Below are positions 1 through 64,000 of a stretch of 64,000 nucleotides of DNA, piece after piece. Source of the DNA: a virus; the IMG/VR virus record IMGVR_UViG_3300045282_000084, positions 1 through 64,000 of that record; one strand, given 5' to 3'. Positions within the stretch are counted from its first letter, which is position 1; every line of letters starts with the position of its first letter. A program made the translations under genes and the position numbers. The notes beneath the pieces are model-generated. The model worked only from the letters and a program-made list of their open reading frames with translations, was not told the origin of the DNA and made no database searches.

Positions 1-371
1 GTCGAGTCTGTGGTGGAGCACCGATCAGCGCTCACCACCTCGTTCCCCGATCTCGTGGTGGTGACGATCTCTATCCTGGCAACCTTGTGCCACTATGTGG
101 CGACGGGACGCGTGGCTGCCATTCAGACGTGGAGCATTACAAGAGTAGCGCACGCTATCGCTTGCGTGCGACATTGACCGATCTGGAGATCAACTATGTG
201 GTAAAGAAGCGCGGCCAACCGTGGCTAGATCGACAGTACCCGATTGATGAGCGACAAGTACAAACATCTGAAACCCGATCGTCCGCGCACCTGCTTCAAC
301 GCAGTGGGGCAGCAAAAAACCCGCTTCCTCTCAAGGGCCGAAGCGGAGAAACACGCCGCCTCGCGGGATAG
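1..371 (+). CDS. HNH endonuclease (5'-truncated by the window edge)
   Basis: Frame 3 is open from the window start: (C)RVCGGAPISAHHLVPRSRGGDDLYPGNLVPLCGDGTRGCH = CxxC...HH..P...GG...NL..LC...CH HNH signature. Confidence 0.8.
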   Translation, partial: RVCGGAPISAHHLVPRSRGGDDLYPGNLVPLCGDGTRGCHSDVEHYKSSARYRLRATLTDLEINYVVKKRGQPWLDRQYPIDERQVQTSETRSSAHLLQRSGAAKNPLPLKGRSGETRRLAG

Positions 372-444
372 CGATCAAGTCGTGGCCTACCGGTGTCGTG
401 CGTGCGCTGGTTTCCATGTGGGAAAGCGCCGGGGTATCGTGTAA
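244..444 (+). CDS. small Zn-finger phage protein
   Basis: C...K.RF....AE...AYRCxxCxGFHVG pattern, typical of small phage proteins. Confidence 0.6.
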   Translation: MMSDKYKHLKPDRPRTCFNAVGQQKTRFLSRAEAEKHAASRDSDQVVAYRCRACAGFHVGKRRGIV

Positions 445-469
445 GCCGTAAAGCAGCAAGGAGATTGAT

Positions 470-682
470 ATGGCACGAGGCAAGATCATCGAGATCCAGC
501 GGAACGGAAAGGCGACTGCCGAGTACGACGACGGATCAACGCGAATCGGACATATCGATCTGATTCCCGGTGGAGGAATGAGGTTCGTCCCAGTCGAAGT
601 CTGGAACGAGTCGGTGGAACCGCTCCCTGAGCCCCCAAGCGTGAAGCGCGTGGTGGCCGAAGCGAATCTGCCCGGAGCATGA
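470..682 (+). CDS. hypothetical protein
   Basis: AGGAG RBS upstream; stop overlaps the next ATG (ATGA). Confidence 0.6.
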   Translation: MARGKIIEIQRNGKATAEYDDGSTRIGHIDLIPGGGMRFVPVEVWNESVEPLPEPPSVKRVVAEANLPGA

Positions 683-825
683 ATGTGAGTTGCGCCATCT
701 TGGGCCACACGCCCAAGCAGTCGGCCGATGGCAAAGTGGGCGAGATTCAGTGGGTGTGCTCTCGATGCGGACGGACTCTTGGGCCAGTGAAGGTGCGGTT
801 CCGAGACCGCATCGATACCAAGTGA
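679..825 (+). CDS. 48-aa Zn-binding protein (DUF1660-like, CxxxGH...CxRCG); not in the ORF track
   Basis: MNVSCAILGHTPK...WVCSRCGRTLG; ATGA coupling; fills the gap before the portal gene. Confidence 0.6.
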   Translation: MNVSCAILGHTPKQSADGKVGEIQWVCSRCGRTLGPVKVRFRDRIDTK

Positions 826-832
826 GGACACC

Positions 833-3118
833 ATGGCGATTGCCGAGGTACGCCAGGGAGCCGTAGAGAGGTTCCGTCGAGCCTGGTCGAGCAAGGGCTA
901 TCAGGGGGTTTACCCCGCCACCGAAGTGGGGTGGAGGCAGGGGATGAACTACTCCACCCAGGCCAGCGCCATCTCGAACATCATCGGTGCGCCGGGCACC
1001 CCTCGCAGAGTCCAGGCTCTCTCGGAAATCTACGGCGGCACCGACAACGCCGACTCTTGGGTCTTCTCTTGCATCTCCCTGATCGCAGGGACTGGTGCGT
1101 CCTACGAGTGGTCGATCACGACGCCAGGCGTCGGCAAGCAGCGTCAACCTGTAGAGAGTCCCCCGCCTGAGCTGATCGACCTGCTCGGCTACCCCAACCC
1201 GCAGATCACGTACTTCGACTTCGCCGAGGACGTGTTCACCGACATGGATCTGTTCGGCAACTCGTACTGGCTGATGGACCGTATGAACGGGCTCGGTCAA
1301 CCAGCAGAGCTGCTGAGGCTGGAGCCCGAGTACATCCAGGCCGTCGCCGACATGCGAGACAACCTGATCGGCTGGGTGTACACGGTCGGCTCGGTGCAGA
1401 TTCCCTACCGGTTGGATGAGATCGTCCAGTTCCGCACTCGCAATCCCATGCCGCGCATCGGTCGCTTCTACGGCATGGGGACGGTCGAAGCTCTGATCAG
1501 GTCGGTCGAGTCTGATCTCGCTCAGACCCAGCATGTGGTCAGCTTCTTCACCAACGGTGCCCGCATCTCTGGCGTCCTGACTTCGGCGGAGCCGATGACA
1601 CCGGAGCAGTTCCGAAACGTGCAGCTCCAGTTCCAGGAGGAGTACGGTGGCGCGGGCAACGCCTACAAGATGCTGATCGCCGATGGGTCGAGCCGGTACC
1701 AGCCCATCTCTCAAGGCCCAGCCTCGCTCGGCATCGTGGATCTGCGCAAGCTCCAGAAGGACGAGTTGCTGTCGGGGTTCAACGTGCCTGAGTTCCTGCT
1801 TGGTGGTGCCGCCCAGGCTGGTGTGTACAAGATGGAGGAAGCCCAGAACGTGTTCTACCGAGGCATGCTGCCTCGGGCCATGCGCTTCGAGCAGAAGTTG
1901 CAGCGGATGCTAACAGCGCGGTGGAAGCTTGGTTTCGACGTGGCGACCGGTGTGACCGAGCCGATGAGCATCAAGGTCGCGCGCTCGCGCGAGATGATGG
2001 GCACGGGGGCGAGTCTGAACCAGATCCTTGAGAACCAGTCGCTGCCGAAGATCACCCACCCCGAAGCCGACGTACCGTTGCTCCCAGGCGGAATCACCCC
2101 CTGGTACGCCGCTGCGGGCATGGACCCACCGACACCACCCGCACTACCTGGCGGTGCACAGGGTGACGGTACGCCCACGATCAACGAGTCGTCAGGCGAG
2201 CAGGGTCCAGGCAACCCGAGCACGAACCCGACCCGACAGGATCAGCAGGCAGAGTCGCTTCCCGACCTGGATACGAAGGAGCTTGAGAAGTCGCAGGGGC
2301 TCAAGCCACCGCCGCTCCCTGACGGCTACGAGAAGCTGACCGCGATCAAGGCCATCCGCATCCGCCCCGCCGTGATGCAGACGGCGCTCGACGTGCAGGG
2401 CGAGTTCCTAAACACGGTCACGCCCCAGGTTCGACAGGCGTTTGTGCTGTTCTTCACCGGTCAGCGCAACCGGGTGATGGACAAGCTCTCCGAGTTCAAG
2501 GGCTACCTGCGCCGCTCTGATTCGACGCGCAAGCAGGGCCGGTCGGTCTCAGAGTTGGACATCGATCAGCTCTGGGATCGCCCCACCGAGGACTTGGCGC
2601 TAACGACCATGTACATGCGCCAGATCGACACCTGGGGGCCGCGGGCGCTGGCTCTGGTGTCGGAGATCACCACACCGGGCTTGATCTGGGCGGCTGAGAA
2701 TGAGCACGTGTCTGAGGCTCGACAGCGACTGACCAGGGCCATCCCTCGCGTGAATGAAACGACCCGTTCTGACCTGCGCCAGCAGATCATCGTTGGTCTT
2801 CGTCGTCGGTACACGACGGCTCAGATTGCCAACGGCGTCTCGCAGGAGAACTACACAGGGATCATGGGAATATTCGATGATGCCGTGGCCAAGCGGTCAG
2901 AAGTGATTGCTCGCACCGAGTCGGGAATGATGTTCTCCCGTGCCGCCATCGCCACCTACGAAGCCGGTGGTGTGAAGATGGTCGAGGTCTACGATGGCAC
3001 CGAGTTCGATGCCGAATGCGCAGCGGCAAACGGTCAGCTCTGGTCTCTTGACGAGGCCGACTCAAACCCACAGGAGCACCCCAACTGCGTGCGTTTCTTT
3101 GTGCCCGTGTCAAAGTAA
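833..3118 (+). CDS. HK97-family portal protein fused to a C-terminal MuF/SPP1 gp7-like head morphogenesis domain
   Basis: Portal motifs (L..PNP..T..DF, LFGNSYW, LxRLxP, EIVQFR, YGMG, FFxNGA..SGVL, FNVP); P/Q-rich linker; MuF motifs IARTE...DAEC...NG...HPNC. Confidence 0.9.
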   Translation: MAIAEVRQGAVERFRRAWSSKGYQGVYPATEVGWRQGMNYSTQASAISNIIGAPGTPRRVQALSEIYGGTDNADSWVFSCISLIAGTGASYEWSITTPGVGKQRQPVESPPPELIDLLGYPNPQITYFDFAEDVFTDMDLFGNSYWLMDRMNGLGQPAELLRLEPEYIQAVADMRDNLIGWVYTVGSVQIPYRLDEIVQFRTRNPMPRIGRFYGMGTVEALIRSVESDLAQTQHVVSFFTNGARISGVLTSAEPMTPEQFRNVQLQFQEEYGGAGNAYKMLIADGSSRYQPISQGPASLGIVDLRKLQKDELLSGFNVPEFLLGGAAQAGVYKMEEAQNVFYRGMLPRAMRFEQKLQRMLTARWKLGFDVATGVTEPMSIKVARSREMMGTGASLNQILENQSLPKITHPEADVPLLPGGITPWYAAAGMDPPTPPALPGGAQGDGTPTINESSGEQGPGNPSTNPTRQDQQAESLPDLDTKELEKSQGLKPPPLPDGYEKLTAIKAIRIRPAVMQTALDVQGEFLNTVTPQVRQAFVLFFTGQRNRVMDKLSEFKGYLRRSDSTRKQGRSVSELDIDQLWDRPTEDLALTTMYMRQIDTWGPRALALVSEITTPGLIWAAENEHVSEARQRLTRAIPRVNETTRSDLRQQIIVGLRRRYTTAQIANGVSQENYTGIMGIFDDAVAKRSEVIARTESGMMFSRAAIATYEAGGVKMVEVYDGTEFDAECAAANGQLWSLDEADSNPQEHPNCVRFFVPVSK

Positions 3119-3176
3119 CTGTGGATGTTGTCCGAGGATATGGCTACAGTCTGCGTACCTAGTCTGAGGAGAGAGC

Positions 3177-4274
3177 ATGCCAACTTCAAGCGCAGGGCGA
3201 TGGTACGAGGACGACGAAGCCGCTCCGCGTGCGGATGTCGCCTCAAACACCCTCGTCGCAGTTCCGGCGACCACGTTCACCACTCCGTTCAACACTGAGG
3301 ACGCCCTCGCGTTCGCAGCCACGCTGAATGTCGGCGCATTCACCGGCACCGGCTCCCCGACGCTCGTCGTCACACTCCAGTCCGCGAACGATCAGCCCAA
3401 CACCGGCACCTACGCGGTGCAGCAGCTCCAGTATTCGGGCACCGTCACCGGCGGAACCTTCACGCTCACTTACGGCGGTCAGACGACGGCTGCGATCCCC
3501 TACAACGCGACTGGCGCCCAGATTCAGGCAGCACTCGCGTTGCTGTCGAGTGTCGGCGTTGGCCCGCAGGGACAGGTCAACATCCAGGTGACTGGTGCTC
3601 CATTCGGCCTTGGCCAGGCACTCGTCGGCCAGGGCGCGATCGCGAACATCATGTTCCAGAACAACCTCGTTGGTCCGCAGTCCACAGTCACCGTGAACAA
3701 CGGTGCCATCACCGGGGGCGGCACCGTGGTGGCCTCCTCGCTGATCACTGGAGTCGCCCCCGGTGGTACCGCTGCGGTGCAGTCGCTGCATGCTTCGGCA
3801 GCGATCTCAGCGGGCACCTACACGATCACCTATGGCGGTCAGGTCACCGCCCCACTCCAGTGGAACGCCACCGCCGCCCAGGTGCAGACTGCGCTCGCAG
3901 CGCTCTCGAACCTTGGCGTTGGCGCTGTCACCGTGACCGGCGGCACCTTCTCAACTCCCACCGACTACACCTGCACGTTCACGCGGGCGAACCCGTTCCA
4001 GGGCCCGGCTCTGCCGTTCACGATTCAGCCGACCGGAATCACTGGTGGCACACTGTCGGTCGTGCAGACGACCGCAGGCGTGGCGGCGATTGAGACCGAC
4101 TGGTTCGACGTGAAGGCGTTCCCCGACACGTTCACCGCTCCGACCGGTGGCCAGTCGCGTGCAGTCTTTGGCCCGCTGGCCGCGTTCTGTCGCTGGAAGG
4201 TCGTGACGGCGGTGGGCTCGGTCATCTCGTGCACCTACGACATTACCGGCACAACCGAGAAGCGGCGTTCCTGA
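3177..4274 (+). CDS. putative virion structural protein with two copies of a 'GGTFTLTYGGQTT..I..NAT.AQ.Q.AL' module
   Basis: T/G/A-rich beta-type sequence; module shared with the tail tube and a minor tail protein; AGGAG RBS. Confidence 0.65.
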   Translation: MPTSSAGRWYEDDEAAPRADVASNTLVAVPATTFTTPFNTEDALAFAATLNVGAFTGTGSPTLVVTLQSANDQPNTGTYAVQQLQYSGTVTGGTFTLTYGGQTTAAIPYNATGAQIQAALALLSSVGVGPQGQVNIQVTGAPFGLGQALVGQGAIANIMFQNNLVGPQSTVTVNNGAITGGGTVVASSLITGVAPGGTAAVQSLHASAAISAGTYTITYGGQVTAPLQWNATAAQVQTALAALSNLGVGAVTVTGGTFSTPTDYTCTFTRANPFQGPALPFTIQPTGITGGTLSVVQTTAGVAAIETDWFDVKAFPDTFTAPTGGQSRAVFGPLAAFCRWKVVTAVGSVISCTYDITGTTEKRRS

Positions 4275-4285
4275 AAGGGAGGACA

Positions 4286-4708
4286 ATGGACCGCAAGAGC
4301 ATCAACATTCTGCCCCCGCATGAGGGGCCAAGTGTTCAGACGAGCGACATCCAGGGGCCGCAGGGGAACACAAATCCCCCGCTGTCTCCGGTCACGAACT
4401 CTCCAGAGCATCGGGGTGGGTACTTCAACGACGACTCTGTGAACGGCCACGACTACGACGGCCCTCCAACTCATGGGCCGCTGCATTCGACAACGAGCCC
4501 TGTTGGGGCTGATCATCCCTACCTCGATGGCGACACGCAGGATTCCTACGCGGGCCCTCCATACGGACGCACCGCGCGGGGCGCAGCAGACGGCGGCGTC
4601 AGCCGCGATGCCTTTGGCAACTACAACCCGAATGAGCCCGCCACGTCGGGCCGCACCGCTCGCGGCGCTGCTGATGGCGGGATCGGTTACCCCTACAACG
4701 GGCACTGA
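4286..4708 (+). CDS. hypothetical low-complexity protein with duplicated GRTARGAADGG
   Basis: GGAGG RBS before ATG 4286; G/D/P/Y-rich. Confidence 0.55.
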   Translation: MDRKSINILPPHEGPSVQTSDIQGPQGNTNPPLSPVTNSPEHRGGYFNDDSVNGHDYDGPPTHGPLHSTTSPVGADHPYLDGDTQDSYAGPPYGRTARGAADGGVSRDAFGNYNPNEPATSGRTARGAADGGIGYPYNGH

Positions 4709-4720
4709 TCGAGGGAGCGC

Positions 4721-5764
4721 ATGGGCGTTCTGGAACAGGAGCGAATCGCAGAGCGAGAGTTCTGCGTCGATGTCCCCTTCGAGGTCAAGTCCGCTGACGG
4801 TTCCAAGTCTGGCGACCTGAGTCTCAAGGGGCTGGCGTCCACGTGGATGGAGGACAGGGACGGCGAGACCGTCGATCGGCACGCCTTTGACGAGGACCTG
4901 CCGACCTACATGAGCACCAACCCGATCCTGCTCTGGCAGCACTCGCAGGAGATGCCGCTGGGTCAGGTCACAACTGCTCAGGTCAGCGACGCTGGGCTGG
5001 CTGTCAAGGCGTTCGTGCCCAAGCCGACCACTGGCATGTCCGCGTGGAAGTTCGACGCCTACAACGACATCAAGCGCGGCGTCGTGCGCACCTTCTCCAT
5101 CGGTGGGCTGATGCAGCGAGAGCTGCGCTGGCCCGCCAACGGTGATGGGACTCCCAACTACGACGTAGACCCGAAAATCTTCATCCCTCGGGTCATGTTG
5201 CTCGAAATCAGTTGCGTGTCCATCCCGGCAAACCCTGGGTCTCTGTACGAGGCTGCGGTCAAGTCGATCAAGGGAGCGGGAGTGGGGCCTGTGCTGACAG
5301 ACAACGTGAAGGAGCAGATGGCACAGCTCCTGGGAATGAAGGCCGTCACCGACGAGGCGCTCAAGGCCATGTCTGATGACGAGCGCGAGCGGCATTTTGC
5401 TGCTCTCTCTCGCCTGTACCAGCGCTGTGGTCTGGTCGCCCCTGAGCGCGATTCATGGAAGCGAGCCGCGGGGGTGATGGAGAAGGCGACGAGCGCGAAC
5501 ACCATCCTGATGGCTACGATTCCCCCACTGATGCTGACCCTGGGGATGGTCAAGACCGGCCGGGGTGGGAACGTCAGTGAGCAGGATCGCGAAGAAGCCC
5601 GTCACGTGAGCATCGATCGCGTGGCTGCTGCACTCAAGGGCGAGAAGTTCGATGACGACTCGGCGACTGATCCATCGGAGAAGATGGCTCAGATCGACGC
5701 AATCAAGCAGTTGGGCCTTGCGATCGCGGGCCTCGGAACCGACACGGGAGGGACGGATGGCTGA
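4721..5764 (+). CDS. HK97-family prohead (maturation) protease
   Basis: GLAST...DRDGE.V...AF, NPILLWQH, FSIGG, LLEISCVSIPANP. Confidence 0.92.
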   Translation: MGVLEQERIAEREFCVDVPFEVKSADGSKSGDLSLKGLASTWMEDRDGETVDRHAFDEDLPTYMSTNPILLWQHSQEMPLGQVTTAQVSDAGLAVKAFVPKPTTGMSAWKFDAYNDIKRGVVRTFSIGGLMQRELRWPANGDGTPNYDVDPKIFIPRVMLLEISCVSIPANPGSLYEAAVKSIKGAGVGPVLTDNVKEQMAQLLGMKAVTDEALKAMSDDERERHFAALSRLYQRCGLVAPERDSWKRAAGVMEKATSANTILMATIPPLMLTLGMVKTGRGGNVSEQDREEARHVSIDRVAAALKGEKFDDDSATDPSEKMAQIDAIKQLGLAIAGLGTDTGGTDG

Positions 5765-6131
5765 CAAGGCCAAGGACAATGCTCCCTCGGCTGAGGCGCA
5801 CGCCGCTCTCCAGTCCGAGGTCGCGGCGATGCGGGCGCGGCTCGCGCAGATGGAGCGCGACCACACCAGGCTCCAGCGCGAGGCGAACGTTCAGGGAGTC
5901 AAGGTCACCCAGGGGGTGCCCTCAAAGCTGGTCGTGGTCATGCCCGGCAACACCGTCGTCACGCCCGATGGCGTACAGCACGAGGAAGGCGACGAGTTCG
6001 TGTATCCGTGGGGGCCATCGGCGGACGAGATGGAGGGTCTGGGCCACATTCAGATCCTGAACCACGACGCTTCCGACCATCCCGATTCCGACGCCGCCAA
6101 GGAGCGGTGGGAGGTCAAGGCAAATGCATAG
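5757..6131 (+). CDS. hypothetical protein (coiled coil plus small domain)
   Basis: GGAGG RBS, ATG 5757; overlaps both neighbouring genes. Confidence 0.6.
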   Translation: MADKAKDNAPSAEAHAALQSEVAAMRARLAQMERDHTRLQREANVQGVKVTQGVPSKLVVVMPGNTVVTPDGVQHEEGDEFVYPWGPSADEMEGLGHIQILNHDASDHPDSDAAKERWEVKANA

Positions 6132-6855
6132 CGTCCAGGCACTGCTGAACAAGATGGACCACCGCGAGCTTGTCGATCTGGTCGGCGAGGTCGGAGAGAA
6201 GAACATCGTCCAGGTCAGGGTTGACCGTGCCAGCTACGTTGGCAAGCGGGTCACCTACCTGCGCAAGCACCGCGAGGTGCTCGACGCCAAGGCGGTCATC
6301 ACTCAGGCGATGCTGTTCGAGTACGACCGCCTGCGGGCTTTGTCAGGGAAGGTGCCGCTGTACGTGCCCGAGGCGATCAGGCGCTGCGGTGGAGAGCTGG
6401 TGTCGATCAGGTCCAACCTGCGCACGAACGCTGGCATCAACTACACCAGCGTCCAGCTCGGTGGCGCAGCCTCGGCCACGGTCGCCAAGTGGATCGCGGT
6501 GACCAACAACACCAACGTCGCCAACGTGCTGAACACGTCGGCCAACACCACCACCTCCCAGATTTGCTGGGGTACGGCGACGGCGACCGATGCCGCCCCA
6601 TCCATCTCGCGTGGTGAGTACACCGCCCTGGGTGTCGCCCGAGCGGCTGCGACCTACGCCCACACCACGGCGGTCGCTTCCTATACGCAGACGCTGACCG
6701 ACACGGCGAGCGGTGCCTGCACGTCGCTCCAGGCTGCGGGTATGTTCGACTCGGCCTCACAGGGCGCAGGGACGCTGTTCTTCGAGACCCTGTTCACGGC
6801 CACCACGCTGGCCAACGCGGACCAGCTCACGCTGACCTGGACGGTGAACGCATGA
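6124..6855 (+). CDS. putative virion structural/fibre-anchoring protein
   Basis: C-terminal beta-rich region (RTNAG...WIAV...AGMFDSAS.G.L...F....L.N.DQLTLTWTV) resembling phage appendage-base proteins. Confidence 0.55.
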   Translation: MHSVQALLNKMDHRELVDLVGEVGEKNIVQVRVDRASYVGKRVTYLRKHREVLDAKAVITQAMLFEYDRLRALSGKVPLYVPEAIRRCGGELVSIRSNLRTNAGINYTSVQLGGAASATVAKWIAVTNNTNVANVLNTSANTTTSQICWGTATATDAAPSISRGEYTALGVARAAATYAHTTAVASYTQTLTDTASGACTSLQAAGMFDSASQGAGTLFFETLFTATTLANADQLTLTWTVNA

Positions 6856-6944
6856 TGGTGCTTGTTGCTGGCGGAGGTCTGCTGATCACGGTGCTGGTGA
6901 TCTTGGCAATCATCTGCTTGGTGCTGTACATCGTGCGCAGATGA
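6852..6944 (+). CDS. 30-aa single-pass membrane peptide; not in the ORF track
   Basis: MMVLVAGGGLLITVLVILAIICLVLYIVRR; ATGA coupling to the upstream gene. Confidence 0.55.
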   Translation: MMVLVAGGGLLITVLVILAIICLVLYIVRR

Positions 6945-6958
6945 AGGAGTGACCACCG

Positions 6959-7327
6959 ATGAAGATGCGGATCTGGCTGGTACTATCATCGGCCGTCATT
7001 ATTGGGCTGTTCGCAGCACCATCAGCGATGGGTCACCAGGCGGTGCCACAATGGTTGCTGACGACGGTTCACAATCTCGTGGTCTCCGACCAGAATCAGA
7101 CGAGCGAGATCGCCGCCCTGTCGGCGCATCAGGCCGATCAGGATCAGGTGATCTCCACGCTGGTGAGTCGGCTGTCGGCTGATGAGACCAAGCTGGCGTG
7201 CTTTCGTTCGATTGGAGTCACCGTCGCTCACGTGCGCACGCTGAACGGGGAGCATCGGTACGTGCTCAGAGTCCCGAGCCAGGTGGGCCGCACGCCCTTT
7301 GCGCGCCTGGTGAGGACGACCTGCTGA
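6959..7327 (+). CDS. secreted/exported protein with signal peptide and short coiled coil
   Basis: MKMRIWLVLSSAVIIGLFAAPSAMG signal-like N-terminus; AAGGAG RBS. Confidence 0.6.
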   Translation: MKMRIWLVLSSAVIIGLFAAPSAMGHQAVPQWLLTTVHNLVVSDQNQTSEIAALSAHQADQDQVISTLVSRLSADETKLACFRSIGVTVAHVRTLNGEHRYVLRVPSQVGRTPFARLVRTTC

Positions 7328-8209
7328 ATGGCTCGCAGCAAGATGGTCATCGCTGCGTCTCAGCATCTGGTTGACGCCAAACACTGTCTGTTCGGGGCGG
7401 ACGACAACTCGCGTGGGTTCACCGGCCCGCTTGGCATCGAGACGCAGATGGGCAAGGGCATGGGGGTGCGCAACCGCCACTACTCGTGGAACGCACCGGT
7501 AGGCACCATCGGGATCAACTGGGCGGCTGACTACACCAAGGGCCACATCCCCATGATTTCCCTCGGCGGTCAGGGCTACTCAGAGGAGATCGTGAAGGAG
7601 ATCGTCGCGGGCAATCACGACGCCTACTTCACCGCCATGTTCACGGCCATCAAGATGGGCAAGGGTATCTTCCGCCCGTGGATGGAGATGAACGGTGGTC
7701 ACAACACCTACTCGGCCGACACCGTGGCCTACATCGCCATGTGGAAGCGCGTGTATGAGCTGGCCCAGAAGGCGATGGCGACCAACCTGACCTGGGTCTT
7801 CTGTCCGCAGACGTTCGATCGCAAGAGCGTGTGGCCGAGCTACTGGCCGGGCGATGAGTACGTGGACTGGATGGGGCTCGATCTGTACCGCGACATCTTC
7901 GCCGCTGGAGATCCCTGGCGCTTGTGGGCGAACATGCACCACAAGCCCTTCTGCGTGTGCGAGTCGGGATTTCAGCAGGGCGTGCGGGTCAAGGGGTCTG
8001 ACGGCCGCAGCTACGACAAGGATGGAACGCTCACGGGCAACTCGCTGATCGACCAGGCTCGACTGGCGGTGAAGGCTCACCAGAACACGGTCATGTACCT
8101 GGTCTGGAACAACATCGGCCCCATCGGGGACGACTTCATCGACACCAGCCCCGAGTCCTTGCAGCAGTACCGGGCGTTCGCCGCTGACTCCTACTTCAAG
8201 TTCGTCTAG
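7328..8209 (+). CDS. glycoside hydrolase family 26-like (mannanase/glucanase clan GH-A)
   Basis: G.HDAY, IFRPWMEMNG (acid/base E), YIAMWKRV, WVFCP, YWPGDEYVDWMGLDLY, KPFCVCESG (nucleophile E). Confidence 0.85.
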   Translation: MARSKMVIAASQHLVDAKHCLFGADDNSRGFTGPLGIETQMGKGMGVRNRHYSWNAPVGTIGINWAADYTKGHIPMISLGGQGYSEEIVKEIVAGNHDAYFTAMFTAIKMGKGIFRPWMEMNGGHNTYSADTVAYIAMWKRVYELAQKAMATNLTWVFCPQTFDRKSVWPSYWPGDEYVDWMGLDLYRDIFAAGDPWRLWANMHHKPFCVCESGFQQGVRVKGSDGRSYDKDGTLTGNSLIDQARLAVKAHQNTVMYLVWNNIGPIGDDFIDTSPESLQQYRAFAADSYFKFV

Positions 8210-8217
8210 GGGCTGCG

Positions 8218-10029
8218 ATGGGGGCGTACACACCACAGACGTGGCACGACGCTGATCCAACCACGCCGATCAGCGCCGCACGGCTGACGCACATTGAGGC
8301 TGGGCTTACCGACGCGGCCGCCCCTGCGAACCTCGCCATCGTGACACCCAGCGGGAACACCACCGCTGGTCTTACGATCGACACTCAGGACACGGCGACG
8401 GGATCGCAGGGGGTTGGGATCAACTGCGCCACTGGTGGGGGTACTGCTCACGCTCATGCCTTGTCGGCGATCCTGAGCGGCACCGGCAACGCCTTCTCCA
8501 GCGCGGCCAACTTCGTGTCCTCGAACCAGGCGGCAAGCTGCGTGCAGGTCAGCGGCAGCGAGACCGGGCGTGGCACCGTCAAGATCGCCCACACCGGGCC
8601 TGGCACCAACGCTGACGCCAACGCCGCCGCCCTGTCGATCAATCTCATCGGTGCGAGCACAGCCGCGATGGGCGTGTTCGTTGACTCGGTAGCTCAGGGC
8701 ACGACTGGGGACCTTCTGCGGCTCAAGAACAACGGCAACGAGATTTTCCGAGTGCAGACCGATGCTGGGTTCACCACGCCCATCATCAAGATCGGCGCAT
8801 CTCAGACGCAGCTCCTGGTCGGCGCTGGTGCACCATCAGGCGTGGTGTCCGCACCCACCGGATCGCTGTACCTAAACAGCTCTGGTGGCGTTGGCCTCAG
8901 TCTGTGGATCAAGGAGACGGGATCTGGTACGAGTGGGTGGGCGGTGCTGGGTGGCACCCTCAACGCCAAGAGCTACGGGGCCAAGGGCGACGGCTCCACC
9001 GACGACACGACCGCCCTGACGGCGTGGGTCACAGCCATCAACGCAGCCTCTGCTGGCTCCGAGGCCATCCTCCCGGCTGGCCAGTACGTGATCACCGCTC
9101 CGCTGCCTACCATCACCGCCACGGGCGTGACCATCAGGGGTAGCGGCTGGGCTCAGACCGCCAATACCACGGGCTCGGTCATCACCGCTGGCGTTGGCTG
9201 GAGCGGCACGGCCATTCTGACTCTGAACGGCGAGGGGATTGAGCTGCGGGGGCTGACCATCGATGCCGCAAACCGGGCGACTTCGGCCATCGTGATTACG
9301 GCTGCCAACTGCCGCCTGAACGGTATGAGCGCGCGGTCGAGCATCACCAACGGCGTCGTCGTGGACGTGCAGACCGGGGGCAACTCAATCTGGATGGCCG
9401 ACTGTCGCATCAACGGGATCAACTCGGGTGTGGTCGGAATCCAGATCAACGACACCGACGCCATCATCCACGGCTGCAAGCCGGTCAACTGCTTGCATTG
9501 CATCGTGCTGCTAGCGGGGGCTTCGGGTGCCCAGTTGATGGACAACCACATGACGCCGGGAGCTGGTGGCCAATGCTGTGTGTTCGTCAGCGGCAGCCCC
9601 AGCCACGTGCAGATGGACGGCAATCGCTTCGACAACTACGTGCGCTCCGCTGTCCAGATCACGCCCACAGCCTCGACGCCGAACAGCATCTCGATCACCA
9701 ACAACCACTTCCACTCCACGATTCAGACCGACAACACCTACGCCCTGATCGCCCTTGACACCACGGCGTCGGGCGTGCGCGGCCTGCATATCGTCGGCAA
9801 CTCGGGTTACGGCTCGGCCACGAACCGGCCCAAGTGGGCGCTGGCTTCGCAGGTGATCGACGGCACCACTCCCACGAACGTGACCCGCCTGAGCACGCTC
9901 GGGTCGCTGTACAACAGCAACACCATGTGGGCGGCGACGACCTCCTTCGGCAATGCGAGCCCGCTCGTGGCTCGTGGCAATCTGACTACCACGGATGGCA
10001 CCACGTATGCTGCCGTCACCGACATCTAG
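8218..10029 (+). CDS. spike/fibre: phage hyaluronidase (HylP)-like region plus pectate-lyase-3-like right-handed beta-helix
   Basis: FSSAANFVSSNQAASCVQVSGSETGRGTVKIAH...DANAAALSINL..STAAMGVFVDS..GTTGDLLRLKN resembles streptococcal phage HylP; NAKSYGAKGDGSTDDTTAL followed by PbH1-type repeats. Confidence 0.75.
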   Translation: MGAYTPQTWHDADPTTPISAARLTHIEAGLTDAAAPANLAIVTPSGNTTAGLTIDTQDTATGSQGVGINCATGGGTAHAHALSAILSGTGNAFSSAANFVSSNQAASCVQVSGSETGRGTVKIAHTGPGTNADANAAALSINLIGASTAAMGVFVDSVAQGTTGDLLRLKNNGNEIFRVQTDAGFTTPIIKIGASQTQLLVGAGAPSGVVSAPTGSLYLNSSGGVGLSLWIKETGSGTSGWAVLGGTLNAKSYGAKGDGSTDDTTALTAWVTAINAASAGSEAILPAGQYVITAPLPTITATGVTIRGSGWAQTANTTGSVITAGVGWSGTAILTLNGEGIELRGLTIDAANRATSAIVITAANCRLNGMSARSSITNGVVVDVQTGGNSIWMADCRINGINSGVVGIQINDTDAIIHGCKPVNCLHCIVLLAGASGAQLMDNHMTPGAGGQCCVFVSGSPSHVQMDGNRFDNYVRSAVQITPTASTPNSISITNNHFHSTIQTDNTYALIALDTTASGVRGLHIVGNSGYGSATNRPKWALASQVIDGTTPTNVTRLSTLGSLYNSNTMWAATTSFGNASPLVARGNLTTTDGTTYAAVTDI

Positions 10030-10042
10030 AGGAAGATGAGGA

Positions 10043-10264
10043 ATGGATCGAGTCTTCGACATTACTGATGCAGGTGGGCCTGGCTATCCACATTGGTGGC
10101 TGAATCTGAATCAGGTTGTAGAGCTGTATATCTTGCACGCAGCCCCGGTATGGGAGCTTCACTTGCAGTTCGTCACAACCCAAGAAGCAGTCTTCTCTTA
10201 CGAGACGGAATACGATGCCACAGATGCGCTTGCGACGTGGGTAGGTCGCATCAACGCTGCGTGA
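10043..10264 (+). CDS. hypothetical protein
   Basis: GAGG RBS; fills the operon gap; lower GC. Confidence 0.5.
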   Translation: MDRVFDITDAGGPGYPHWWLNLNQVVELYILHAAPVWELHLQFVTTQEAVFSYETEYDATDALATWVGRINAA

Positions 10265-10278
10265 AGGGAATGTGAACT

Positions 10279-10719
10279 ATGGCGATCTATGAGGTTGGCT
10301 GGACAAGTACCGCAGCCGCTGGTACTGCTCCATACGCCGAGTTCCGTACTGGATCAGGAAACCCAGCCTTGATCTATGAGATGGGGTTTGCTTGTAGCAC
10401 AGCCGTCGCATCACCCGTTGCAATCTTTCGTCCCGCTGCCATTGGGATCACGCCCGGTACAACAGTCATTCCCATCCCAGTTGACTCTGACTACCCGGCA
10501 TCAACTGTGACTGTGGCAAATACTTGGGGCACTGCTCCAACCATTTCTACGAATGTATCCCCAAGACGTACAAACTTGGCAGCGGCTATTGGTGCCGGAG
10601 TGGTGTGGACGTGGCCGGTTCAGCCATTGAAGATCCCAAAGTCAAGCTCTCTGGTGATCTGGAATGTAAGTGCCACTCTAGCTGCGCCGCTGAACTGTTA
10701 CATCTCATACATGGAGTGA
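10279..10719 (+). CDS. hypothetical beta-rich structural protein
   Basis: T/A/P-rich; directly precedes the giant fibre gene; lower GC. Confidence 0.6.
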   Translation: MAIYEVGWTSTAAAGTAPYAEFRTGSGNPALIYEMGFACSTAVASPVAIFRPAAIGITPGTTVIPIPVDSDYPASTVTVANTWGTAPTISTNVSPRRTNLAAAIGAGVVWTWPVQPLKIPKSSSLVIWNVSATLAAPLNCYISYME

Positions 10720-10722
10720 CAC

Positions 10723-13700
10723 ATGGGCCTGCAATCCAGGCTCGGTGGTTTTCCATCATCGTCGGGCTTGAGCACGCGGTCGGGGTTCAACCGACCTAGC
10801 TCGCTGACATTCCAGTCGCAGGACTGGATCAAGATGATGCTGGCCACGCCTGCTGGTCAGTTCTCGCAGCAGACGCTGACCGATGACGCGTCGAAGTTCT
10901 TAGGTGGAACAGGGCCGGGATCTGCGACGTTCCCGATCGCCCTGAGCGACACGATCTCCGTGTCCGACACCCTACCCGTTCTCGTCGTCAGGCAGTTGAT
11001 CGATACTGCCATCACTCCTACTGCGGCGACGCCTACGGGTCTGACCAACTCCGCCGAGGGCGGCTCAAACGGCGTGACCGTCACTACTGCGAATAGTGGC
11101 GGCGCCAGCGGAAATGCGTGGACAACTGTGGCGGGTTCGCCGACGTTTCAATCGACACAGGTAGCACACGGTTCTCTTGCCTACAACATCCCAACCAATA
11201 GTGAAACTCTGATTTGGACTCAGGGTTCTGTTTCAGATGGGTATGTCAGGGCGTACTTTTATCTCTCGGCAAGTACGGCAGACTTTCGCATTTTCGGCTT
11301 CTTGGCCGCGTCTATTCAGTGGCGTATTCGTCTAAACACAAGCACATTCATCATTCAGAATGGCGCAGGAACAACAACTGAGGCAACCGGCACCGCGGTG
11401 TCCTCGGGGCAATGGTATCGGCTAGAGCTTCACCACAACTCGGCCGCACAGTTGGAGGCGAAGCTCTGGAACTCAAAGGATTCCAGTGGTGCAGCAGATC
11501 AGGACCTGGTTGCGGCTACTGCTACCAACTCGAACATCGATGAGCTGGAGTTCACATCGGGTGGAGCAGTCTCGTCGGTGTACCTGGACGATCTGAATGG
11601 GTTTGCTACGGCGTGGCCCGGTCCGGCCATTGGTGGGTCGATGGACACGCTGGTCGTGGCAATCACGCACACGCACCCGATTGCGCTCACCGACACGATC
11701 TCCATCACAGACTCCCTGCCGGTCAAGGTCGGGCGGTTCATCAGCGACACGATCTCGATCACAGACCTTCTGCTGCGCATAGCTCGCCCGCACATTGCCG
11801 ACACGATCTCGGTCACGGATGCCCTCGCGCGCAAGTTCGGCCCCTTTTTGGCGGACACGATCTCGATCACTGACGCCCTGATCGCGCTGAGGACACGAGC
11901 CCTGTCTGACACCATCTCGATCACTGACGCGCTCGCTCGCACGGCGCGTCCATCGATGGCCGACACCATTGCGGTCTCCGACCTGCTGCACACCCGCGCA
12001 GGTCCGCTACTCGCGGACACCATCACCGTCACCGACTCGCTCAAGCGGGCCATTGGCGAGATGGGGTTGATCGACACCATCTCCGTCACCGAGTCGTTGG
12101 CAAGGAGGAGCGCAACCGCTCCCACCGACACGATCTCAGTCTCCGATTCACTGGCCACCACCAGGGTCAGGTTCCTCGCCGACACGATCTCCGTGACTGA
12201 TGCATTGGCCAGAGGTGGGTTTGCCCGCTCGCTGACCGACACCATCAGCCTGACAGACGCGATCGTGAAGTTCGCCGTCCACGGCTTGGCTGACACGATC
12301 GCCATCTCCGACGCGCTCCCTACTGGCCGGAATCGGCCGCTGATGGACAGCGCCTACTCGTGGGCGTTCACCGATACGTTCACCCGTAGCTCGTCCACGG
12401 TGTTCGGGGGATCGTGGATTGGCACCAGCAGCCCGCACTTCAACGTGGATGGCTCCGAGGCTCAAGCGGTGTCGGTGATCGCCTCTCGCACCGGTCAGCA
12501 GTATCTCCTCGTCGGTCAAGCTGATGTACAGGTTCAGGTTCGGATGATGTTCGACCAGCTCCCGACGGGAGCAGGGCCGGTCGATTTCGGCGTGTGGGTT
12601 GACTCAGACAGCGCCAATGCCAACGGCTATCGCACCCGTTGGCAGATAGCCGTGGCTGGCACGATCTCGAATGTAACCGCGAGCGATGTGGCTACCACTC
12701 TGGCCACAGTGTCGTCTGGTACCCCATCTCAGGGCACGCCGCTGCCTGGTGAGTGGTGGTGGATGAAGGTCGAGCGGGCAGGGGTGAACCTGCGCGTCAA
12801 GGCTTGGAGGCAGACCAGCGTCGAGCCGTCTGCCTGGGATCACGACACCGTGGATACGGCCGTGCCCCCTGGCCAATACGTCGGTGTTCACTTCCAGACG
12901 CCTGCGGGCGTGACAAACACGCCGACGTTCAACTGGGACGACTTCTCCTGGCGCACGACCGATGTGCTGGTCAAGTCGGTGCCAGTGCTCTCCGACACGA
13001 TCAGTGTGTCCGACACGCTGATCTCTGGTCGGACTCGGCCCATCGCCGACACCATCTCGATCACAGATGCGCTTGTCAAGGGTGGCGCTGTACAGCGAGC
13101 CCTGTCAGACACGATCAGCGTCACGGACGCCATTGCTCGGCGGGCCTTGCCACTTGTGGCTGATTCAATCTCCCTCTCAGATTCGATTGGTAGAGGAAGA
13201 TCGCTAGTCGATGACGGTACGACGATGGGCGACCAGACCCTCGTCAGCGACACCTACACGCGGTCTGTGGGTAGCGGACTGGGCACGGCCGACACCGGTC
13301 AGACCTATGGCAACTTCGGAGCCTCGTCGGTGAATGGCTCTGCCGCTGTGCTTCCGGCCATCGCGAACACGGGCGTGGGCGCCTTCGTCAACGGGATCAC
13401 CAAGATCAACGAGGGCGGTTTGGTCAAGATCGCCTTCTCGGCGACGCCCACCGACACGATCTCGGTCTTCACGTTCCTGCGGCTAAACCCTGGCTTCACC
13501 GCCTACTACAACGTCCACCTGTATCTGTTCTCGGGTACGACGGTCAACCTCTCCAACACCGTCTTCACTCCGAGCACGACCTTTGCGGCTCCCGGTTCGG
13601 ACGTGACCATCGACGCCGCTTGGGTGAACACCCAGTCCTACTGGATGCGCTTCGAGGTGCAGGGCAACCAGCTTCGCTGGCGCGCATGGAAGGACGGCTC

Positions 13701-16700
13701 CGGTGAGCCAACGGCCTGGATGTTCATCACCACCGATTCCTCAGTCTCAACCGGGGGAACCGTTGGCTTCCAGACGTTCGGCGGCGCAGCTCTCACCGCT
13801 GGGATCAACGTCACCTTTGACAATCTGCTCGGCTACAACAACTCCGACAGCCTTCTGCTGAGGCCCACTCGCCCGCTGTCGGACACGATCTCGGTTTCAG
13901 ATTCGCTGCGGTTCAAGTTCGGGCGGCCGATCAGCGACACGATCTCAATCACCGACGCGCTGGTCAAGGGTGGGGTGAGCGCTCGCCCGATCTCGGACAC
14001 GATCAGCGTCTCCGATCTCCTTGCGCGCCGAGAGCAGCCGCTGATTACCGACACCATCAGCGTCTCGGATTCGCTGGTCAAGGCGGCAGTCAAGCTCATC
14101 GCCGACACGATCTCGGTGACCGACGCACTGCTGAGGGCTCCCACCCCGAAGCTCGCCGACACGATCGCGGTCTCGGACGCCCTGGCGTCACTTCGGGTGC
14201 GGCCACTGTCAGACACGATCGCGGTCAGCGATGGTCTGACGCTGCGAGTTGGCCGACCCATAGCCGACACCATCGCCGTCACGGATGGCCTGGCGAGCGT
14301 GGTCTCGGTGGTGCTGCACAACGACTTCGACACCGGCCAGACCTCGGGCACCACGATCACGACGGGCAACTCGGGTGCGACCGGCGACAACGCCTTCAAC
14401 ACCGTCGCTGGCGTCCCCACGTATGACTCGACCATTGCCTTTGCGGGCACGCTGTCGATGGCCTGCATCACCGGGGCAACGCGACAGGTCGGGTGGAGCA
14501 CCTCCCTGGGCACGCAGACTCTGCTGTGGGGACGCGCCTATGGCTCCTTCGCCTCACTCGCGGGCACGGCTATCCGCATCGTGCAGGCAGACGGCAATGT
14601 CACCACCAACCTGCTGCGCATCGCCACGGTGGCTGCCACTGGCGCGCTCCAGATCAGCGTCGCGAGCTTTGGCACGGTCACCACCACCCACACGCTCACC
14701 GCCAACCAGTGGTTCCGCATTGAGTGGAAGTTCCAGGTCACAGGCTCAGTCTCCTCGGTGGAACTCAAGCTGTTCCTCACTCCCACGTCGAGCACACCCG
14801 ACGAGACCATCTCCACATCGTTCGCTGAGACCGACTCCAGCTTTGCAGCCGTCAAGATCGGGGTTGGCTCAACCTCTGGCTCAACGTTCAACTTCGATGA
14901 GCTGAACACCAACAATCTGGGCTATCCAGGCCCGATCGCTGGGGGTGCATCCCGAGCCCTCACCGACACCATCTCTATCACTGACCTACTGCCGGTCAAG
15001 GTTGGACGATTCCTCGCAGAGACGATCACGGTCACCGACACGCTCGCGAGACGAACGCAGGTGGCGCTTGCCGAGACCATCTCAGTCACCGATCTGCTGG
15101 CACGAAGGGTTGGTCGTCCCCTCGCCGACACCATCTCGATCACCGATTTGCTGCCGGTCAGAGTTGGCCGCTTCCTGATCGACACCATCTCGATCACCGA
15201 CCTTCTCGCACGCGCACAGCTTCGCACGCTTGCCGACACCATCACCATCACTGATGCGCTGGCTGCCCTGGCCAAGCGTGGCCTCGTAGACACGATCTCT
15301 GTCACAGACTCGCTGCCGATCAGGGTCGCTCGATTCCTCACCGACACCATCTCCGTCACAGACCTGCTCGCGCGCGCACAGCTTCGCAGCCTGCTCGACA
15401 CGATCTCGATCACCGACGCCCTGGTTGTCCTGGCCAAGCGCGGGCTGACCGACACGATCGCCGTCACTGACGCGCTGGCGCTGAGAGTCGGACGCCCGCT
15501 CACCGACACCATCTCCATCACCGATTCCCTCGCGCGGCGAACGACGAGGCCCATAGCCGACACGATCTCGGTTACCGATGCGCTGGTACCAAGACGGTAC
15601 CGGCTGCTCGCAGACTCGATCACTGGCGGCGGCGCGGGGACGACGCCCACAGTCCGCTCGTCCAACGTGGCCGCATCGAGCGCCACCACGACCCTGAGCT
15701 TCTCCTCGCTGCCAAGTGGGGCCGCGGTGGGCGACATCTTGATGGTGCACGTCTCGGCCGTGCTCGGCTCCTCGGACATCACCTGCACCACCTCCAACCT
15801 TACGCGCTCGGTGATCACGAACGACTCCACCACCCTGCGCAGCGCGGTCTTCTGGCGAACGCTCACCTCCGGCGACATCTCCTCGCCGCCCACCATGAGC
15901 TTCTCGGGACCGAGCGCCACAGGCATGCACCTGAATGCCATGTGCGTGGTCGGGGCTGATCCCACCACGCCGGTAGCCAACACCGCCTCTGGGGCTTCGT
16001 CGGGCACCAGGGCCAGGGACATCACCATCGGTGGCAACACGGGGGAAGCTGCGGGCGAACTCGTGCTGGCTCTGATCGGGTCGAACTCCTCGCCCGTGCC
16101 GTGGGCGACCAACAACATCGTCGGCGCGCCGCTGGCAATGATCACGTCGGAACAGGTGCCTGGCGGCATGGTGGACTCGACTTCACAAGCCCGTGTCGAG
16201 ACGGCGATCGGCTTCAAGACTCCGATTGGGCATAGCTGGTACCAGTGGGACATGTCGGCTTACACCTTCCCGGAGGCTGGGGGTTCGGGGACTGGTGTCA
16301 CCAGCGACTACGAGAACAATCGCCTCAGCAGCATCTCGTGGCCCTCGGAGCAGACCTGGCCTGGTGGGCAGAACGCGACCGTCGTCTCCCCTAACGCGCC
16401 ATCTGGCGACACCAGCCCGAGCTACTGGCTCCAATATCTCGCCCAGGGCAACTACGACGCGCTGATCTACGCCTTCATGGCGAAGCTGCGGACGTGGGGC
16501 CGTGCGGTCGTGTTCCGCCCCTTCTGCGAGATGAATGGTGGTGACCACCCCTGGGAGGTTGCCTGGGAGACACATGTCCACCGTGCGACCGACGCCGAAC
16601 ATGCGACCTACTTGAAGCTGGCGTGGCAGCGCGTGTTCCTGATCGCCAAGGGCACCGACGCGGAGTTGGCATCTGCGGGCATGTTGAGCGCAGGTGGATT

Positions 16701-19700
16701 CACCACCAGCTCGCTTGCCTACACCCAGAACAGCGGTCACTCAGCCGATGCGCAGAACGTGTTCTTTCACTGGAACCCGCAGGCGTTCGAGACCTCGACC
16801 ACGAACCGTTGGGATGACTACTGGCCCGGAACGACGCCGAGCGGTCGGGCGTACGTGGACTTCGCAGGTGTCGAGCTGTACATCTCAACTGGGGGCACGT
16901 GGTCGTCAACGCTGAATCAGCTACTGCATTCCACAACGGTCAACTCTGGGCGAACACATAACTCCCTGTATGACCACTACATCCCATTGACGAATCTCAA
17001 CGGCGGTGGATCGGGCGAGACTGGCTACCGGTACAAGTCGAGTGAGGCTTCGACCGCCGCCGCCATCGCTCGCATCAACAGCATCTTCGACGGCACCAAC
17101 GGTCTGGCGTTCAACCCTCTGTGGCGATTCCTCGGCTACTGGGATGGTGGGTTGGAGACTGGGACAAACGGTGACTCCCACGTCGATAACACCGGCCACT
17201 CGGACATCAGAACCGCGATCACCACTATCCTGGCCACCGGCTACCTGCGGCCGGTGCTGACCGACACGATGCTGTCTGCCCCTTCGGGGTGGACGCTTGG
17301 AAAGCAAGCTCGGCGCTCTCTCGATACCGGGAGTACGAGCGCACACACGAACGGTGGCCCAGGCGAGGTTGGCTCAATCGTGCTGTGGGCGAGCGCTCCG
17401 ATCGCGTCAGCCACAGCGAGCACGGTTGGGTACGGCAACTACACGTCGCTGTCGTTACTGGTTTCTCCGATCTCAGTTGCGGGGATTTCCGACACCATCT
17501 CCTTCACCGTGCGGCCAACGGTTCCGCTGGTGGACACCATCACCATCACGGAGTCGATCCAGCTCCGCACCGCGTACAAGATCGCGGACACGATCTCCAT
17601 CAGCGACTCTCTCGCTCGCGCGCAGCCCCGAGCCCTCGCCGACACGATCTCGATCACCGATGCGATCAAGCGCCGGATCACGCCGCTGCTCACCGACATT
17701 GGTGCCTTCCCGAACCTGCTGCTGCCTGGCGGCACGGTGCTCCCTGGCGGCGGGGTCGTTGCTACCGACTGCGACACGCTGGCCGTCACGGTCAGACGGT
17801 TCCTGGCTGACACGATCTCGGTCTCTGACTCGCTGGTGCGCAAGCCGACTCGCGCGCTCATCGACACCATCGCCGTCAGCGACAGCCTGGTCAAGTACGC
17901 CGCGAAGCTGCTGGCCGACACCATCGCGGTCTCCGACTCTCTGGCGCGACGGGTCACCAGGCCACTCGCCGACACCATCGCGATCTCCGACGCTCTGGCA
18001 AAGGGCACCTTGCTGCACCTGTCCGAGACCATCTCCGTCTCGGACACACTCGCCAGCCTTCGGGTCAGGCCGATCACCGACACGATCTCGATCACCGAGA
18101 ACCTGGCAACGTCGGCTTCGGGTCACAAGAGCGTCACGCTGTCAGACACGATCTCGGTCAGCGACGCGTTGGCACTGCGGACCACCCGTCTGTTCGCCGA
18201 CTCCATCTCAATCACCGACAACCTGACGGCCGTAGCCGGTCACAGGCAGGTCGCCCTTGCCGACACGATCGCCGTCTCTGATTTGCTCGCCCGCAAGGGT
18301 GCGCCTCAACTGACCGACACGATTGCTGTCGGCACCGATCAGACCCTTGGCGCCGACACATTCTCTCGCACCGTACCCGTAGGTCTCGGCATAGCGGACT
18401 CTGGTCAGAGCTACGGCACCTTCGGTTCAGGAATCAGTGTCGGCTCTGGGGTGGCCTCGATCCCATTCGCTGCGAACACCGGCATCGGCGGCTACATGGT
18501 CGGGCCAAACTCGAAGAACACTGGCGCGCTGATGAAGATGGGCTTCACGGCGCTGCCGGACGATATCGCAAGCTCCTTCCTGCTTCTGCGCCTCGACTCA
18601 GGATTCACCCACTACTACAACGCTCACCTGTACCTGACGCCAGGTGGCCAGGTCGTCCTGAGTCGCACCATCTTCACGCCGTCTGGCTCTTTTGACGCAG
18701 GCACGAGCGACATCACCATCGATGCCTCGTGGGTGAACACGCAGGCGTACTGGCTGAGGTTCGAGGCTTTGGGCACAACCCTGCGCTGGAAGGCGTGGAA
18801 GGACGGGTCGAGTGAGCCGCACGCTTGGTCGTTCGTGACGGTGGATGGCAGCGTGTCCGCATCAGGCACGGTTGGCTTCCAGACCTTCGCGAATGCGGGC
18901 CTGACGGCGAGCGTTCAGGGCACCTTCGATCAGCTCAGTTTCTACAGCCCCGGCGATTGGATCACCACCGCTCTGCCCAGCCGCCATCTGCCGCTCGTTG
19001 ACACCATCTCGATCAGCGACCGGCTCCAGCACCACGTTCTGGGCACGAGCATCACAGCGGCACAGACGACCGATCCTCACTACGCGCCGATCGTCCTGCG
19101 CTCGTTCCAGTCGGTGACCCCGGAGTACGAGATGCAGTGGGGGCAGGTGGAGCCTTCGCAGGGCACGTTCTTCTGGACGAACGTTGACACGATCACCGCC
19201 TGGGCGGTGGCCAATCGCAAGCAAGTGAGGGGCCACACACTGATCTGGGACGGCGGTGGCGACCCGGCGATGATGCCGCCCTGGGTCACGGGCGGATCAT
19301 GGACATCGACCACGCTCAAGGCTGCCCTCCAGGCTCACATCAACGCTGTCGTCGGCCGCTACAAGGGCGTGGTTCGGGTCTGGCATGTGGTCAACGAGGC
19401 ATTCGAGGACGACGGTTCACGCACGAACTGGATCTTCCAGAACGTCATCGGAGACTCGTGGATCGAGCTTGCATTCCAGTACGCCTATGCCGCTGACCCG
19501 ACCGCAAAGCTGCTCTACAACGACTATGGCGACGACTGGGGCTACTACAGCCTGAATCCGAAATACAACGCCATCCTGGCGATGGCGACTGACTTTGTGA
19601 ATCGTGGCATTCCGATTCACGGCATCGGCTTCCAGGGCCATTACGACCTCCAGTACACCGATTATCCCGACCCAGCCGATCTGACGGGGGTTCTTTCAAC

Positions 19701-20613
19701 CTACGCCGCCCTCGGTCTTGAAGTTCATCTGACCGAGCTGGATTGTCGCATCGACAACGTGGCTGACCCGATGGCGACCAGACTCACTAACCAGGCCACC
19801 GTGTACAGAAACGCCAGGAACGGCTTGGTTGGTGCGCAGGGCGATTACATCAACATCTGGGGCATCTCCGACGCGACCAACTGGCTTGGTCCCACGGCCG
19901 CGTCAGCCCCACTCGACACCCGCTACATCGAGAAGCCAGCGTGGAGGCAGATCAACGACTTCGTTGAGCCCGCCACCTTCTACCCAGGGTTGACCGACAC
20001 GATCTCGGTGTCAGACGCGCTGACGACGAAGCGCACGCACGCTTTGGCCGATGCGATCTCGATCAGCGATGCGCTGTCGGTCAGGCACCCGCGCACCCTG
20101 GCTGACTCGATCTCTGTCACTGACTCCTTGCGCCGCACTCCTGGGCCGCGGTTGGCCGACACGATCGTGATCTCCGACAGCCTGCGCGCGCAGGTCGGCA
20201 AACGGAATCTTGCCGACGCGATCAGCGTCTCTGACGCGCTCAATGTCGGCCCAGCGCGCCGTCTGAACGACAGCCTCAGCGTCACGGACAGCCTCAAGTC
20301 GCTCCGCATCCGTCGCCTTGACGACACCATCGCCATCAGCGATCGGATCAAGGGTCAGCAGATCCTTCACGACGGCTTCCAGGTCAGTGACCTGCTCACG
20401 TTCGTAGGCACGTTCCTCGAACTCCAGGCGTTCTTCACTCTGCGCGATTTTGCTGCCGTGCGCTTCCTGACCGCCGATTTCGCAGCCGTGGGCTTCACAT
20501 CGATCACCCGCCGCTTCGCCCGTTCGACCACAGCGGAGAAGCTGGTCGGCTTCACCAGTCGGGACTTCCGGGCGACCGACACCGTGCTGACCGAGGAACC
20601 GGATACAGTTTGA
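10723..20613 (+). CDS. 3296-aa repeat-rich fibre/appendage with ConA/LamG-like, GH26 and GH10 domains
   Basis: ~55-60 copies of an 18-aa L.DTIS(V/I)(T/S)D.L repeat; GH26 motifs RPFCEMNG, YWPG...VDFAGVELY, GETG; GH10 motifs TPEYEMQW, RGHTLIW, WHVVNE, LLYNDY, GIGFQGH, TELD, IWGISD. Confidence 0.85.
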   Translation: MGLQSRLGGFPSSSGLSTRSGFNRPSSLTFQSQDWIKMMLATPAGQFSQQTLTDDASKFLGGTGPGSATFPIALSDTISVSDTLPVLVVRQLIDTAITPTAATPTGLTNSAEGGSNGVTVTTANSGGASGNAWTTVAGSPTFQSTQVAHGSLAYNIPTNSETLIWTQGSVSDGYVRAYFYLSASTADFRIFGFLAASIQWRIRLNTSTFIIQNGAGTTTEATGTAVSSGQWYRLELHHNSAAQLEAKLWNSKDSSGAADQDLVAATATNSNIDELEFTSGGAVSSVYLDDLNGFATAWPGPAIGGSMDTLVVAITHTHPIALTDTISITDSLPVKVGRFISDTISITDLLLRIARPHIADTISVTDALARKFGPFLADTISITDALIALRTRALSDTISITDALARTARPSMADTIAVSDLLHTRAGPLLADTITVTDSLKRAIGEMGLIDTISVTESLARRSATAPTDTISVSDSLATTRVRFLADTISVTDALARGGFARSLTDTISLTDAIVKFAVHGLADTIAISDALPTGRNRPLMDSAYSWAFTDTFTRSSSTVFGGSWIGTSSPHFNVDGSEAQAVSVIASRTGQQYLLVGQADVQVQVRMMFDQLPTGAGPVDFGVWVDSDSANANGYRTRWQIAVAGTISNVTASDVATTLATVSSGTPSQGTPLPGEWWWMKVERAGVNLRVKAWRQTSVEPSAWDHDTVDTAVPPGQYVGVHFQTPAGVTNTPTFNWDDFSWRTTDVLVKSVPVLSDTISVSDTLISGRTRPIADTISITDALVKGGAVQRALSDTISVTDAIARRALPLVADSISLSDSIGRGRSLVDDGTTMGDQTLVSDTYTRSVGSGLGTADTGQTYGNFGASSVNGSAAVLPAIANTGVGAFVNGITKINEGGLVKIAFSATPTDTISVFTFLRLNPGFTAYYNVHLYLFSGTTVNLSNTVFTPSTTFAAPGSDVTIDAAWVNTQSYWMRFEVQGNQLRWRAWKDGSGEPTAWMFITTDSSVSTGGTVGFQTFGGAALTAGINVTFDNLLGYNNSDSLLLRPTRPLSDTISVSDSLRFKFGRPISDTISITDALVKGGVSARPISDTISVSDLLARREQPLITDTISVSDSLVKAAVKLIADTISVTDALLRAPTPKLADTIAVSDALASLRVRPLSDTIAVSDGLTLRVGRPIADTIAVTDGLASVVSVVLHNDFDTGQTSGTTITTGNSGATGDNAFNTVAGVPTYDSTIAFAGTLSMACITGATRQVGWSTSLGTQTLLWGRAYGSFASLAGTAIRIVQADGNVTTNLLRIATVAATGALQISVASFGTVTTTHTLTANQWFRIEWKFQVTGSVSSVELKLFLTPTSSTPDETISTSFAETDSSFAAVKIGVGSTSGSTFNFDELNTNNLGYPGPIAGGASRALTDTISITDLLPVKVGRFLAETITVTDTLARRTQVALAETISVTDLLARRVGRPLADTISITDLLPVRVGRFLIDTISITDLLARAQLRTLADTITITDALAALAKRGLVDTISVTDSLPIRVARFLTDTISVTDLLARAQLRSLLDTISITDALVVLAKRGLTDTIAVTDALALRVGRPLTDTISITDSLARRTTRPIADTISVTDALVPRRYRLLADSITGGGAGTTPTVRSSNVAASSATTTLSFSSLPSGAAVGDILMVHVSAVLGSSDITCTTSNLTRSVITNDSTTLRSAVFWRTLTSGDISSPPTMSFSGPSATGMHLNAMCVVGADPTTPVANTASGASSGTRARDITIGGNTGEAAGELVLALIGSNSSPVPWATNNIVGAPLAMITSEQVPGGMVDSTSQARVETAIGFKTPIGHSWYQWDMSAYTFPEAGGSGTGVTSDYENNRLSSISWPSEQTWPGGQNATVVSPNAPSGDTSPSYWLQYLAQGNYDALIYAFMAKLRTWGRAVVFRPFCEMNGGDHPWEVAWETHVHRATDAEHATYLKLAWQRVFLIAKGTDAELASAGMLSAGGFTTSSLAYTQNSGHSADAQNVFFHWNPQAFETSTTNRWDDYWPGTTPSGRAYVDFAGVELYISTGGTWSSTLNQLLHSTTVNSGRTHNSLYDHYIPLTNLNGGGSGETGYRYKSSEASTAAAIARINSIFDGTNGLAFNPLWRFLGYWDGGLETGTNGDSHVDNTGHSDIRTAITTILATGYLRPVLTDTMLSAPSGWTLGKQARRSLDTGSTSAHTNGGPGEVGSIVLWASAPIASATASTVGYGNYTSLSLLVSPISVAGISDTISFTVRPTVPLVDTITITESIQLRTAYKIADTISISDSLARAQPRALADTISITDAIKRRITPLLTDIGAFPNLLLPGGTVLPGGGVVATDCDTLAVTVRRFLADTISVSDSLVRKPTRALIDTIAVSDSLVKYAAKLLADTIAVSDSLARRVTRPLADTIAISDALAKGTLLHLSETISVSDTLASLRVRPITDTISITENLATSASGHKSVTLSDTISVSDALALRTTRLFADSISITDNLTAVAGHRQVALADTIAVSDLLARKGAPQLTDTIAVGTDQTLGADTFSRTVPVGLGIADSGQSYGTFGSGISVGSGVASIPFAANTGIGGYMVGPNSKNTGALMKMGFTALPDDIASSFLLLRLDSGFTHYYNAHLYLTPGGQVVLSRTIFTPSGSFDAGTSDITIDASWVNTQAYWLRFEALGTTLRWKAWKDGSSEPHAWSFVTVDGSVSASGTVGFQTFANAGLTASVQGTFDQLSFYSPGDWITTALPSRHLPLVDTISISDRLQHHVLGTSITAAQTTDPHYAPIVLRSFQSVTPEYEMQWGQVEPSQGTFFWTNVDTITAWAVANRKQVRGHTLIWDGGGDPAMMPPWVTGGSWTSTTLKAALQAHINAVVGRYKGVVRVWHVVNEAFEDDGSRTNWIFQNVIGDSWIELAFQYAYAADPTAKLLYNDYGDDWGYYSLNPKYNAILAMATDFVNRGIPIHGIGFQGHYDLQYTDYPDPADLTGVLSTYAALGLEVHLTELDCRIDNVADPMATRLTNQATVYRNARNGLVGAQGDYINIWGISDATNWLGPTAASAPLDTRYIEKPAWRQINDFVEPATFYPGLTDTISVSDALTTKRTHALADAISISDALSVRHPRTLADSISVTDSLRRTPGPRLADTIVISDSLRAQVGKRNLADAISVSDALNVGPARRLNDSLSVTDSLKSLRIRRLDDTIAISDRIKGQQILHDGFQVSDLLTFVGTFLELQAFFTLRDFAAVRFLTADFAAVGFTSITRRFARSTTAEKLVGFTSRDFRATDTVLTEEPDTV
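11680..20400 (+). repeat. six blocks of degenerate 54-bp (18-aa) tandem repeats, core GACACSATCTCSRTCACCGAC
   Basis: Blocks at approximately 11680-12340, 12985-13200, 13870-14295, 14950-15620, 17490-18330, 19990-20400. Confidence 0.9.
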
Positions 20614-20616
20614 CCC

Positions 20617-20898
20617 ATGTCTGAGAACGTGTACGACAAGGGCGATGAAGTGATTTTCCAGACGACGATCAAGGATCGCAACGGCATACTGATCGATCCT
20701 AGTGGCGTGCAGTTCTCGATCATCTTCCCCGACAAGACCTCGCAGAGCCCCACGCCCAGTCGCGATTCTCTCGGTATCTATGAGACCAAGGCCGTCTGCA
20801 CGCAGGTCGGGCGGTACTTCTACAGATGGACGACCACGGGTGGGGATTACATTGGCGCTGACGAGCGGAGTTTCTCAGTTCGTCCCAGCGCCTTCTGA
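20617..20898 (+). CDS. small Ig-like virion protein
   Basis: YDKGD.V......D..G.L.DP.......P...........G.Y........G.Y.YRW pattern. Confidence 0.6.
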   Translation: MSENVYDKGDEVIFQTTIKDRNGILIDPSGVQFSIIFPDKTSQSPTPSRDSLGIYETKAVCTQVGRYFYRWTTTGGDYIGADERSFSVRPSAF

Positions 20899-20906
20899 TC
20901 TTCACC

Positions 20907-20935
20907 TTGCGATTCTTCCTGCTTAGAGGTACTAT
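20907..20935 (+). promoter_or_regulatory. sigma-A-like promoter of the capsid operon
   Basis: TTGCGA-17 nt-TACTAT in the intergenic gap, ~150 nt before the capsid start. Confidence 0.6.
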
Positions 20936-21083
20936 CGCGCCCAGCTAGACAAGCTCACTCCCGCCGTGCGTTCAGGTGCCTGGTCCAACCGGAACCCTTA
21001 GCAAGCGGCCCATCGGGTGAAGCGGTCGGAGATGTTGCGCACCCATTGTGCGCCGCCGTGGCACCCGAATAGGAGGATGAGCA

Positions 21084-22670
21084 GTGGATCTTGAGGCCGT
21101 TCTCAAGCGCCTGACTGAGCTGGCAGAGAAGGCTGCTGCCGGTGAAAACGTGGATGAGGAGCGAAAGAAGCTGGAGGCAGAAAAGGCACGTCTCCAGCGT
21201 GAGGAGGACGAGCGCGCCGCCAAGGCCGCTGACGCAGAGGACACCAAGGGCCAGAAGGCCGACGACAACTCGAACGAGTCCGAGCTTGACCGGCTTCGTC
21301 GTGAGAAGCGCGAGCGCGATGAGCGCGAGTTCGTTCAGAGCGTCGTAGGCAAGGCGCTCGAAGTTGCTCGTGGAAATCAGGACGAGCAGCGCAAGCGGAT
21401 GCAGTCTCTGGCCGAGGAGGAGCTTGCCAAGGCTCTCGGCGGTGGTGCACTTGACGAGACCGTGCGCGGTCTCCTCGCCTCGACCCGCACCGAGTCCCGC
21501 TTCATTGGCGCAGGTGGCGACGAGGATGTCGCCAAGGCCATCGCAGCGGGAGGCACAGTGGATCGAAACTACGCCGGGGGTACCCAGGTCGCCATCTCCA
21601 AGGGAGCAGAGGCGATCTTCAAGCGCAAGTCCCTGGCTGAGTTCATGTCGATCGTCGCCCGCGCCTCGCGGCCAGCGATGGGCATCCTCAAGCCCGAGGA
21701 GAAGGAGTTCCTGGAGTGGTCGCAGAAGGCAGCCCTCGCAGAGGGCACGACCACAGCCGGTGGGTTCCTGATCCACCCCGAGTGGATGCCTGACATCCTC
21801 GGCCTGCTCCGTGGCTGGGCGATCGTGCGTCAGGCCAATCCGCGTATCGTGCCGTTCTCCAGGCTCATGAACCAGACGAGCATCTCGTCAGGCGCAACGG
21901 CCTTCTACACGGCAGAGAACGCGGTCATCTCGCCAAGCGGGATGACGTTCAACGAGGCTCCGCTGCTGACGCCGCACAACCTGACGGCGCTGGTGCCAGT
22001 CTCCAACTACCTGCTCAACGACGCGGCTGCTGCCGAGGGCATCGTCCGCGACGACCTCGCCGTGGTCATGGGGCTGCGCGAGGATCTCGCGTTCATCCAG
22101 GGCGTCGGTACCGGCGGCGAGCCTCTGGGCCTGCGCAACATCTCCGGTATCACGCTGAACCCGCTGACGGTCGCCACCAACGGCATCGCCGTCAACCTCG
22201 TCAACATGCGCCAGATCAAGAACACCGTCCGCTCGATGAACGCGGTCGGCGCTCGCTGGGCCTGGTTCTTCAACCCGGCGCTGGTCTCGCATCTGGAGAC
22301 TCTGACCGACTCGTTCGGCCGCTTCCTGGCGGACACGTCGATCCTCTCCTACGACGAGCCGAACCACAGCGGCACCCTCGACGGCGTACCGTTCTTCACC
22401 TCCAACCAGATCCCCATCAACCTGACGACCGGCACGTCTACGAACACCACGTATCTGATGCTGGTGAACATGTCCGAGACGATCGTCGGAGCGAGCCAGG
22501 ATCTGACCCTGGACGTGTCGAGCGAGGCGTCGTACACCACAGACGGTGGCACCACCTGGGTGTCCACTTTCCAGAACAACCAGACGCTGTTCCGGGCCGT
22601 GATGCGGCATGACATCAATCACCGCCGCCCGAACCAGATCATCGTGCAGACCGGGGTGATTGTCCCGTAA
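21084..22670 (+). CDS. HK97-fold major capsid protein with N-terminal coiled-coil (delta) domain
   Basis: AGGAGG RBS; E/K/R coiled coil; ALAEGTTTAGGFLIHPE, AEN, L.ALVPVSN.LLND, EDLAFIQG.GTGGEPLGL, FQNNQTLFRA..RHD. Confidence 0.93.
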   Translation: MDLEAVLKRLTELAEKAAAGENVDEERKKLEAEKARLQREEDERAAKAADAEDTKGQKADDNSNESELDRLRREKRERDEREFVQSVVGKALEVARGNQDEQRKRMQSLAEEELAKALGGGALDETVRGLLASTRTESRFIGAGGDEDVAKAIAAGGTVDRNYAGGTQVAISKGAEAIFKRKSLAEFMSIVARASRPAMGILKPEEKEFLEWSQKAALAEGTTTAGGFLIHPEWMPDILGLLRGWAIVRQANPRIVPFSRLMNQTSISSGATAFYTAENAVISPSGMTFNEAPLLTPHNLTALVPVSNYLLNDAAAAEGIVRDDLAVVMGLREDLAFIQGVGTGGEPLGLRNISGITLNPLTVATNGIAVNLVNMRQIKNTVRSMNAVGARWAWFFNPALVSHLETLTDSFGRFLADTSILSYDEPNHSGTLDGVPFFTSNQIPINLTTGTSTNTTYLMLVNMSETIVGASQDLTLDVSSEASYTTDGGTTWVSTFQNNQTLFRAVMRHDINHRRPNQIIVQTGVIVP

Positions 22671-23260
22671 TGTCCGACGTACCGGAAGGGGCCGTCCCAT
22701 TCCTATGGGCGCGAGCCTATGACAGCCTGGGACGCCCCCTACCGGCAACACGTGCAGAACTTGAACTCACCCGAGGAGGAACAGGAACCATGAGGCTGAT
22801 TGGAACTGGGAAGGACCCCCGTTACCCAAAGGGTCTGGTCTTCGACTCTGCCGAGGACACCCGCGAGTGCAAGTCGCTCGTGGACGCGGGCTGGGCGACC
22901 GTTGGTGAGCACGACGGTGAGGCTCCTGGCTACTTCGGCGATCAGCGCACAGTCGAGATCGCACAGGCAGCAGTTCGCGGTGACACCCTTTCGCTTCCGC
23001 ACGAGGCTGAGGTCGCCGAGAAGATCGCGGGCAACGAGCATGCGATCGTTCACACCGACAACGCCAGCGCCACGGTCGGCGACGACGTGGCCGAGGCAGA
23101 GAAGGCACGCAAGGTGGGCCACCTGGGTGCAGAGGGCGGGCCGCAGAAGACGCACAAGCGGCAGTCCGAGCCGATCGAGACCGACACGCCGGTCGAGCGG
23201 ACGACGCACCATCGCTCGGCGAAGGAGACCGCGCGCGGAGCGGCACCTGCGGGGGAGTGA
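22670..23260 (+). CDS. hypothetical head-module protein
   Basis: TAATG coupling to the capsid gene. Confidence 0.55.
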   Translation: MSDVPEGAVPFLWARAYDSLGRPLPATRAELELTRGGTGTMRLIGTGKDPRYPKGLVFDSAEDTRECKSLVDAGWATVGEHDGEAPGYFGDQRTVEIAQAAVRGDTLSLPHEAEVAEKIAGNEHAIVHTDNASATVGDDVAEAEKARKVGHLGAEGGPQKTHKRQSEPIETDTPVERTTHHRSAKETARGAAPAGE

Positions 23261-23848
23261 GTGGCGGCGCTCTACACGGATACGCCGACCCTCAAGTCCT
23301 ACTTGTCGAAGGACTCACGGACGGTGGACGACGCATGGTTGGGCATCCTGCTCGACTGTGCGGAGTCCACCGTCCGCAGGATGACGGGGCACAACTTCGG
23401 CCTCATTGAGACCGGAGTATCGAAGGTCTACTCGACCCTGGGCAAGAATCGCGTCCGAGTGGTGGACGCGCAGAACGTGACACAGGTGATCTTGGCTGGG
23501 TCGAACATCCTCCCCAACTATTGGATGCTCGACACCGGCATGATGGGAGAACCCGCACAGTGGATCTATATCTTCGCTCCAATCTCGGTCACCTACTCAG
23601 CCCTGGGGTTCTTCGCCAACGGGCTAAACGACCTGACCGTGAAGGGCGACTTCGGCTGGAGCCCTCCGCCAGCCGACATCACCGACGCCACCTACGTGCT
23701 GGCGGCTCGGTACCACAAGGAGCGCGGTCATGAGTACAGCGATGCGGTGCAGACCGAGGCTGGGCTCATGACCTACTACAAGCAGTTGCCGGGTCGCGTT
23801 CAGGCAGCCCTGAGCGCGGTCAAGGTTCCGAACATCGTGCTGGTGTGA
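23261..23848 (+). CDS. head-tail adaptor (gp6/gp15-like)
   Basis: Y.....LK.YL...D.....LL..AE......TG; V.G.FGW..PP.DI..A...LAAR. Confidence 0.8.
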   Translation: MAALYTDTPTLKSYLSKDSRTVDDAWLGILLDCAESTVRRMTGHNFGLIETGVSKVYSTLGKNRVRVVDAQNVTQVILAGSNILPNYWMLDTGMMGEPAQWIYIFAPISVTYSALGFFANGLNDLTVKGDFGWSPPPADITDATYVLAARYHKERGHEYSDAVQTEAGLMTYYKQLPGRVQAALSAVKVPNIVLV

Positions 23849-24453
23849 TGGACATTGTTCCTGATGGATACCGGGTAACCGCCCGCGTCTTCGGGCCTCG
23901 GATGCTGACCCCCGAGGAGACGAACGCGATCTTCATGGGAGAGGCCGAGGACATGCTGTACACCGAGGCACATGTTGGCGCGGAGGCGTGGCGCAGGATG
24001 GCCCGCCGCCGCAAGCGCACGGGCCACTACGCCGACAGCATCGACATTGTGAACGTGCACCCGGCTGCCCGCTCGATCGGGATCGACTTTGGCTCCACCC
24101 TCTCCTACGCGCACCTGCTCGAAGAAGGTCACGCAGGCAGCGAGGCCAGCGGAAGGGCGCTGGGCAACTCCAAGCGACCCTGGCCCGACAAGAGGGGGCT
24201 GACTCAGGGCTTGAACACGAGTTCCCGCCGTATCAGTCGGCGTAGTGTAGGCAGAGTCACGCCCGGCAGCTCTCGCATGGATGCGGGCAGGGTGTTCCGA
24301 AAGACCTCTGGCCCTGCGAAGCCAGCCCGGTTTATGGATCGCGTGCAGGCTGAGGTTGAGCCCCAACTACGTCTGGCTGTCAGAGCCTCGGGCCGCGAGA
24401 TCCGCAACAGAATCGTGGCCGACCTGAACGCTCACTCGGAGTTCACGGTATGA
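23845..24453 (+). CDS. HK97 gp10-like neck/tail-completion protein
   Basis: RTG....SI, YA.LLEEG, PA.PFM-like motifs; position in the module. Confidence 0.6.
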   Translation: MMDIVPDGYRVTARVFGPRMLTPEETNAIFMGEAEDMLYTEAHVGAEAWRRMARRRKRTGHYADSIDIVNVHPAARSIGIDFGSTLSYAHLLEEGHAGSEASGRALGNSKRPWPDKRGLTQGLNTSSRRISRRSVGRVTPGSSRMDAGRVFRKTSGPAKPARFMDRVQAEVEPQLRLAVRASGREIRNRIVADLNAHSEFTV

Positions 24454-24926
24454 GTGCGCCAGCGACGATCGCGACCCCTGGGAGCTTGGTGTCGCTGATG
24501 AGCGGCTACCTTAGCCTGCTGGGCACGGTCAACGACAGCCTGCCCGAAGATTACACTCCTCTGAGCATTTACCGGTGGCGACCGAGGAACCCCGATTGGC
24601 CCGGAATCTACAACTGGATTTTCACCCCAGGCACCTTTCAGCAGACGGACCTTGCGCGCTGGGTGGACTTCCTGGATGTGGCCACGAGGATCATGGTCTA
24701 CCCCACCGACGAGTACGAGGAGTCGGACGCCCTGGAGGTGTACGCCGACGCCTTCCGCAACGTCGTGGACTTCGGCTTCCGCTCGAACAACGGAATGCCC
24801 TTGGGCGGCGTAGCCACCGAGGCTCACCGCACGGGCATGCGGATCATCACCGACACGTGGGACAGAGAGTATCTGGGGATCGAGTTTCCGATCCGCTTCA
24901 AGCTGGCCCGAATCGTGCATGACTAG
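24450..24926 (+). CDS. putative tail terminator
   Basis: Size and position immediately upstream of the tail tube region. Confidence 0.5.
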   Translation: MSAPATIATPGSLVSLMSGYLSLLGTVNDSLPEDYTPLSIYRWRPRNPDWPGIYNWIFTPGTFQQTDLARWVDFLDVATRIMVYPTDEYEESDALEVYADAFRNVVDFGFRSNNGMPLGGVATEAHRTGMRIITDTWDREYLGIEFPIRFKLARIVHD

Positions 24927-24935
24927 GAGGAGCTG

Positions 24936-25322
24936 ATGGAACGGATCTTCAAGACCCCGGAGGACTCGCACGATGCGGTCGAGATCGTGGGCGTCGGGGT
25001 TGTCCCTGCCTATGGCAAGGGGGGCATCCTCGTCTCCCGCGTCGAGCTTCCAGAACTCGGTAAGGTCGAGGGCAAGGAGCGCGACGAGGCGGTCAAGGTG
25101 TGGGCCGAGAGTCGCGGCCTGGTCGTCATGGACGCCAAGAAGGCCGAGATGGACGCACTCGAACCACCCGAAAACGAACTCTACTCAGTGGGGCGCGAAG
25201 CCTACATGAAGCTGTTCCCCAACGATCAGACCACCGTCGCTACGGTGGTAGAGGAGGTTCAGCCCGCGCCGCCTCAGAAGGCTGATCTCACGTCGAGTGA
25301 GGCGAAGGGAGGCTCCAAGTGA
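24936..25322 (+). CDS. hypothetical protein
   Basis: AGGAGG RBS; coupled to the tail tube gene. Confidence 0.6.
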   Translation: MERIFKTPEDSHDAVEIVGVGVVPAYGKGGILVSRVELPELGKVEGKERDEAVKVWAESRGLVVMDAKKAEMDALEPPENELYSVGREAYMKLFPNDQTTVATVVEEVQPAPPQKADLTSSEAKGGSK

Positions 25323-26785
25323 GCACCTACCGTATCTTCGGCCTGATCGCGGACGCCACTCCTGGTGGTGCGGGGTATGACGATCTTGGCCCGACCTTCG
25401 CCATCCCTGACTCGACCCTGTTCTGGCCGGTCACGGGCGGCAACTTCAACCGCAACATCGAGCGCATCGACCGAAACACAGAGGCCAGGGGCCGTCGTGC
25501 CGCCTCGCCTCCGCTGTCGTTCCGTGGTCGCCCTGAGATGACGATCCCTGTGCCTGCGTACCGCACCGTTCTGGAGAAGGCGATGTACGCCGCGATGGGG
25601 CCGTCGATCACAGGTGGCTCGCCCACCTATCCAACTCCGACCGGTTCGGCAGGTGTCGGCTACACCCACACCTGGACGGCCCAGAAGAACCCGAGCTTCC
25701 TGCCTGCCTACCACGCCCAGCTCGTCAGGGACAACCTGAACAGCAAGATGTCGGGCAGCTACTTCAATCAGGTCACGATGACCTTCCCGCTCGACGGCGA
25801 GGCCACGCTTGAGTGCGACCTGATGGGCCTGTACTGGAAGCACTTCGACTCGGATCTCAACCAGGTTGGGCCAGCCGTAAACGCACAGCAGACGATCACC
25901 GTGACCGGCACGCCGACTGGTGGCTCGTTCACGCTCACCTACGGCGGGCAGACGGCCACGATCGCCTTTGGCTCGACTGCGGCGCAGGTCGTTACCGCGC
26001 TCACCGCTCTGTCCACCATCGGAGCTGGCGGCGTAACTGCAACTGGCGGCCCGCTTCCGGCGACTCCGGTTGTGGTGACCTTCGTCGCCCAGCTTGCAGG
26101 TACGGCCATTCCGCTCCCGATCGTCAACAACACTGGGTTCACAGGCGGCGCATCACCGGCTGCCGCGGTCACACAGACCGTCGTTGGCGTGCCCATCGAT
26201 ACCAACTATCTGGTGCCCCCGACCACCACGTTCACTGGCCTGTCCCCGAACGTGCTGATCCTGCGCGATGCGAAGATGGTGGTCAACGGCACGTTGGTCC
26301 CGATCCCTGACTTCCAGGGGTTCAGCCTCGTCTGGAACAACAACCTGAATCCGAAGTGGTTCGCTGGCCAGAACGTGCAGGCGACCACCTTCGTTCAGCC
26401 GGGGCTATGGGCTGAGACGCCACCATCGCAGGTGAAGAAGCTGTGGTACCCGAACGAGAACCGTCTGACCGGTATGCAGGATGTGACCGGCACGCTCGAC
26501 TTCGGCAACGCGAACACGGCTCAGGAGATCGCGGCTGACTTCGCACAGATCGAGCGCCTGATCTTCACCGTCACAGGCGACCCCATCACGGGCACCTCAC
26601 CGCTGGTGAACGAGGCGGTTGTGATCACGATGGCCGACGTGGTGGTCACGGGCGGCGGCGCTGGCGACCTGACGGCTCGCGACGACATTGTTTCGTCCTT
26701 CCAGTTCCAGTGTGGCTGGGATGAGACTCTTGGGTACGATCTCCAGTTCCAGGTCCTGAACGGGATCTCGACACGTATCTCGTAA
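25319..26785 (+). CDS. major tail (tube) protein with an inserted 'GGSFTLTYGGQ' module
   Basis: YTHTWT, G....Q.TMTF..DG..TL..D..G, F.L.WNNNL, VTGTLDF; position before chaperone and tape measure. Confidence 0.75.
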   Translation: MSTYRIFGLIADATPGGAGYDDLGPTFAIPDSTLFWPVTGGNFNRNIERIDRNTEARGRRAASPPLSFRGRPEMTIPVPAYRTVLEKAMYAAMGPSITGGSPTYPTPTGSAGVGYTHTWTAQKNPSFLPAYHAQLVRDNLNSKMSGSYFNQVTMTFPLDGEATLECDLMGLYWKHFDSDLNQVGPAVNAQQTITVTGTPTGGSFTLTYGGQTATIAFGSTAAQVVTALTALSTIGAGGVTATGGPLPATPVVVTFVAQLAGTAIPLPIVNNTGFTGGASPAAAVTQTVVGVPIDTNYLVPPTTTFTGLSPNVLILRDAKMVVNGTLVPIPDFQGFSLVWNNNLNPKWFAGQNVQATTFVQPGLWAETPPSQVKKLWYPNENRLTGMQDVTGTLDFGNANTAQEIAADFAQIERLIFTVTGDPITGTSPLVNEAVVITMADVVVTGGGAGDLTARDDIVSSFQFQCGWDETLGYDLQFQVLNGISTRIS

Positions 26786-26826
26786 GTGCTCGCATGGGGC
26801 AATAGCCCGTAGCGAAAGGAGCATGG

Positions 26827-27096
26827 GTGAAACAAGCAGTCCTGATTCGGTCAGGGCAGCGATTCAAGCAGCTTGAGCGGGCAGCGAAGGCTGCAACTCA
26901 CGCTGCGCTTGAACTCGCAAACGCGAGCGATGTTGACGCCGTTGGGCGTTACACTCTCACTTCCGATGAATCAGTTGATTCAGCGGGGCTCTTGGCCTTC
27001 TTGCAGTCGGCCGAGGAACAGTGTCAGGGCATGTGTCTGACAGTAATCGTGATAGCCAAAGAGGCAAACACGGGAGGAAGTAATGGCACCGACTAA
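26827..27096 (+). CDS. hypothetical protein
   Basis: AAGGAG RBS; fills the gap; atypical codon usage. Confidence 0.45.
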   Translation: MKQAVLIRSGQRFKQLERAAKAATHAALELANASDVDAVGRYTLTSDESVDSAGLLAFLQSAEEQCQGMCLTVIVIAKEANTGGSNGTD

Positions 27097-27741
27097 GGAA
27101 GACAAGAACACCTTCAACGCCGACAAGATGATGCTGGAGAACACCAGCCGTCAGATCGTAATCGGTGGAAAGACCTGGCATCCCGCCAAACGAAATGGGA
27201 ACGTCGCCAAGCGCATCGCTGAACTCGGCGACCCGCCCGATGGCGACGGCACCACCGCCGCTCTCACCGCCTCGATGGACTACCTGTACAAGAACATCGC
27301 CATCATGATTCAGAGCGAGGAAGGGGACCACCCTGACTTCGAGTGGCTGATGGAGGAGCTTGAGTGGAACGTCGCGCAGGACATGCTCGGGTTCTTGAAC
27401 CCTGACGCAGCCGAGGCGATCGCAGCGGCGACTGGCCCTCCTACCCCCCCGGTTCCAAGTCAGTCGCAACTCAGCGCGACCTTCAATACAGAATCCGCCA
27501 CAACAAGTCTCTCGCCGGGTTCTTCGAGCTGATGGCGATAGCTGCTCGCTATGGGCATATCTCACCGTTGGACTTCGAGCAGATGGACTTCGAGGAAGGA
27601 AAGCATGTAGCGGAGCGGTGTTTGGAAATGTTCCATGACGAGTGGGAAGCCGAGGCTGAACTTCTCAAAGAGTTGACCAAGGCTGAGATGAAGTCGCACT
27701 CTGACACGGTGCAGGCGATTGCAAGGGGGATGGCTCACTAA
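27083..27741 (+). CDS. tail assembly chaperones G/GT: 27083-27532 plus -1 frame extension to 27741
   Basis: Position before the tape measure; slippery C CCC CCG at 27445-27451; -1 frame open from 27406 to 27741. Confidence 0.7.
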
Positions 27742-30700
27742 GTGGCATTCTCAGATTATGTCCTGATTCGCTACCTGGCGACGTTCACCGACAACGCCTC
27801 TCGCCAGGCTGCCATTACGAACAAGCGCATCAGGGACGGTGCCACCGCTACGTCGGCCGCTCAGTTGTCGGCGTCACGGCAGACGGTGACGGGCCTGAAC
27901 AACGTCGCTCGCGCAGCCACCGCGTCAGGCAAGGCCCTCTCGACCTACGTGACCCTGCCAGTCCTGGCGGTCGGGGCTGCGTCGGTGAAGATGGCCGTGG
28001 ACTTCAACACGGCCATGACTCGCGTGCACGCCCTGACCGGGGCGAACGCCGCTCAGATCGACAAGTGGAGCAAGTCGATTCAGACCCTGGCCGTGCAGAC
28101 TGGCCAGGGTCCCAAGGCGCTGGCTGACTCGCTGTACTACGTCGCCTCCGCTGGCCTTGCGACCTCGCAGGTCATGCCGGTGGTCAGGGACTCCGCGAAG
28201 GCAGCGGCGACCGGCATGGGCGACGCCGCCGTCGTCGCTGACGTGCTTACCTCAGCCCTGAACGCCTACCGTGGTTCGGGACTGACAGCGAAGACGGCAA
28301 CGGACAATCTCGTCGCCGCGATCAAATACGGCAAGGGCGAGCCGACCGACTTCGCCACCTCGCTCGGTCGCATCATCGGCCCCGCCGCCCAGCTCAACGT
28401 GTCGTTTGGGCAGACCACGGGAGCGATCGCAGCCCTGACCAACCAGGGCCTGGACGCATCAGAGGCGGTCACTGGTCTGCGCCAGGTGTTCGTGGAGTTC
28501 CTCAAGCCCTCGGCGAATGCCACCAAGGTCTTGAAGTCGATGGGCTTCACCGCCGATGAGCTTCGCCTTGACCTGGCCAAGCCGAACGGGCTCATGAAAA
28601 CCCTGGCCCTGCTGCGCGTGCACATGGGCGGCCTCGGGATCGACACCAAGAAGCTGGGTGAGATCACCAAGACGAGCGGTACGGCTGCGGGTCTGGCCTA
28701 CATCTCGAAGAACTCGAAGTCGCTGTCTGACTCGATCGCTGGGGTGTTCCCCAACGTGCGTGCCCTGAACGCCTTCCTGCTCTTGACGGGTAAGGGTGCC
28801 GCCAAGGCTGGACAGACGATCAGACAGGTCGCCCACGACAACACCGCGCTCAACAAGGCATTCTCGACCACGGTGCAACAGTCGGCATCGTTCCGCCTGC
28901 ACCAGCTCTGGGCAACTGTGCAGGTTGATCTGATCTCGTTTGGGAATGTCGTGCTTCCAATCCTCGACAAGGTGGCGATCAAGCTGACGGGCTGGTTCAA
29001 GGCGCTCGCACATCTTTCACCAGGAACGCGCACCTTGATCGTGGAGGCGGGGCTACTCGTCGCGGCGCTTGGTCCGATGTTGTACATCTTCGGCTCGATA
29101 CTTCTCGTCGGAACAGCCGTTGGGTCGTTGTTCCTCGACATCCCCATCGCAATGGCGATAGCGACGGCAGCGTTCCTCGCTGCGGGGTTGACTGCAAAGA
29201 ACGGCCTTGCGCATCCGCTCAACCTCGTCCATCAGATCATCGGCACCTTGAAGAAGGATTGGCCGACGATCAAGAAAGATGCGACCTCAGCGTTCACGAT
29301 CATCGGGCGAGTTGCGGCGGACACCGGGCATATCGTCATCGACTTCTTCAAGATGATCCACGACTTCTACACGGGCGACTGGAGCGGACTGTGGCAGAAC
29401 GCCGAGGGTGTGCTCAACCACTTCGGCGACATCGCGAGCATTGTGTTCAAGGGTCTTGAGCGCCTCGTCCCCGATGCGATCAAAGCTATGACCGCGAGCT
29501 GGCAGAACGCAGCCACAGCGCTGGGACTTCTAGCCGTTGCCATGATCAGAATCAAGACCGTCAGCATCGGCTCCTTCCTGGGTGGCGGTGGTGGTGGAGC
29601 AGCGGTCGCAGGTGAAAGCGGCATAGCTGCCCAGTTTGGTGCAGGCTTCGGAGCTTCGCGATTGGGCGGTGGGATCGCACGGCTTCGTCGTGGAGGATTG
29701 ATCCCTGGATTGACGAGGAGCATCTACCAGGATGCGATCGAAGCTCAGTCCGCTCGCAACCTCGCAAGCAGCGGGGTTGTAGCCAGCGGGCTCACCAAGG
29801 GCGCACCGCGACTGTTCGCTGGTGGTGGGGCTGTCGCAGGGGCTGCGGTCACGGCGGAAAGTGCGGCGGCGTTCGGGGCTGTCTCGAACTTTCAGAAGCT
29901 CCAGGCAGTAGGCAAGACAGTGCTCCCCACTCTGGGAGCGATCGGCACAACTCTGGGCACGGCAGGGATTGCCGGTGCGGCGATCGCCGCTGGGGTCGGG
30001 ATCTACTTCCTGGTCAAGGCGCTCACTGGTGGAGAGTCAGCTACGCAGAAGATGCACGACCAGCTCATGAAGCTGACCGACACGCAGGGGTCTCTTAGAC
30101 GATTAGCTGGGTCGGTGGGGCCGATGGCGCTCCAGCTCCAGAGCAGCCGTCTCAACTTGAAGGATCTCACCAATCAGCTTTCTGAGTATCGACAGGAGCT
30201 TGCAAAGGCGAAGCCTCACACCCAGGAATACCAGCAACTCCAGCTCCAGATTTCTGAGACCACCAATGCGCGCGCCCAGGCGATGGCGTCCCTACGAACG
30301 CAGACCTCCCAGTACAACAAGGAGCTGTCGGCTGAGATTTCCCGTGGTGACGCACTCCTGCGACAAGAGCGCACCACGACGGTGGGCCAGGTCGTGGGTC
30401 AGATTGGCGGGAGCAATGGTGCCACCCGCGGTCTCGTGCAACAGATCCTCCGTCGAATCCAGAGTGGCAGTCAGAACGCTGGTGCGCTATTCGGCCGATT
30501 CTTCGGAGGCCCACTCGGCGCGAAGCAGTCTCAAACGCTTGGTATCTCGAAGGATGACATCCGCAACCTGATCATCGCCGTTCAGCAGAACGCTAAACTC
30601 AAGGGCACCATCGACGCAATGAGCAGGGCGTACCAGCAGATGCGCATTGCTGGTATCGATCCCGCCTCAAGAGCGATGGGTCGGCTGCGCAGGGAGATCA

Positions 30701-33408
30701 CTCTGGCAGCCGCGCAGCACTTCAACCTGTCTGTACCCGGAGCGCTCGCGTTGTCGAAGGCGTCGGGTCAGCCCGTCACTGCTGAGTCTGCGGCTGCGTT
30801 GCAGAGCGTGGGGGGAATCTCCTCTGGCGTGATCCAGCTCGGCCGAATGCTCCAGGCGATCCCCACGGTGAAGCAGATCAGGTTCGTCTCGAACCTGCCC
30901 CAAAGTGAGCTGCCAGCCCTACGCGAGTTCGCCCACATTACGCACACGCTGCCTACTCGCCAGGTGCTGACGATGGCCGTCAACGCTGGCCCCGCGTCCC
31001 TGGCTGTGACGGCGTTCATCGCCAAGAATGAGAAGCGCCTTGAAGGCTTCAAGGCCAAGAAGGTAGACAAGATCGTCGGCGATGTGGTCAACCGGTTGAA
31101 GGACGTGCCCAAGCAGGCTATGGCCGAGATCACCCGCATCATCGAGAAGACGGGCAAGCTGCCTGCGAGCATCGACAAGATCGTCGCTCGCGTCAGGGCT
31201 GCGAACAAGAGGTTGGCGACGGATCAGGCCACGTTTGTGCGCGACCAGGCCATCGTCGCTGCTCACCCTGGGGCTGCTGGTGATAAGGCTCTCGGGCTTG
31301 GAGCCTTGAAGGCTCGCATCGCGCGGGAGACGGCAGCTCAGAATCAGGAGACAGCCAAACCGAAGAATCGGATCAAGTTCCACATCTCCTTCACGGGTGC
31401 GGGTACCAGCGGTGCGGCCGACAAGTCCCTGGCTGCCAGCCTGACCGCCACGCTCAATCACGTGAGCACCCAGGTCTCCAATCGAGTTATCAGTCAGCGC
31501 CTGTTCAAGCCGGTAGGAGAGTCGATCCCGCAGGGCGTGGCCGTAGAGATCGACACCTCCAAGTCGATCACGTTCATGGGCCACCACATGATGAACGCTC
31601 TGGGCACCGACGCCAACAGCGGTCTGTTGGGACGGACGATGAAGGGCATCAAGGCCGGGTCGCCCTCACAGCTCTGGGCGAGTACGGTGGGTCAGGCGAT
31701 CACCGCTGGGATCGCCGTTGGTCTCAGTTCCGCCCAGGCCGCTGCGGGCCTGAACAGCGCCTTGAACGCGGTGCTCCAGGGTGCGCTGTCATTCGCTAAG
31801 GCCCACCTCAAGATCAGCAGTCCATCCAAGGTGGCTGATGAGCGGATCGGCTATCCGATCGCCCAGGGGATCGCGCAGGGGATTCGACGCGGCAAGGGCA
31901 TCATCGGCAAGGCTGTTGAGCAGGTGGTGCAGCATGCGGTGTCGCAGTCACGGGGAGCGATGGGCGGTAGTGGTGGCGGTGGTGGGTTTGCCGGGTCAGC
32001 CGCCGCAGGTGCAGCCCAGCAGTACGCGCGCAGCAAGATGAAGCAGTTTGGTTGGGGGCCAAGTGAGTGGGGGCCATTGCAGGCGCTGTGGGAGCGCGAG
32101 TCGGGATGGAACTATCTGGCGAAGAACTCGTCGTCGGGCGCATACGGCATCCCTCAGTCCTTGCCCGCGAGCAAGATGGCCAGCGCCGGTAGCGATTACC
32201 TCACCAACTTCCGCACTCAGATCAACTGGGGTCTGGGTTACATCCACGGTCGCTATGGCTCACCCTCAGCGGCATGGGCGCATGAAGGCCAGTTCAACTG
32301 GTACGACATGGGTGGAGTGGTTCCGGGTCGAGGGCCGCAGATGGCCGTGGTGCACGGTGGGGAGACCATCCTGCCTACCCACAGGCAGGATGCCAACGTC
32401 GTTCACCACATCAAGAACGCCGTCATCCACGCACACAACCTGACCATCCCCAAGCAGTCAGCGATCTGGATCGAGAAGATCCTGCGCGCGTTCGGGTTCT
32501 ACGTCGCCAACCCAACTCAGACGGTCGCTCGCATCAAGGGCGACATTGCCAACATCATGACCCACACCAAGCTGGATGCTCGACAGAAGCAGGAGATCGC
32601 ACACTTCCAGTCAGAGTACAACGCCGAGCTGTTGAAGAAGGCGACCACACCCGATCAGAAGTTAGCCAAGCAGGGTCGGCTTGCCAGCATCCAGTATTCG
32701 ATCTCACGGGTCGAGGGCCAGACTCAGCTCACTCAGATTCAGCAGAACGAGCTGACCAAGTACCAGGCCGAGTTGAAGAAGGTGCTGCGACAGGAGCGGA
32801 TTACCGAGATGCTGCGCCGCTTCATCGCCGCTCTCCAGAAGCACACACTCGCTCACATGGAGGCCGTGCGGCACACGATCGAGGACAACATCGCGCGGCT
32901 GCGTAAGGGCGGTGTCACGCCGAGGGAGAAGGCTGAGATCAAGATCCTGGAGGCGCGGCTGGCTGCTGTTGATGGCGTCATAGTTCAGCGCCTGCGTAAG
33001 CAGACCAACACGCTCAACTACCTGCTGACTCAGGCCGACCAGGGGCTGACGAACCTCCAGCTTCGACAGCAGCTCCAGGGCATCGACCAAACCCAGGCTG
33101 GGCAGGCTGCGCAGGCGGCATACATCAAGAAGAACATCATCCCCAACCTGGAGAAGCAGCTCAACGTGCTGAAACAGCAGGAGAAGGCTGCACGCGACAT
33201 TCACAACAAGGCACTGGCACGCAAGATCGCCGAGGAGATCAAGGCCAAACTGGGCGACATTCTCCAGGCCCAGCTCGACGCGCAGAACGCAATCAAGGCC
33301 GCCACGCAGGCCACGCAGGATGCGCTTGGAGGTGGAACGACGATCACCTTCGGCTACCAGAATCAGCAGTGGACAACGGGCCAGGTTGCCCTCGGGACAG
33401 GCGCATAG
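27742..33408 (+). CDS. tape measure protein (TP901-like core) with an SLT/lysozyme-like domain at ~32020-32305
   Basis: YVTLPVLAVGAASVKMAVDF..AM..V.ALTGA core; A/G-rich helical repeats; LWERESGWN..A.N.SSGAYGIPQ.LP...QINWGLGYI.GRYG. Confidence 0.93.
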   Translation: MAFSDYVLIRYLATFTDNASRQAAITNKRIRDGATATSAAQLSASRQTVTGLNNVARAATASGKALSTYVTLPVLAVGAASVKMAVDFNTAMTRVHALTGANAAQIDKWSKSIQTLAVQTGQGPKALADSLYYVASAGLATSQVMPVVRDSAKAAATGMGDAAVVADVLTSALNAYRGSGLTAKTATDNLVAAIKYGKGEPTDFATSLGRIIGPAAQLNVSFGQTTGAIAALTNQGLDASEAVTGLRQVFVEFLKPSANATKVLKSMGFTADELRLDLAKPNGLMKTLALLRVHMGGLGIDTKKLGEITKTSGTAAGLAYISKNSKSLSDSIAGVFPNVRALNAFLLLTGKGAAKAGQTIRQVAHDNTALNKAFSTTVQQSASFRLHQLWATVQVDLISFGNVVLPILDKVAIKLTGWFKALAHLSPGTRTLIVEAGLLVAALGPMLYIFGSILLVGTAVGSLFLDIPIAMAIATAAFLAAGLTAKNGLAHPLNLVHQIIGTLKKDWPTIKKDATSAFTIIGRVAADTGHIVIDFFKMIHDFYTGDWSGLWQNAEGVLNHFGDIASIVFKGLERLVPDAIKAMTASWQNAATALGLLAVAMIRIKTVSIGSFLGGGGGGAAVAGESGIAAQFGAGFGASRLGGGIARLRRGGLIPGLTRSIYQDAIEAQSARNLASSGVVASGLTKGAPRLFAGGGAVAGAAVTAESAAAFGAVSNFQKLQAVGKTVLPTLGAIGTTLGTAGIAGAAIAAGVGIYFLVKALTGGESATQKMHDQLMKLTDTQGSLRRLAGSVGPMALQLQSSRLNLKDLTNQLSEYRQELAKAKPHTQEYQQLQLQISETTNARAQAMASLRTQTSQYNKELSAEISRGDALLRQERTTTVGQVVGQIGGSNGATRGLVQQILRRIQSGSQNAGALFGRFFGGPLGAKQSQTLGISKDDIRNLIIAVQQNAKLKGTIDAMSRAYQQMRIAGIDPASRAMGRLRREITLAAAQHFNLSVPGALALSKASGQPVTAESAAALQSVGGISSGVIQLGRMLQAIPTVKQIRFVSNLPQSELPALREFAHITHTLPTRQVLTMAVNAGPASLAVTAFIAKNEKRLEGFKAKKVDKIVGDVVNRLKDVPKQAMAEITRIIEKTGKLPASIDKIVARVRAANKRLATDQATFVRDQAIVAAHPGAAGDKALGLGALKARIARETAAQNQETAKPKNRIKFHISFTGAGTSGAADKSLAASLTATLNHVSTQVSNRVISQRLFKPVGESIPQGVAVEIDTSKSITFMGHHMMNALGTDANSGLLGRTMKGIKAGSPSQLWASTVGQAITAGIAVGLSSAQAAAGLNSALNAVLQGALSFAKAHLKISSPSKVADERIGYPIAQGIAQGIRRGKGIIGKAVEQVVQHAVSQSRGAMGGSGGGGGFAGSAAAGAAQQYARSKMKQFGWGPSEWGPLQALWERESGWNYLAKNSSSGAYGIPQSLPASKMASAGSDYLTNFRTQINWGLGYIHGRYGSPSAAWAHEGQFNWYDMGGVVPGRGPQMAVVHGGETILPTHRQDANVVHHIKNAVIHAHNLTIPKQSAIWIEKILRAFGFYVANPTQTVARIKGDIANIMTHTKLDARQKQEIAHFQSEYNAELLKKATTPDQKLAKQGRLASIQYSISRVEGQTQLTQIQQNELTKYQAELKKVLRQERITEMLRRFIAALQKHTLAHMEAVRHTIEDNIARLRKGGVTPREKAEIKILEARLAAVDGVIVQRLRKQTNTLNYLLTQADQGLTNLQLRQQLQGIDQTQAGQAAQAAYIKKNIIPNLEKQLNVLKQQEKAARDIHNKALARKIAEEIKAKLGDILQAQLDAQNAIKAATQATQDALGGGTTITFGYQNQQWTTGQVALGTGA

Positions 33409-33455
33409 GCACCATGCCACGTGGGTCGGAATGGGAGACTCCCAGATGAGCGAAG

Positions 33456-35024
33456 ATGACGTATAGCCCAGCAGGAAGCGGTCAGCTCCTCATTTACCGG
33501 CTGCGGTTGCCCACTATCGACAGCAACGTGTCTGAGTCGCTGGGCGATGAACTTGAGAGCGTTGGTGGTGGGCTGACGCGCATTGGCCGCGCCTTCCCCG
33601 TGACCGTCACCGTGCGCGGTATATCTTCTGATCTCCCCGATCCCTACACCGCTGGGCAGAGACTTCGCCGCCAGCTTCGTTCGCTGATGGAGAACACCGC
33701 GTTCAAGAACGGCGGGATGTATCTCAACTATCTGATCGACACCGAACTCTCCGGCTTCTTCCTGATCGGCGGTGTTGATCTGCTGTACTCGGACGGGGGC
33801 TTCACCCTGGCTGACTATCAGTTGACGCTGCGTGATGCCCTGCGCATCGGCGGAAAGGCCACACACCGGTCGGGCCGCAGGTTCACCGTGCTCGACCGTC
33901 GCCTACTCGCGACACCGCTCGACTACCGCTGCCTGGTCTACACGGTCTCCTACGCGCTCTACCCTGGCGTGCCGATTGTGTGGCTGCCCTACAACGTGTC
34001 CGACATTCGCGCTACCACCAGACAGCGCTTGGTCCCCTCACCAACCGGCACCTACACGCCCATCGATGGGTCAAGCAGTATGCAGACCGTCCAGCCCATC
34101 GACACGTTGGCGGTATCGTTTGACCACGCTGATGCCGACCAGCTCACGGGCCAGGTCGTCGCCTACGACCGCAAGGGCATCACAGCCCCCACCCTCACCG
34201 CTGCTGGTGATGCCGACTCTCAGGGCGTGTACGGGTGGGAGGAAGTTTACGGGTCGATCTACCCCTACACGGCTGGCGATGTGCCGGTGCTGGCGAACGG
34301 CATCTGCCGGGTCAGATACCTGTCCTCGGTCTCGGGTCTCGTGGTCGAGTGGAACAAGAACACCACCGCGGTCGCCTACACGGAGATGTGCAGAGTGCTG
34401 TTCTACGAGGAGCTGGTGGGTGGCCCTGCGCAGGTAACCACTCTGCTGTCGGCGGAGGTGTGCGAGTACAGCGACGATCGAGCGGTTGTGAAGATGAGCC
34501 TGGGAGTAACCAACACCCAGGACATCTACATTAGCTTGCAGCGAGGATGGTCGGGGCCGAGGATTCAGCAGTACACCACCACGGCCAGTGAGGGTGCGAG
34601 CCTGTATCTGATCCCGTTCAACTCGGGTGCAACCACGATCTCTTACCGCCACAATGGTTCCACCACCACGATTGCCACGACTGCGACGCTGCTCGATTAC
34701 CAGACTGCCTCGGTTGGCGACGAGCCGTGGGTGAACCTGGCCCCGGTCAACACCTCCGTGAACATGGTGGCCACCGTCAACCAGACCGGCATGGTGATGA
34801 CGGCGGTGGCCGACACGATTGCCTACGGCGCGACCCGGAACGGCGTGATCGTCAAGACGCCCTACAACGCAGGCACGAACCCGCAGCCGGTGCCATACTG
34901 GAATGCGGCCAAGTTGGAGTTCTACCCTTCGGCTTCGGCTCTGCTTGCGACCTCGCAGGGATTCGCGGGCAACGCCATGTTCGATGCTCGCGCCTATCGC
35001 ACGGTGATGTCTCGTGTCCCCTGA
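33456..35024 (+). CDS. minor tail protein (distal-tail position)
   Basis: First gene after the tape measure; beta-rich. Confidence 0.6.
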   Translation: MTYSPAGSGQLLIYRLRLPTIDSNVSESLGDELESVGGGLTRIGRAFPVTVTVRGISSDLPDPYTAGQRLRRQLRSLMENTAFKNGGMYLNYLIDTELSGFFLIGGVDLLYSDGGFTLADYQLTLRDALRIGGKATHRSGRRFTVLDRRLLATPLDYRCLVYTVSYALYPGVPIVWLPYNVSDIRATTRQRLVPSPTGTYTPIDGSSSMQTVQPIDTLAVSFDHADADQLTGQVVAYDRKGITAPTLTAAGDADSQGVYGWEEVYGSIYPYTAGDVPVLANGICRVRYLSSVSGLVVEWNKNTTAVAYTEMCRVLFYEELVGGPAQVTTLLSAEVCEYSDDRAVVKMSLGVTNTQDIYISLQRGWSGPRIQQYTTTASEGASLYLIPFNSGATTISYRHNGSTTTIATTATLLDYQTASVGDEPWVNLAPVNTSVNMVATVNQTGMVMTAVADTIAYGATRNGVIVKTPYNAGTNPQPVPYWNAAKLEFYPSASALLATSQGFAGNAMFDARAYRTVMSRVP

Positions 35025-38000
35025 TGTGGTCGGATCTCGGCTCGACCTCACTCTGGTCTCGCCGCAACTGTGTCGCCTTCGGCTGGTGCAGCGGATGGTC
35101 GCTACTCCATCGCCAGGATTCCCTGTCTACCAGGTCCTGAACAGCGCATACCAGCAGCAGGATTCGCTGGGTGTGAACGGGCCGCGCGGATTTTCTTCAG
35201 GGTCATACACCGATCAGCTTCAGCTTGAGGGCAGCTTCACGCTCAACTTCCCCAACAGTGAAGGGGAAGATGGAGTCTTGCACCGCCACCGCTTCATGAT
35301 TCTCACCTATCCCGACTATCACGTTGGCGATGAATGGTTCGAGATTTGGCAGGAGGAAAACCTACTGTTCGTTGGCACTCCCACTGGATGCCAGATTGAC
35401 GATCAGAACATTCAGATCACAGGCGTCGATGGTTGGTGGCTGCTGAACAAGGTCAGGGAGACTGCCGCTGGTGTATGGTGGCATGCCCCCAGGGATGTCA
35501 TGGCTCGGTACTCGCAGGCGTGGGTGGGCCTTGTCGCCGACAACATGATGGGACATCCGTGGGTGTTCAGCTCTGGTGCTGCACAGAACGACGGCAACTG
35601 GCGGTACACACGCGCCGAGCAGTATGGAGAGGGCGTCAGGCTGCGTCCGAATCTGCCCAACACCGTCGCAGAGGTGTGTTACACGCCGCAGGTCCTGAAC
35701 GCGGGCACCGGGCCAACGCAGAAGGACTGGTCGGTCGAGTGGGACTTCACGCGCTCCGATCTTTACACGCCAGCCACCGTGCCGACTTCTGATGGGGCGA
35801 CGACCGCCAGCTACATCCGCATTGGGTTCTACCTGAACTCAGTCGCTTCTATCACCAATGAGATTTTCGAGCTGACGATCTCTGAGGGAACGATCTTTGC
35901 TCGCTCCGGTCAGCCGAACACTCCTAACGCTTCGTGGAAGATCAACACGAAGATCAACACTCAGGCCACTGGCTTGCAAACGGTCAAGTTCGAGCAGAGA
36001 GACTACTGGATGTACATCTATACCAACACAAACTTGATCGCCTGCCTACCGATGCACGCTGCGAACGGTCAGACACTGCTTCCGTATCAGACCAGCTTTC
36101 TTCTCCCGTTCTTTCGATTGTATGCAGCCAACCTGAATGGTGGCGACGAGTGGGCGGTGGTGCAGAACTTCACCGTTCGTCAGTCGATGCCACTTCTCCA
36201 GCGCCACGGTGATGTGTCGGCAGTTCAGAACATCACGATCACGGGTGCTACCGGTGGTACATACACCATCTCGTACAAGGGCGCAACATCAGGAGCGATC
36301 GGCTTTGCCACCAACCCCTCGGCTCTCGTGAACGCCATGTCCACCATCACCGCCGATGGCGGGGTGACTGTGAGTGGAACGAGTGCGAACTGGGTCCTGA
36401 CATGGACGAACCCAGGGCAACGATCAGCCTTGATCGCCACGTCTTCGTTGACCGGCGTCACTCCCACGATTGCGATCTCCTATGGCGCAAGCGCAGTGGG
36501 ATCGAGCGCGTTTGGCTCCGCTTCCACCGATACCGGAGACCTGGTACTGCCGGGCAGTTACCCACCAGATGGCATCACCGGTTACTACGAGGACTGCTCA
36601 GACATCGTGAATCTCGCTGGCGACGATGCCACCGATCAGACGCACATGCAGACCCTGAATCCGCTACGCCAGCCGTACGCGGAGCGGGTTGACAGAAGCA
36701 TCTTCTTCGGTCAGTCAGACCATCTGATCGGGGGAGGTTGGCAGCCTGATGGCCCTGTGGGAGACCAGGATTTCGCGGTGCGCTGGGTCGGTTCGATCTA
36801 TCTTGACACCAGCAACGCCGACTATGTGCTGCGCTTCTCGGGTGGCCGCTATCGAGTGTGGGTGGGCAGCACCCGTTTCCAGGATGCTCTACTTGATCAG
36901 TGGCTCGGAGGGATTCCTGCCACCAATCAGGTCAGCCAAACAGGATGGTTGGTAGGCACGAGCATCAACAAAGGACCATTGTACGGCCAAAAGTCTGGCT
37001 TCTTCCCAGTGGTGATCGAGTGGTTCGAGTCCGACTATCCGCCTCAGCTCACATACCAGTTTGGGTCTTTCGGAGGCCCGACCTTCTACAGTTCCTCGGC
37101 CTGGTTCATTCCCGGCTCAGTCCTGTATGGCCCGTTGCAGTTGACGCGAGCCAACCTCGTTGGCTACTGGCCAATCAATAGCGGCATGATCGGCACAGGT
37201 GGTGGGCTCAACGACGAATCCGGGAATGGAAACGGCTTTGGGTTCGTTGGCAGCACCGCGGTTCACACACGGTGGGATAAAGGCCCATTTGTCGGCACTA
37301 TCGCTCAGAACTTCAACATTGACGGCGCCCAGTCACAGTATTTCTCGACTACCTTCAATGCCAATCTGAACCCCGTCAATAGCAAGTTCACCATCACGGC
37401 GTGGATCAGGCTCAACGGTCCCGCTCTTGGCAACACCAACATCATCATGCAGAGTGCGAGAGCGACATCTGGCTACTCGCTTTCGATCAATACGTCTAAT
37501 CAGCTCCAGTGTGTCACCAACAACGCATCGACTCTTGCTGGCACGACCACGTTCGTCGCCAATGTCTGGTACCACGTGGCGGTCACCTACGATGGTTCCG
37601 TAGCCCGGCTGTACGTCAACGGCATCCTTGAGGCTGGCCCTACCGCCATGACCTACACGGCGAACACCCTGGGAGACACCAGAGTCGGCGCTGGTGGCCT
37701 GTTCGGCTCGACCCCCTGGACGCCGAGCGGAGCCTTCGAGGGCCGAATCTCCAACCTGGTCTTCTACAACACGATGGTCTCCGCGGCCAACATCCTTGCC
37801 GACTACCAGCAGCGGTTCACCGTTGACCCCGTAGCACTGTCGCCACTTGGGGTCTACAAGGCCAACATCCGCCTGGATAGCCACTACAACCAGGTGCAGA
37901 CCCTCTTGCAAGCGTTCGGGCATCAGATGACGTGTGCGCCTCGGGCATTGGAAAGTGGGGAGTTCCCTGGCGTTCTCGCCCCCCATGTTCGGGTAGGCCG

Positions 38001-38961
38001 CGACACCGAGTACGTGCTGAGAGCATCTGAGGCATCGGGCTACTCAAAGACTGTGGATGCGACCGAGGTTGTGGACGCGCTGTACGGCGACGCTCAGGGG
38101 CTGGCCGACAATGTGACCGGCGCGCAGATCACCTTCGAGCAGGTGTCGGGGCCAGACGTGCAGCCTGGGGCGCACATGTTCATCAACCAGGACTACGACC
38201 AGCAGAGCCAGGTCAACGAGGTCTCTGTGTTCCAGGCGTATCTGGAGAACCTTCTTGCTTTGCGGTTGTCACCCTGGGAGCAGCTTGAGGCCCAGTCTCT
38301 CGGTTTCACCCAGGCGATCGACACGTTCCCCTTGACCGGGGCGCTTGCAGCCTTTCGGTGGCAGCCGGGCGACGGCGTACGGATCGACATGCCCAAGATC
38401 AGCCAGGTGGACGTGAACCCGCGTCAGATCATGGGAGTTCAGTGGCAGCTCTCCGCCGATGGGGCAACTCAGCCCGTGGTCACCTTCCGCCAACGGCCTC
38501 GCGACCTGTACCGATCGCTGAGATCCTTGCAGCAGCAAATCTTCAACGCCAAGCGCAACTACCAGCTCCAGCTCTACGTCATGACCGGATCGATCGCGGG
38601 CTTTGGAAACCAGCAGCCCACGTCGGGCGGCTCGGGGTTCGCCGGGAATGCGATGAACGCGAGTCGGTGCGGACTTCCGCTTGATCTCGGCAGAGTCGTC
38701 AGGATGGAAGTCGTTGTCCAGTCTCTCTCTGGGAGCGTGGGTACTCCTCACATTTGGATCAACAGCAACGCTGGCGGAGCAACAGACACTGGGATAGTTG
38801 TAACCCGCCGTGGTCGCTATGATGTGACCGGGTTTCTTGGTCGGTCGAATGGGACAGATCAGTTCGTGTCCTGCTTCTTCCGGGACACGATGGGTACGGC
38901 GATCCCAGCGTCCGCAGCCTACGGTGGCAACTTTCACCTGGAGCTGCTCGTGAAGGGATAG
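35014..38961 (+). CDS. large minor tail/receptor-binding protein with PA14-like and LamG/ConA-like domains
   Basis: DFAVRWVGSI...GRYRVWVG (PA14-like); LVGYWP, FTITAWIR, WYHVAVTYDGSVARLYVNG, FEGRISNLVFYN (LamG). Confidence 0.75.
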   Translation: MSPDVVGSRLDLTLVSPQLCRLRLVQRMVATPSPGFPVYQVLNSAYQQQDSLGVNGPRGFSSGSYTDQLQLEGSFTLNFPNSEGEDGVLHRHRFMILTYPDYHVGDEWFEIWQEENLLFVGTPTGCQIDDQNIQITGVDGWWLLNKVRETAAGVWWHAPRDVMARYSQAWVGLVADNMMGHPWVFSSGAAQNDGNWRYTRAEQYGEGVRLRPNLPNTVAEVCYTPQVLNAGTGPTQKDWSVEWDFTRSDLYTPATVPTSDGATTASYIRIGFYLNSVASITNEIFELTISEGTIFARSGQPNTPNASWKINTKINTQATGLQTVKFEQRDYWMYIYTNTNLIACLPMHAANGQTLLPYQTSFLLPFFRLYAANLNGGDEWAVVQNFTVRQSMPLLQRHGDVSAVQNITITGATGGTYTISYKGATSGAIGFATNPSALVNAMSTITADGGVTVSGTSANWVLTWTNPGQRSALIATSSLTGVTPTIAISYGASAVGSSAFGSASTDTGDLVLPGSYPPDGITGYYEDCSDIVNLAGDDATDQTHMQTLNPLRQPYAERVDRSIFFGQSDHLIGGGWQPDGPVGDQDFAVRWVGSIYLDTSNADYVLRFSGGRYRVWVGSTRFQDALLDQWLGGIPATNQVSQTGWLVGTSINKGPLYGQKSGFFPVVIEWFESDYPPQLTYQFGSFGGPTFYSSSAWFIPGSVLYGPLQLTRANLVGYWPINSGMIGTGGGLNDESGNGNGFGFVGSTAVHTRWDKGPFVGTIAQNFNIDGAQSQYFSTTFNANLNPVNSKFTITAWIRLNGPALGNTNIIMQSARATSGYSLSINTSNQLQCVTNNASTLAGTTTFVANVWYHVAVTYDGSVARLYVNGILEAGPTAMTYTANTLGDTRVGAGGLFGSTPWTPSGAFEGRISNLVFYNTMVSAANILADYQQRFTVDPVALSPLGVYKANIRLDSHYNQVQTLLQAFGHQMTCAPRALESGEFPGVLAPHVRVGRDTEYVLRASEASGYSKTVDATEVVDALYGDAQGLADNVTGAQITFEQVSGPDVQPGAHMFINQDYDQQSQVNEVSVFQAYLENLLALRLSPWEQLEAQSLGFTQAIDTFPLTGALAAFRWQPGDGVRIDMPKISQVDVNPRQIMGVQWQLSADGATQPVVTFRQRPRDLYRSLRSLQQQIFNAKRNYQLQLYVMTGSIAGFGNQQPTSGGSGFAGNAMNASRCGLPLDLGRVVRMEVVVQSLSGSVGTPHIWINSNAGGATDTGIVVTRRGRYDVTGFLGRSNGTDQFVSCFFRDTMGTAIPASAAYGGNFHLELLVKG

Positions 38962-39023
38962 CCTGCGATCTAACTTTCCAAGTTATAGTTTCACGTGGCA
39001 CGTTGACCGAGGGAGCCGAAAGT

Positions 39024-39662
39024 ATGGGAGCCTGGAGCCAGTATTACGCCAAGGGCATGACGGGGTTCAATGACCCACAGGGATTGGGAATCCTCGCCCT
39101 CAAGACGCTGCTGTCGAAGCAGAAGTGTGGGCGCGGTTTGGACATGACCACACAGCATTTCGGGTCAACCATGGAACAGCGAGTGAGGGACTTTCAGGAG
39201 AAGGAAGGTCGCCTCCAAGTCGATGGCGTGGTGGGGCCGAAGACTGCGGCGGCACTTCTGCTTGCACCCAAGACACGTGCAGAGGCGATCGCCAAGATCC
39301 CCAACCGACTCGTGGCGAGAGTGATCGACGTTGAATCCGCCAACGACCCCGGAGCGTTCGTCATCCACGCTGACTCGGTAGATCGAGGGCTAGGGCAGAT
39401 CAACAGCAAACAGCGGCCCGACGTGACCGATGAACAGGCGTATGATCCCTACTTCGTCGTCGGTTATCTCGCCCGCGACTTGTCGGAGGCCGAGGCCATC
39501 TTGAGCGACTGGGACGCAGCCGTGGTGTCGTGGAACGTCGGTGTCGGCGGCGCGCGCAAGTGGCTCAAGGAGGGCAAGCCCATGCATCTGATGGAAGGCG
39601 ACTTCGACCTGGGAGCGACAGCTTCGCAGTACCTACTGCTCGTCCAAGAGCAGATCGCATGA
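39024..39662 (+). CDS. endolysin component: peptidoglycan-binding domain plus SLT-like lytic transglycosylase
   Basis: VRDFQ....L.VDGVVGPKT (PG_binding_1); VIDVES..DPGA...DRGLGQIN...DP...A..SWN.G. Confidence 0.8.
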   Translation: MGAWSQYYAKGMTGFNDPQGLGILALKTLLSKQKCGRGLDMTTQHFGSTMEQRVRDFQEKEGRLQVDGVVGPKTAAALLLAPKTRAEAIAKIPNRLVARVIDVESANDPGAFVIHADSVDRGLGQINSKQRPDVTDEQAYDPYFVVGYLARDLSEAEAILSDWDAAVVSWNVGVGGARKWLKEGKPMHLMEGDFDLGATASQYLLLVQEQIA

Positions 39663-40471
39663 GCGTCCCCGAACAGCACTCGACGGCCTATGAGGCTGTC
39701 GCGGTCGATGACAACTACCCGCTGCATCTGACCACGCCGTACAAGCGTGGGCCGAGGGTCGAGGTTCTCCAGCAGCACCTTGCCCGCAACCGTTTCAACC
39801 ATCCCTTCTACGCCCTCCCCGATGGACAGAGGGCGGGCGACGTGTACGGGCCTGGGATGGCGTCGGCTGTGCACCACGCCAAGTGGTGGCTGGGCTATCC
39901 CGGCTCCCACATAAACGGAATCGTGCGCACCGGAGCGCTGCTGTCGTTCCTAGTCTCTCCGACGAACCCACTGTATGAGCCGCTGCCTGCCTCCTACAGT
40001 GACCGACACCGCAAGCGCGTGGCTCCACCTCTGACGCTGGGTGAGAAGGCACTGATCAAGGCCGAGAGCCAGGTCGGGTACTCGCCGGGTCACTGCTCAT
40101 CGTATGCGCGCTGGTACGGGCTGCCATGCGACGCCTGGTGTGCGATGTTCCTGTCATGGTGTTTCGCCCAGGTCGGTGGCCACTTCCGGTACTCCTATGT
40201 GCCCAACGTCCTTTTCGACGCGGAGATGGGTCGCAACCACCTGGCTCTCACGCACCTACCGGCCGCAGGCGACCTGGCCATCTACGTGTGGGGTGGGTTC
40301 GGATCGGATCGCAACGGCGACCACATCGGGATCGTGCGGGCAACAACGGCCACCTCGGTGGAGTCGGTCGATGGGAACACCGGAGACGCCAGCCCTGGTG
40401 GTGGGGGACAGGTGTTGCAGCGAGTGAGGCCCCGCAGCTTGGTGCGGGCGTTCGTGCGAGTCTACGAGTAG
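39659..40471 (+). CDS. CHAP-domain endolysin with an N-terminal PG-binding-like region
   Basis: A.SQVGY, WYG...AWCAMFLSWCF (catalytic C), GDL, DHIGIV (H), SVDGNT; ATGA coupling. Confidence 0.85.
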   Translation: MSVPEQHSTAYEAVAVDDNYPLHLTTPYKRGPRVEVLQQHLARNRFNHPFYALPDGQRAGDVYGPGMASAVHHAKWWLGYPGSHINGIVRTGALLSFLVSPTNPLYEPLPASYSDRHRKRVAPPLTLGEKALIKAESQVGYSPGHCSSYARWYGLPCDAWCAMFLSWCFAQVGGHFRYSYVPNVLFDAEMGRNHLALTHLPAAGDLAIYVWGGFGSDRNGDHIGIVRATTATSVESVDGNTGDASPGGGGQVLQRVRPRSLVRAFVRVYE

Positions 40472-40480
40472 GAGGAGAGC

Positions 40481-40783
40481 ATGTCGGGTTTGGCAGAAAT
40501 CGCGGGCCTCGTGGGCTTGATACTGCCCATGATCATCGCGGTCATCCAGCAGGTGCAGTTCAGCCAGGCCGTGCGCAGCCTGGTTGCCGTCGCCGCCTGC
40601 GTGGTCGCAGCAATCATCGTTGCAGCGGCACAGACCAACTTCAACGCCCACAACTTCGCCGTCGCCTTCATGACGGTGTTCGTCTCGACTGTCGTCTCCT
40701 ACGAGCACTTCTGGAAGCCCACCGGGATTGCACCGCTGGTGGAGGGCTTCACCAACATCAATCGGGGAGCAGGTATCAAGTGA
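40481..40783 (+). CDS. holin
   Basis: 100 aa with 2-3 hydrophobic segments, YEHFWKPTG tail; follows the endolysins. Confidence 0.75.
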   Translation: MSGLAEIAGLVGLILPMIIAVIQQVQFSQAVRSLVAVAACVVAAIIVAAAQTNFNAHNFAVAFMTVFVSTVVSYEHFWKPTGIAPLVEGFTNINRGAGIK

Positions 40784-41619
40784 GCGGAAAGGCCACGGAC
40801 AATCTTGGTCCTCATCTGTTGGGGCGAAAGCCAATGCCCCCGGACGATCGGGACTACGAACTGCGCGACTTCCTCGACTCCCACGAGGAGGCCACCGACG
40901 TGCTAACTGCGGATACCACGTTGGGGGAACTGGTGGAGAGCGGCTGGCTCTCCTCCTGGCACGACGTGTACGCCGTGTGGGCGTGGATCAAGGCAAACCT
41001 GCTCGGCAAGAAGCCGACGCCGACGCCCGCACCACCCCAGCCACCGGTGACTGATGTCTCCTGGGGCGACCCCGAGGCTGTTCTTGACCAGGGTCAGACC
41101 GGCCACTGTGTCGGCTTCTGCGGCGCTCAGTGGGGCAACACGCTGCCGGTGGACGACAAGTTCACCAACGCTGACGGGGACGCGATCTACTACGCCTGCA
41201 AGGTGGTGGACGGTGAACCGAAGGCCGAGGACGGATCGGACTCGCGCTCTCTGTGCAAGGTGCTCAAGGCCAAGGGTCGCCTCGGTGCCTACGCCTTTGC
41301 CTCACACGTACAGGACGTGGTTGACTTCGTGAGCCTGCACGGCCCCGTGGGCACCGGCACGGACTGGATGAACGACATGTTCACGCCTGACGCCAATGGC
41401 TACCTCAACCCCACGGGAGGTGTGGCTGGTGGGCATGAGTGGCTGATCGTGGGCTACTCGGCGGCTGGCTATGGCACCGTCAAGGAGCCGTCGTTCGAGA
41501 TGCAGAACTCATGGGGCAAGTCCTGGGCCAAGGACGGTCGAGCCTACATCACCGTCTCCAACTACGAAACGCTGCTGGGCAACGGAGACGCCTGGGCGGC
41601 ACTGGAGCTGCCAGCATGA
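40780..41619 (+). CDS. papain-like cysteine peptidase (C1 family)
   Basis: VLDQGQTGHCVGF (Q, C), GGHEWLIVGY (H), QNSWGKSWAKDGRAY (N); GTGA coupling to the holin. Confidence 0.85.
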   Translation: MSGKATDNLGPHLLGRKPMPPDDRDYELRDFLDSHEEATDVLTADTTLGELVESGWLSSWHDVYAVWAWIKANLLGKKPTPTPAPPQPPVTDVSWGDPEAVLDQGQTGHCVGFCGAQWGNTLPVDDKFTNADGDAIYYACKVVDGEPKAEDGSDSRSLCKVLKAKGRLGAYAFASHVQDVVDFVSLHGPVGTGTDWMNDMFTPDANGYLNPTGGVAGGHEWLIVGYSAAGYGTVKEPSFEMQNSWGKSWAKDGRAYITVSNYETLLGNGDAWAALELPA

Positions 41620-42293
41620 GCGATACCGCTGAACTTCTGCCCAACGAGAAGGCAATCGTCGTTCCCATCGCCCAGATCACCGAGAATCCGTGGAACCCGA
41701 ACGTTGTGCCTGACCACATCATGCGCGCTCTCGCCATCAACATGAAGCGGGCTGGCTTCAACCAGCCTCTACTGGTGCGACCGATGGCGGAGAACACCTA
41801 CCAGATCGTGGATGGTCAGCATCGGTGGGAGGTGGCCAAGGAGGCTGGGTTCGAGGAGCTACCGGTGATCGTGCGCGAGATGACCGAGAGCGAGGCCAAA
41901 GCCCAGACGATCGCCATGAACAAGCTGCGCGGCGAAATGGAGCCTGCCGACGTGGCCGCTCTGGTCAAGGACATCATGGGCGACATCAACCTGGACGAGC
42001 TTGCCACATTCTCGGGCTTCCAACTTGAGGAGCTTGAGGCATATGTCTCACTCGCCGACTTCGATTTCTCCGAGTACGACGAGACAGGTGAGGACGACGA
42101 CGAGGGACCCAGCGAGGAAGCCTGGGTGACCATGACGTTCCGAGTGCCGTCCGACGTGGAGCCGATCATCCGGTCAGAGATAGAGCGTGTGAAGGCCGCG
42201 TTGCGGACGGAGCACGACTCAGTTGCCCTGGAGGCTATCTGTGTCAACTCGGCCAACTCGCCCATCGAAGATTTCATCGGTGGGGAAGCGTGA
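41616..42293 (+). CDS. ParB/Srx-like N-terminal domain protein
   Basis: NPWNPN, GFNQPLLVR, YQIVDGQHRWE, A...TIAMNKLRG. Confidence 0.85.
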   Translation: MSDTAELLPNEKAIVVPIAQITENPWNPNVVPDHIMRALAINMKRAGFNQPLLVRPMAENTYQIVDGQHRWEVAKEAGFEELPVIVREMTESEAKAQTIAMNKLRGEMEPADVAALVKDIMGDINLDELATFSGFQLEELEAYVSLADFDFSEYDETGEDDDEGPSEEAWVTMTFRVPSDVEPIIRSEIERVKAALRTEHDSVALEAICVNSANSPIEDFIGGEA

Positions 42294-42593
42294 CGGGCCA
42301 TTCGTGCAGGACGACGATGGTCGCCTTTGGCTCGACCCCGCGATTCTCGATCGCGACCGCCTGGGAGACTTCGACGTGATCGAGTGGAAGGGTCGGTACT
42401 TCGAGCTGCAAGGTCGCCGACCGTCAGACGGTTGGTGGTGGATCGAGGAGGTCGCAGGGTCACCAATCGACTGACCAGGGCATACGGTCGTGTGCCCTAA
42501 GCCACTGCGAGCCTCACGGTCAGCGAGGGTTTGGGGGTACCTGACCATCACCCGACACTCTGACGACCGCAAAACGCGATACACGAGGGCAAG

Positions 42594-42782
42594 ATGACCG
42601 ACGAGCTGAACGAAGATCCAATCGCCGCGATGGATCAAGGAATCAAGGGCTTACACGACTTCGCCCAGGCGACCCGTGCCTGCTACGACGGCCACATCGA
42701 GGCGGGGTTCACCGAGGAGCAGGCGTTTGCGATTGCCAAGGCGTGGTTCCTGCAAACGGCGAAGGTGGCGAACGATGGGTAG
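42594..42782 (+). CDS. hypothetical protein
   Basis: GAGG RBS; Y...IEAGFTEEQA motif common in actinophages. Confidence 0.6.
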   Translation: MTDELNEDPIAAMDQGIKGLHDFAQATRACYDGHIEAGFTEEQAFAIAKAWFLQTAKVANDG

Positions 42783-43209
42783 CACGCCGCTTGCGCATGT
42801 ACCGTCGCCCCTGCTCAAGCACGCAGGTTCGACAGCGACGGTGGCCGTTGGAATCGACGCTCAGGTTGTCACCACTCAGAGGGTGACCCTGTGGGCAGTG
42901 GGTCTTCTGCATTTGGTGCCAGCCTGGTGGGCGCTCACATCGAAGAAGGTTCTCGCGGTGCGAGACTGGTCTGACGTGGGCCGGGTTGCAGCATGCCTTG
43001 GTGCTGCACACGAAGTGATCAAGCTCCTTGCCCTTGGGCACAGGCCCCACCAGCGTCGTGTAGGCCACACGATGGGCGCGCTTGATGACGCCCTTACTGA
43101 CGCCGTAGACTCCGTACCCGTTGGTGCGTGCTGCAATCCAGATCCAACAGTCATCCACTATCTGAATCTTGTTCCAGAATCGTTCTGGAAGGCGACTGTC
43201 ACCGAACAT
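42709..43209 (-). CDS. HNH homing-type endonuclease (HNH_3) with C-terminal THC..GH / CRTC zinc finger
   Basis: RFWNK...CWIW...NGYG...AHRVAY...GP.P....DH..C....CCNPAH...V...ENL; likely start ATG 43209. Confidence 0.88.
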   Translation of the reverse strand: MFGDSRLPERFWNKIQIVDDCWIWIAARTNGYGVYGVSKGVIKRAHRVAYTTLVGPVPKGKELDHFVCSTKACCNPAHVRPVSHRENLLRCERPPGWHQMQKTHCPQGHPLSGDNLSVDSNGHRRCRTCVLEQGRRYMRKRRATHRSPPSPFAGTTPWQSQTPAPR

Positions 43210-43222
43210 AGAGGGTATTGTA

Positions 43223-43750
43223 ATGGGTAGACCGGCGAAACTCGACAAAGAGGCTGCGTTCGAGCTGTACTATAATGAACTCGGCAAGCGTCGCCCATTC
43301 AAGGAGATTGCCGAACAGTTTGGAGTTGCGCCCTCGACTGTCGCCAAGGTTGCTTCTGATCAGGGTTGGTCTCGCAGAGCGTTTGAGCGAGATACTGAGA
43401 TCCGCTCGGCGGTCGATAGGAAGCTTGTCAAGACCCACGCCCAGCGCGTTGTCGAGAACTTGAAGCTGCTGGACGCACTCAAGGCCATCTTCGCCAAGCA
43501 GCTCATGCCTGGGCAGAACGGTCGCCCCAACCCGAACCAACTTCGGGAGGTGTCGGTGCGAGAGTTCATCGACATGATCAAGACCGAGATGCTGCTCACG
43601 GGCAACCCGACCGAGATTCCAGGAGAGTCCGCGCAGGCACGCACGTTGCAGGAGATCGAGGAGGAACTGATGGATCTCCCCGACGAGGACTTGGACTACG
43701 AGATGCGGGTGCTGCTGGGCGGACGAGGCAATGGCGACAGTCCAGGCTGA
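43223..43750 (+). CDS. terS: terminase small subunit (HTH)
   Basis: AFELY...G..R....IAEQFGVA.STV......GW..R; overlaps terL. Confidence 0.7.
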   Translation: MGRPAKLDKEAAFELYYNELGKRRPFKEIAEQFGVAPSTVAKVASDQGWSRRAFERDTEIRSAVDRKLVKTHAQRVVENLKLLDALKAIFAKQLMPGQNGRPNPNQLREVSVREFIDMIKTEMLLTGNPTEIPGESAQARTLQEIEEELMDLPDEDLDYEMRVLLGGRGNGDSPG

Positions 43751-45221
43751 CCCGCGCGTCGTCCGCCGTCGCATGGCGCTTGAGCTTGAGCGCCTGCGCT
43801 GGATCGCGATGAAGGGACCACCTGCCCACCCAGACTTCGCCTGGGCGTTCATGCGCTACTACCTGCCCCACTACATGCGGGACAAGGACGGTCGCATCAT
43901 CCCCCCCGCCCAGTGGCACAAGGAGTTCTGCCAGTTGGTGTTCGGCACCATCGGCAGTCAACACGCCGGGTCGTACCTCGCCCCTCGTGGCTACGCCAAG
44001 TCCACCATCGTCAGCCTGGTGTTGCCGCTGGCGATGATGTGTCGCAGGCTCAAGCACTACATCTGGCTGATCGAGGACACGGGCGGTCAGGCCAAGCAGG
44101 CGATGCAGTCGATCACGGGCGAGCTGGACTCAAACCACCGCCTGCGGCGCGACTTCCCACACCTGCGTCCCACCCTCGACCACCGCTCGCGCCCGATCGC
44201 AGACCGCGACGACGACATGGTGCTCGGCTACGACAACGACAGCTCCCTGCGCATCCAGGCGCTTGGTGCTGGACAGAAGCTGCGTGGCCGTCGTCACCGC
44301 CAAGATCGTCCAGACCTGATCCTGATCGATGATCTTGAGAACGACGAGTCGGTGCAGACCAAGTATCAGCGCGACAAGATGGACATGTGGCTGTCCTCAG
44401 CGGTCATGGGCGCTCGTGGGCCGGTCACGGACACCTACCTGGTCGGCACGATGCTGCACTTTGACTGCGTGCTGGCGCGGCTATTGAAGCGCGAGGGTTG
44501 GGCGCATGGGCGCTTCGAGGCCATGACCGACCCTGGCGACTTCACCACTACCACCTGGCCCGAGTTCTGGCCAGCGGAACGGTTGGAGTCAGCCCGCTCG
44601 GCGATGGGTCCGCGGGCTTTCTCGCGCGAGGTGCTGCACCAGGCTGTGAACGAAGAAGAACAGATGTTCCGGCCGGAATACTTCAAGTGGCGCGCGCCTC
44701 CCATTGACCCGCTCCACACGACAATCCGTATCGCGGTCGATCCCGCCACGACGACCAAAACCTCCTCCGACTACTCCTCCATCGTGTGCGTGGCTCGCAC
44801 CGAGGACAAGGGCATCGTCACCTATGACGTGCTCGATGTGTGGCGTGGGCGCGTTCGTGGCGAGGACTTGCAGGGCATGGTGCGCAGGAAGTACGAGCAC
44901 TGGCGTGGCGCTGAGTACCGGCCGGTGGTCATCTTCGAGGCGACCCAGGCCCAGGTGTGGGCGGCTGATGCACTCCAGGCGCGCGGCATACCGGTGCGAC
45001 CGGTGAAGCCGAACAAGGACAAGATCCTGCGCGCCGAGGCCCCCGCCGTGCTGTACGAGACTGGCCTTGTGTGGCACCACCCCGACTTGAAGCACTCCTT
45101 CTTCGAGATCGAAATGGAGCAGTTTCCGTCCTCGGATTACGATGACTGCGTAGATGCGGTGGTGTACGCCCTCGGGGACCTGGCATCAGCACGAGTCATG
45201 CGCTTGCGCGCTGTCGGCTAG
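43731..45221 (+). CDS. terL: terminase large subunit
   Basis: APRGYAKST (Walker A), LRGRR...RPDLILIDDLEN (Walker B), VGT.LH.D, IAVDPA, DYSSI, EQFP..DYDDCVDA. Confidence 0.93.
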   Translation: MATVQADPRVVRRRMALELERLRWIAMKGPPAHPDFAWAFMRYYLPHYMRDKDGRIIPPAQWHKEFCQLVFGTIGSQHAGSYLAPRGYAKSTIVSLVLPLAMMCRRLKHYIWLIEDTGGQAKQAMQSITGELDSNHRLRRDFPHLRPTLDHRSRPIADRDDDMVLGYDNDSSLRIQALGAGQKLRGRRHRQDRPDLILIDDLENDESVQTKYQRDKMDMWLSSAVMGARGPVTDTYLVGTMLHFDCVLARLLKREGWAHGRFEAMTDPGDFTTTTWPEFWPAERLESARSAMGPRAFSREVLHQAVNEEEQMFRPEYFKWRAPPIDPLHTTIRIAVDPATTTKTSSDYSSIVCVARTEDKGIVTYDVLDVWRGRVRGEDLQGMVRRKYEHWRGAEYRPVVIFEATQAQVWAADALQARGIPVRPVKPNKDKILRAEAPAVLYETGLVWHHPDLKHSFFEIEMEQFPSSDYDDCVDAVVYALGDLASARVMRLRAVG

Positions 45222-45898
45222 TGGTGGACGACGATCAGGGCGATGATGGCCACGATCACTGACAGCGTGGACAGCACGGCCGTGATGTTGGCGCGAGTGG
45301 CGGCGGCGGCAGCCACGGTTGCAGCGGTGTTGTCGGTCTCCTGAGTCCTACTACCCGAGTCACGACCTTCCCCGCTGTCGAGCCGGGATTTGAGATCAGC
45401 GATCTGGGCGCTGAGGCCGTTGGAGATCGTGGTCGTCAGATCCTGGAGCTTGGAGATGGTCTCCGCAGTCGCGCGCTCTGACTTGTCGATCGCTTTGGCA
45501 TTGGACTCGTCCTGTTTTGCTGCGGCCTCTTTCTGCGCTGCGAATGCTGCATCTACTGCGACTTTGTTATCCCGCGCCTCGCGCTCCTGGCGCGTGTCGC
45601 GCTCTGCAAACTGCGTGGCGATCGACTGGAACTTCACGTCCATCAGATTGTCGATGCTGGTGAAGCGTTCCGCCATCAAGCCGGTGATGTGGGCGACCTC
45701 CGTCTGCACGACGGTAGGCACCCGGTTCACGGTGTCGCTGAGGAGCGCGGTGGCCTTGTCCATCGCAGCCAGCCGCTCCTCGATCACGTCCCTGATGCCA
45801 TCCACGTAGTCGCGCTCTGCGCGCACCGTGCGCAGTAGTTGCTCCGTTGTGAGGATGGTCGGATCTGGAACCGGGGGAGTCCCATCGTTCGTAGCCAT
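45218..45898 (-). CDS. coiled-coil protein with C-terminal membrane anchor; probably leaderless
   Basis: VDAAFAAQKEAAAK coiled coil; hydrophobic C-terminus; TAGCCT-6 nt-ATG upstream. Confidence 0.7.
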   Translation of the reverse strand: MATNDGTPPVPDPTILTTEQLLRTVRAERDYVDGIRDVIEERLAAMDKATALLSDTVNRVPTVVQTEVAHITGLMAERFTSIDNLMDVKFQSIATQFAERDTRQEREARDNKVAVDAAFAAQKEAAAKQDESNAKAIDKSERATAETISKLQDLTTTISNGLSAQIADLKSRLDSGEGRDSGSRTQETDNTAATVAAAAATRANITAVLSTLSVIVAIIALIVVHH

Positions 45899-45957
45899 AG
45901 TTGCAGGCTATCGGCACGATCGGATGTATGCTTACTCCCTCCGTGGCAGGGAGAAAT

Positions 45958-45994
45958 GGAGGGGGGCCGACCCCACCGGGCCGACCCCCCTTCC
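45958..45994 (-). terminator. intrinsic terminator-like hairpin after the AAA gene
   Basis: Minus strand GGGGGGTCGGCCC-GGTG-GGGTCGGCCCCCC (13 bp including G-U) followed by TCCATTT. Confidence 0.6.
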
Positions 45995-46013
45995 CACCCT
46001 GACGAGTGGGCTT

Positions 46014-47549
46014 TTACTCCTCGCCATCCTCCTCGGGATGGTTGAGGAGATCCTCGCGGATGTTCCCGCGCACGGCCTCGACCACATGCCGGTCGATGAC
46101 CATCCCGAGCGTGTCGGGCTGTCGGGTCTCCAGAGCGTCGTTCATCAGCTTGAGCTGGTAGTCCAAGCCGTGGGCGGCGCTTACGAAGTCGTCCGTCGTC
46201 AGGGTGATGGCGTCGGCGTCGCCGTCAACGCGCGGCAGGGCGTACCTGACCGTGCGGTCGATGGCCTCCTTGGCGAAGGCCGGGTGGAAGTCCTTCATCG
46301 CCTCAAACACGACAGCGTAGTCGATGTCCTCGTCCAACATCTCGGCCTGGATCAAGGACTTGACGAGGTCCTCGATGCCGGTTGCGTCGAGCTTGCCGAA
46401 GGGGATGACGGAATCCAGACGACCTGCACGCAGCATCCCCTTGTGGATGCGATCCACGTGGTTGGTCGTCAGCACCACCATGATCTCGGTGCCCTTCGAC
46501 GGAATCCCGTCGAAGATTTCGAGCATCCGGGTGGTTGCGTCAGCCGTCTGGTCTGCCGAGGCCACGGTGTCCATGTCCTCGTAAAAGACCACGCACGGCT
46601 GGTACAGGCGGGCGGTCTGCATGACCTGAACGAGATCGTCCTCGCCGGGCCGTGCCATGATGAACGTCCACCCGTGATTCGTCGCGACCTGGCCGGTGAG
46701 GTAGGCCGCGAGCGTCTTGCCCGTGCCGTAGTCACCTGCGAGCAGCGTTGCCCGCTTGAGCGGCAACCGCAGATCACGATGTTCCTCCGCGAACCGCAGC
46801 GGAGAGAACAGGTTCGCGTCGAGCTGCCGCCAGATGTCCTGGTGGTAGATGACGCGAGCCGGGTCAACTCCCGACAGGTCGATGTAGCCGGGGGTTGCGC
46901 CACCGTCGATGGCCTTGCCCCGGTAGATCGATTCCGTCGCGAGCTTCTCGGCGATCATCTTGAAGATCCCCTGCATCTGGTGCTGGTACTTGCGGGGGCC
47001 ACTAGCTGTCACCGCGAACACGATGCCGTACTTGGGGTCGCGAGCCTCACCGAGACTCAACTCGACACCCGGCAGGAACGGCACCGTGAAGTTCCCCCAC
47101 GGAACCTGTTCCTCCTTTTTCGGGCCAACCGCGATGGTGCGAACCTCGGGCTTGACTTTCATCGGCCCGAAGAACGTCTGCACCGTGCGGCTGTCGTGGC
47201 CGACCGCGCCGAACGCCTCCTTGAGCGCCCGCCACGTGCACCACGCACCGTCCATCGGTCGATAGGGGAACGTCTTGGAGAACTGTGTCTGCTCCTCCAT
47301 CCGCTCCACCGCATCGACAATCGCTCGCGCCGCCTGCATATAGGCCATGCCCTCGGGGATGATGAGCTGATCACCTTCGTGCTTGATCTGCTCATCCGCG
47401 AACGACGAGCCGCCCAACTCACCGAGGAGATCGAGGATGCGCTCCTCGTTCTCCAAGCGGGCGATCTCCGAGGGGTCAAGCTCTCCGCTTGCATCCCCCC
47501 GTGAAACACGGCGAGCCAGTTCGCCGCCTTTGGCCTTGGATGTGGCCAC
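46014..47549 (-). CDS. AAA+ ATPase (classical clade, with SRH)
   Basis: KRATLLAGDYGTGKT, VVFYEDMD, TTNH..RI..GMLRAGRLD; GTG start 7 nt after AGGAG. Confidence 0.88.
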   Translation of the reverse strand: MATSKAKGGELARRVSRGDASGELDPSEIARLENEERILDLLGELGGSSFADEQIKHEGDQLIIPEGMAYMQAARAIVDAVERMEEQTQFSKTFPYRPMDGAWCTWRALKEAFGAVGHDSRTVQTFFGPMKVKPEVRTIAVGPKKEEQVPWGNFTVPFLPGVELSLGEARDPKYGIVFAVTASGPRKYQHQMQGIFKMIAEKLATESIYRGKAIDGGATPGYIDLSGVDPARVIYHQDIWRQLDANLFSPLRFAEEHRDLRLPLKRATLLAGDYGTGKTLAAYLTGQVATNHGWTFIMARPGEDDLVQVMQTARLYQPCVVFYEDMDTVASADQTADATTRMLEIFDGIPSKGTEIMVVLTTNHVDRIHKGMLRAGRLDSVIPFGKLDATGIEDLVKSLIQAEMLDEDIDYAVVFEAMKDFHPAFAKEAIDRTVRYALPRVDGDADAITLTTDDFVSAAHGLDYQLKLMNDALETRQPDTLGMVIDRHVVEAVRGNIREDLLNHPEEDGEE

Positions 47550-47665
47550 TACCACGCTCCTCTCATTGCGCCGCACAACGCGGCATGGTCGAGCGACATG
47601 ACGCCGCTCGTTCGCCCATCGGGGGCGAACTTCGACGGGGTGCTACTGGCTTGCCACCCCTGCGA

Positions 47666-47712
47666 TTGACTACAGTTACTCACACGGGTACCCTAACACG
47701 ACCCATAGAGGG
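47666..47712. promoter_or_regulatory. overlapping divergent promoters
   Basis: + strand TTGACT-17-TACCCT (47666-47694); - strand CCCTCTA-10-TAGGGT (47712-47690). Confidence 0.5.
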
Positions 47713-47842
47713 CAACCGAAACTCCCCAGACTTACAAGAAATGGGGGAAAGTGACGCATCCCATCTCGGTGAACCTATAAACTGTCACGTGTGACCGGTA
47801 CCACAACCCCGACCCAGCGAGCACCATGCCAGGTATGTCGGA

Positions 47843-48328
47843 ATGAGTGATTCTGGGCACGCACAGTTGCATCGGGTACTTGTAACCGGTGACCGAGAGT
47901 GGAGTGACCCACACCCCATTTACGAGGCGCTCGATGAGCTGCGGCGCAAGTACGGGCCGCTGCTGATCATCCAGGGTGATGCCAGGGGAGTGGACACCCA
48001 CGCAAAGCATTGGGCGATCAGCCGACGCGAAGCGTATGCGTCGTTCCCCGCCCAGTGGGATCGGCTCCACAAGGCTGCTGGGCCGATCCGCAACTCGCAG
48101 ATGCTGACCGAGATGCGACCGTCGCTCTGTGTCGCGTTCCACCCGAATCTGGACGAATCGAGGGGAACGGCAGACATGGTAAAGAAGGCTCGGAAGGTGT
48201 GCGAGGTTCTTGTCAATCCACACGTCAGGGAGGACGATGGAGACAGAGCCCCAGGAACAGGGTTACTTCATGAACGAGGAAGACGGCGCGACGAAGTACG
48301 AACTTCCCCGTCTGAAACAGCAACTTGA
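47843..48328 (+). CDS. SLOG-superfamily protein (YspA/DUF2493-like)
   Basis: RVLVTGDREW, IIQGDARGVD..A..WA, PA.W....KAAGPIRN.QML, VAF......RGTADM. Confidence 0.85.
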   Translation: MSDSGHAQLHRVLVTGDREWSDPHPIYEALDELRRKYGPLLIIQGDARGVDTHAKHWAISRREAYASFPAQWDRLHKAAGPIRNSQMLTEMRPSLCVAFHPNLDESRGTADMVKKARKVCEVLVNPHVREDDGDRAPGTGLLHERGRRRDEVRTSPSETAT

Positions 48329-48491
48329 CCAAGTTCGCGGGACGGTCGCCGATCTTTGTCAAGAATGGGATGGAACGAAAATCGAACCAGAAGTATGGCC
48401 GGTTGTTCTAGCTCTATTCGATGCAGTCAAGAAGGTCGAAGATGAAATGACGCGGCTTGGAATCACGCTGCGCTCGGCAGGACTCGGCTGA
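48237..48491 (+). CDS. hypothetical protein
   Basis: GGAGG RBS before ATG 48237. Confidence 0.5.
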   Translation: METEPQEQGYFMNEEDGATKYELPRLKQQLDQVRGTVADLCQEWDGTKIEPEVWPVVLALFDAVKKVEDEMTRLGITLRSAGLG

Positions 48492-48537
48492 CAGTTGTCT
48501 GACACCGCTATCTAAGCGTTGTAGTAAACTGCATGAA

Positions 48538-48760
48538 TCGCACAGTCAACGTGCGAACAGGGGGACAGGGAATCGGTTGGACTGGGTGAAAGCCCCTTTC
48601 GGAGTTCGACCGATGGGGGGGCGAGGTGTTGGTTGACTGGCCAAGCGCGGTTCGACCGCGCAGCACCTCGTCCCCCACCTCCATCGGCTGGGGTCGCGAC
48701 GGGACCCTCCTCCTTCGAGTGGAGTAGCCCAACCCGTTGCGGCCCCGGCCGGTGACCCTG
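48538..48760 (+). ncRNA. candidate structured ncRNA/leader: multi-arm junction
   Basis: Helices 48572-83/48603-14 (12 bp), 48616-31/48661-76 (16 bp), 48682-703/48733-54 (22 bp), closed by 48566-70/48756-60; all non-Watson-Crick pairs are G-U on the + strand; upstream TAAACT -10. Confidence 0.7.
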
Positions 48761-48775
48761 GGATCTTCTAGATCA

Positions 48776-48843
48776 CATCTATGTGGTAAACCTGCTAAAT
48801 CCCATCTATGTGGTAAAATGGGGTCAACCATTTACCGCATGGA
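48776..48843. repeat. two direct and one inverted copy of CATCTATGTGGTAAA
   Basis: Exact copies at 48776-48790 and 48803-48817; inverted variant TTTACCGCATGGA at 48831-48843. Confidence 0.8.
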
Positions 48844-48854
48844 GGGGGTTCTGA

Positions 48855-49784
48855 ATGTCTACGTCCGTCGGGCCGGAGAGTGCGACCGAAAACGTCGGTA
48901 TGTCCCACTACAACTGGCTGTCTGAGGAGATCGAGCGCGAGTTTCGCCGCCCCTTCACGGTCGAAGCGGTGCGGTTCAAGCCGCAGTCGGTCAGCAAGGA
49001 CAAGACCCGAGCCCTAGCGACGTTCTACATCGACGCGCGCCTGGCTGCCGAACGCCTGAACGCCGCCGCTGGAGCCGCCAACTGGGCCGACGAGTATCGG
49101 GTGCTGTTCGAGTCATCACCCACCGCTCACTCCGACAACTTCTTCCCCGTCGAGTGCCGCTTGACCGTCTATCAGGTGACCAAGACCGACGTGGGTATCT
49201 ACCAGAAGGCGACCGCCGACGACAAGGCGGTCAAGTCTGCCTACTCTGACGCCTTCAAGCGGGCGGCGGTCAAGTTCGGCATCGGTGCCTACCTGTACGC
49301 GATCCCCGGCATCTGGGCTCCGGTTGAGGTGGGGGAGAACGGCAAGGTCAAGGGCTTCACCAAGGCGGGCATCGCCCAGCTCAAGCGCGATTACCTGACC
49401 AAGCTCAAGGCGATCGAGGGCCGGTTCGGTACCGCCCTTGACCACGGCGATGTGGGCGATGACCCCGAGGTAGGAGATCAGACCGAGTACGCGCCGCCAC
49501 GGGTGGCCACGATCCCCTACTCGCAGCAGAAGACCGTGTGGGCGAGAGCCAGAGACGTGGGCCTAGTCATGATCGACAAGCCGACCGACGTGGACAAGGA
49601 CAAGCTGGAGACGATCGTGGAGATGGTCACCGGCCACCGCAAGGTGTCTGAGATCGCGGTCACGGACTTCAACCACGTGCTCAAGGTGCTCGACGCCTAC
49701 AAGGAGCGGCCTGCTGACGCCGAGGCCAAGATCCTCGACTTCATCCGAACGAAAGAGAATACTGCGGCTGAAACCGCCTTGTAG
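48855..49784 (+). CDS. Rad52/Sak-family single-strand annealing recombinase
   Basis: YIDARL..ERLN...G..NW..EY, VECRLTV..VTK.DVG, KSAYSDAFKRAAVKFGIG.YLY. Confidence 0.9.
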   Translation: MSTSVGPESATENVGMSHYNWLSEEIEREFRRPFTVEAVRFKPQSVSKDKTRALATFYIDARLAAERLNAAAGAANWADEYRVLFESSPTAHSDNFFPVECRLTVYQVTKTDVGIYQKATADDKAVKSAYSDAFKRAAVKFGIGAYLYAIPGIWAPVEVGENGKVKGFTKAGIAQLKRDYLTKLKAIEGRFGTALDHGDVGDDPEVGDQTEYAPPRVATIPYSQQKTVWARARDVGLVMIDKPTDVDKDKLETIVEMVTGHRKVSEIAVTDFNHVLKVLDAYKERPADAEAKILDFIRTKENTAAETAL

Positions 49785-49793
49785 GAGGGCTGC

Positions 49794-50111
49794 ATGAATG
49801 AGATGAATCGCGGGGAAATGATCCGCCAGCTTGACGACGCATCGAAGGAGGTGCTGCACAGGCTGACCAACGGGCCGTTGGAGGACACAGAGCGTCACGC
49901 CTTGGCCCGGAGCCTGATCAGGCTTCTTCCTGTTGTGGCTGACAGCCTGCAAACTCAAGAGGATCGTCAGGCCGCAGAGAAGCTGATGGAGCACCTTGAG
50001 CGATGGGAGATCGAAGCCAGAGCATCCAAGCAGCTCGCCGAGTCAGAGCAAAGGGATGCCACCGATGCCACCCCGCACCACGTCCAGGTCGATGAGGAGA
50101 AGTGGTTCTGA
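49794..50111 (+). CDS. hypothetical helical protein
   Basis: AGGAGG RBS. Confidence 0.6.
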   Translation: MNEMNRGEMIRQLDDASKEVLHRLTNGPLEDTERHALARSLIRLLPVVADSLQTQEDRQAAEKLMEHLERWEIEARASKQLAESEQRDATDATPHHVQVDEEKWF

Positions 50112-50473
50112 GACGAGCTGACTTCCTCAAGCGCATCGCCGCTGGTGCGGCCATCATCCTCCTGCCGGTGCCGAAGTGGCTACCACGGCTGATCGAGGAG
50201 GAACCGTTCCTCCGGGTCACCTGCTTCGCCCGCATCACCTGCGCTGACGGTTCGGTGCTGGTGTGCCCAGTGGTCGAGCACATCGCTATGGAGCAGGGAG
50301 CCGAGCGCCACTTCGAGCTGGTAGCCACAGATGCGATCAACCCGGTCAAGACCGAGTTCTTCCTCGATGACCGCCAGGTAGGTAGGACCCACGACATTGG
50401 CTTGTCCCCTGGTGGGATCATCCTCGCACCGGGGGACACCCTAAGTCTGACCTGGGTGCTCCACGTCGAGTGA
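50102..50473 (+). CDS. hypothetical protein with a Tat-like N-terminus
   Basis: LRRADFLKRIAAGAAIILLP; AGGAG RBS. Confidence 0.55.
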   Translation: MVLRRADFLKRIAAGAAIILLPVPKWLPRLIEEEPFLRVTCFARITCADGSVLVCPVVEHIAMEQGAERHFELVATDAINPVKTEFFLDDRQVGRTHDIGLSPGGIILAPGDTLSLTWVLHVE

Positions 50474-50847
50474 ACCCCTCCCTTACCCAGCCGGGGTATG
50501 CGATCCGTACTACCAGTCACGCCGCTTCGCGGACTCCTTGAAGGCAAAGTTCGGCTTATGCGTGGGAGAGTCAACCATAGAGCTGAACATGTCCGAGCCT
50601 GCCGCTGACTTCTGCCTATCGCCGTGTTAGGGCGTCCGCCTGCCCGCACTCACATGCGGTGCTCGGCCCCGGTGCCACCGGGAGAGGACGACTCTGGATG
50701 CTGTCACAGGTGAACATGCTGCATTGTCGATGGTAGTCGCCGAACTGATAGAATGCAATCGGACGACTCTCCGGCCTCGCCAGTTGGAGAACATGCTGCG
50801 ATAGAGGCTCGGCCAGGCTGCACTTCCTGACCGGGCCTCTGTCTCTT
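50474..50847 (+). ncRNA. candidate structured non-coding RNA ending in a terminator-like hairpin
   Basis: No credible ORF; hairpins at 50549-50588, 50593-50666, 50668-50682, 50720-50757 and 50803-50840. Confidence 0.45.
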
Positions 50848-50859
50848 AGGTTGACCCGG

Positions 50860-50888
50860 TTGACCTTCTCGGTGTGAGCCTGTAGTAT
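50860..50888 (+). promoter_or_regulatory. sigma-A-like promoter of the replication operon
   Basis: TTGACC-17 nt-TAGTAT. Confidence 0.65.
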
Positions 50889-50903
50889 TGGGCGGTACAC
50901 CGT

Positions 50904-50951
50904 TTCGCGGCCCCCTGGCTCCTCAACCCCCTCCTGTCGGGGGGCCGCGAA
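50904..50951 (+). promoter_or_regulatory. 16-bp leader hairpin with C-rich anti-SD loop
   Basis: TTCGCGGCCCCCTGGC/GTCGGGGGGCCGCGAA; loop TCCTCAACCCCCTCCT. Confidence 0.7.
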
Positions 50952-50972
50952 CTTGATCCGAGGGGGGTCAGA

Positions 50973-51422
50973 GTGTCAGAGCAAGTCGTTCCCCAGGAGA
51001 CCATGCTGCAACGAGTGCCGTGGTCGGGGGAGATCATCGACGTGAGCGACCCTGCCGTCGTGGCCACCGCCCTGTACGAGTTGCGGGAGATGAGGCGGCG
51101 CATGGCTGAGTTTGAGGAAGCCGCGCAGCAGATGCTGCTCGACCAGATGGACACGCGCGGCCAGTGGACGATGCGGTTCGGGGACAGAGAGGTCGAGGGT
51201 TCGACTCCGGGCGACGACTACTACTACGACGTGGAGCAGTTCCGCAAGGTGTTGGAGGCGGGGCTGCCCGAGGACAGGTTCAACGAGATCGTGACCGTAA
51301 AAGTCACGGAGTCCGTGAATCGAACCAAGGCAAAGGCGCTCCTCAAGGTGCCTCAGTACGAGCAAATCGTCAAAGACGCTCGCGTCGATACCGCCAAGCG
51401 GCGACGGGTGATCGTCCGATGA
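50973..51422 (+). CDS. hypothetical protein (recombination/replication-module type)
   Basis: GAGGGG RBS; P.SGEIID N-terminus; coupled to the next gene. Confidence 0.65.
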   Translation: MSEQVVPQETMLQRVPWSGEIIDVSDPAVVATALYELREMRRRMAEFEEAAQQMLLDQMDTRGQWTMRFGDREVEGSTPGDDYYYDVEQFRKVLEAGLPEDRFNEIVTVKVTESVNRTKAKALLKVPQYEQIVKDARVDTAKRRRVIVR

Positions 51423-51751
51423 TCGCCCCCGAATCTGTCGCCGAGGTATGGGTGGCCTACTCGCGCCACCACCCACGATCGGTGCCCAGCGACGAACGCA
51501 TGGCGCTGATCGAGCGCAGGCTCAAAGACCACTCGGTCGAGGACTTGATCGATGCGATCGAGGGCAACCATCTGGACTCTCATTGCAACGGACAAAACGT
51601 GCGACACAGGGAGTACCACGACCTGGGACTGATCCTGCGCAACGCCGATCACATCGAACGGTACGGCGCGATAGCCCGCAACGGGGTGCCCCAGACCACC
51701 GCGCGCAAGGCGTGGGAGACGGCGCAGCAGTTGAGGGCGGTGGGCGAATGA
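51419..51751 (+). CDS. replication-initiator C-terminal-like protein
   Basis: VW..Y......R...I..RL...SVEDL..AI.G.......G.N....Y.DL.LILR...HIE.Y; directly upstream of the helicase-loader-like gene. Confidence 0.55.
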   Translation: MIAPESVAEVWVAYSRHHPRSVPSDERMALIERRLKDHSVEDLIDAIEGNHLDSHCNGQNVRHREYHDLGLILRNADHIERYGAIARNGVPQTTARKAWETAQQLRAVGE

Positions 51752-52500
51752 AGAAGTCAGACGCTTTCGAGTGCGTGACCGCCCTGGTCGCAGCCTGGCC
51801 GACCCCTGACTGGCCAGATGAGACGATCGAGTTGTACGCCAACCGGATTCAGCCCTTCGACCTGGACATAGGTTCGGCTGCGATCATGTCGCTGGTGGAC
51901 GATGGCGGGTCGTACCGCCCCAGCATCGGCCAGGTGCGCGACCGCTGCCTTGAACTCCAACTCGGAGACCTACCCAGCCCCAACATCGCGTGGGCTGAGG
52001 TGATGGAGCAGATGAAGGAGCCGTACCGCCCCGACGATGCGGGCGAGAAGCTCGACCCGCATCCGCCCCTGTTCTCACACGACCTGATCGCCTACGCGGT
52101 CGCCACCTACCCTGGCAGCGTGCAGTCCATCATCGCCGTGGCCGATGGCAAGTCCACCGACTGGTCGATCGGCACGACGTTCAAGGATCACTACGTCGAG
52201 GTCTGCAAGCGGGTCAAGCGCGACGGGTCGCTTCCGGGCGGCATCATGCCCCGTCGCAGGGACGTGAAGGCCGAGATCGCAGCGCACCAACGCACTCAGG
52301 TGGCACCTGCGCCGACGCCATCGATGGCCCTGACCGAAACCATCGGGCCACCTACGGACGCCCCTGACGATGGCGGTGAGTGGGAGTACGACCCGGACAT
52401 CGACCTGAACACCGGCCGTGTGGTGGGCTGGTACCGCAAGGTGCCACCGACACCAGCGTTTCTGGCGATGTGGGAGAAGCTGTCGGAGAAGACGGTGTGA
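51748..52500 (+). CDS. replicative helicase loader/inhibitor (G39P-like)
   Basis: M...A...V..L.AAWP......T...Y...........A...L......RPSIG.V....; P....AWAEV. Confidence 0.65.
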   Translation: MKKSDAFECVTALVAAWPTPDWPDETIELYANRIQPFDLDIGSAAIMSLVDDGGSYRPSIGQVRDRCLELQLGDLPSPNIAWAEVMEQMKEPYRPDDAGEKLDPHPPLFSHDLIAYAVATYPGSVQSIIAVADGKSTDWSIGTTFKDHYVEVCKRVKRDGSLPGGIMPRRRDVKAEIAAHQRTQVAPAPTPSMALTETIGPPTDAPDDGGEWEYDPDIDLNTGRVVGWYRKVPPTPAFLAMWEKLSEKTV

Positions 52501-52724
52501 AGACCTACGCCATGATCGTGGCGGGCACGCTCACGTTCGTCCCCGTCCACTCTCCTGAATATGGGGTGTGGGACTACCCGCTACCGATCAGCCTGGACGA
52601 CCCCTATGTGCTGACCGAGATCGCGGCGGCATGTGAAACCTTCGGAGTGTCAATCTCGCAGGTGAAGGCGGTGTTGGCTCAGGCCGACAAGGATATGGAA
52701 GCTGCTATGAGGAGGGAGGAATGA
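52497..52724 (+). CDS. hypothetical protein
   Basis: GTGA coupling within the operon. Confidence 0.5.
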   Translation: MKTYAMIVAGTLTFVPVHSPEYGVWDYPLPISLDDPYVLTEIAAACETFGVSISQVKAVLAQADKDMEAAMRREE

Positions 52725-52915
52725 TGTTGTGCACCTGCATGAGCGGTAGGAAGCCCTGCGGCGTCAAAGGCACACAGTTGATCAGGATCGAGACTCAGAT
52801 TCGTGAGGGCTACGCGGTGCACTCGGAGCGAGTGATGTGCGATGAGCACGCAGAACAGACTCTAGAAGGAAGCCGCCGATCGGGCAGCAAAATCTCTGCG
52901 CAGGCAATCGTATGA
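52721..52915 (+). CDS. small Cys/His protein
   Basis: C.C......C...MCDEHA; strong RBS; ATGA coupling. Confidence 0.55.
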   Translation: MMLCTCMSGRKPCGVKGTQLIRIETQIREGYAVHSERVMCDEHAEQTLEGSRRSGSKISAQAIV

Positions 52916-53145
52916 AGGGCAAAGGTGAGAACGAACTGCATGACGGCGAGCCGTATTTCAGGATCAGAGCGCAAGATGCACTCGCTCCACTTGCGGTCGA
53001 AGCATGGGCAAGTTTCTGCGAACTAGCAGCCACAGCGACCGGGGTTGACAATCTCTATAGACAAGCGCGCGAAGCTCGGGAGATCGCAGAGGATATGAGA
53101 AAGTGGCAGACCAACAACCCTGAGAAGACAAAATGGCCTGACTGA
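52912..53145 (+). CDS. conserved phage hypothetical protein
   Basis: EPYFRIRAQDALAP..V..WA...K.PD pattern. Confidence 0.65.
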   Translation: MKGKGENELHDGEPYFRIRAQDALAPLAVEAWASFCELAATATGVDNLYRQAREAREIAEDMRKWQTNNPEKTKWPD

Positions 53146-53774
53146 TGGCCTTCATCGATCTTGACATGACATTCCGGCCGATCGACAAGTGGCCGAGCAA
53201 GTTGACCCCCGATTGGGAGCGTCGTCGTGCGCCCTTCAAGGCCAAATGGATGGACACCGTGGGTCTGTTGGAGCGTGAGCTACGCATGCTCGACGCCGAG
53301 CACACTGTCGTGCAGGTGGCCCTGGATGAGTCACAGATAAGACTCGATGGACGGCCGCGTGCTGCCGCAGTAGCCTCCCATCCGGGGGTCATCATCGCTT
53401 TCGATTCCAAGCACGGTCCCTTGCAGTACAGCACCGACAAGTACGAGAGCTGGCAAGAGAACATCAGGGCTATCGCCCTGGCGCTTGAGTCGCTGCGTCG
53501 AGTCGATCGCTACGGCGTCTCGAAGCAAGGTGAGCAGTACAAGGGCTGGCGTCAGTTGACACAGACCACCGGCCCCCACTTTGCGGGCAAGGGTGAGGCG
53601 GCTGAGTGGCTGGCGGACATCATCGGCTACTACGACGCAAGCGACATCCTCGACTTCGATGATCGGGCGCGTGACGCATATATCTCTGCGGCCAAGAAGC
53701 TGCACCCTGATGCTGGTGGATCTGAGGGTGAGTTTCGCAAGCTGGTGTTGGCGAAGGAGGTGCTCGGCGTATGA
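53145..53774 (+). CDS. phage protein with C-terminal J-domain (HPD)
   Basis: HPGV...F......D.Y..WQ.N.RAIAL.LE.LR.VDRYGV...EQY.GW; AY..AAKKLHPDAGGS...F. Confidence 0.75.
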   Translation: MAFIDLDMTFRPIDKWPSKLTPDWERRRAPFKAKWMDTVGLLERELRMLDAEHTVVQVALDESQIRLDGRPRAAAVASHPGVIIAFDSKHGPLQYSTDKYESWQENIRAIALALESLRRVDRYGVSKQGEQYKGWRQLTQTTGPHFAGKGEAAEWLADIIGYYDASDILDFDDRARDAYISAAKKLHPDAGGSEGEFRKLVLAKEVLGV

Positions 53775-54001
53775 CCAAGCTGGAGGCGTTCTGCCTCGCT
53801 CAGTTGGAGAAGAAGGTGATGAGTACGCGGGCGCTGACTGTGGCTGCTCGCCGTACACTCGGGGCCAAAGTCTCAAACACGATGCACGCGATGCCCACGC
53901 CCGTCAACTACGCCGCCATCGAGGTTGCCCTGCGCTCCCTCGAACGCGATGGGCTTGTGCTGCGCCGTGGGCACCCACCCGAATGGAAGGCCCGTGGGTA
54001 A
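53771..54001 (+). CDS. winged-helix-like small protein
   Basis: ALRSLERDGLV; ATGA coupling. Confidence 0.5.
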   Translation: MTKLEAFCLAQLEKKVMSTRALTVAARRTLGAKVSNTMHAMPTPVNYAAIEVALRSLERDGLVLRRGHPPEWKARG

Positions 54002-54575
54002 GGCTGGTCGTCCCAGGCTGTACGACCACGACGAGATCAAGCGGTTGTATGCAGAGGGTAAGACGCCCTGGCAGATCCACAAGATCATCGGCTGTGACGG
54101 AAAGACCCCCTACATCGTGCTTGGCCTACAGCGTCCCCGAACGCCTGAGTCGCTCGCCCGTACCAAGGCCCAGAAACGGCTGCGAACGCAACGCCGACAG
54201 GAGCGCCGTCGCCTGGCCCGCGAGGCCCGCATCACCGCCGCCCTGGAAGCGATCAGGGAGTTCAGCGCGTGGAATGGTGGCCCACCTCACTTTCGGGACT
54301 GGGGCACGAATGATCTGCCCTCGGCGAACACCATCCACACGCTGTTTGGCGGTGCAGGGGCAGCGGTACGAGCGGCTGGGTTCGAGTTCGAGCCGGACAA
54401 ATCAGGGGGCCGTCACCCGACCGTTGAACGCAAGACACAGGCGGATGTGACACCGTGCCAGCGGGCGGGGTGTCATCGCAAGGGATTGTATCTGTACAGC
54501 GATTTCCTGCTCAACTTGAGCGAAAAACTCTGCCTTGAGCACTATCAGGAACGAATGAATGCCCTCTCACGGTGA
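53994..54575 (+). CDS. HTH plus homing-endonuclease-associated-repeat protein
   Basis: GRPRLYDHDEIKRLY.EG; AIREF....G.PP...DW....LPS..TI...FG....A..AAG. Confidence 0.6.
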   Translation: MGKAGRPRLYDHDEIKRLYAEGKTPWQIHKIIGCDGKTPYIVLGLQRPRTPESLARTKAQKRLRTQRRQERRRLAREARITAALEAIREFSAWNGGPPHFRDWGTNDLPSANTIHTLFGGAGAAVRAAGFEFEPDKSGGRHPTVERKTQADVTPCQRAGCHRKGLYLYSDFLLNLSEKLCLEHYQERMNALSR

Positions 54576-54584
54576 TGGTACACT
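54562..54584 (+). promoter_or_regulatory. phage promoter CCCTCTC-N10-TACACT
   Basis: Same architecture at 47712(-), 57769, 60957 and 62444. Confidence 0.65.
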
Positions 54585-54621
54585 TCGCGCACAGTCAGGT
54601 AAACCACCGAAAGGGGCAAGC

Positions 54622-54912
54622 ATGCACTCCTACCACGCGAGAACAGACCCGAGCATTGATCCCATGTACTTCGACGGCTGCGCCGAGTGTCTCCACCACG
54701 CGCAGAGGCCAGAGGTGTACCTGGACACCGAGCGCTTGGCGGCCATGTGGGACGAGATGGTGCGCGTTGAGCGAGATTACAGCGAGAGCTATCGCTCCGT
54801 CGCCGATGGCGTTGCGGGCCGAAACCTCTATCGGTTCGCGGTGTTCATGGAGCGGATCGGGATCAACCCATGGCAACCGTTGGGGGAGATGGTAGTACGG
54901 CCACCGTTCTAG
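54622..54912 (+). CDS. hypothetical protein (CxxC)
   Basis: AAAGGGG RBS; DGCAEC. Confidence 0.6.
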   Translation: MHSYHARTDPSIDPMYFDGCAECLHHAQRPEVYLDTERLAAMWDEMVRVERDYSESYRSVADGVAGRNLYRFAVFMERIGINPWQPLGEMVVRPPF

Positions 54913-55022
54913 CCATAGTCGTCATGTGCATGCTGTTCGCGGCCTTCAAGGGTGCGGCTCGCAAGCGCAAGTACCTGCCCGAGAAGCGACGGCGATCGAT
55001 TCGCCTGTGGTGGTTCTGGTGA
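54870..55022 (+). CDS. 50-aa membrane peptide; not in the ORF track
   Basis: VLAIVVMCMLFAAF followed by a basic tail; fills the gap. Confidence 0.4.
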   Translation: MATVGGDGSTATVLAIVVMCMLFAAFKGAARKRKYLPEKRRRSIRLWWFW

Positions 55023-55216
55023 GCGACCCTCAGAACATGTACGTGTGCGACCTGTGCCACGAGGAGTTCGAGGGTGCATCCTCCCATGAGGATGCTCTAG
55101 CCGAGGCCGTTGCGATGTTCGGAGATGCAGTTGCGAAGCCAGAGGATCGGGGTGTCGTGTGCGACGATTGCTGGCCGGAAGTGCGAAGGTGGCTAACAAA
55201 CCAAGGCTTGATATGA
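55019..55216 (+). CDS. small Zn-finger protein
   Basis: CDLC...VCDDCW; GTGA coupling. Confidence 0.6.
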   Translation: MSDPQNMYVCDLCHEEFEGASSHEDALAEAVAMFGDAVAKPEDRGVVCDDCWPEVRRWLTNQGLI

Positions 55217-55629
55217 GGGTGACCAACATTCCACCCGGTCTGCTTTGCACCCGCCACCTTCTGCGAGAGCACCTGGCGATCCATCAGTTCTCCGACTATG
55301 CGCGCTCGAATCGCATCCAGCCCTACGCCGATGCTGGACTGGTCGAGGTTCACAATCTCCGCCGTCGCCACGATGAAATCGCCAACGAGATGAAGACGCG
55401 CACACTGTTTCACTGGGACAAAGCCGAGGAACGCAAGTGGCAGGGCATAGAACTACGTGAGACAGGGAGGGTCGATCCAGGCATGAATCTGGACATCCTT
55501 CGCTACGAGTGTCCCGACTGCTCCTCGCTGATCAAACACGCCGCAGAGAACGGCGAGGTGTCAGCCGCACCGAGATTGCGAGGGCGTACAGTACGCGCTC
55601 ACCAGCGCGAGCAGAAAGGGTGGTCGTGA
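55213..55629 (+). CDS. pyrimidine-dimer DNA glycosylase/endonuclease V-like protein
   Basis: MR...IPP..LC.RHLL.EH..IH...L.E...L..RHDE...EM..R...H; C-terminal CxxC. Confidence 0.7.
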   Translation: MRVTNIPPGLLCTRHLLREHLAIHQFSDYARSNRIQPYADAGLVEVHNLRRRHDEIANEMKTRTLFHWDKAEERKWQGIELRETGRVDPGMNLDILRYECPDCSSLIKHAAENGEVSAAPRLRGRTVRAHQREQKGWS

Positions 55630-55775
55630 GCTTTTTTCAGATCGACAAGGAGATCCCATGCCCCGATTGCGAGTCATCGATGGACCCCGACGAGCAGCTC
55701 TCCTGCCCCACCTGTGGGGGAGCTGGCGTGGTGCCTGAGTCGTGGGTAAGCCCCGAAAGGGAGCGCGAGACCTGA
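55626..55775 (+). CDS. small Zn-finger protein (CxxC...CPTCGG.G)
   Basis: GTGA coupling; DnaJ-type zinc knuckle. Confidence 0.5.
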   Translation: MSFFQIDKEIPCPDCESSMDPDEQLSCPTCGGAGVVPESWVSPERERET

Positions 55776-56071
55776 CCCTGTGGGACGACGCTGTGAGGCA
55801 GATCGCCATCGACGGAGGCACCTTCAACCCAGAGCGTGACGGAGACCGGCTTCGCCGCCAGTTGGTGCGCGTGCGCTCACTGATGCTCGACGGTCGCTGG
55901 CGCACACTGGCTGAAATCAGCCTGGTCACCGGCTACCCCGAGGCGTCGGTGTCTGCCCGTCTGCGTGATCTGCGCAAGGCGCGCTTCGGCTCGCACTTGG
56001 TGGAGCGAGAGTACGTGTCGAAGGGACTTTGGAAATACCGTGTCGAACGCCCCAGCCCACCACCGGAGTGA
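55742..56071 (+). CDS. winged-HTH phage protein
   Basis: RL..Q..RV..LM.DG.WRTL.EI...TG.PEASVSARLRDLRK.RFG. Confidence 0.75.
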   Translation: MGKPRKGARDLTLWDDAVRQIAIDGGTFNPERDGDRLRRQLVRVRSLMLDGRWRTLAEISLVTGYPEASVSARLRDLRKARFGSHLVEREYVSKGLWKYRVERPSPPPE

Positions 56072-56197
56072 TGGAAGCTGCGACTGGGATGGCTGCGGAG
56101 ACAAAGCCACTCAGACGCTGTACGTCAGCTCTGGATTCGACGGTAAGAAAGTAGAGATCAGAGTGTGCGACAAACACCACCGGAGCTTGACCAAGCC

Positions 56198-56359
56198 ATG
56201 GACGGCCTGACCAACAGCGAGAAAGCCATACTGAACGTGGTGCTCGAAGTGTCGCAGGAGTACGACATGGCCTTCGATGCAGCCGCCGAACGGATAGGGA
56301 TTGACAAGGATTATGCCTTCCGACTATTCCTCAAAGCGCACGGGTTGCAAAGACCGTAA
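56198..56359 (+). CDS. small HTH-like protein
   Basis: AAAERIGIDK. Confidence 0.4.
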   Translation: MDGLTNSEKAILNVVLEVSQEYDMAFDAAAERIGIDKDYAFRLFLKAHGLQRP

Positions 56360-56543
56360 GATCGGCGAGATCAAGTGGGTAACTCTGAAAGGGCCGATCA
56401 AGATCGAAGTGAAGGGCCGAGTGCATCAGATGTTCGAGGGCGATGTCGTAGGATGGGATTCAGAAGGAGACATCTTGATAGGGTTTCGGACGGTCTAAGT
56501 GACCCCGTATAATGACATGCGAACGACAAACAAAGGGGAGACG

Positions 56544-56678
56544 ATGGCAACATGCAAGCGGTGCGGCACAATGGGCGCAACCGCTGAGTTTCGCAAGTCG
56601 CCCACGGCCGGGTACCTGTGCAAGGACCACGTGGCCTGTAAGCGCCGTGAGCGCAAGATCCGCGAGGCACGCAGATGA
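56544..56678 (+). CDS. 44-aa Zn-finger protein; not in the ORF track
   Basis: MATCKRCG...YLCKDHVAC; AAAGGGGAG RBS downstream of a TATAAT promoter. Confidence 0.6.
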   Translation: MATCKRCGTMGATAEFRKSPTAGYLCKDHVACKRRERKIREARR

Positions 56679-57448
56679 AGCCAGAGCCGTGGTGTTGCAA
56701 GGATGTGGCTGACCCTTGCTGCATCGACATCGCAGAGGTGGTGGATTACAGCCTGATCGGTCGCAGCAGCAAGCCCGCCGTGACCCGCCTGCTCCACCGC
56801 GACTGGTGGCGGCAGTATCAGGTGCCGTGGCCAGTGGCCGAGGTTGGAGATTGGGCGGTGCGTAGGTATGAGATCAAGCCCGCCTGGGCTGCGCTGCACA
56901 ACTTGAATCACCCAGATGTGGGCCTGCACGTGACCCCCGGCGAGTACACCAAGCTGATGTTCAAGAACCGGGATGTGGTCATGTCCGACACACAGGCGGA
57001 AATCCAGGATCACCTGGAGTTCATCGACCGCGCCCATGGCCGGGTGCTGATCAACGGTCTTGGACTCGGCGTGTCCCTCAGAGCCATCCTCATGAAGCAT
57101 CAGGGTGGGTGCGTCGAGCACGTCGATGTGGTGGAGATCGAACAGGACGTGATCGACCTGATCGGCCCCCACTTCGCGGATGACTCTCGCGTCACCATCC
57201 ACCAGGCGGACGCCTACACGGTCACATGGCCGCGCAACACGAGATGGCACGTAGCCTGGCATGACATCTGGCCCTCGATTGACCCGGACGAACTCGCGCA
57301 GCACACCAGGCTGCTGCGAAAGTACAGCCAGCGCGTCAACTGGCAGGGATGCTGGAAGCACGACTGGATGGTGAAGTTCGCTCGATGGGAGAAAGAGCAC
57401 AGTCGCAGGCGCGATGAAGATGTCGTTGGAGCATACGTCGCCTCGTAA
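56675..57448 (+). CDS. class I SAM-dependent methyltransferase/spermidine-synthase-like protein
   Basis: VVMSDT..E..DH, GRVLINGLGLG, VDVVEI..DVI.L, I..ADAY, W..AWHDIW. Confidence 0.8.
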   Translation: MKPEPWCCKDVADPCCIDIAEVVDYSLIGRSSKPAVTRLLHRDWWRQYQVPWPVAEVGDWAVRRYEIKPAWAALHNLNHPDVGLHVTPGEYTKLMFKNRDVVMSDTQAEIQDHLEFIDRAHGRVLINGLGLGVSLRAILMKHQGGCVEHVDVVEIEQDVIDLIGPHFADDSRVTIHQADAYTVTWPRNTRWHVAWHDIWPSIDPDELAQHTRLLRKYSQRVNWQGCWKHDWMVKFARWEKEHSRRRDEDVVGAYVAS

Positions 57449-57496
57449 ACCCTGGTAGAATATGCAGCATCATTCAGGGGGAAGGGAGGTGAACGT

Positions 57497-57700
57497 ATGG
57501 CGAGCGAACTGGCAGTCAAGGCAGCGACACTGGTCGATGTGAAGAACAGGCTGGAGGCGGAGGTCGCGAGCAAGTCCAAGCGCATCGGTTTCCAGCGTGC
57601 GATCGACGTTGTGACCAGCATGCACCTGGAGCTTCTGAACGAGGTTCTGGCGCGTGAGAACGAGACGGACAGTGACAAGGTTCGGAAGGTGAGCGCGTAG
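57497..57700 (+). CDS. hypothetical protein
   Basis: GGAGGT RBS; TGGTAGAAT extended -10 upstream; terminator downstream. Confidence 0.65.
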   Translation: MASELAVKAATLVDVKNRLEAEVASKSKRIGFQRAIDVVTSMHLELLNEVLARENETDSDKVRKVSA

Positions 57701-57729
57701 AACTGTGCGCTTCGGAGTGGGGATGGCTT

Positions 57730-57754
57730 AGAGGGGACTTCGGTCCCCTCTTTG
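57730..57754 (+). terminator. intrinsic terminator
   Basis: AGAGGGGAC-TTCG-GTCCCCTCT-TTG perfect hairpin with cUUCGg loop. Confidence 0.8.
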
Positions 57755-57768
57755 CGTTCCTATGCAGA

Positions 57769-57791
57769 CCCTCTACCGTAGGTGATATTGT
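57769..57791 (+). promoter_or_regulatory. phage promoter CCCTCTA-N10-TATTGT
   Basis: Lies immediately after the terminator; shared motif. Confidence 0.65.
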
Positions 57792-57825
57792 GTACGCACA
57801 TGGTAGTCAACCGAAAGGGTGGAAG

Positions 57826-58302
57826 GTGTCTGAAACTGCTGACCTGGCGCTCGCGGCGTTGGGGCCTGTGTTCGCGCGCCGCGATGCGCTCATCGCGGAG
57901 CAGGAGCAGGTCGTGGCCCGCGCGCTTGAGATCGCGGTTGAACTGCGAGTGATGGAGATGCTCGCAGCCGCGGTCAAGGACGTACAGGATGTCGAGGCAA
58001 CCAAGGAGGATCAGCCCGAGCCCGAGCCGAACGACGACAACGGCAACGGGCGCAAGCCCAAGAGTCGCGGCCACAAGTCCAAGGGCGTGTCCGAGTACAT
58101 GATCGCACGCGTGCTCCACTACTTGCGCGACCACGACACCGAGGATGTCGGCAGCACGGAACTCATGGAGGCGTTGCACACGAGCCGTGAGACCGTCAAC
58201 CGGTCACTGGAGATCCTGCGCGTCCGTCACATGGCGCGCAAGGTTGGACGTGCGGACGGAAAGGGCAGAGCGATGTTGTGGTCGGTGATGGATGCCGAGT
58301 AA
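57826..58302 (+). CDS. coiled-coil plus winged-HTH protein
   Basis: VGSTELMEALHTSRETVNRSLEILR...VG. Confidence 0.65.
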   Translation: MSETADLALAALGPVFARRDALIAEQEQVVARALEIAVELRVMEMLAAAVKDVQDVEATKEDQPEPEPNDDNGNGRKPKSRGHKSKGVSEYMIARVLHYLRDHDTEDVGSTELMEALHTSRETVNRSLEILRVRHMARKVGRADGKGRAMLWSVMDAE

Positions 58303-58723
58303 GCCCTACAGTCTCGCACTCAGAGAGTTCAACGACATAGAGCTGCTGAACATCGTCAGGGACTTGACCGACACCGACTCAGGATGGGCGAGCGCAGAGC
58401 TGATCGCCAGTCGGTGCGGCTTGCAGCACGATAACCCCATCCGCTGCGTGTGCGTGCGCATGGCCTGGATGAGCCGGTACGGTGCGGTTGAGCGGAACCC
58501 CGACGAGGCGTACCATTACCGCCTCACGGACGAGGGCGAGGCTCTAATCGGCACCAAGGGCTGGCTCAACGCGACCCAACAGAAGGCTCTCGACAGCATC
58601 CGTGACGAGCAGCTCCTGAGTCTGATGACCAGGGTATCCGGGTCGTTCCTGCAAGCGGATATGACCCCAGCCACCATGATGCGCAGACACTGGCAGTGGA
58701 CGATGGCGAACCGGCCACGATGA
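58292..58723 (+). CDS. winged-helix-like protein
   Basis: GWASAELIA...RMAWM.RYG.VER...YRLTDEG. Confidence 0.6.
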   Translation: MPSKPYSLALREFNDIELLNIVRDLTDTDSGWASAELIASRCGLQHDNPIRCVCVRMAWMSRYGAVERNPDEAYHYRLTDEGEALIGTKGWLNATQQKALDSIRDEQLLSLMTRVSGSFLQADMTPATMMRRHWQWTMANRPR

Positions 58724-58938
58724 AGCACCCGCTTGGTCACGGCCCTGCACCGCTACGGCCACCACGGCTTCGGCGGGGGATGCGAATCAAGTTTTGGGAG
58801 CTGACCATGCTCGATAACGATGGGTTCGTCGCCGAGAAGACGACTCACGAAGACCGCGCGACCGCAGAGCGCAGGCGCGACGCGCAGATGAACACCGGCA
58901 GATTCGGCGGCTACGTCGTGCAGGCGGTATGGGAGTAA
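58720..58938 (+). CDS. hypothetical protein
   Basis: ATGA coupling. Confidence 0.45.
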   Translation: MKHPLGHGPAPLRPPRLRRGMRIKFWELTMLDNDGFVAEKTTHEDRATAERRRDAQMNTGRFGGYVVQAVWE

Positions 58939-58978
58939 GAGTCGCTGCATTTCTGGAAACGATTTACGAGAGGATCAC

Positions 58979-59158
58979 ATGGCCATCAGCCACTTCACCC
59001 TTCATCAGTGCCCAAACCCGGAGTGTCCCGCGAACACGCTCGTGCCCCCCGAACGGGAAACTGCCATCGGAGACCCGGTGACGATGCGGTGGCACTGCTT
59101 CCGCTGCCTCCGGTCAGGCAGCATCTTCTTCGTCATCGACGGCGAGCCCATGCCGTGA
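58979..59158 (+). CDS. 59-aa Zn-ribbon protein; not in the ORF track
   Basis: CPNPEC...WHCFRC; GAGG RBS. Confidence 0.55.
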   Translation: MAISHFTLHQCPNPECPANTLVPPERETAIGDPVTMRWHCFRCLRSGSIFFVIDGEPMP

Positions 59159-59165
59159 CAAGGTT

Positions 59166-59200
59166 GGGGGGCCGGTGTCGCGTCGGATCACCGGCCCCCC
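59166..59200. terminator. hairpin between convergent genes (bidirectional terminator)
   Basis: GGGGGGCCGGTG / CACCGGCCCCCC, 12-bp inverted repeat. Confidence 0.7.
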
Positions 59201-59208
59201 TGCTGCGG

Positions 59209-59871
59209 CTAATACCAGCCATAGCTTTCGCTGTGCGCCCAGGCGTTGAGCGGATCGCCATAACGAGCGGCGATGTACCCGAAGCCCCACTCGATCTGAC
59301 CCTGAACCGAATGGTCAGGGATCTTCGAGCAAGGGAGCGCCTGCGGGATTCCGCACGCGCCCGAGGAGCTGTTCATGGCATTCGGGTTCCAGCCCGACTC
59401 GCGGTTCCAAAGGTTGTACAGGGCGATGAACTCACTCCCTGTCCAGCCTCGGTGTGCAGCCAGGATGCGGCCGATCTGCACCGGGGTGCCGGTCGGGTTC
59501 TCCTGGAGCCACGCGAGATAGTGCATATGCGCCCGATGCGAGCGGAAGTGCCAGAGATTCAGCGCCCATGTTCCGTAGGCGACCGAGCACGACTGTTCGA
59601 CCACACCGCCGTAGCGGTAGTGGATGGGCTTGCTCATCAGCTTGCGCCAATGGACGTACTTTCCGTGGTAGAAGTGCACGGCCCAGACGAGGCCGGGGTG
59701 AGATACAGGGAGCTTGATGCAGGAATCCGAGGAGACCTCGGAGACCCTGATGCGCTCCGGCGTAATCGTGGCCGAGTGACTTCCCACTGCTGGCATGGCA
59801 ACGAGGAACGCAAGCGCCCCTGTTGCTGCCAGGATCTTGATGCGGGTATGGATGGTCACGTATTGGGTCAT
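59209..59871 (-). CDS. secreted lytic transglycosylase (SLT-like), paralog of the tape measure domain
   Basis: Signal-like ILAATGALAFLVAMPAVG; LWNRESGWNPNAMNSSSGACGIPQALP...QIEWGFGYIAARYG. Confidence 0.85.
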   Translation of the reverse strand: MTQYVTIHTRIKILAATGALAFLVAMPAVGSHSATITPERIRVSEVSSDSCIKLPVSHPGLVWAVHFYHGKYVHWRKLMSKPIHYRYGGVVEQSCSVAYGTWALNLWHFRSHRAHMHYLAWLQENPTGTPVQIGRILAAHRGWTGSEFIALYNLWNRESGWNPNAMNSSSGACGIPQALPCSKIPDHSVQGQIEWGFGYIAARYGDPLNAWAHSESYGWY

Positions 59872-59936
59872 CGACGCACACCGTTGCGACCGCCATACCG
59901 CAATCCGTTGAAAATCATGTAAGGATGTGGTAAATC

Positions 59937-60620
59937 ATGTCAGACATTAGGCAACGATCAGTGAAGATCGAGCGTGATTGGAGATACAAGGGCTACGACT
60001 GCCAGGTTCTGATGACGCCGATGGGGCACCGCTGCGGGTACGTCCGGGTTCCTCCCGGCCATCCCTGGTGGCTCAAGGACTACGACGACCCGAGCACGGT
60101 TGCAGAGCAGATCGAGGAGCGAGAGATCAACTACGATCGCATCTCGCTCCTGGGGGCTCTGGCTGGGGTCAACCGCGAGGGGCCGGAGCCGTGGCTGCGC
60201 ACGATCGAGGCTCAGGTTGAGGTCCACGGCGGGCTCACCTACGCGGGCGAGCTGGTGGACGGCCAGTGGTGGCTTGGCTTCGACTGCGCACACGCGGGCG
60301 ACTTGCGCTCGCCCTCGGTCGAGGCCGAATATGCCGCCCGGTTTGGACGCGAGCCGTGGGGCACTGAGATGGGCCACTACTGGACGAACAGGGAAGTCAT
60401 CGCCGAGGTGCTGTTCCTTGCCGATCAGGTGTTCAAGGCCACGCTGCGCAACGTCGCCATGTGGGGCGGAAGGGAGTCAGACATCGAGAATGAGCCACGA
60501 CGGGTAGCAATGCGCTCGCATGAGCAGGACGAGGAGCGTGAGGCCCGATCGCGCGAGATGGCCAAAATGGCCGAACAGTTGATGAAGGAGGGAGTCCTTG
60601 ACACAGCCATCCCTAGGTGA
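59937..60620 (+). CDS. conserved phage hypothetical protein
   Basis: GHRCGYVRVP..HP...VHGGLTY...WWLGFDCAHAGD. Confidence 0.8.
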   Translation: MSDIRQRSVKIERDWRYKGYDCQVLMTPMGHRCGYVRVPPGHPWWLKDYDDPSTVAEQIEEREINYDRISLLGALAGVNREGPEPWLRTIEAQVEVHGGLTYAGELVDGQWWLGFDCAHAGDLRSPSVEAEYAARFGREPWGTEMGHYWTNREVIAEVLFLADQVFKATLRNVAMWGGRESDIENEPRRVAMRSHEQDEEREARSREMAKMAEQLMKEGVLDTAIPR

Positions 60621-60954
60621 ACCCCTGCCGCTGCGGCGGATGCCCGACGATGTGCGCATCACGCAGATGTACGCCGAACAGGGTGCAATGCTTGTCGGCC
60701 TGTGGAAGCTGGGCGAGTGCCCGATCATTGTCAGCCGGGAACCAGACTCAGGCAGCCTTCGTAGCTGGTGGCACATGTCGATCAGTCACGCCGACCGCTA
60801 CCCGACTTGGAATGAGATCGGGCAGGCCCGGTACAAGCTTCTGCCTAGCGAGCTGACGTTCGGCATCCTGCTGCCACCGGTTGAGCAGTACGTGAACCTG
60901 CATCCCAACTGTTTTCATCTACATGAAATCGACCCCTGTGGGATGGCGACCTGA
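60598..60954 (+). CDS. conserved phage hypothetical protein
   Basis: WHMSISHADRYPTWNEI...LPP..QYVNLHPNCFHL. Confidence 0.75.
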   Translation: MTQPSLGEPLPLRRMPDDVRITQMYAEQGAMLVGLWKLGECPIIVSREPDSGSLRSWWHMSISHADRYPTWNEIGQARYKLLPSELTFGILLPPVEQYVNLHPNCFHLHEIDPCGMAT

Positions 60955-60956
60955 GC

Positions 60957-60979
60957 CCCTCTCAGACAACAGGTACACT
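60957..60979 (+). promoter_or_regulatory. phage promoter CCCTCTC-N10-TACACT
   Basis: Shared motif; followed by GGTAAACCACC as at 54598. Confidence 0.65.
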
Positions 60980-61101
60980 TATAGGTGACAGGGTAAACCA
61001 CCACGCGAGGGGCTTCATGATGACTTCCATCGTCGCTGTGCTGTTCTTCTGGTGGGGCTGGGTCGCCGGGTATCACTACAGAGGTTCTCGATGGTGAGAA
61101 G

Positions 61102-61230
61102 ATGACCATTAGCGAGCTGCTCGACTACCTCGACGGACGCGGCCTGGTCGTCACCGACTCAGACTTGATCGCGGAGGAACTGGTCGATGTGGGGCTGACT
61201 CCCGACACCGAGATCACCGAAAGGAAGTGA
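61102..61230 (+). CDS. 42-aa hypothetical protein; not in the ORF track
   Basis: MTISELLDYLDGRGLVVTD...; typical codon usage; fills the gap. Confidence 0.45.
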   Translation: MTISELLDYLDGRGLVVTDSDLIAEELVDVGLTPDTEITERK

Positions 61231-61234
61231 GACG

Positions 61235-61507
61235 ATGACCACCATGACCAAAGATCAGGCGACGATCCAGGCGGAGACGACCAATGCCTCGCGCGACTTA
61301 CGCCTGAACGACGACCAGCTCCAGATGCTGGCCGAGTACATCAGGGGCAACGGGTACAACTGGACCCACTACGCACACCGGCTGAACCCGTGGCGGAAGT
61401 GGTGTCCCTGCTCACGGGGAGAGTGTGTGGCGGTGCGCAAGCTGGCCCGCAAGCTCCCAAAGGAGACCCACCCCATTCTTCGCAAGTACGCGGAGACGTT
61501 GCGGTAG
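61235..61507 (+). CDS. hypothetical protein
   Basis: AAAGGA RBS; C.C...EC. Confidence 0.6.
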   Translation: MTTMTKDQATIQAETTNASRDLRLNDDQLQMLAEYIRGNGYNWTHYAHRLNPWRKWCPCSRGECVAVRKLARKLPKETHPILRKYAETLR

Positions 61508-61508
61508 C

Positions 61509-61537
61509 TTGACCGGAGTGTCAGTCAGACTTATACT
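61509..61537 (+). promoter_or_regulatory. sigma-A-like promoter
   Basis: TTGACC-17 nt-TATACT. Confidence 0.7.
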
Positions 61538-61557
61538 TGAGGGGAAAAGGAGGTGAG

Positions 61558-61722
61558 ATGTGCCAGATCAAGCATTGTCCCCTGACGGCGACGATGACGC
61601 TGCGATTCGGGGGACGGGATCGGAAGCTGTGCGAGGGCCATGGAGTGGCGCTGAGGCGGCTGACCGAGCCGTTCATACTGGTGGCCCCGGCAACGGAGTC
61701 ATCGACGTGGATCAAGCCGTAG
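61558..61722 (+). CDS. small Cys/His protein
   Basis: AGGAGGT RBS; MCQIKHC...LCEGH. Confidence 0.55.
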   Translation: MCQIKHCPLTATMTLRFGGRDRKLCEGHGVALRRLTEPFILVAPATESSTWIKP

Positions 61723-62207
61723 CCTGGTACACCCAGGATCGACGGACCATGCCTGAGATCGCGATGCGATTCGGCGTGTCGAAGCAGGCGGTCCACAAGG
61801 CTCTGTCCGACGCTGGGGTCGAAGCCAGGCCACGCGAGGAAGCTCGCGCGATGGTGCTCGAACGCCAGTATCCACAGTCGTTCCGAGAGCAGGCACTCAA
61901 GCGCTGCGAGCAGATCGGGATCACGGCTGCGGCTGCCGAACTGCACGTCTCCCGTCAGACGCTCAAGTCGTGGGGCGCGAAGGGCCGACCGCGCCGTAGG
62001 CCGCTGATCAGTTGGGTGGACATCAAGAAGATGTACCTCGATGGCCAGAGCCCCTACGAGATCGCGCCCGTCGCGGGCATCCACCCGAACGTGATCGCAG
62101 CCAAGCTGCGTGCGGGCGGCGTGAAGATGCGGTCGCGGTCTGAGGCCACCAAGCTGGCCGCTGCGAAGCGCCGGGTCGAGAGCGCCGAAGAAGTCCAAGC
62201 CTCGTAG
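61707..62207 (+). CDS. triple-HTH DNA-binding protein
   Basis: TMPEIAMRFGVSKQAV; ITAAAAELHVSRQTLKSW; QSPYEIA..AGIHPNVI. Confidence 0.7.
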   Translation: MDQAVAWYTQDRRTMPEIAMRFGVSKQAVHKALSDAGVEARPREEARAMVLERQYPQSFREQALKRCEQIGITAAAAELHVSRQTLKSWGAKGRPRRRPLISWVDIKKMYLDGQSPYEIAPVAGIHPNVIAAKLRAGGVKMRSRSEATKLAAAKRRVESAEEVQAS

Positions 62208-62209
62208 AC

Positions 62210-62440
62210 GTGCCCAGGCGCTACCAGCAGGCTGAGATCCTCCTCGCCGCTCGTCGCCACTACTCCAGACATGGGCAGTGGCCGACTGCGAGCGAGTGGC
62301 GACATGCGACCGATCTGCACCCATCGAATCAGACGGTGCTCGATCGGTTCGGGGCGTGGGACAACATGATCCGCATGGCTGGTGGCATCCCGCGTGGGCC
62401 TGGACGACCGAAGATTCGCGGGGCCGACACCTCTACTTGA
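62210..62440 (+). CDS. stand-alone homing-endonuclease-associated-repeat protein
   Basis: Y...EIL.A.R.....HG.WPT..EW......PS..TV..RFG.W......AG. Confidence 0.65.
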   Translation: MPRRYQQAEILLAARRHYSRHGQWPTASEWRHATDLHPSNQTVLDRFGAWDNMIRMAGGIPRGPGRPKIRGADTST

Positions 62441-62443
62441 TTG

Positions 62444-62466
62444 CCCTCTAGGGGGTGCGATACCAT
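62444..62466 (+). promoter_or_regulatory. phage promoter CCCTCTA-N10-TACCAT
   Basis: Shared motif in an intergenic gap. Confidence 0.65.
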
Positions 62467-62505
62467 CACCCTATAGGGTCAGTCAACGACCACAGGGAGG
62501 TTGGT

Positions 62506-63117
62506 GTGGACGAGGATCTTAGACGCGCGCTTGACGAAGCCTTCGACAGCAGCGGTATTGGGGTCATTCCCGCGCTGATGATCATGGAGGCGGGCAGCGA
62601 GTTCATGTCGTGCGAGGAGTTCGGCGAACTGATCGAGGGCCACCAGGGCGATCTGGCGGAGAGGTTCGACGCCCCCGATGATGACTGGAGTCAGTTCATG
62701 GCCATCCAGTGCGTCGATGGCTCCGTACACGTGTTCTACATCGATGTGCTCATGGACCCGCGGATCAAGGATTTCCTGGCCACCTGGATCGTGCCGCGCG
62801 TGATCAGGGAGACGAACGCTCGCACATTCGGGTTTGCGTTCAACGCCTGGGCGATTGACATGAAACAGCACTCGGAAAGGCCCAACACCATGCCAAGCGA
62901 TCATCCCGATCGGTTCGAGGTGCTGGAGGTAATCGTGGCTGACTGGTCGGGGCACATGTACACGGCTTCTGCCAAGATCAACCGCACCAACACCGCCCCT
63001 CCGATCTTGAGCGATTGGGATGCGCGACCGTTCGATGGCATGAAAGGTCGCTTTGTCGATCCGATGCTGGCTGCGATGAAGGAGCAGGCCAAGGTGGCGA
63101 GGGCCGAGCAGAACTGA
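62506..63117 (+). CDS. hypothetical protein
   Basis: GGGAGG RBS before GTG 62506; PSDHPDR.EVL motif. Confidence 0.65.
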   Translation: MDEDLRRALDEAFDSSGIGVIPALMIMEAGSEFMSCEEFGELIEGHQGDLAERFDAPDDDWSQFMAIQCVDGSVHVFYIDVLMDPRIKDFLATWIVPRVIRETNARTFGFAFNAWAIDMKQHSERPNTMPSDHPDRFEVLEVIVADWSGHMYTASAKINRTNTAPPILSDWDARPFDGMKGRFVDPMLAAMKEQAKVARAEQN

Positions 63118-63509
63118 TGAACGGTCTGTGGTGGCAAATACCCGCCGCCGTGGCGGTGACGGTGCTGCCGGTCGTGCTGGTCAAGCTGGAGAAGAAGTAC
63201 AAGCATCAGATCGAGTCGGCGGTTGGCCTGGTCGTGCCCACCGTCATCCTGACCTACGCGACGGTCAAGCTGTTCCAGGTGTACGGCTGGATGACCCCGG
63301 TGTGGATCATGGTCTTTGTTGCCGGAGTGGTCGCCGTCTACCTGTTCGCAGCGATGCTGTATGGGGTGTACCGGGCGACCAGGGTCGGACGCAGGCAGGG
63401 ATCGCCGTGGTGGGTGTGGCTGACGCTGCCCTTCTGGCTACTGCGCGAGCTTTCGCTGGGGCTTGGGGTGGTGATCTGGCGTGCAGGAAGGCGAGCTGTT
63501 CATCGCTGA
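63117..63509 (+). CDS. multi-pass membrane protein
   Basis: About four hydrophobic segments; TGATG coupling. Confidence 0.65.
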   Translation: MNGLWWQIPAAVAVTVLPVVLVKLEKKYKHQIESAVGLVVPTVILTYATVKLFQVYGWMTPVWIMVFVAGVVAVYLFAAMLYGVYRATRVGRRQGSPWWVWLTLPFWLLRELSLGLGVVIWRAGRRAVHR

Positions 63510-64000
63510 GGCCGTCGCTCACATGATGCGCCCCCTGGTGCAGTCCCAGGTGCGCGAGACTTCGACCTGCGTTCTCTCAACTAGGATCGCGATCGAGGTG
63601 CTCGGCTACTTCGAAATCGCGGCCACGCCACAGCCGGTGGAGATTCACGTGATCAACCAGGCGATGGCTGACTGGATCGAGGCTGGGTATCCAGGTGGCG
63701 TCGAGCACGGCAAGGAGCTTGGAGCGTGGGGCGTATCCACCATTGCAGACCAACCGGCCGAGTCGGGCAAGTGGGCCGGTCACCTGATCGTGCGCCTGGA
63801 CGATGCGTTTATCGACTCAGACCTAGGGGCGTACTCGCGCCCGCACCGCTCACTCGTGGTCCCTGATGGCATTGTGCTTGGCGCTGACGCTGATCCGCCC
63901 TGGGGCTATGACTTGGGCGGGGTGCATCTGGTCTACACGCCCACGACGGATGTGAGCTGGAAGGAGAGCATCGATTGGAACAGCAAGGGAGTCAAGAAGT
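63481..64000 (+). CDS. hypothetical protein (3'-truncated by the window edge)
   Basis: Frame open to the window end: TCVLSTRI...WAGHLIV...FID (possible C-H-D triad). Confidence 0.5.
   Translation, partial: MQEGELFIAEAVAHMMRPLVQSQVRETSTCVLSTRIAIEVLGYFEIAATPQPVEIHVINQAMADWIEAGYPGGVEHGKELGAWGVSTIADQPAESGKWAGHLIVRLDDAFIDSDLGAYSRPHRSLVVPDGIVLGADADPPWGYDLGGVHLVYTPTTDVSWKESIDWNSKGVKK

What the first reader, a model, noticed from the sequence alone, without database searches (positions are those of the whole stretch)
10723..20613. Giant 'string-of-beads' fibre carrying GH26 and GH10 enzymes
Seen: 3296 aa with ~55-60 18-aa repeats linking at least eight globular domains: two related 'NSG.A.G.NA' ConA-like domains (~11040-11630, ~14310-14935), three related 'DT(F/Y).R...LR.(K/R)AW....EP.AW' domains (~12360-12960, ~13230-13840, ~18335-18950), a beta-sandwich, a GH26 (catalytic E codon 16528) and a GH10 (E codons 19396 and 19735). 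Known: GH10 and GH26 are TIM-barrel xylanase- and mannanase-type families, unlike the usual beta-helical phage depolymerases. The GH10 has TPEYEMQW in place of the usual TPENEMKW, hinting at altered specificity. Inference: a virion-displayed multi-enzyme filament, cellulosome-like in logic.
Basis: partly seen in the sequence, partly recalled or inferred. Interest (0 to 1): 0.85.

Follow-up and report, generated by a model that had tools for sequence, protein, structure and literature searches.

The report
Giant enzyme-studded phage fibre protein
An uncultured soil phage encodes a 3,296-residue protein in which 58 copies of an undescribed 18-residue repeat string together two apparently active sugar-cutting enzymes (GH10, GH26) and six other globular modules (five of them probably sugar-binding), most likely a virion appendage that binds and cuts polysaccharide around the host, though attachment to the virion is not shown.

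Summary
Window 10723-20613 (+) is one open frame of 3,296 aa (about 349 kDa). It has 58 copies of an 18-aa repeat (consensus L-A-D-T-I-S-V-T-D-A-L-A-R-R-x-x-R-P), in seven arrays and three single copies, linking eight globular modules.

- **GH10:** certain (Pfam 244 bits; PDB 2e-54). Both catalytic Glu and the conserved -1 subsite residues are kept. The near-universal Lys of ENEMK is Gln, seen in 1 of 120 relatives.
- **GH26:** real but divergent. Pfam misses it, but 14 of 22 relatives are GH26, and their profile hits the CtLic26A lichenase at 7e-65. Both catalytic Glu are kept.
- **A and B modules:** A x2 and B x3 are paralogues. They are only weakly supported as ConA-like, because the AF2 models were poor.
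- **Setting:** the gene sits in a 15-kb glycan-enzyme cassette between the prohead protease and the major capsid gene of a soil siphovirus, and is translationally coupled to its neighbours.
- **Assembly:** an independent assembly and a second soil study reproduce the sequence.
- **Relatives:** rare and uncharacterised. The closest (33% identity) carries GH5 instead, and the same repeat builds giant Nitrososphaera surface proteins.

Virion display is inferred, not shown, and head versus tail is unresolved. No cohesin or dockerin domain was found, so it is cellulosome-like in logic only. The scan has no note of this on other DNA.

The parts
10723..20613 (+). Giant ORF, 3,296 aa, about 349 kDa, pI 5.2. 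No signal peptide or TM-like segment. GGAG lies 8 nt upstream of the ATG.
10723..10947 (+). N-terminal 75 aa with no detectable relatives. Candidate attachment end.
10990..11688 (+). Module A1 (aa 90-322), paralogue of A2. Probably a ConA-like beta-sandwich.
11686..12339 (+). Repeat array 1: 12 x 18 aa.
12334..12993 (+). Module B1 (aa 538-757). No GH16-type ExDxxE motif was seen on reading the sequence, so it is probably lectin-like.
12988..13215 (+). Repeat array 2: 4 units.
13204..13881 (+). Module B2 (aa 828-1053).
13876..14313 (+). Repeat array 3: 8 units.
14308..14964 (+). Module A2 (aa 1196-1414).
14959..15612 (+). Repeat array 4: 12 units, with a recent 162-nt (3-unit) higher-order duplication.
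15604..16227 (+). Module C (aa 1628-1835). It is the constant N-terminal partner of this GH26 subfamily in proteins without the repeat.
16228..17508 (+). Divergent GH26 barrel (aa 1836 to about 2200) plus a subfamily-specific extension of about 60 aa. Acid/base E1936 (codon 16528); nucleophile E2099 (codon 17017).
17527..17694 (+). Repeat array 5: 3 units, followed by a Gly/Pro-rich linker (17695-17802).
17803..18342 (+). Repeat array 6: 10 units.
18334..19002 (+). Module B3 (aa 2538-2760), 55% identical to B2.
19036..19956 (+). GH10 catalytic domain (aa 2772-3078). N2891/E2892 acid/base and E3005 nucleophile. Q2805 replaces the conserved Lys.
19990..20376 (+). Repeat array 7: 7 units.
20365..20610 (+). 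C-terminal tail of about 80 aa, with a Phe-rich roughly 10-aa periodicity. Weakly similar to the tail of the closest relative P0002. Candidate anchor.
7328..8209 (+). Same cassette: stand-alone GH26-like protein, 293 aa.
8218..10029 (+). Same cassette: 603-aa HylP N-terminal domain plus pectate-lyase-like beta-helix, built like a tailspike.
10279..10719 (+). 146-aa ORF of unknown function. Its stop codon overlaps the ribosome-binding site of the giant gene.
20617..20898 (+). 93-aa ORF starting 3 nt after the giant gene's stop. Faint Ig-like hint only (Big_1, E 0.045, below cut-off).
4721..5764 (+). Prohead serine protease (S78), the left border of the cassette.
21084..22670 (+). HK97-fold major capsid protein, the right border of the cassette.

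Best explanation
The gene encodes a giant modular, glycan-targeting appendage of an uncultured soil siphovirus. About a third of the chain (58 x 18 aa) is a beta-strand repeat that serves as a stalk or spacer. Eight globular modules loop out of it: five lectin-like beta-sandwich modules (A x2, B x3), a C-GH26 enzyme module of the lichenase-like branch, and a GH10 enzyme with a changed -2/-1 subsite. It is expressed with the head and tail genes. It most likely rides on the virion, where its many binding modules hold the particle on a beta-linked polysaccharide (host capsule, EPS or wall glycan, or the plant-derived matrix around the host) and its two endo-glycanases cut a path. Two smaller glycan enzymes from the same cassette would assist. 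Shown: the open frame, the repeats, the module relationships, GH10 and GH26 identity with intact catalytic residues, the position in the structural block, and presence in two soil studies. Inferred: virion attachment, oligomeric state, substrate, and head versus tail location. Gene position favours head or neck, and a separate LamG-bearing tail protein already fills the usual tail-tip slot.
For: GH10 scores 244 bits in Pfam, and every catalytic and -1 subsite residue checked is invariant among 120 relatives. GH26 membership comes from transitive and profile evidence, with both catalytic Glu kept. The gene lies between the prohead protease and the HK97-type capsid gene. The same strand also carries portal, connectors, major tail protein, a 1,888-aa tape measure and the lysis genes. 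Its start is coupled to the upstream gene, and the next gene starts 3 nt after its stop. It has no signal peptide or TM segment, so it is not exported by the host. The cassette also holds a tailspike-like HylP/pectate-lyase protein. The repeat matches one PHROG phage family, phrog_12240 (function unknown), and also occurs fused to a LamG domain in a complete 41-kb IMG/VR phage. The closest relative, P0002, has the same repeats, B modules and tail but carries GH5, which indicates an exchangeable enzyme cargo. Codon data show protein-level selection on the repeat. Every module is followed by a re-entry into the repeat at the same register, R/P-x-L-x-DTIS.
Against: There is no direct evidence of virion association. 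No anchor domain resembles known head-decoration, neck or tail-fibre attachment domains. AF2 gave no usable model of the repeat, so neither filament nor trimer is supported. GH10 and GH26 are classic plant-polysaccharide families, so a released 'metabolic' enzyme cannot be excluded. The gene neighbourhoods of two phage relatives were uninformative. The host is unknown. In Nitrososphaera the same repeat builds membrane-anchored cell-surface proteins, so the repeat alone does not mark a virion protein.
Confidence: 0.55

Rival explanations
1. The protein is a soluble multi-enzyme that is not part of the virion. It would be made late and released at lysis, as an auxiliary or 'public-good' CAZyme that breaks down plant hemicellulose or matrix polysaccharide around lysing cells. 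This could free progeny phage or feed the host population.
For: GH10 and GH26 are typical hemicellulase families, and the nearest named GH10s are secreted xylanases of Stigmatella and Streptomyces. The phage comes from soil. Functional glycoside-hydrolase 'AMGs' of soil viruses are documented (PMC9485262, seen). No virion anchor was detected.
Against: The gene is embedded and translationally coupled inside the head gene block. A third of the chain is a costly repeat stalk that a free enzyme does not need. A tailspike-like protein sits in the same cassette. The repeat co-occurs with LamG domains that match PHROG families annotated as virion structural protein or baseplate wedge.
Confidence: 0.22
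2. The protein is an adhesin only. The GH10 and GH26 barrels would have become non-cutting lectins that bind glycan, so the protein is a multivalent receptor-binding fibre without depolymerase activity.
For: GH10 has lost the almost universal Lys (K->Q, 1 of 120 relatives). The GH26 module has Cys at the position just before the acid/base Glu, in R-P-F-C-E-M-N-G; from memory, that position is usually His. Pfam fails to recognise the GH26.
Against: Both Glu of both enzymes, and all other checked active-site residues, are kept. The closest GH10 relative, P0056, shares the Gln, which suggests a working sub-type rather than decay.
Confidence: 0.1
3. The long frame is an artefact: a mis-assembled repeat region, or two or more genes wrongly read as one. 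The public gene call holds only the C-terminal 1,648 aa.
For: The protein on record for this contig, P0016, starts at an internal GTG (nt 15667).
Against: The frame has no stop for 9,888 nt, and the same repeats lie on both sides of 15667. An independent 17-kb Logan contig is identical over 10000-19092, and a second study holds matching pieces. The DNA repeats are only about 55% identical, so they are not prone to collapse. Relatives of 3,094 aa and 2,834 aa have the same beads-on-a-string layout.
Confidence: 0.03

Closest known systems
Phage virion-associated depolymerases (tailspikes and tail fibres with enzymatic domains, such as Klebsiella phage capsule depolymerases and streptococcal phage HylP)
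   Same: A phage-encoded polysaccharide-cutting activity encoded among the structural genes. A HylP/pectate-lyase protein of that classical type sits two genes upstream.
   Different: The catalytic modules here are TIM barrels (GH10, GH26), not trimeric beta-helices. Two enzymes and five lectin-like modules sit in one 349-kDa chain on an 18-aa repeat stalk. The gene lies between protease and capsid, not after the tape measure.
GH10 endo-beta-1,4-xylanases (for example the Cex / S. olivaceoviridis Xyn10 chimera, PDB 1v6y)
   Same: The sequence matches over the full barrel (E 2e-54, about 40-45% identity). The catalytic Glu pair and the His, Trp, Gln, His and Trp of the -1 subsite are conserved.
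   Different: Gln replaces Lys in the ENEMK motif, and Tyr replaces Asn. The domain is embedded in a phage repeat protein rather than a secreted enzyme with a CBM2 or CBM13.
GH26, lichenase branch (Clostridium thermocellum CtLic26A, PDB 2bv9)
   Same: The profile of this subfamily aligns over the whole barrel at E 7e-65. The R-x-x-x-E-x-N-G acid/base motif and the nucleophile Glu align.
   Different: The window's own sequence is below Pfam detection. The subfamily has only 21 members among 1.84 billion cluster representatives. It always carries the C module in front and an extension of about 60 aa behind.
Cellulosomes and multi-modular CAZymes
   Same: Several glycan enzymes and binding modules are held together on one elongated scaffold.
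   Different: Pfam found no cohesin or dockerin domain in the protein. Assembly is covalent, in a single polypeptide, and the scaffold is an 18-aa repeat rather than cohesin domains.
Capsid decoration and head-fibre proteins (lambda gpD slot, phi29 gp8.5, T4 Hoc); gene orders are from general knowledge
   Same: The gene sits in the protease-to-capsid interval, where lambda-like phages keep scaffold and decoration genes.
   Different: No sequence similarity to any decoration family was detected. The protein is 10 to 30 times larger and carries enzymes.
Giant Nitrososphaera surface proteins (P0003, N. viennensis, 4,047 aa; P0007, N. evergladensis, 3,221 aa)
   Same: They contain the same 18-aa repeat type (S-R-S-L-S-D-S-V-T-V-T-D-A-I...) in long arrays.
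   Different: They are cellular. P0003, whose sequence was read, ends in a hydrophobic, TM-like C-terminal segment. Each has one uninterrupted array, and no GH modules were noted in it.

Membership tests
GH10 (PF00331) | Full-length match to the family model above the curated cut-off | tested here: met
   243.9 bits against a cut-off of 22.1; profile positions 12-309 of 311. 250 bits in the genome scan.
GH10 (PF00331) | Catalytic acid/base (N-E) and nucleophile (T-E-x-D) glutamates | tested here: met
   N2891/E2892 and E3005, each invariant in 120 of 120 relatives. They align with 1v6y.
GH10 (PF00331) | Conserved Lys and Asn of the E-N-E-M-K substrate-binding motif | tested here: not met
   Y2802 stands for Asn (Tyr in 14 of 120 relatives). 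Q2805 stands for Lys (Lys in 117 of 120, Gln in 1). This bears on specificity, not on fold membership.
GH10 (PF00331) | Endo-beta-1,4-xylanase activity | not testable with these tools
   Needs a recombinant enzyme assay.
GH26 (PF02156) | Match of the protein itself to the family model | tested here: not met
   No Pfam hit at E<=1 for aa 1780-2270. No hit for the 365-aa core.
GH26 (PF02156) | Homology to GH26 through relatives and their profile | tested here: met
   14 of 22 aligned relatives hit PF02156 (best 3.8e-25). Their profile hits CtLic26A at 6.6e-65 and GH26 mannanases down to about 2e-21. BLASTP to the neighbouring GH26-like ORF gives 4e-9.
GH26 (PF02156) | Two catalytic glutamates on strands 4 and 7 | tested here: met
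   E1936 and E2099 are nearly invariant in the subfamily. Their profile columns align with the CtLic26A motifs.
Phage tailspike / depolymerase RBP | Trimeric beta-helix catalytic domain and a recognisable N-terminal virion-anchor domain | tested here: not met
   The catalytic modules are TIM barrels. The N-terminal 75 aa match nothing in Pfam or in the genome's other ORFs, and the only PHROG hit of the whole protein lies in the repeats.
Cellulosome component | Cohesin or dockerin modules | tested here: not met
   Pfam found only GH10 in the whole protein and nothing in the isolated segments.
ConA-like lectin/glucanase fold (modules A and B) | Jelly-roll beta-sandwich shown by a structure or profile match | tested here: inconclusive
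   No Pfam hit and no significant PDB-profile hit. The AF2 models reach only pLDDT 39-41. Their Foldseek hits are nevertheless dominated by LamG/neurexin, legume lectins, galectin, GH16 and PL7 (A: best E 1.3e-2; B: best E 5.4e-4).
Virion structural protein | Physical presence in the particle | not testable with these tools
   Only the gene's position and its coupling to neighbours are available.

The most novel reading that the evidence does not exclude
The protein is a capsid- or neck-anchored fibre, a covalent 'mini-cellulosome' on a phage particle. It would display two different TIM-barrel endo-glycanases and five lectin modules along a stalk built from a previously undescribed 18-residue beta-repeat. 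The repeats would double as recombination joints for swapping enzyme cargo (GH10/GH26 here, GH5 in the nearest relative). The same stalk repeat is shared with giant surface proteins of soil Thaumarchaeota.
Probability: 0.25. Interest if true: 0.85.

Novelty: new variant of a known kind. Interest (0 to 1): 0.66.

Why it matters
Phage depolymerases are known almost only as trimeric beta-helix tailspikes carrying one enzyme each. If this protein is on the virion, it would show that phages can mount several unrelated TIM-barrel glycanases and binding modules on one long chain, encoded at the capsid locus. That would widen what counts as a receptor-binding or matrix-penetrating device.

It would also bear on soil viral glycoside hydrolases, which are routinely scored as carbon-cycling 'auxiliary metabolic genes'. 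Some of them may instead be entry hardware.

The 18-aa repeat is an unnamed structural element: it has no Pfam or NCBIfam match, and no convincing match to a solved structure. It occurs in phages and in Nitrososphaera giant surface proteins. Its fold, and its apparent use as a plug-in scaffold, could be tested directly with short recombinant constructs.

Tried and rejected
**Structure prediction**
- AF2 of B2 and A2 with flanking repeats used alignments of only 3-4 rows. The models reached pLDDT 39 and 41. They are unusable for the repeat fold or for loop-out geometry, and both prediction jobs are spent.
- I ran Foldseek on them only as a weak hint.

**Sequence searches that found nothing useful**
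- PDB profile searches for modules A and B gave nothing significant.
- phmmer of a repeat array against the PDB gave only a spurious periodic match to an unrelated repeat protein.
- NCBIfam found nothing for the repeat or for modules A, B and C.
- tblastn of a repeat array against 50,697 GenBank phages found no match, though the low-complexity filter may contribute.
- No N- or C-terminal anchor is shared with any other ORF of the 79-kb record.

**Search for relatives' loci**
- P0001 and P0002 found nothing in viral contigs.
- P0002 found nothing in metagenome contigs.
- The GH26 alignment found nothing in genome contigs.
- Two alignments were too variable to be searched.
- A degenerate two-core DNA pattern in viral contigs returned 12 loci. 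Ten of them carry a different hexapeptide (DTIGVS) repeat; only L004 and L007 carry the 18-aa type.

- The ESM Atlas could not read new sequences. The stored relative P0054 showed only a phage-typical C-terminal domain.

**Context and host**
- PHROG annotation around L004 and L007 was uninformative.
- There are no tRNAs. Portal, capsid and endolysin are at most 35% identical to any cultured phage, with only faint actinobacterial leanings. I name no host.
- Runs X3 and X4 hold only a small share of the sampled words and are not used as evidence of habitat.
Full report
**What is there**

Window 10723-20613 (+) is a single open frame of 3,296 codons. A GGAG lies 8 nt before the ATG, and the upstream gene's stop codon lies inside that ribosome-binding site. 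The next gene starts 3 nt after the stop of the giant gene. The product is about 349 kDa with pI 5.2, and it has no signal peptide or TM-like segment.

A motif scan finds 58 repeat cores, and 42 of them lie exactly 18 residues from the next one. The consensus is L-[A/T/S]-D-T-I-S-[V/I]-[T/S]-D-[A/S]-L-A-R-R-x-x-R-[P]. On one face of the predicted strand, hydrophobic residues (L, I, V, L) alternate with two invariant Asp. The other face is small and polar. A basic loop follows. This reading of the pattern is inference.

The units average 55.5% identity in DNA and 47.5% in protein. The conserved Ser is written with both TCN and AGY codons. The motif is therefore maintained by selection on the protein, not by recent slippage. 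The one exception is a 162-nt, three-unit duplication in array 4.

**Is it an artefact?**

Probably not. An independent Logan assembly of the probable source run gives one 17-kb contig identical over 10000-19092, with overlapping contigs covering the rest. A second soil study holds near-identical short contigs spread along the gene.

The public protein record for this contig (P0016) holds only the C-terminal 1,648 aa, starting at an internal GTG at nt 15667. However, the frame stays open upstream and the same repeats continue there. Relatives of 3,094 and 2,834 aa also have the same layout. I read it as one gene.

**The modules**

- **A and B.** A1 and A2 are paralogues (25% identity, E 3e-9). 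B1, B2 and B3 are paralogues (B2/B3 55%, B1/B3 28%).
  - Neither type matches Pfam, NCBIfam or a PDB profile.
  - The two AF2 jobs gave poor models (pLDDT 39 and 41).
  - Their Foldseek hit lists are nonetheless dominated by the ConA-like fold class: neurexin LNS, legume lectins, galectin, GH16 and PL7, plus a phage Dit carbohydrate-binding module.
  - I treat 'ConA-like, probably carbohydrate-binding' as likely but unproven. I saw no GH16-type ExDxxE motif on reading the B sequences.
- **C.** C (aa 1628-1835) always precedes this GH26 type in relatives that lack the repeat, such as P0018-P0022, P0025 and P0026. C-GH26 therefore looks like a pre-existing unit that was inserted whole.
- **GH26.**
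  - Pfam does not see GH26 in this protein.
  - The core has only 21 relatives among 1.84 billion cluster representatives. Of 22 aligned sequences, 14 are Pfam GH26.
  - Their profile hits the C. thermocellum lichenase CtLic26A at 6.6e-65 and GH26 mannanases at about 1e-20.
  - The region also matches the stand-alone GH26-like ORF at 7328-8209.
  - R1932, E1936, Y2053 and E2099 are nearly invariant.
- **GH10.**
  - It is unambiguous.
  - Among 120 relatives, N2891, E2892, E3005, H2838, W2842, Q2971, H2973 and W3046 are invariant.
  - The Tyr in place of Asn is a known minority state (14 of 120). The Gln in place of Lys is nearly unique: it is shared only with the closest relative, P0056, at 45% identity.

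**Register**

Each module is followed by a return to the repeat at the same register, R/P-x-L-x-D-T-I-S. The first strand of B (D-T-F/Y-T/S-R) mimics a repeat core. It fits modules that loop out of a continuous stalk, and repeats that serve as recombination joints. Both of those readings are inference.

**Setting**

- The record is a 79-kb linear IMG/VR contig, estimated at about 78% complete.
- On the same strand lie:
  - a portal fused to a MuF-like part;
  - an S78 prohead protease;
  - a 15-kb cassette: several small unknown ORFs, the 293-aa GH26-like ORF, the 603-aa HylP/pectate-lyase protein, the 146-aa ORF, the giant gene and the 93-aa ORF;
  - the HK97-type capsid protein;
  - connectors, a major tail protein, a 1,888-aa tape measure with a transglycosylase motif, and a 1,315-aa tail protein with a Laminin_G_3 domain;
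  - the lysis genes.
- The protease and the capsid protein map to adjacent parts of one PHROG model, phrog_617. In relatives the two therefore appear to be fused or contiguous, and the cassette looks like an insertion between them.
- No cultured phage is close. The phage comes from soil, and its host is unknown.

**Relatives**

- Only 14 giant proteins in 5.8 billion clusters match.
- P0002 (3,094 aa, 33% identity) has the repeats, B modules and a weakly similar C-terminal tail. It carries GH5 (PF00150) and a region with Asp-box-like motifs.
- P0005 and P0038 carry Laminin_G_3 domains.
- A complete 41-kb IMG/VR phage encodes a 390-aa protein with a LamG domain and six repeats. It matches the same phrog_12240 as the giant protein.
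- Nitrososphaera viennensis and N. evergladensis have giant proteins with long uninterrupted arrays of the same repeat. The N. viennensis protein, which I read, ends in a TM-like hydrophobic segment.
- The repeat is thus a general stalk element, not a signature of virions.

**Reading**

The best-supported explanation (0.55) is a virion appendage that binds and cuts a beta-linked polysaccharide. Enzyme cargo would be exchangeable between relatives. Gene position and the presence of a separate tail-tip LamG protein favour a head or neck location, but this is open.

The rivals are a lysis-released multi-enzyme (0.22), a non-cutting adhesin (0.10) and an artefact (0.03).

If the stalk is extended, 58 repeats would span roughly 28 nm (one strand per repeat) to about 80 nm (triple beta-helix or beta-spiral geometry). 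This is arithmetic on assumed rises per repeat, not evidence.

**Limits**

- The ESM Atlas could not read new sequences.
- Both structure predictions failed for lack of alignment depth.

Noticed in passing
window 4721-5764 and 21084-22670: The prohead protease and the major capsid protein map to adjacent parts of one PHROG model (phrog_617, positions 28-166 and 162-623 of 626). In relatives they therefore appear to be one fused protein. Here, 15 kb of cargo separates them.
   Followed up: partly
window 15667-20613: The protein on record for this contig (P0016, 1,648 aa) begins at an internal GTG and covers only the C-terminal half of the open frame. Public annotation therefore probably under-reports the gene.
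   Followed up: partly
L002, L003, L005, L006, L008-L013 (IMG/VR): A different, hexapeptide repeat (D-T-I-G-V-S, up to about 8 copies) sits in proteins that are about 850-980 aa long where complete (some are cut at contig ends), in many viral contigs, after a conserved T-L-P-G-Y motif. It shares the DTIxVSD core with the 18-aa repeat. No PHROG match was found for the two tested.
   Followed up: partly
L018 15743-18352 (-) and L019 644-2593 (+): In both IMG/VR phages that carry the 18-aa repeat, a glycosyltransferase/methyltransferase fusion gene lies just upstream of the repeat protein. The Ser/Thr-rich repeats might be glycosylated; this is speculation.
   Followed up: no
window 35014-38961: The 1,315-aa tail protein downstream of the tape measure carries a Laminin_G_3 domain (3.7e-21). 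The phage therefore has a conventional tail-tip glycan-binding protein in addition to the giant one.
   Followed up: partly
window 833-3118: The portal protein (761 aa) has a C-terminal extension that matches MuF/SPP1 gp7-like minor head protein families.
   Followed up: no
window 27742-33408: The 1,888-aa tape measure has an internal transglycosylase-like motif (aa 1423-1521). Its length implies a very long tail.
   Followed up: no
window 10001-12000: GC content drops to 57% at the 5' end of the giant gene (N-terminus and A1), against 62-64% elsewhere. This may mark a more recent acquisition.
   Followed up: no

Follow-up and report, generated by a model that had tools for sequence, protein, structure and literature searches.

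A candidate novel structured RNA upstream of a Rad52-like recombinase gene in a soil phage

The locus and its promoter-like cassette

The element described here occupies the 223 bases at 48538-48760 (+) in a soil phage, upstream of a Rad52-like recombinase gene, and lies within a window of 64,000 nucleotides, the whole stretch of DNA that was analysed. The source, a tailed phage with a dsDNA genome of at least 79 kb (the contig is ~78% complete), has a large terminase with less than 30% identity to that of any cultured phage. The genes and features at the locus are as follows.

47843..48491, +: upstream two-gene unit for a SLOG/YpsA-like protein and a 93-aa ORF, with a one-mismatch promoter at 47761
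48508..48530, +: promoter-like site CTATCTA-N10-TAAACT, a diverged copy of the phage class CCCTCT(A/C)-N10-TANNNT
48538..48556, +: 5' hairpin P1 (48538-43 / 48551-56), UCGCAC/GUGCGA, 6 bp, AGUCAAC loop
48558-62 / 48756-60, +: closing helix P2, CAGGG/CCCUG
directly after 48558..48562, +: purine-rich junction GGACAGGGA, resembling the Shine-Dalgarno region of other leaders
48572..48614, +: arm A (48572-83 / 48603-14), 12 bp, 2 G-U pairs
48616..48676, +: arm B (48616-29 / 48663-76), 14 bp in the MFE fold, 2 G-U pairs
48674..48687, +: junction B/C and adjoining helix ends, a CCUCC-containing tract with ACCUC unpaired
48682..48754, +: arm C (48682-703 / 48733-54), 22 bp, 4 G-U pairs
48762..48845, +: AT-richer regulatory module (45% GC) between the element and the Rad52-like gene, with the palindrome GATCTTCTAGATC
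48841-48, +: Shine-Dalgarno sequence GGAGGGGG of the Rad52-like gene
48855..49784, +: gene for a Rad52/Erf-like single-strand annealing protein (Pfam PF04098, E = 8e-13; phrog_1097, E = 8e-23)

An earlier note on this DNA, made from the sequence alone, had proposed a promoter at TAAACT (48525-30). The hexamer is present there, and the site shares its -10 hexamer, its N10 spacing and the AGTCAAC leader motif with the exact promoters of the phage. The promoter class is represented by five exact sites against 0.04 expected. The 48508 site matches the class at 5/7 upstream bases and has a perfect -10 (2 mismatches); two-mismatch variants of the class are not enriched (36 found, 47 expected) and are not significant alone. 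The -10 hexamer TAAACT is common to the 48508 site and the one-mismatch site at 47761. The leader motif AGTCAAC is located at 48544, 13 nt after TAAACT, and AGTCAA(C/T) is found 13, 14 and 18 nt past the -10 at P57769, P62444 and P47712, respectively. Five + strand copies of AGTCAAC occur in the 64 kb, three of which (48544, 57805 and 62481) sit 13-14 nt past a -10 hexamer. This placement ties the 48508 site to the phage promoter class, and the site supports + strand transcription that would start near 48537. The motif forms the loop of P1, so that the loop is a promoter-proximal leader sequence common to other transcription units. In a second leader, at 50864-50972, the Shine-Dalgarno sequence is likewise preceded by an anti-Shine-Dalgarno loop. 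The likeness of the two leaders suggests that structured C-rich leaders are a habit of the early region.

The regulatory module that follows the element contains a 26-nt direct repeat in two copies, each with CATCTATGTGGTAAA at its end (48776-90 and 48803-17), and an inverted partial copy of the repeat (48831-45) overlaps the Shine-Dalgarno sequence of the Rad52-like gene. The module is also present at 175-205 and its core motif at 59926-34. In the 140-205 layout, a similar CGCAC/GTGCG hairpin is positioned 8 nt before the same GATCT..AGATC plus CTATGTGGTAAA module. Since the downstream repeats recur singly before other genes (191-205 and 59926-34), they appear to be operators rather than iterons. 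An HTH protein encoded at 57790-58302, or another small phage protein, may bind the CATCTATGTGGTAAA repeats.

A stable, strand-asymmetric fold with no coding signal or family match

In the MFE fold of the + strand RNA, the helices were found where the earlier note had placed them, namely a 5' hairpin, a junction closed by CAGGG/CCCUG and three long arms, with the proposed 12 bp of arm A and 22 bp of arm C both recovered. The 16 bp proposed for arm B exist as an uninterrupted inverted repeat (48616-31 / 48661-76), but this length holds only without the sub-hairpins and is reduced to 14 bp in the MFE fold. The arm caps are 18-33 nt long and structured. That of arm A is a GGGU-GAAA-GCCC hairpin (GAAA tetraloop) plus a 7-nt bulge, that of arm B consists of two sub-hairpins, one of them GCGCGGU-UCG-ACCGCGC with the T-loop-like GGUUCGACC, and that of arm C carries CCUCCUCC paired to GGAG. 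The T-loop-like motif is found twice, and CCUCC is present in three copies in the element against 0.18 expected. The fold has 81 pairs (54 G-C, 16 A-U and 11 G-U), and the GC content of the element (67%) is above that of the genome. Functional RNAs with a tertiary fold do not typically contain uninterrupted helices of 12-22 bp, which are more usual in terminators, RNase III substrates and DNA palindromes. The 3' strand of P2 (CCCUG, 48756-60) is the likely 3' boundary of the folded domain. A canonical intrinsic terminator was rejected, there being no + strand terminator-like site in 48200-49000 and no U-tract, so that the putative transcript has no canonical signal for its 3' end.

The + strand RNA fold has an MFE of -136.1 kcal/mol (z = -6.72), which was equalled by 0/200 dinucleotide shuffles, and its mean pair probability is 0.94. 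When the whole 64-kb window was scanned in 220-nt steps, the segments overlapping the element were the top + strand outlier. The - strand RNA fold has an energy of -109.9 kcal/mol (z = -2.95). As the earlier note had observed, the three arms contain eight non-Watson-Crick positions (2 + 2 + 4), each of which is G-U when read on the + strand; A-C and other mismatches are absent. Had a DNA palindrome decayed without regard to strand, this outcome would have an inferred p of ~0.004. That 8/8 helix imperfections keep + strand pairing argues for selection on one strand over neutral decay.

No credible ORF was found in the element, in agreement with the earlier note: the overlapping ORFs lack the GC1/GC2/GC3 pattern of the phage's genes and have no Pfam match. 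The protein-coding readings rejected for want of a Pfam match and a GC3 signature were an antisense 107-aa ORF, ORFs of 59, 40, 33 and 62 aa and a 19-codon mini-ORF. A search of the whole window with Rfam 15 (4227 models) at gathering thresholds returned no match, and a permissive search of 48300-49000 returned only miRNA-hairpin noise (<=21.6 bits against thresholds of 58-105), so that the Rfam comparison suggested earlier yields no known family at either stringency. ARAGORN detected 0 tRNA or tmRNA genes in the 64-kb window, consistent with the earlier view that the element is neither, and inspection of the T-like hairpin containing GGUUCGACC revealed that the canonical register of a 5-bp stem and a 7-nt T-loop is impossible. 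A Y RNA (YrlA) was rejected because the contig has no TROVE/Ro gene (PF05731 was absent from the 79 kb, which are ~78% complete, and controls were positive). A retron msr-msd or DRT-type ncRNA was likewise rejected, the reverse transcriptase PF00078 being absent from the contig and the neighbours being SLOG, the 93-aa ORF and the Rad52-like gene, as were RtcB- or RNase III-linked readings, for which neither partner gene is on the contig. Literature searches retrieved no description of an equivalent. The element is a non-coding, single-copy, strand-asymmetric and very stable multi-arm fold that matches neither an Rfam family nor a tRNA or tmRNA, and the "novel ncRNA" of the earlier note is best described as a well-founded candidate rather than a demonstrated RNA gene.

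Relatives and natural variation

No homolog of the element was recovered by blastn against 50,697 phage records or by locus searches with a single protein, either the Rad52-like protein or the 93-aa ORF. Alignment-based locus searches of viral, metagenome and genome collections gave 154 loci. Nothing was found when the spacer was compared with the viral and metagenome loci using nhmmer and blastn, or when covariance model R1 was run against the window, the whole contig, nearly all loci and 46 whole viral records (best E = 0.15). In all, blastn, nhmmer and the covariance model detected no homolog in ~200 loci that were related or matched by motif, in 46 viral records or in ~700 sampled genomes. 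Exact-pattern scans of IMG/VR gave 0 hits for the junction 20-mer and 0 hits for the paired operator. The 59 IMG/VR hits to the promoter-plus-leader signature were attributed to chance, being mostly of low GC with a single promoter copy and no meaningful protein kinship. A DNA search of 401 + 301 sampled genomes of the candidate host phyla, Actinomycetota and Chloroflexota, revealed no full-length copy, a result that rests in small part on two unpublished genomes included in the set (G052 and G099). Genome matches of 20-50 nt were dismissed as compositional noise, since they concentrate in a stretch that can be read on the - strand as a run of preferred high-GC codons. Within the phage the element is single-copy; a supposed paralog of arm C at the contig start was discarded because its alignment score was reached by 45/300 random genome windows.

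The stretch is held by three soil DNA metagenome runs from three studies, and no RNA library is among the sequencing runs listed as holding the locus. The two non-source runs gave fragments identical to it (100%), which offer no natural variation and hence no covariation support. Positions 48518-48668 were assembled identically in an independent soil run, indicating that this part is not an assembly artefact. The closest Rad52 proteins are 57-63% identical and mostly come from Logan or ENA. Among the Rad52 loci examined, the closest relatives are without the spacer. The gap upstream of Rad52-like genes has a median of 30 nt (104 loci). On the basis of this median, and with most long gaps unremarkable, structured spacers were rejected as a general companion of Rad52-like genes. 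One high-GC spacer candidate (L112) gave z = -0.7 under dinucleotide shuffles and was also rejected.

Possible roles and closest known systems

Collectively, these results point to a novel phage structured RNA at 48538-48760 that is a credible yet unproven candidate. We lean slightly towards a functional + strand RNA structure at these positions. Its most likely role would be that of a riboregulator or leader for the recombination operon; instead of an RNA gene, it may be a leader, a processing site or an ssDNA element. Taken as a whole, the explanation that we prefer, a family-less + strand phage RNA engaged in riboregulation of the recombination operon, is in our estimate evenly poised between right and wrong. 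The phage would make a structured RNA of ~225 nt, transcribed from ~48537 under the control of the diverged copy of its promoter/leader cassette. Folding would be co-transcriptional and would produce, in vivo, a 5' hairpin with a protective role and a junction of great stability with three long arms, immediately upstream of the separately regulated operator/promoter module of the Rad52-like gene. The ACCUC segment, the only sizeable single-stranded junction, could together with the helix ends mask the ribosome-binding site of the recombinase. Masking would occur in cis on a read-through transcript, and in trans with an RNA that stops at the closing helix. The arms, being rigid, may confer stability or act as processing or protein-binding platforms.

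The proposed masking was examined by sequence complementarity. The 48674-87 tract is complementary to the Rad52 ribosome-binding region (48835-48848) through 13 Watson-Crick pairs with 2 bulges (dG -22.7 kcal/mol). This duplex ranks 1/63 among + strand initiation regions (mean -12.5, sd 3.8), a rank obtained with one of four segments tested, for which the corrected p is ~0.06. In the MFE fold the anti-Shine-Dalgarno tract is mostly base-paired with 5 nt free, and in the whole-leader fold the Rad52 Shine-Dalgarno sequence instead pairs locally with the operator repeat. Anti-Shine-Dalgarno masking of the Rad52 ribosome-binding site is a doubtful part of the mechanism. An inverted repeat was also detected at this tract, and an alternative pairing would join 48610-19 to 48678-87.

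Among the alternatives, we consider it unlikely that the element is inter-operon RNA punctuation acting on read-through from the SLOG operon, whether it ends or insulates such transcripts in the factor-independent, "I-shaped" manner that needs no U-tract or provides RNase III-type sites for their processing or 3' stabilisation, by which a constitutive upstream unit would be kept apart from the operator-controlled Rad52 operon. No terminator was seen in the interval from the stop codon of the upstream unit (48491) to the element, a separate operator/promoter module directly follows it, and on the transcribed strand, but not on the other, the helices are long and perfect with G-U pairs tolerated. 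RNase III sites separate the early genes of T7, and the 22-bp arm C has the two-turn length typical of RNase III substrates. Terminators and processing sites, however, are single small-loop hairpins and not three capped arms in a closing helix plus a 5' hairpin. The element has its own promoter-like cassette and lacks a U-tract, and an RNase III gene is missing from the phage, although the host could supply the enzyme.

A strand-specific ssDNA element, either a + strand multi-hairpin priming or loading signal or a recombination/replication start used with the adjacent annealing protein, is very unlikely in our view. When folded as ssDNA, the + strand (z = -5.46) performs better than the - strand (z = -3.42), and the element displays the strand-specific multi-hairpin ssDNA fold expected of a single-strand initiation signal or origin, which is a resemblance only. 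It adjoins recombination and replication genes and has direct repeats downstream, and G-T is the best-tolerated DNA mismatch, which can be counted for an ssDNA role. Against this, the strand asymmetry is greater under RNA than under DNA energy parameters, a promoter/leader cassette precedes the element, its 67% GC is not that of an unwinding region, and the downstream repeats behave as operators and not as iterons. A replication-initiator homolog and a repeat-bearing gap are located at 50.5-51.7 kb, ~2 kb downstream of the element, and the gap of 500 nt directly upstream of the initiator homolog, with repeats spaced 75-77 nt, is the better origin candidate. An iteron-type replication origin at the element was rejected on its GC content, on the single repeats before other genes and on this initiator region.

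We give equally little credence to a non-functional or selfish insert, which could be a MITE/REP-like remnant with CAGGG/CCCTG terminal inverted repeats or the product of recent inverted duplications in a pre-existing promoter-hairpin-operator layout. The element is absent in every relative examined, including the closest Rad52 loci among them, the three-arm domain looks intercalated given the hairpin-module layout at 140-205, and the near-perfect long helices suggest youth. Yet the phage holds a single copy, the ~700 sampled Actinomycetota and Chloroflexota genomes hold no full-length copy (the true host may lie elsewhere), and the 8/8 G-U imperfections preserve + strand pairing. The flanks (GCGAA before and GGATC after) form no target-site duplication, and only the 5-bp CAGGG/CCCTG pair is present.

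A stand-alone trans-acting RNA unrelated to Rad52, serving as a protein-binding scaffold or decoy (anti-defence RNA) or as a tRNA or 16S rRNA 3'-end mimic, is similarly a long shot. It would account for the separate promoter-like cassette, the closed 5'/3' helix, the rigid multi-arm shape and the two copies of the T-loop-like motif, and the CACCUCC and CCUCCUU tracts resemble the 16S 3' tail. Conversely, neither ARAGORN nor Rfam finds anything tRNA-like, the T-like hairpin is out of canonical register, no partner protein (Ro/TROVE, RtcB or reverse transcriptase) is encoded on the contig, and the collections searched show no conservation. It is just as improbable that the element is the first member of a new class of junction RNAs, ~220 nt long, that phages encode and that are transcribed autonomously. 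Such RNAs would work in trans on the infected cell; they might, for instance, imitate the 16S rRNA 3' end and so capture Shine-Dalgarno sequences, or present rigid double-stranded RNA as a decoy to a host defence or nuclease. The long G-U-tolerant arms would then be a functional surface rather than stabilisers.

If the preferred riboregulator is a real RNA, it would add to the known structured RNAs one that has no family and comes from a lineage of uncultivated soil phages, and the phage would be re-using its own promoter/leader cassette for a regulatory RNA that controls its recombination operon. Phage riboregulators are almost unexplored beyond enterobacterial and Firmicute models. An RNA of this kind, with three rigid arms and an anti-Shine-Dalgarno junction built in, would, if true, be a compact and testable part for translational control. 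At present the element is of value as a well-characterised candidate that makes concrete predictions, and does not amount to a discovery.

Of the known systems, bacterial and phage Y RNA-like (YrlA) RNAs are similar to the element in having a long stem and a branched domain with a T-loop-like UUCGA. The element differs from them in its non-canonical T-arm register and in the lack of both a TROVE/Ro gene on the contig and an Rfam match. The phi29 prohead (packaging) RNA is also phage-encoded, is of comparable size (~170-220 nt) and has paired 5'/3' ends closing a multi-helix junction. In contrast to it, the element has no Rfam match and no identified kissing-loop complementarity, and the large terminase of this phage, which includes a nuclease domain, is an ordinary one, unlike phi29-type packaging. 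Three stable hairpins on one strand, beside replication or recombination genes, are also a feature of G4-type single-strand initiation signals and of plasmid single-strand origins. Both kinds of element act in ssDNA replicons, whereas the genome here is that of a tailed phage with dsDNA. In addition, the asymmetry is greater when RNA energy rules are used, and a region more like an origin is found 2 kb downstream of the element.

The RNase III hairpins of T7-like phages resemble the element in being intergenic, on the transcribed strand, and built of long near-perfect dsRNA stems that lie between successive early units of the same strand. Each T7 site is one hairpin with an internal loop, whereas the element has three capped arms, a closed junction and a promoter-like cassette, and belongs to a phage without an RNase III gene. 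Anti-Shine-Dalgarno riboregulators, such as the actinobacterial 6C RNA, the hairpins of staphylococcal RNAIII, and Gram-positive leaders and C-rich-loop sRNAs, share with the element a stable multi-hairpin RNA whose CCUCC-type tracts are complementary to a ribosome-binding site, in this case over 13 bp at the adjacent Rad52 gene, and a position immediately before the putative target. By contrast, the element matches neither 6C nor any sRNA family in Rfam, its C-rich tract is mostly in the junction and helix ends rather than in hairpin loops, and its junction with 12-22-bp perfect arms is unlike the architecture of those RNAs.

Fold of the element

The architecture described in the earlier note was recovered when the element (48538-48760) was folded on the + strand with RNAfold. 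The minimum free energy (MFE) structure contains the 6-bp 5' hairpin, the 5-bp closing helix (CAGGG/CCCUG) and three long arms, A, B and C, all with small structured caps. Among the caps are a hairpin with a GAAA tetraloop, a small CUCC/GGAG hairpin on arm C and, on arm B, two sub-hairpins. Of the helix lengths claimed, 12 bp and 22 bp held; the 16 bp given for arm B is the length of an uninterrupted inverted repeat (48616-31 / 48661-76), the last two pairs of which yield to sub-hairpins, leaving 14 bp in the MFE. A 10-nt complementarity between 48610-48619 and 48678-48687 (CCGAUGGGGG / CCUCCAUCGG) would lengthen arm B at the cost of arms A and C, giving a possible second conformer that the predicted ensemble disfavours.

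The MFE was -136.1 kcal/mol compared to -99.9 ± 5.4 kcal/mol in dinucleotide shuffles (z = -6.72), and the mean pair probability was 0.94. The reverse complement reached only -109.9 kcal/mol (z = -2.95). When both strands of the 64 kb were scanned in 220-nt steps, the two segments overlapping the element were the top + strand outlier after GC regression, and a calculation of our own based on this regression puts the exact element ~5.8 SD below the expected value. Second among over-structured + strand regions came 23211-23870, in the structural-gene part of the genome (residual z ~-3.1 to -3.3). As the earlier note had stated, every imperfection in the three arms is a G-U pair (eight pairs in the + strand fold). 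Since strand-neutral transitions in a DNA palindrome would yield G-T and A-C equally often on the + strand, eight of eight corresponds to an inferred one-sided p of ~0.004. The fold is clearly non-random and strand-specific, and the original observation is confirmed.

Genomic setting and relatives

The window covers the first 64 kb of a linear IMG/VR viral contig of 79,346 bp (~78% complete), with a GC content of ~62%. No record in the phage collection is as much as 30% identical to its large terminase; the phage is far from anything cultured and has no cultured relative, and the Rad52-like protein found just two weak matches in that collection. The genes around the element are as follows.

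43731-45221, +, terminase
46014-47576, -, two genes, including an AAA ATPase
47843-48328, +, SLOG/YpsA-like protein, early gene
ending at 48491, +, 93-aa ORF, early gene, followed by a gap of 363 nt
48855-49784, +, Rad52/Erf-like annealing protein (PF04098, E = 8e-13; phrog_1097, E = 8e-23)
~51.2-51.7 kb, replication-initiator homolog

No credible ORF had been seen in the element, and the overlapping ORFs indeed have flat GC1/GC2/GC3 and no Pfam match. The antisense 107-aa ORF gave 0.58/0.56/0.60 compared to ~0.65/0.42/0.80 for most sampled phage genes, the exceptions being the SLOG/YpsA-like ORF (GC3 0.63) and the 93-aa ORF (GC3 0.56), both unusually low for this phage. These two ORFs (47843-48491) share 119 nt, read in different frames, and the true start of the 93-aa ORF is probably later than the listed one. 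Three + strand ORFs also overlap in different frames within 50973-52500 (50973-51422, 51164-51751 and 51448-52500), the middle one holding the phrog_16167 (replication-initiator) match; this may reflect a frameshift, programmed or not, or a start that was mis-called. Immediately upstream lies a 500-nt + strand gap (50474-50972; whole-gap fold z = -3.7) with direct repeats spaced 75-77 nt (GGACGACTCT twice, GAACATGCTGC-type two or three times) and a leader hairpin with a C-rich loop, a candidate origin and/or structured leader.

Positions 48518-48668 were assembled identically in an independent soil run, so the element is not an assembly artefact. Fragments of this phage from three soil metagenome studies (runs X1-X3) were identical over 47800-49800; the two of these metagenomes that are not the source of the window thus match it with zero variation. 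Blastn against phages returned nothing matching the element. Protein-anchored retrieval gave 154 loci from viral, metagenome and genome collections; the spacer had no match in the viral and metagenome loci by nhmmer or blastn. Run on the window, on the full contig, on 46 whole viral records and on almost all of the related loci, a covariance model made from the single sequence and its MFE structure matched only the element itself, and signature-based IMG/VR scans found nothing real. No full-length copy was present in ~700 sampled Actinomycetota and Chloroflexota genomes, including two unpublished ones (G052 and G099). None of the three closest Rad52 loci (52-60% identity) has any spacer. In 104 non-redundant loci the gap ahead of the gene has a median length of 30 nt, and where it is long it mostly lacks structure. 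Rad52 relatives are spread across Gemmatimonadota, Chloroflexota, Actinomycetota, Cyanobacteria and Planctomycetota MAGs.

Putative promoter, leader and downstream control region

The sites flanking the element, and the exact matches to a promoter class CCCTCT(A/C)-N10-TANNNT, are listed here; promoters are named by window position (P48508 and so on).

47690-47712, -, exact class site (P47712)
48508-48530, +, promoter-like CTATCTA-N10-TAAACT before the element, two mismatches to the class
within 48761-48854, small palindrome GATCTTCTAGATC
48776-90 and 48803-17, CATCTATGTGGTAAA, at the ends of two 26-nt direct repeats
48831-45, inverted partial copy overlapping the Shine-Dalgarno sequence GGAGGGGG
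54562-84, 57769-91, 60957-79 and 62444-66, +, exact class sites

The class has five exact sites in the window compared to 0.04 expected. Its upstream box lies 11 nt from the -10, a spacing too small for a classical -35 and suggestive of a recognition element that is phage-directed or non-standard. Two-mismatch variants were not enriched (36 found, 47 expected), so the 48508 site is unconvincing on its core match alone. AGTCAAC, however, follows the -10 by 13 nt at both P48508 and P57769 and by 14 nt at P62444, and three of its only five + strand copies in 64 kb are in these leaders (48544, 57805, 62481). AGTCAAT lies 18 nt after the -10 of minus-strand P47712. The motif AGTCAA(C/T) thus occurs in four transcription units, 13-18 nt past the -10, and could mark the region of the start site, a site for a factor or a motif in the RNA. 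CGCACAGTCA in the element's leader is an exact match with P54562, and the TAAACT hexamer recurs at a one-mismatch site at 47761 facing the upstream SLOG operon. A second leader subtype, GGTAAACCACC, is common to P54562 and P60957. The position of the leader motif, together with the sharing of CGCACAGTCA and the -10, suggests that a genuine copy of the phage promoter/leader cassette, its core carrying two mismatches, stands at the start of the element. This strengthens the putative TAAACT promoter of the earlier note and predicts + strand transcription starting near 48537. In other units the leader reaches a Shine-Dalgarno sequence and start codon within ~20-40 nt; at the element the corresponding purine-rich stretch CAGGGGGACAGGGAA instead goes into the junction and its closing helix, and all that comes after it is a 19-codon frame without a coding signature.

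Between the element and the Rad52-like gene, 48761-48854 (45% GC) carries an operator-like module. The same palindrome-plus-motif module is found at 175-205, ahead of another gene, and the core TGTGGTAAA at 59926-34, immediately before a third. Five copies of the 9-mer pattern TGTRGTAAA are present, every one on the + strand, compared to 0.13 expected. Copies of the motif (CAT)CTATGTGGTAAA (175-205, 48762-48845, 59926-59934) are all on the + strand immediately upstream of genes, two direct and one inverted at the Rad52 gene; the palindrome GATCTnnAGATC precedes them at two loci. The module behaves as would an operator or promoter that serves several units. Downstream of the element, the Rad52 operon thus appears to have a control region of its own, which makes the element more likely to be a separate unit, or a separable domain at the least, than a plain 5' UTR.

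Candidate functions

The best single explanation is a novel structured ncRNA, an unproven candidate made somewhat stronger by the promoter/leader kinship; we put a functional + strand RNA structure at even odds or slightly better. One possible specific mechanism, to which we give low odds, is masking of the Rad52 ribosome-binding site by the element's ACCUC junction and helix ends. ACCUC (48677-81) is the only sizeable unpaired junction, and with adjacent helix ends it could form 13 Watson-Crick pairs, with two single-nucleotide bulges, with 48835-48848, which spans the entire Shine-Dalgarno sequence. The duplex energy of -22.7 kcal/mol ranks first of 63 candidate + strand initiation regions (mean -12.5, sd 3.8), its corrected significance being marginal because four segments were tried. 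CCUCC occurs three times in the element compared to 0.18 expected. However, the tract is mostly paired in the MFE, and the full-leader fold pairs the Shine-Dalgarno sequence locally with the operator repeat. In a neighbouring leader, between P50864 and the GTG at 50973, a hairpin of 16 bp in the MFE (perfect 12-bp inverted-repeat core, 50904-15 / 50940-51) has a C-rich loop with complementarity to G-rich Shine-Dalgarno sequences, the leader's own included, so anti-Shine-Dalgarno structure seems to be a theme of the early region.

The element may instead be an inter-operon terminator, insulator or RNase III punctuation, given its long perfect helices and an upstream operon with no terminator after it, but its closed, capped, multi-arm design and own promoter cassette fit this poorly. 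It may be a strand-specific ssDNA signal, as the ssDNA fold is also asymmetric (z = -5.46 on the + strand, -3.42 on the - strand); yet the asymmetry is greater under RNA rules, the element has a high GC content, and directly before the initiator homolog lies a gap with repeats that looks more like an origin. A young selfish or accidental palindromic insert may account for the orphan status and for an element that looks intercalated into a hairpin-operator layout, but it is single-copy, lacks a target duplication and host copies in the Actinomycetota and Chloroflexota genomes sampled, and keeps + strand pairing at every imperfection. A stand-alone trans-acting scaffold or decoy, which it may also be, has no specific point in its favour.

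Among known RNAs, ARAGORN found neither tRNA nor tmRNA in the window, in line with the earlier note, and Rfam 15 at gathering thresholds gave no match across it, with only sub-threshold miRNA-hairpin noise around the element. Y-RNA, retron/DRT and ligase-linked readings were rejected because the contig (~78% complete) carries none of their defining partners (TROVE/Ro, reverse transcriptase, RtcB); RNase III genes were likewise not found on it. The element is a good candidate for an RNA outside the known families, carried by an orphan soil phage.

Follow-up and report, generated by a model that had tools for sequence, protein, structure and literature searches.

In a soil phage, a stable RNA hairpin with an unpaired, C-rich loop lies between a consensus-matching promoter and the ribosome-binding site (RBS) of a gene for a 149-aa protein, and part of the loop is the exact reverse complement of the RBS of a Rad52/Erf-like gene located 2 kb upstream. 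We found that this 10-nt match is within chance expectation in this genome. The explanation that we tentatively favor, at slightly less than even probability, is that the hairpin is a cis-acting leader element on its own mRNA and that its match to the Rad52 gene is a by-product. The window that we analyzed covers the first 64 kb of an orphan phage genome from soil (79 kb; GC content, 62%), and the host group of the phage is probably actinobacterial. The features around the hairpin, including the Shine-Dalgarno (SD) sequence of the gene that follows it, are these:

50804 to 50847, + strand: terminator-like hairpin (14-bp stem with one mismatch, 8-nt loop, tail UGUCUCUU)
50860 to 50888, + strand: sigma-70-type promoter, TTGACC-17-TAGTAT, a consensus match
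50904 to 50951, + strand: leader hairpin, 16-bp stem and 16-nt loop (loop at 50920 to 50935)
50925 to 50934, + strand: loop 10-mer AACCCCCTCC, complementary to the Rad52 SD
50960 to 50967, + strand: SD GAGGGGGG of the 149-aa gene, beginning 8 nt after the stem
50973 to 51422, + strand: 149-aa gene, GTG start, function not assigned

The promoter was the sole sigma-70-type site found within 47500 to 52000, and its −10 element (50883 to 50888) suggests a transcription start near 50895, which would place the beginning of the hairpin about 8 nt past the start. Since the hairpin sits between this promoter and the RBS of the 149-aa gene, we read it as part of a 5′ leader. Backing for the GTG start at 50973 comes from a 68%-identical homologue (P0002, encoded on a 2,602-bp contig) with the same MSEQVV N terminus. 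The 50804 to 50847 stem, which was read from the sequence and is present in the predicted fold, was not reported by the terminator scan; it probably ends the Rad52 operon transcript. The sequences and coordinates given in an earlier, sequence-only reading of this DNA were all correct on re-reading. Its description of the transcript that carries the hairpin as a replication operon found no support, as the genes downstream of the hairpin are without replication domains.

Folding bore out the 16-bp hairpin and unpaired C-rich loop that had been described. The + strand stem consists of 12 perfect base pairs and 4 more, 2 of which are G·U pairs, and the folding energy of the hairpin RNA is −34.2 kcal/mol for the + strand versus −28.3 kcal/mol for the − strand. 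The loop (UCCUCAACCCCCUCCU) is G-free, with 10 C, 4 U, and 2 A (pyrimidines at 14 of 16 positions); its predicted probability of being unpaired was 1.00 in each context folded, and its opening cost was zero. Pyrimidine-rich 16-mers are rare in the genome (27 clusters in 79 kb). We rejected the absence of G as a signal because the genome contains at least 40 G-free runs of 16 nt or longer. The hairpin does not have the combination of GC-rich stem and U-tract at a gene end that marks an intrinsic terminator; the sequence 3′ of its stem (ACUUGAUCC) is without a U-tract, and the terminator scan gave no call there. A cmscan search of 46000 to 53000 against 4227 Rfam families yielded no matches at E values up to 1. 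A second tail-less hairpin, with a perfect 12-bp G6/C6 stem and an 11-nt loop, is found at 59166 to 59200, exactly between convergent genes.

The proposed target of the loop is the start region of the Rad52/Erf-like gene:

48811 to 48819, + strand: candidate extended −10 element TGGTAAAAT of a proximal Rad52 promoter, as read from the sequence
48841 to 48850, + strand: Rad52 SD region GGAGGGGGTT, exactly complementary to the loop 10-mer and separated by 4 nt from the ATG at 48855
48855 to 49784, + strand: gene for a Rad52/Erf-like single-strand annealing protein (309 aa; Pfam PF04098, E = 8e-13; phrog_1097, E = 8e-23)

The exact reverse complementarity claimed for these two sites was confirmed. 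The duplex contains 10 contiguous Watson-Crick pairs, 8 of them G-C, and the 10-mer and its complement occur once each in the window. When the loop was checked against the phage RBSs, as had been proposed, the Rad52 site was the top predicted partner among 105 start regions (−21.5 kcal/mol; mean, −10.5; standard deviation, 3.7; z about −3). The second-best partner, at −18.0 kcal/mol over 7 bp, was the loop's own downstream SD, to which CCCCCTC (50927 to 50933) is complementary. These two matches are not independent, because the Rad52 and 149-aa gene start regions are alike in 15 of 18 nt, in register; GAGGGGG is present in the RBSs of just these two genes. With a Rad52 mRNA start near 48826, which we infer from the sequence, the net energy is −13 to −15.5 kcal/mol and Rad52 is still top-ranked. 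If the Rad52 leader is long instead, the SD is sequestered in the predicted fold at an opening cost of 12 to 15 kcal/mol, and the site falls outside the top 12 loop targets. The candidate −10 element lies within three copies, two direct and one inverted, of a ATGTGGTAAA-type repeat.

Antisense matches of at least 10 nt to an RBS window arose in 7.2% of trials with shuffled loops and in 11.5% when CCTCC was held fixed. On the + strand of about 10 kb of intergenic DNA, we counted 8 anti-RBS 10-nt events versus 4.84 ± 2.32 in dinucleotide shuffles (the probability of at least 8 is 0.12, and that of at least 1 is 0.99). With one mismatch allowed, the 10-mer had 6 matches versus 4.3 expected, and the 78-nt leader has about nine further antisense matches of at least 10 nt elsewhere in the genome. 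Shuffled loops matched Rad52 specifically over 10 nt with a probability of 0.006, but Rad52 had not been named as the target in advance, and the value should be read accordingly. A complement of at least 7 nt to the loop's own SD occurred in 19% of loop shuffles, and the cis match thus also falls short of significance. The shuffle and intergenic rates uphold the caveat, raised with the original observation, that G-rich RBSs favor coincidental matches.

Three other CCTCC tracts had been noted, two of them in or beside unpaired parts of one noncoding RNA and the third at the start of a second:

48676 to 48684, + strand: CACCTCCAT tract, within a structured region upstream of the Rad52 gene
48704 to 48715, + strand: ACCCTCCTCCTT tract, about half paired in the predicted fold
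50473 to 50482, + strand: AACCCCTCCC tract, overlapping the TGA stop (50471 to 50473) of a 123-aa gene

All three are at the positions given, and ACCUC at 48677 to 48681 is predicted to form an unpaired linker at a junction, but 48707 to 48713 is predicted to be mostly paired, and the 50473 to 50482 tract has a probability of being unpaired of 0.34 and pairs with the SD at 50960 to 50967 in long-context folds. GACCCTCCTC (48703 to 48712) is antisense to the RBS of a gene starting at 69227, in the same genome but past the end of the window. The two noncoding regions flanking the Rad52 operon contain 4 anti-RBS 10-mers where 0.61 would be expected, an enrichment with P about 0.005 in a post hoc comparison. 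Minus-strand open reading frames in these two noncoding regions were rejected as genes, with GC3 values of 0.61 to 0.68 versus 0.73 to 0.85 in real genes.

Searches of phages with the region from 48400 to 51200 (megablast and blastn) found no relatives, the sole exception being a 69-nt match in Rad52 coding sequence to a Thermus phage. By tblastn, the Rad52 gene had two distant matches only, and the 149-aa and 350-aa proteins had none. Neither the Rad52 protein nor the 149-aa protein nor homologue P0002 retrieved a related locus from viral contigs (IMG/VR), and genome contigs yielded no relatives. We dismissed two metagenome-contig loci as relatives, both being low-GC glycosyltransferase genes, and one other record that has the AAA ATPase alone in common and lacks both the Rad52 and 149-aa genes. 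A stem-pattern scan of viral contigs returned 110 unrelated GC-rich hairpins, none of them beside homologues of local genes. The 149-aa protein family has 229 members. Using a 5-sequence alignment, as a 42-sequence alignment was too diverse for scanning, we found four distant IMG/VR loci of this family (27 to 32% identity), which have coding sequence directly upstream and no leader hairpin and which are silent on pairing with Rad52 in trans. In contigs from three other soil runs that span the loop or the RBS, we saw no difference from this phage, and loop/RBS covariation thus has no variation to draw on. No RNA run was among the listed sequencing runs that contain this DNA.

Bacterial mRNAs can carry 5′-terminal stabilizer stem-loops, as in the ompA leader, and the loops of these are usually small. 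The phage element is like them in being a very stable hairpin less than about 10 nt from the putative 5′ end and before the RBS, while its loop is larger. In the cis-acting explanation that we favor, the promoter at 50860 to 50888 would drive an operon starting with the 149-aa gene and having the hairpin in its 5′ leader, and the preceding Rad52 operon would end at the 50804 to 50847 hairpin. Lying about 8 nt from the putative 5′ end, the very stable stem would protect the message, and the C-rich loop, 25 nt from a complementary SD (CCCCCUC versus GAGGGGG), may affect how ribosomes load on the first gene. We read the exact Rad52 complementarity as a by-product because a loop of C-rich composition will match G-rich SDs and because the Rad52 start region near-copies the hairpin's own start region. 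The stronger + strand stem, the accessible loop, the rank of its own SD as second-best duplex, and the spacing of promoter, hairpin, and SD are consistent with this explanation. Several observations argue against it. In a canonical H-type pseudoknot, an 8-nt linker would have to span the 16-bp stem, which is sterically marginal by our own geometric estimate; the 16-nt loop exceeds what a simple stabilizer or terminator would be expected to have, a hint of a recognition role; the post hoc enrichment of flanking anti-RBS 10-mers suits a broader antisense role better; and the four distant 149-aa homologues are without a leader hairpin.

Of the other explanations, the one that survives best, although we consider it unlikely, is that the loop acts in trans by pairing with GGAGGGGGUU of the Rad52 mRNA and blocking 30S binding. 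The carrier would be the operon leader or a short processed or attenuated hairpin RNA of about 60 nt, and the annealing protein would be shut off once the next operon is transcribed, as in a phage analogue of actinobacterial 6C RNA. [quoted passage not shown] The phage hairpin is like 6C/B11 sRNA (RF01066) in its unpaired C-rich loop, for which pairing with two G-rich RBSs is predicted (−21.5 and −18.0 kcal/mol), and in its probable high-GC Gram-positive setting, and the panD RBS closely resembles GGAGGGGG and GAGGGGGG of this phage. In contrast to 6C, a free-standing sRNA with multiple hairpins, at least two of them with conserved C-rich loops, the phage element is a single, phage-encoded hairpin inside an mRNA leader and gives no match to the Rfam model. 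The top rank of the Rad52 duplex among the 105 start regions, which is kept if the Rad52 mRNA starts near 48826, the predicted full accessibility of the loop, the low frequency of Rad52-specific matches in shuffles, the chaperone-independent precedent on G-rich RBSs (PMC6486639), and the enrichment of anti-RBS 10-mers in both flanking noncoding regions all point to pairing in trans. However, Rad52 was not chosen beforehand, the chance of a match to any RBS is 7 to 12%, and such matches are expected genome-wide; moreover, the Rad52 and own-SD matches are not independent, a long Rad52 leader would sequester the SD and take the site out of the top 12, and no U-tract follows the stem to suggest a separate small RNA.

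Other known systems share parts of this arrangement. In the icaR mRNA of Staphylococcus aureus, a UCCCC-type motif in the 3′ untranslated region pairs with the distant SD in the 5′ untranslated region and initiation is blocked (PMC3868564). The phage loop is likewise a C-rich motif in an untranslated region with predicted pairing to a distant SD; unlike the icaR sites, which are on one mRNA, the phage sites are separated by a terminator-like hairpin and a promoter, so any loop/Rad52 pairing would be mostly intermolecular. Like the Cuckoo, CcsR, and alpha-r14 RNAs of Alphaproteobacteria (CCUCCUCCC loops), the phage hairpin has a CCUCC loop mimicking the 16S rRNA anti-SD, but those are tandem-hairpin, multicopy sRNA families of another phylum, whereas the phage hairpin is single copy and has no Rfam match. 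The c4 antisense RNA of phages P1 and P7 (RF01695) comes from its operon's own leader, pairs with an RBS-containing region, and controls downstream translation. The element described here differs from c4 in its structure and lack of an Rfam match, and its proposed target is upstream in another operon. A combination of cis and trans action, in which the leader hairpin of an early operon would be a built-in, 6C-like antisense regulator of both GAGGGGG-type RBSs, each belonging to the first gene of one of two neighboring operons, that of Rad52 in trans and that of its own gene in cis, such that transcription of the second operon turns the recombinase down, is in our estimate rather unlikely.

It is quite improbable that the hairpin is a tail-less (I-shaped) terminator or attenuator that halts transcription, or makes it pause, at the boundary between the operons, with the loop sequence being irrelevant. 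The stem is very stable, and the perfect hairpin without a U-tract between convergent genes at 59166 to 59200 indicates that tail-less hairpins at gene ends occur in this phage, but the leader hairpin is 3′ of a promoter and 5′ of an RBS rather than at the end of a gene, the hairpin with a U-rich tail 60 nt upstream (50804 to 50847) is a better terminator candidate, and a 16-nt loop is unusually large for this role. Very unlikely is a loop that serves as a platform for a phage or host RNA-binding protein or for a set of host G-rich RNAs or RBSs, or an inverted repeat that is a DNA-level protein site: the large, G-free, pyrimidine-rich loop, of a kind rare in the genome, suggests a recognition surface and one regulator could act on both of the similar start regions, but the G·U extensions favor RNA over DNA and operators do not typically have their perfect arms 24 bp apart.

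The main lesson of this case is that a high-GC phage whose RBSs are G-rich readily yields exact 10-nt anti-RBS matches, and the chance rates obtained here can be used to calibrate other anti-RBS findings of the same type. If the loop does act on Rad52 in trans, it would be a phage case of the chaperone-independent C-rich-loop mechanism known from 6C RNA, with a regulator built into an mRNA leader and coupling two early operons, and it would be relevant to phage gene timing and to Rad52/Erf-type recombineering proteins. If the hairpin is antisense to both RBSs, it would be one case of a wider, undescribed phage habit of anti-Shine-Dalgarno hairpins.

We found that the leader hairpin at 50904-50951 lies between a promoter and the Shine-Dalgarno (SD) sequence of a 149-aa gene, starting about 8 nt past the inferred transcription start and ending 8 nt ahead of the SD. 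This position makes it part of the 5' leader of the transcription unit that follows.

Features of the Rad52 operon and the leader hairpin
48765-90 and 48792-817: direct ATGTGGTAAA-type copies, 27 nt apart
48811-19: candidate extended -10 TGGTAAAAT, upstream of the Rad52 gene
48828-40: inverted ATGTGGTAAA-type copy CCATTTACCGCAT
48841-50: SD GGAGGGGGTT, 4 nt upstream of the ATG of the Rad52 gene
48855-49784, + strand: Rad52/Erf-like annealing protein gene, 309 aa, with PF04098 and phrog_1097 matches
49794-50111 and 50102-50473: two small genes 3' of the Rad52 gene
50804-39, with tail to 50847: terminator-like hairpin, 14-bp stem with one C.A mismatch, 8-nt loop, tail UGUCUCUU
50860-88: sigma-70-type promoter TTGACC-17-TAGTAT, the only one found in 4.5 kb
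50904-50951, + strand: leader hairpin, loop 50920-50935
50925-34: loop 10-mer AACCCCCTCC, exact reverse complement of GGAGGGGGTT
50960-67: SD GAGGGGGG of the 149-aa gene
50973-51422: 149-aa gene, GTG start at 50973

The small genes are followed by a 500-nt stretch without credible coding, in which minus-strand ORFs were rejected as genes for lacking the GC3 signature of real ones. The terminator-like hairpin (50804-50847), which was read from the sequence, is present as a stem in the fold and was missed by a consensus scan, closes this stretch just 5' of the promoter at 50860. The transcription unit that the hairpin leads had been called a replication operon, a label that finds no support, as its proteins match no replication family. 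The GTG start of the 149-aa gene is supported by a 68%-identical homologue (P0002, 149 aa) with the same MSEQVV N terminus; the protein as given in the record (P0001, 139 aa) begins 10 codons later. P0002, encoded on a 2.6-kb JGI contig, is the only close homologue in a protein family with 229 members in metagenomes, for which we found no known function or Pfam domain.

The stem of the leader hairpin has 16 pairs, consisting of a perfect 12-bp core (TTCGCGGCCCCC/GGGGGCCGCGAA) and 4 more, 2 of them G.U. Because of these wobbles, folding is stronger for RNA from the + strand (-34.2 kcal/mol) than from the - strand (-28.3 kcal/mol), which points to an RNA transcribed from the + strand. The 16-nt loop, UCCUCAACCCCCUCCU, is G-free and predicted to be wholly unpaired in all contexts tested, with an opening cost of zero. 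An Rfam search gave no match, the hairpin is absent in four distant IMG/VR members of the 149-aa protein family, and a scan for its stem pattern returned unrelated hairpins only. One and the same hairpin, GCGGCCCCC-CAACCCTCACAAGGGGAAG-GGGGGCCGC or its complement, is carried by many unrelated IMG/VR contigs (more than ten loci); it is a recurrent element conserved in a different group of phages.

The sequence-only reading had proposed that this loop silences Rad52 translation from 2 kb away. Its sequences and coordinates were all correct on re-reading, and GGAGGGGGTT and AACCCCCTCC each occur once in the window. When duplex energies were computed for the loop with each of the 105 gene starts (mean, -10.5 kcal/mol; standard deviation, 3.7), the Rad52 ribosome binding site (RBS) ranked first, as that reading would have it (-21.5 kcal/mol, 10 contiguous pairs), followed by the hairpin's own RBS, that of the 149-aa gene (-18.0 kcal/mol, 7 pairs). 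These two matches are not independent, since the two start regions, GAGGGGGTTCTGAATGTC and GAGGGGGGTCAGAGTGTC, are identical at 15 of 18 positions in the same register; genome-wide, only these two genes have GAGGGGG in the RBS.

The chance rates for a 10-nt match are high. An antisense match of at least 10 nt to some RBS window arose in 7.2% of trials with shuffled loops, in 11.5% with the CCTCC core held fixed, and for 4.7% of the natural C-rich 16-mers of the genome. Shuffles of the loop composition matched the own SD over 7 nt in 19% of cases and Rad52 specifically over 10 nt in 0.6%, a target that was not chosen beforehand. Intergenic + strand sequence (about 10 kb) holds 8 such events versus 4.84 ± 2.32 in dinucleotide shuffles, 99% of which contain at least one. 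Elsewhere in the genome, about nine further sites are antisense to the 78-nt leader over 10 to 12 nt. Leaning the other way, 4 of the 8 events (0.61 expected; P ~0.005) fall in the non-coding regions on either side of the Rad52 operon, as do 18 matches counted as 8-mers (10.1 expected; P = 0.015), both post hoc tests because the regions were picked for having such tracts. In the structured region upstream of Rad52, GCCCCTTTCGG (48592-48602) is antisense over 11 nt to CCGAAAGGGGC, the RBS of a gene at 54622. In the predicted folds, the other CCTCC tracts listed in the sequence-only reading are unpaired in part only.

How accessible the Rad52 SD is varies with the start site of its mRNA. The upstream region 48538-48760 (folded as 48520-48870) is predicted to form a multi-arm structure far more stable than shuffled sequence (-182 kcal/mol; z = -7.55; equalled by 0 of 100 shuffles). 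It has no Rfam match and could be either an RNA of its own or a long, structured leader. In an mRNA with the long leader (48520 onward), the SD is predicted to pair with an upstream complement (unpaired probability, 0.13; opening, 12 to 15 kcal/mol) and falls outside the twelve best loop targets. With a start near 48826, which the extended -10 at 48811-19 suggests, opening would take 6 to 8 kcal/mol, and the net energy of -13 to -15.5 kcal/mol would be the best in the genome. The three ATGTGGTAAA-type copies around this -10 (region 48776-48840) resemble a set of operators, and the inverted repeat among them is also predicted to fold back and sequester the SD in read-through RNA.

At least seven genes share a conserved promoter and leader of another kind (57760-57825 in the window; 71190-77115 in the genome), with the layout CCCTCT, ~11 nt, TAnnnT, ~10 nt, and (G)GTCAG-TCAACC-ACC-GAAAGGG directly before the start codon, suggesting a class of phage-specific promoters in which leader and SD are fixed. 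The core of GCCCCTTTCGG matches the conserved CCGAAAGGG leader of this class. Exactly between convergent genes, a hairpin at 59166-59200 has a perfect 12-bp G6/C6 stem, a loop of 11 nt and no U-tract on either strand, and is a candidate tail-less bidirectional terminator.

The virus record (79,346 bp, 61.8% GC; the window is its first 64 kb) carries about 105 genes, nearly all on the + strand, and comes from soil metagenomes, with essentially identical sequence in four studies. Across 48300-51300, contigs of three further soil studies show at most one difference over the covered parts, and none at the loop (contig X3) or the Rad52 RBS (X2 and X4); this makes it a widespread phage with almost no variation. 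We found no close relative in phage, IMG/VR, or prokaryote-genome collections. The host is probably an actinobacterium, since a 209-aa protein (53145-53774), the best host clue, is 41 to 50% identical to proteins of Gordonia, Microbacterium, and Mycobacterium phages, annotated as "DnaJ-like chaperonin" in 88 matching records.

We regard the hairpin as a genuine RNA element of the leader, outside the 6C, cuckoo, and c4 families, which it resembles in principle only. Silencing of Rad52 in trans is plausible but unlikely; a direct precedent for the mechanism is 6C RNA, where binding of C-rich loops to the panD RBS, AGGGGGG, takes place with no chaperone (PMC6486639), and a second is the UTR pairing of icaR (PMC3868564). 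That the hairpin is a tail-less attenuator seems less likely again, and we give little credence to another binding partner of the loop. We rank first, tentatively, a role in cis, in which the hairpin would shield the 5' end of its own mRNA and its loop might modulate its own RBS, although by our estimate a canonical pseudoknot with that SD is sterically marginal, with 8 nt to span 16 bp. Under this cis role, the Rad52 match would follow from the loop being C-rich and the two SDs being G-rich and nearly identical.
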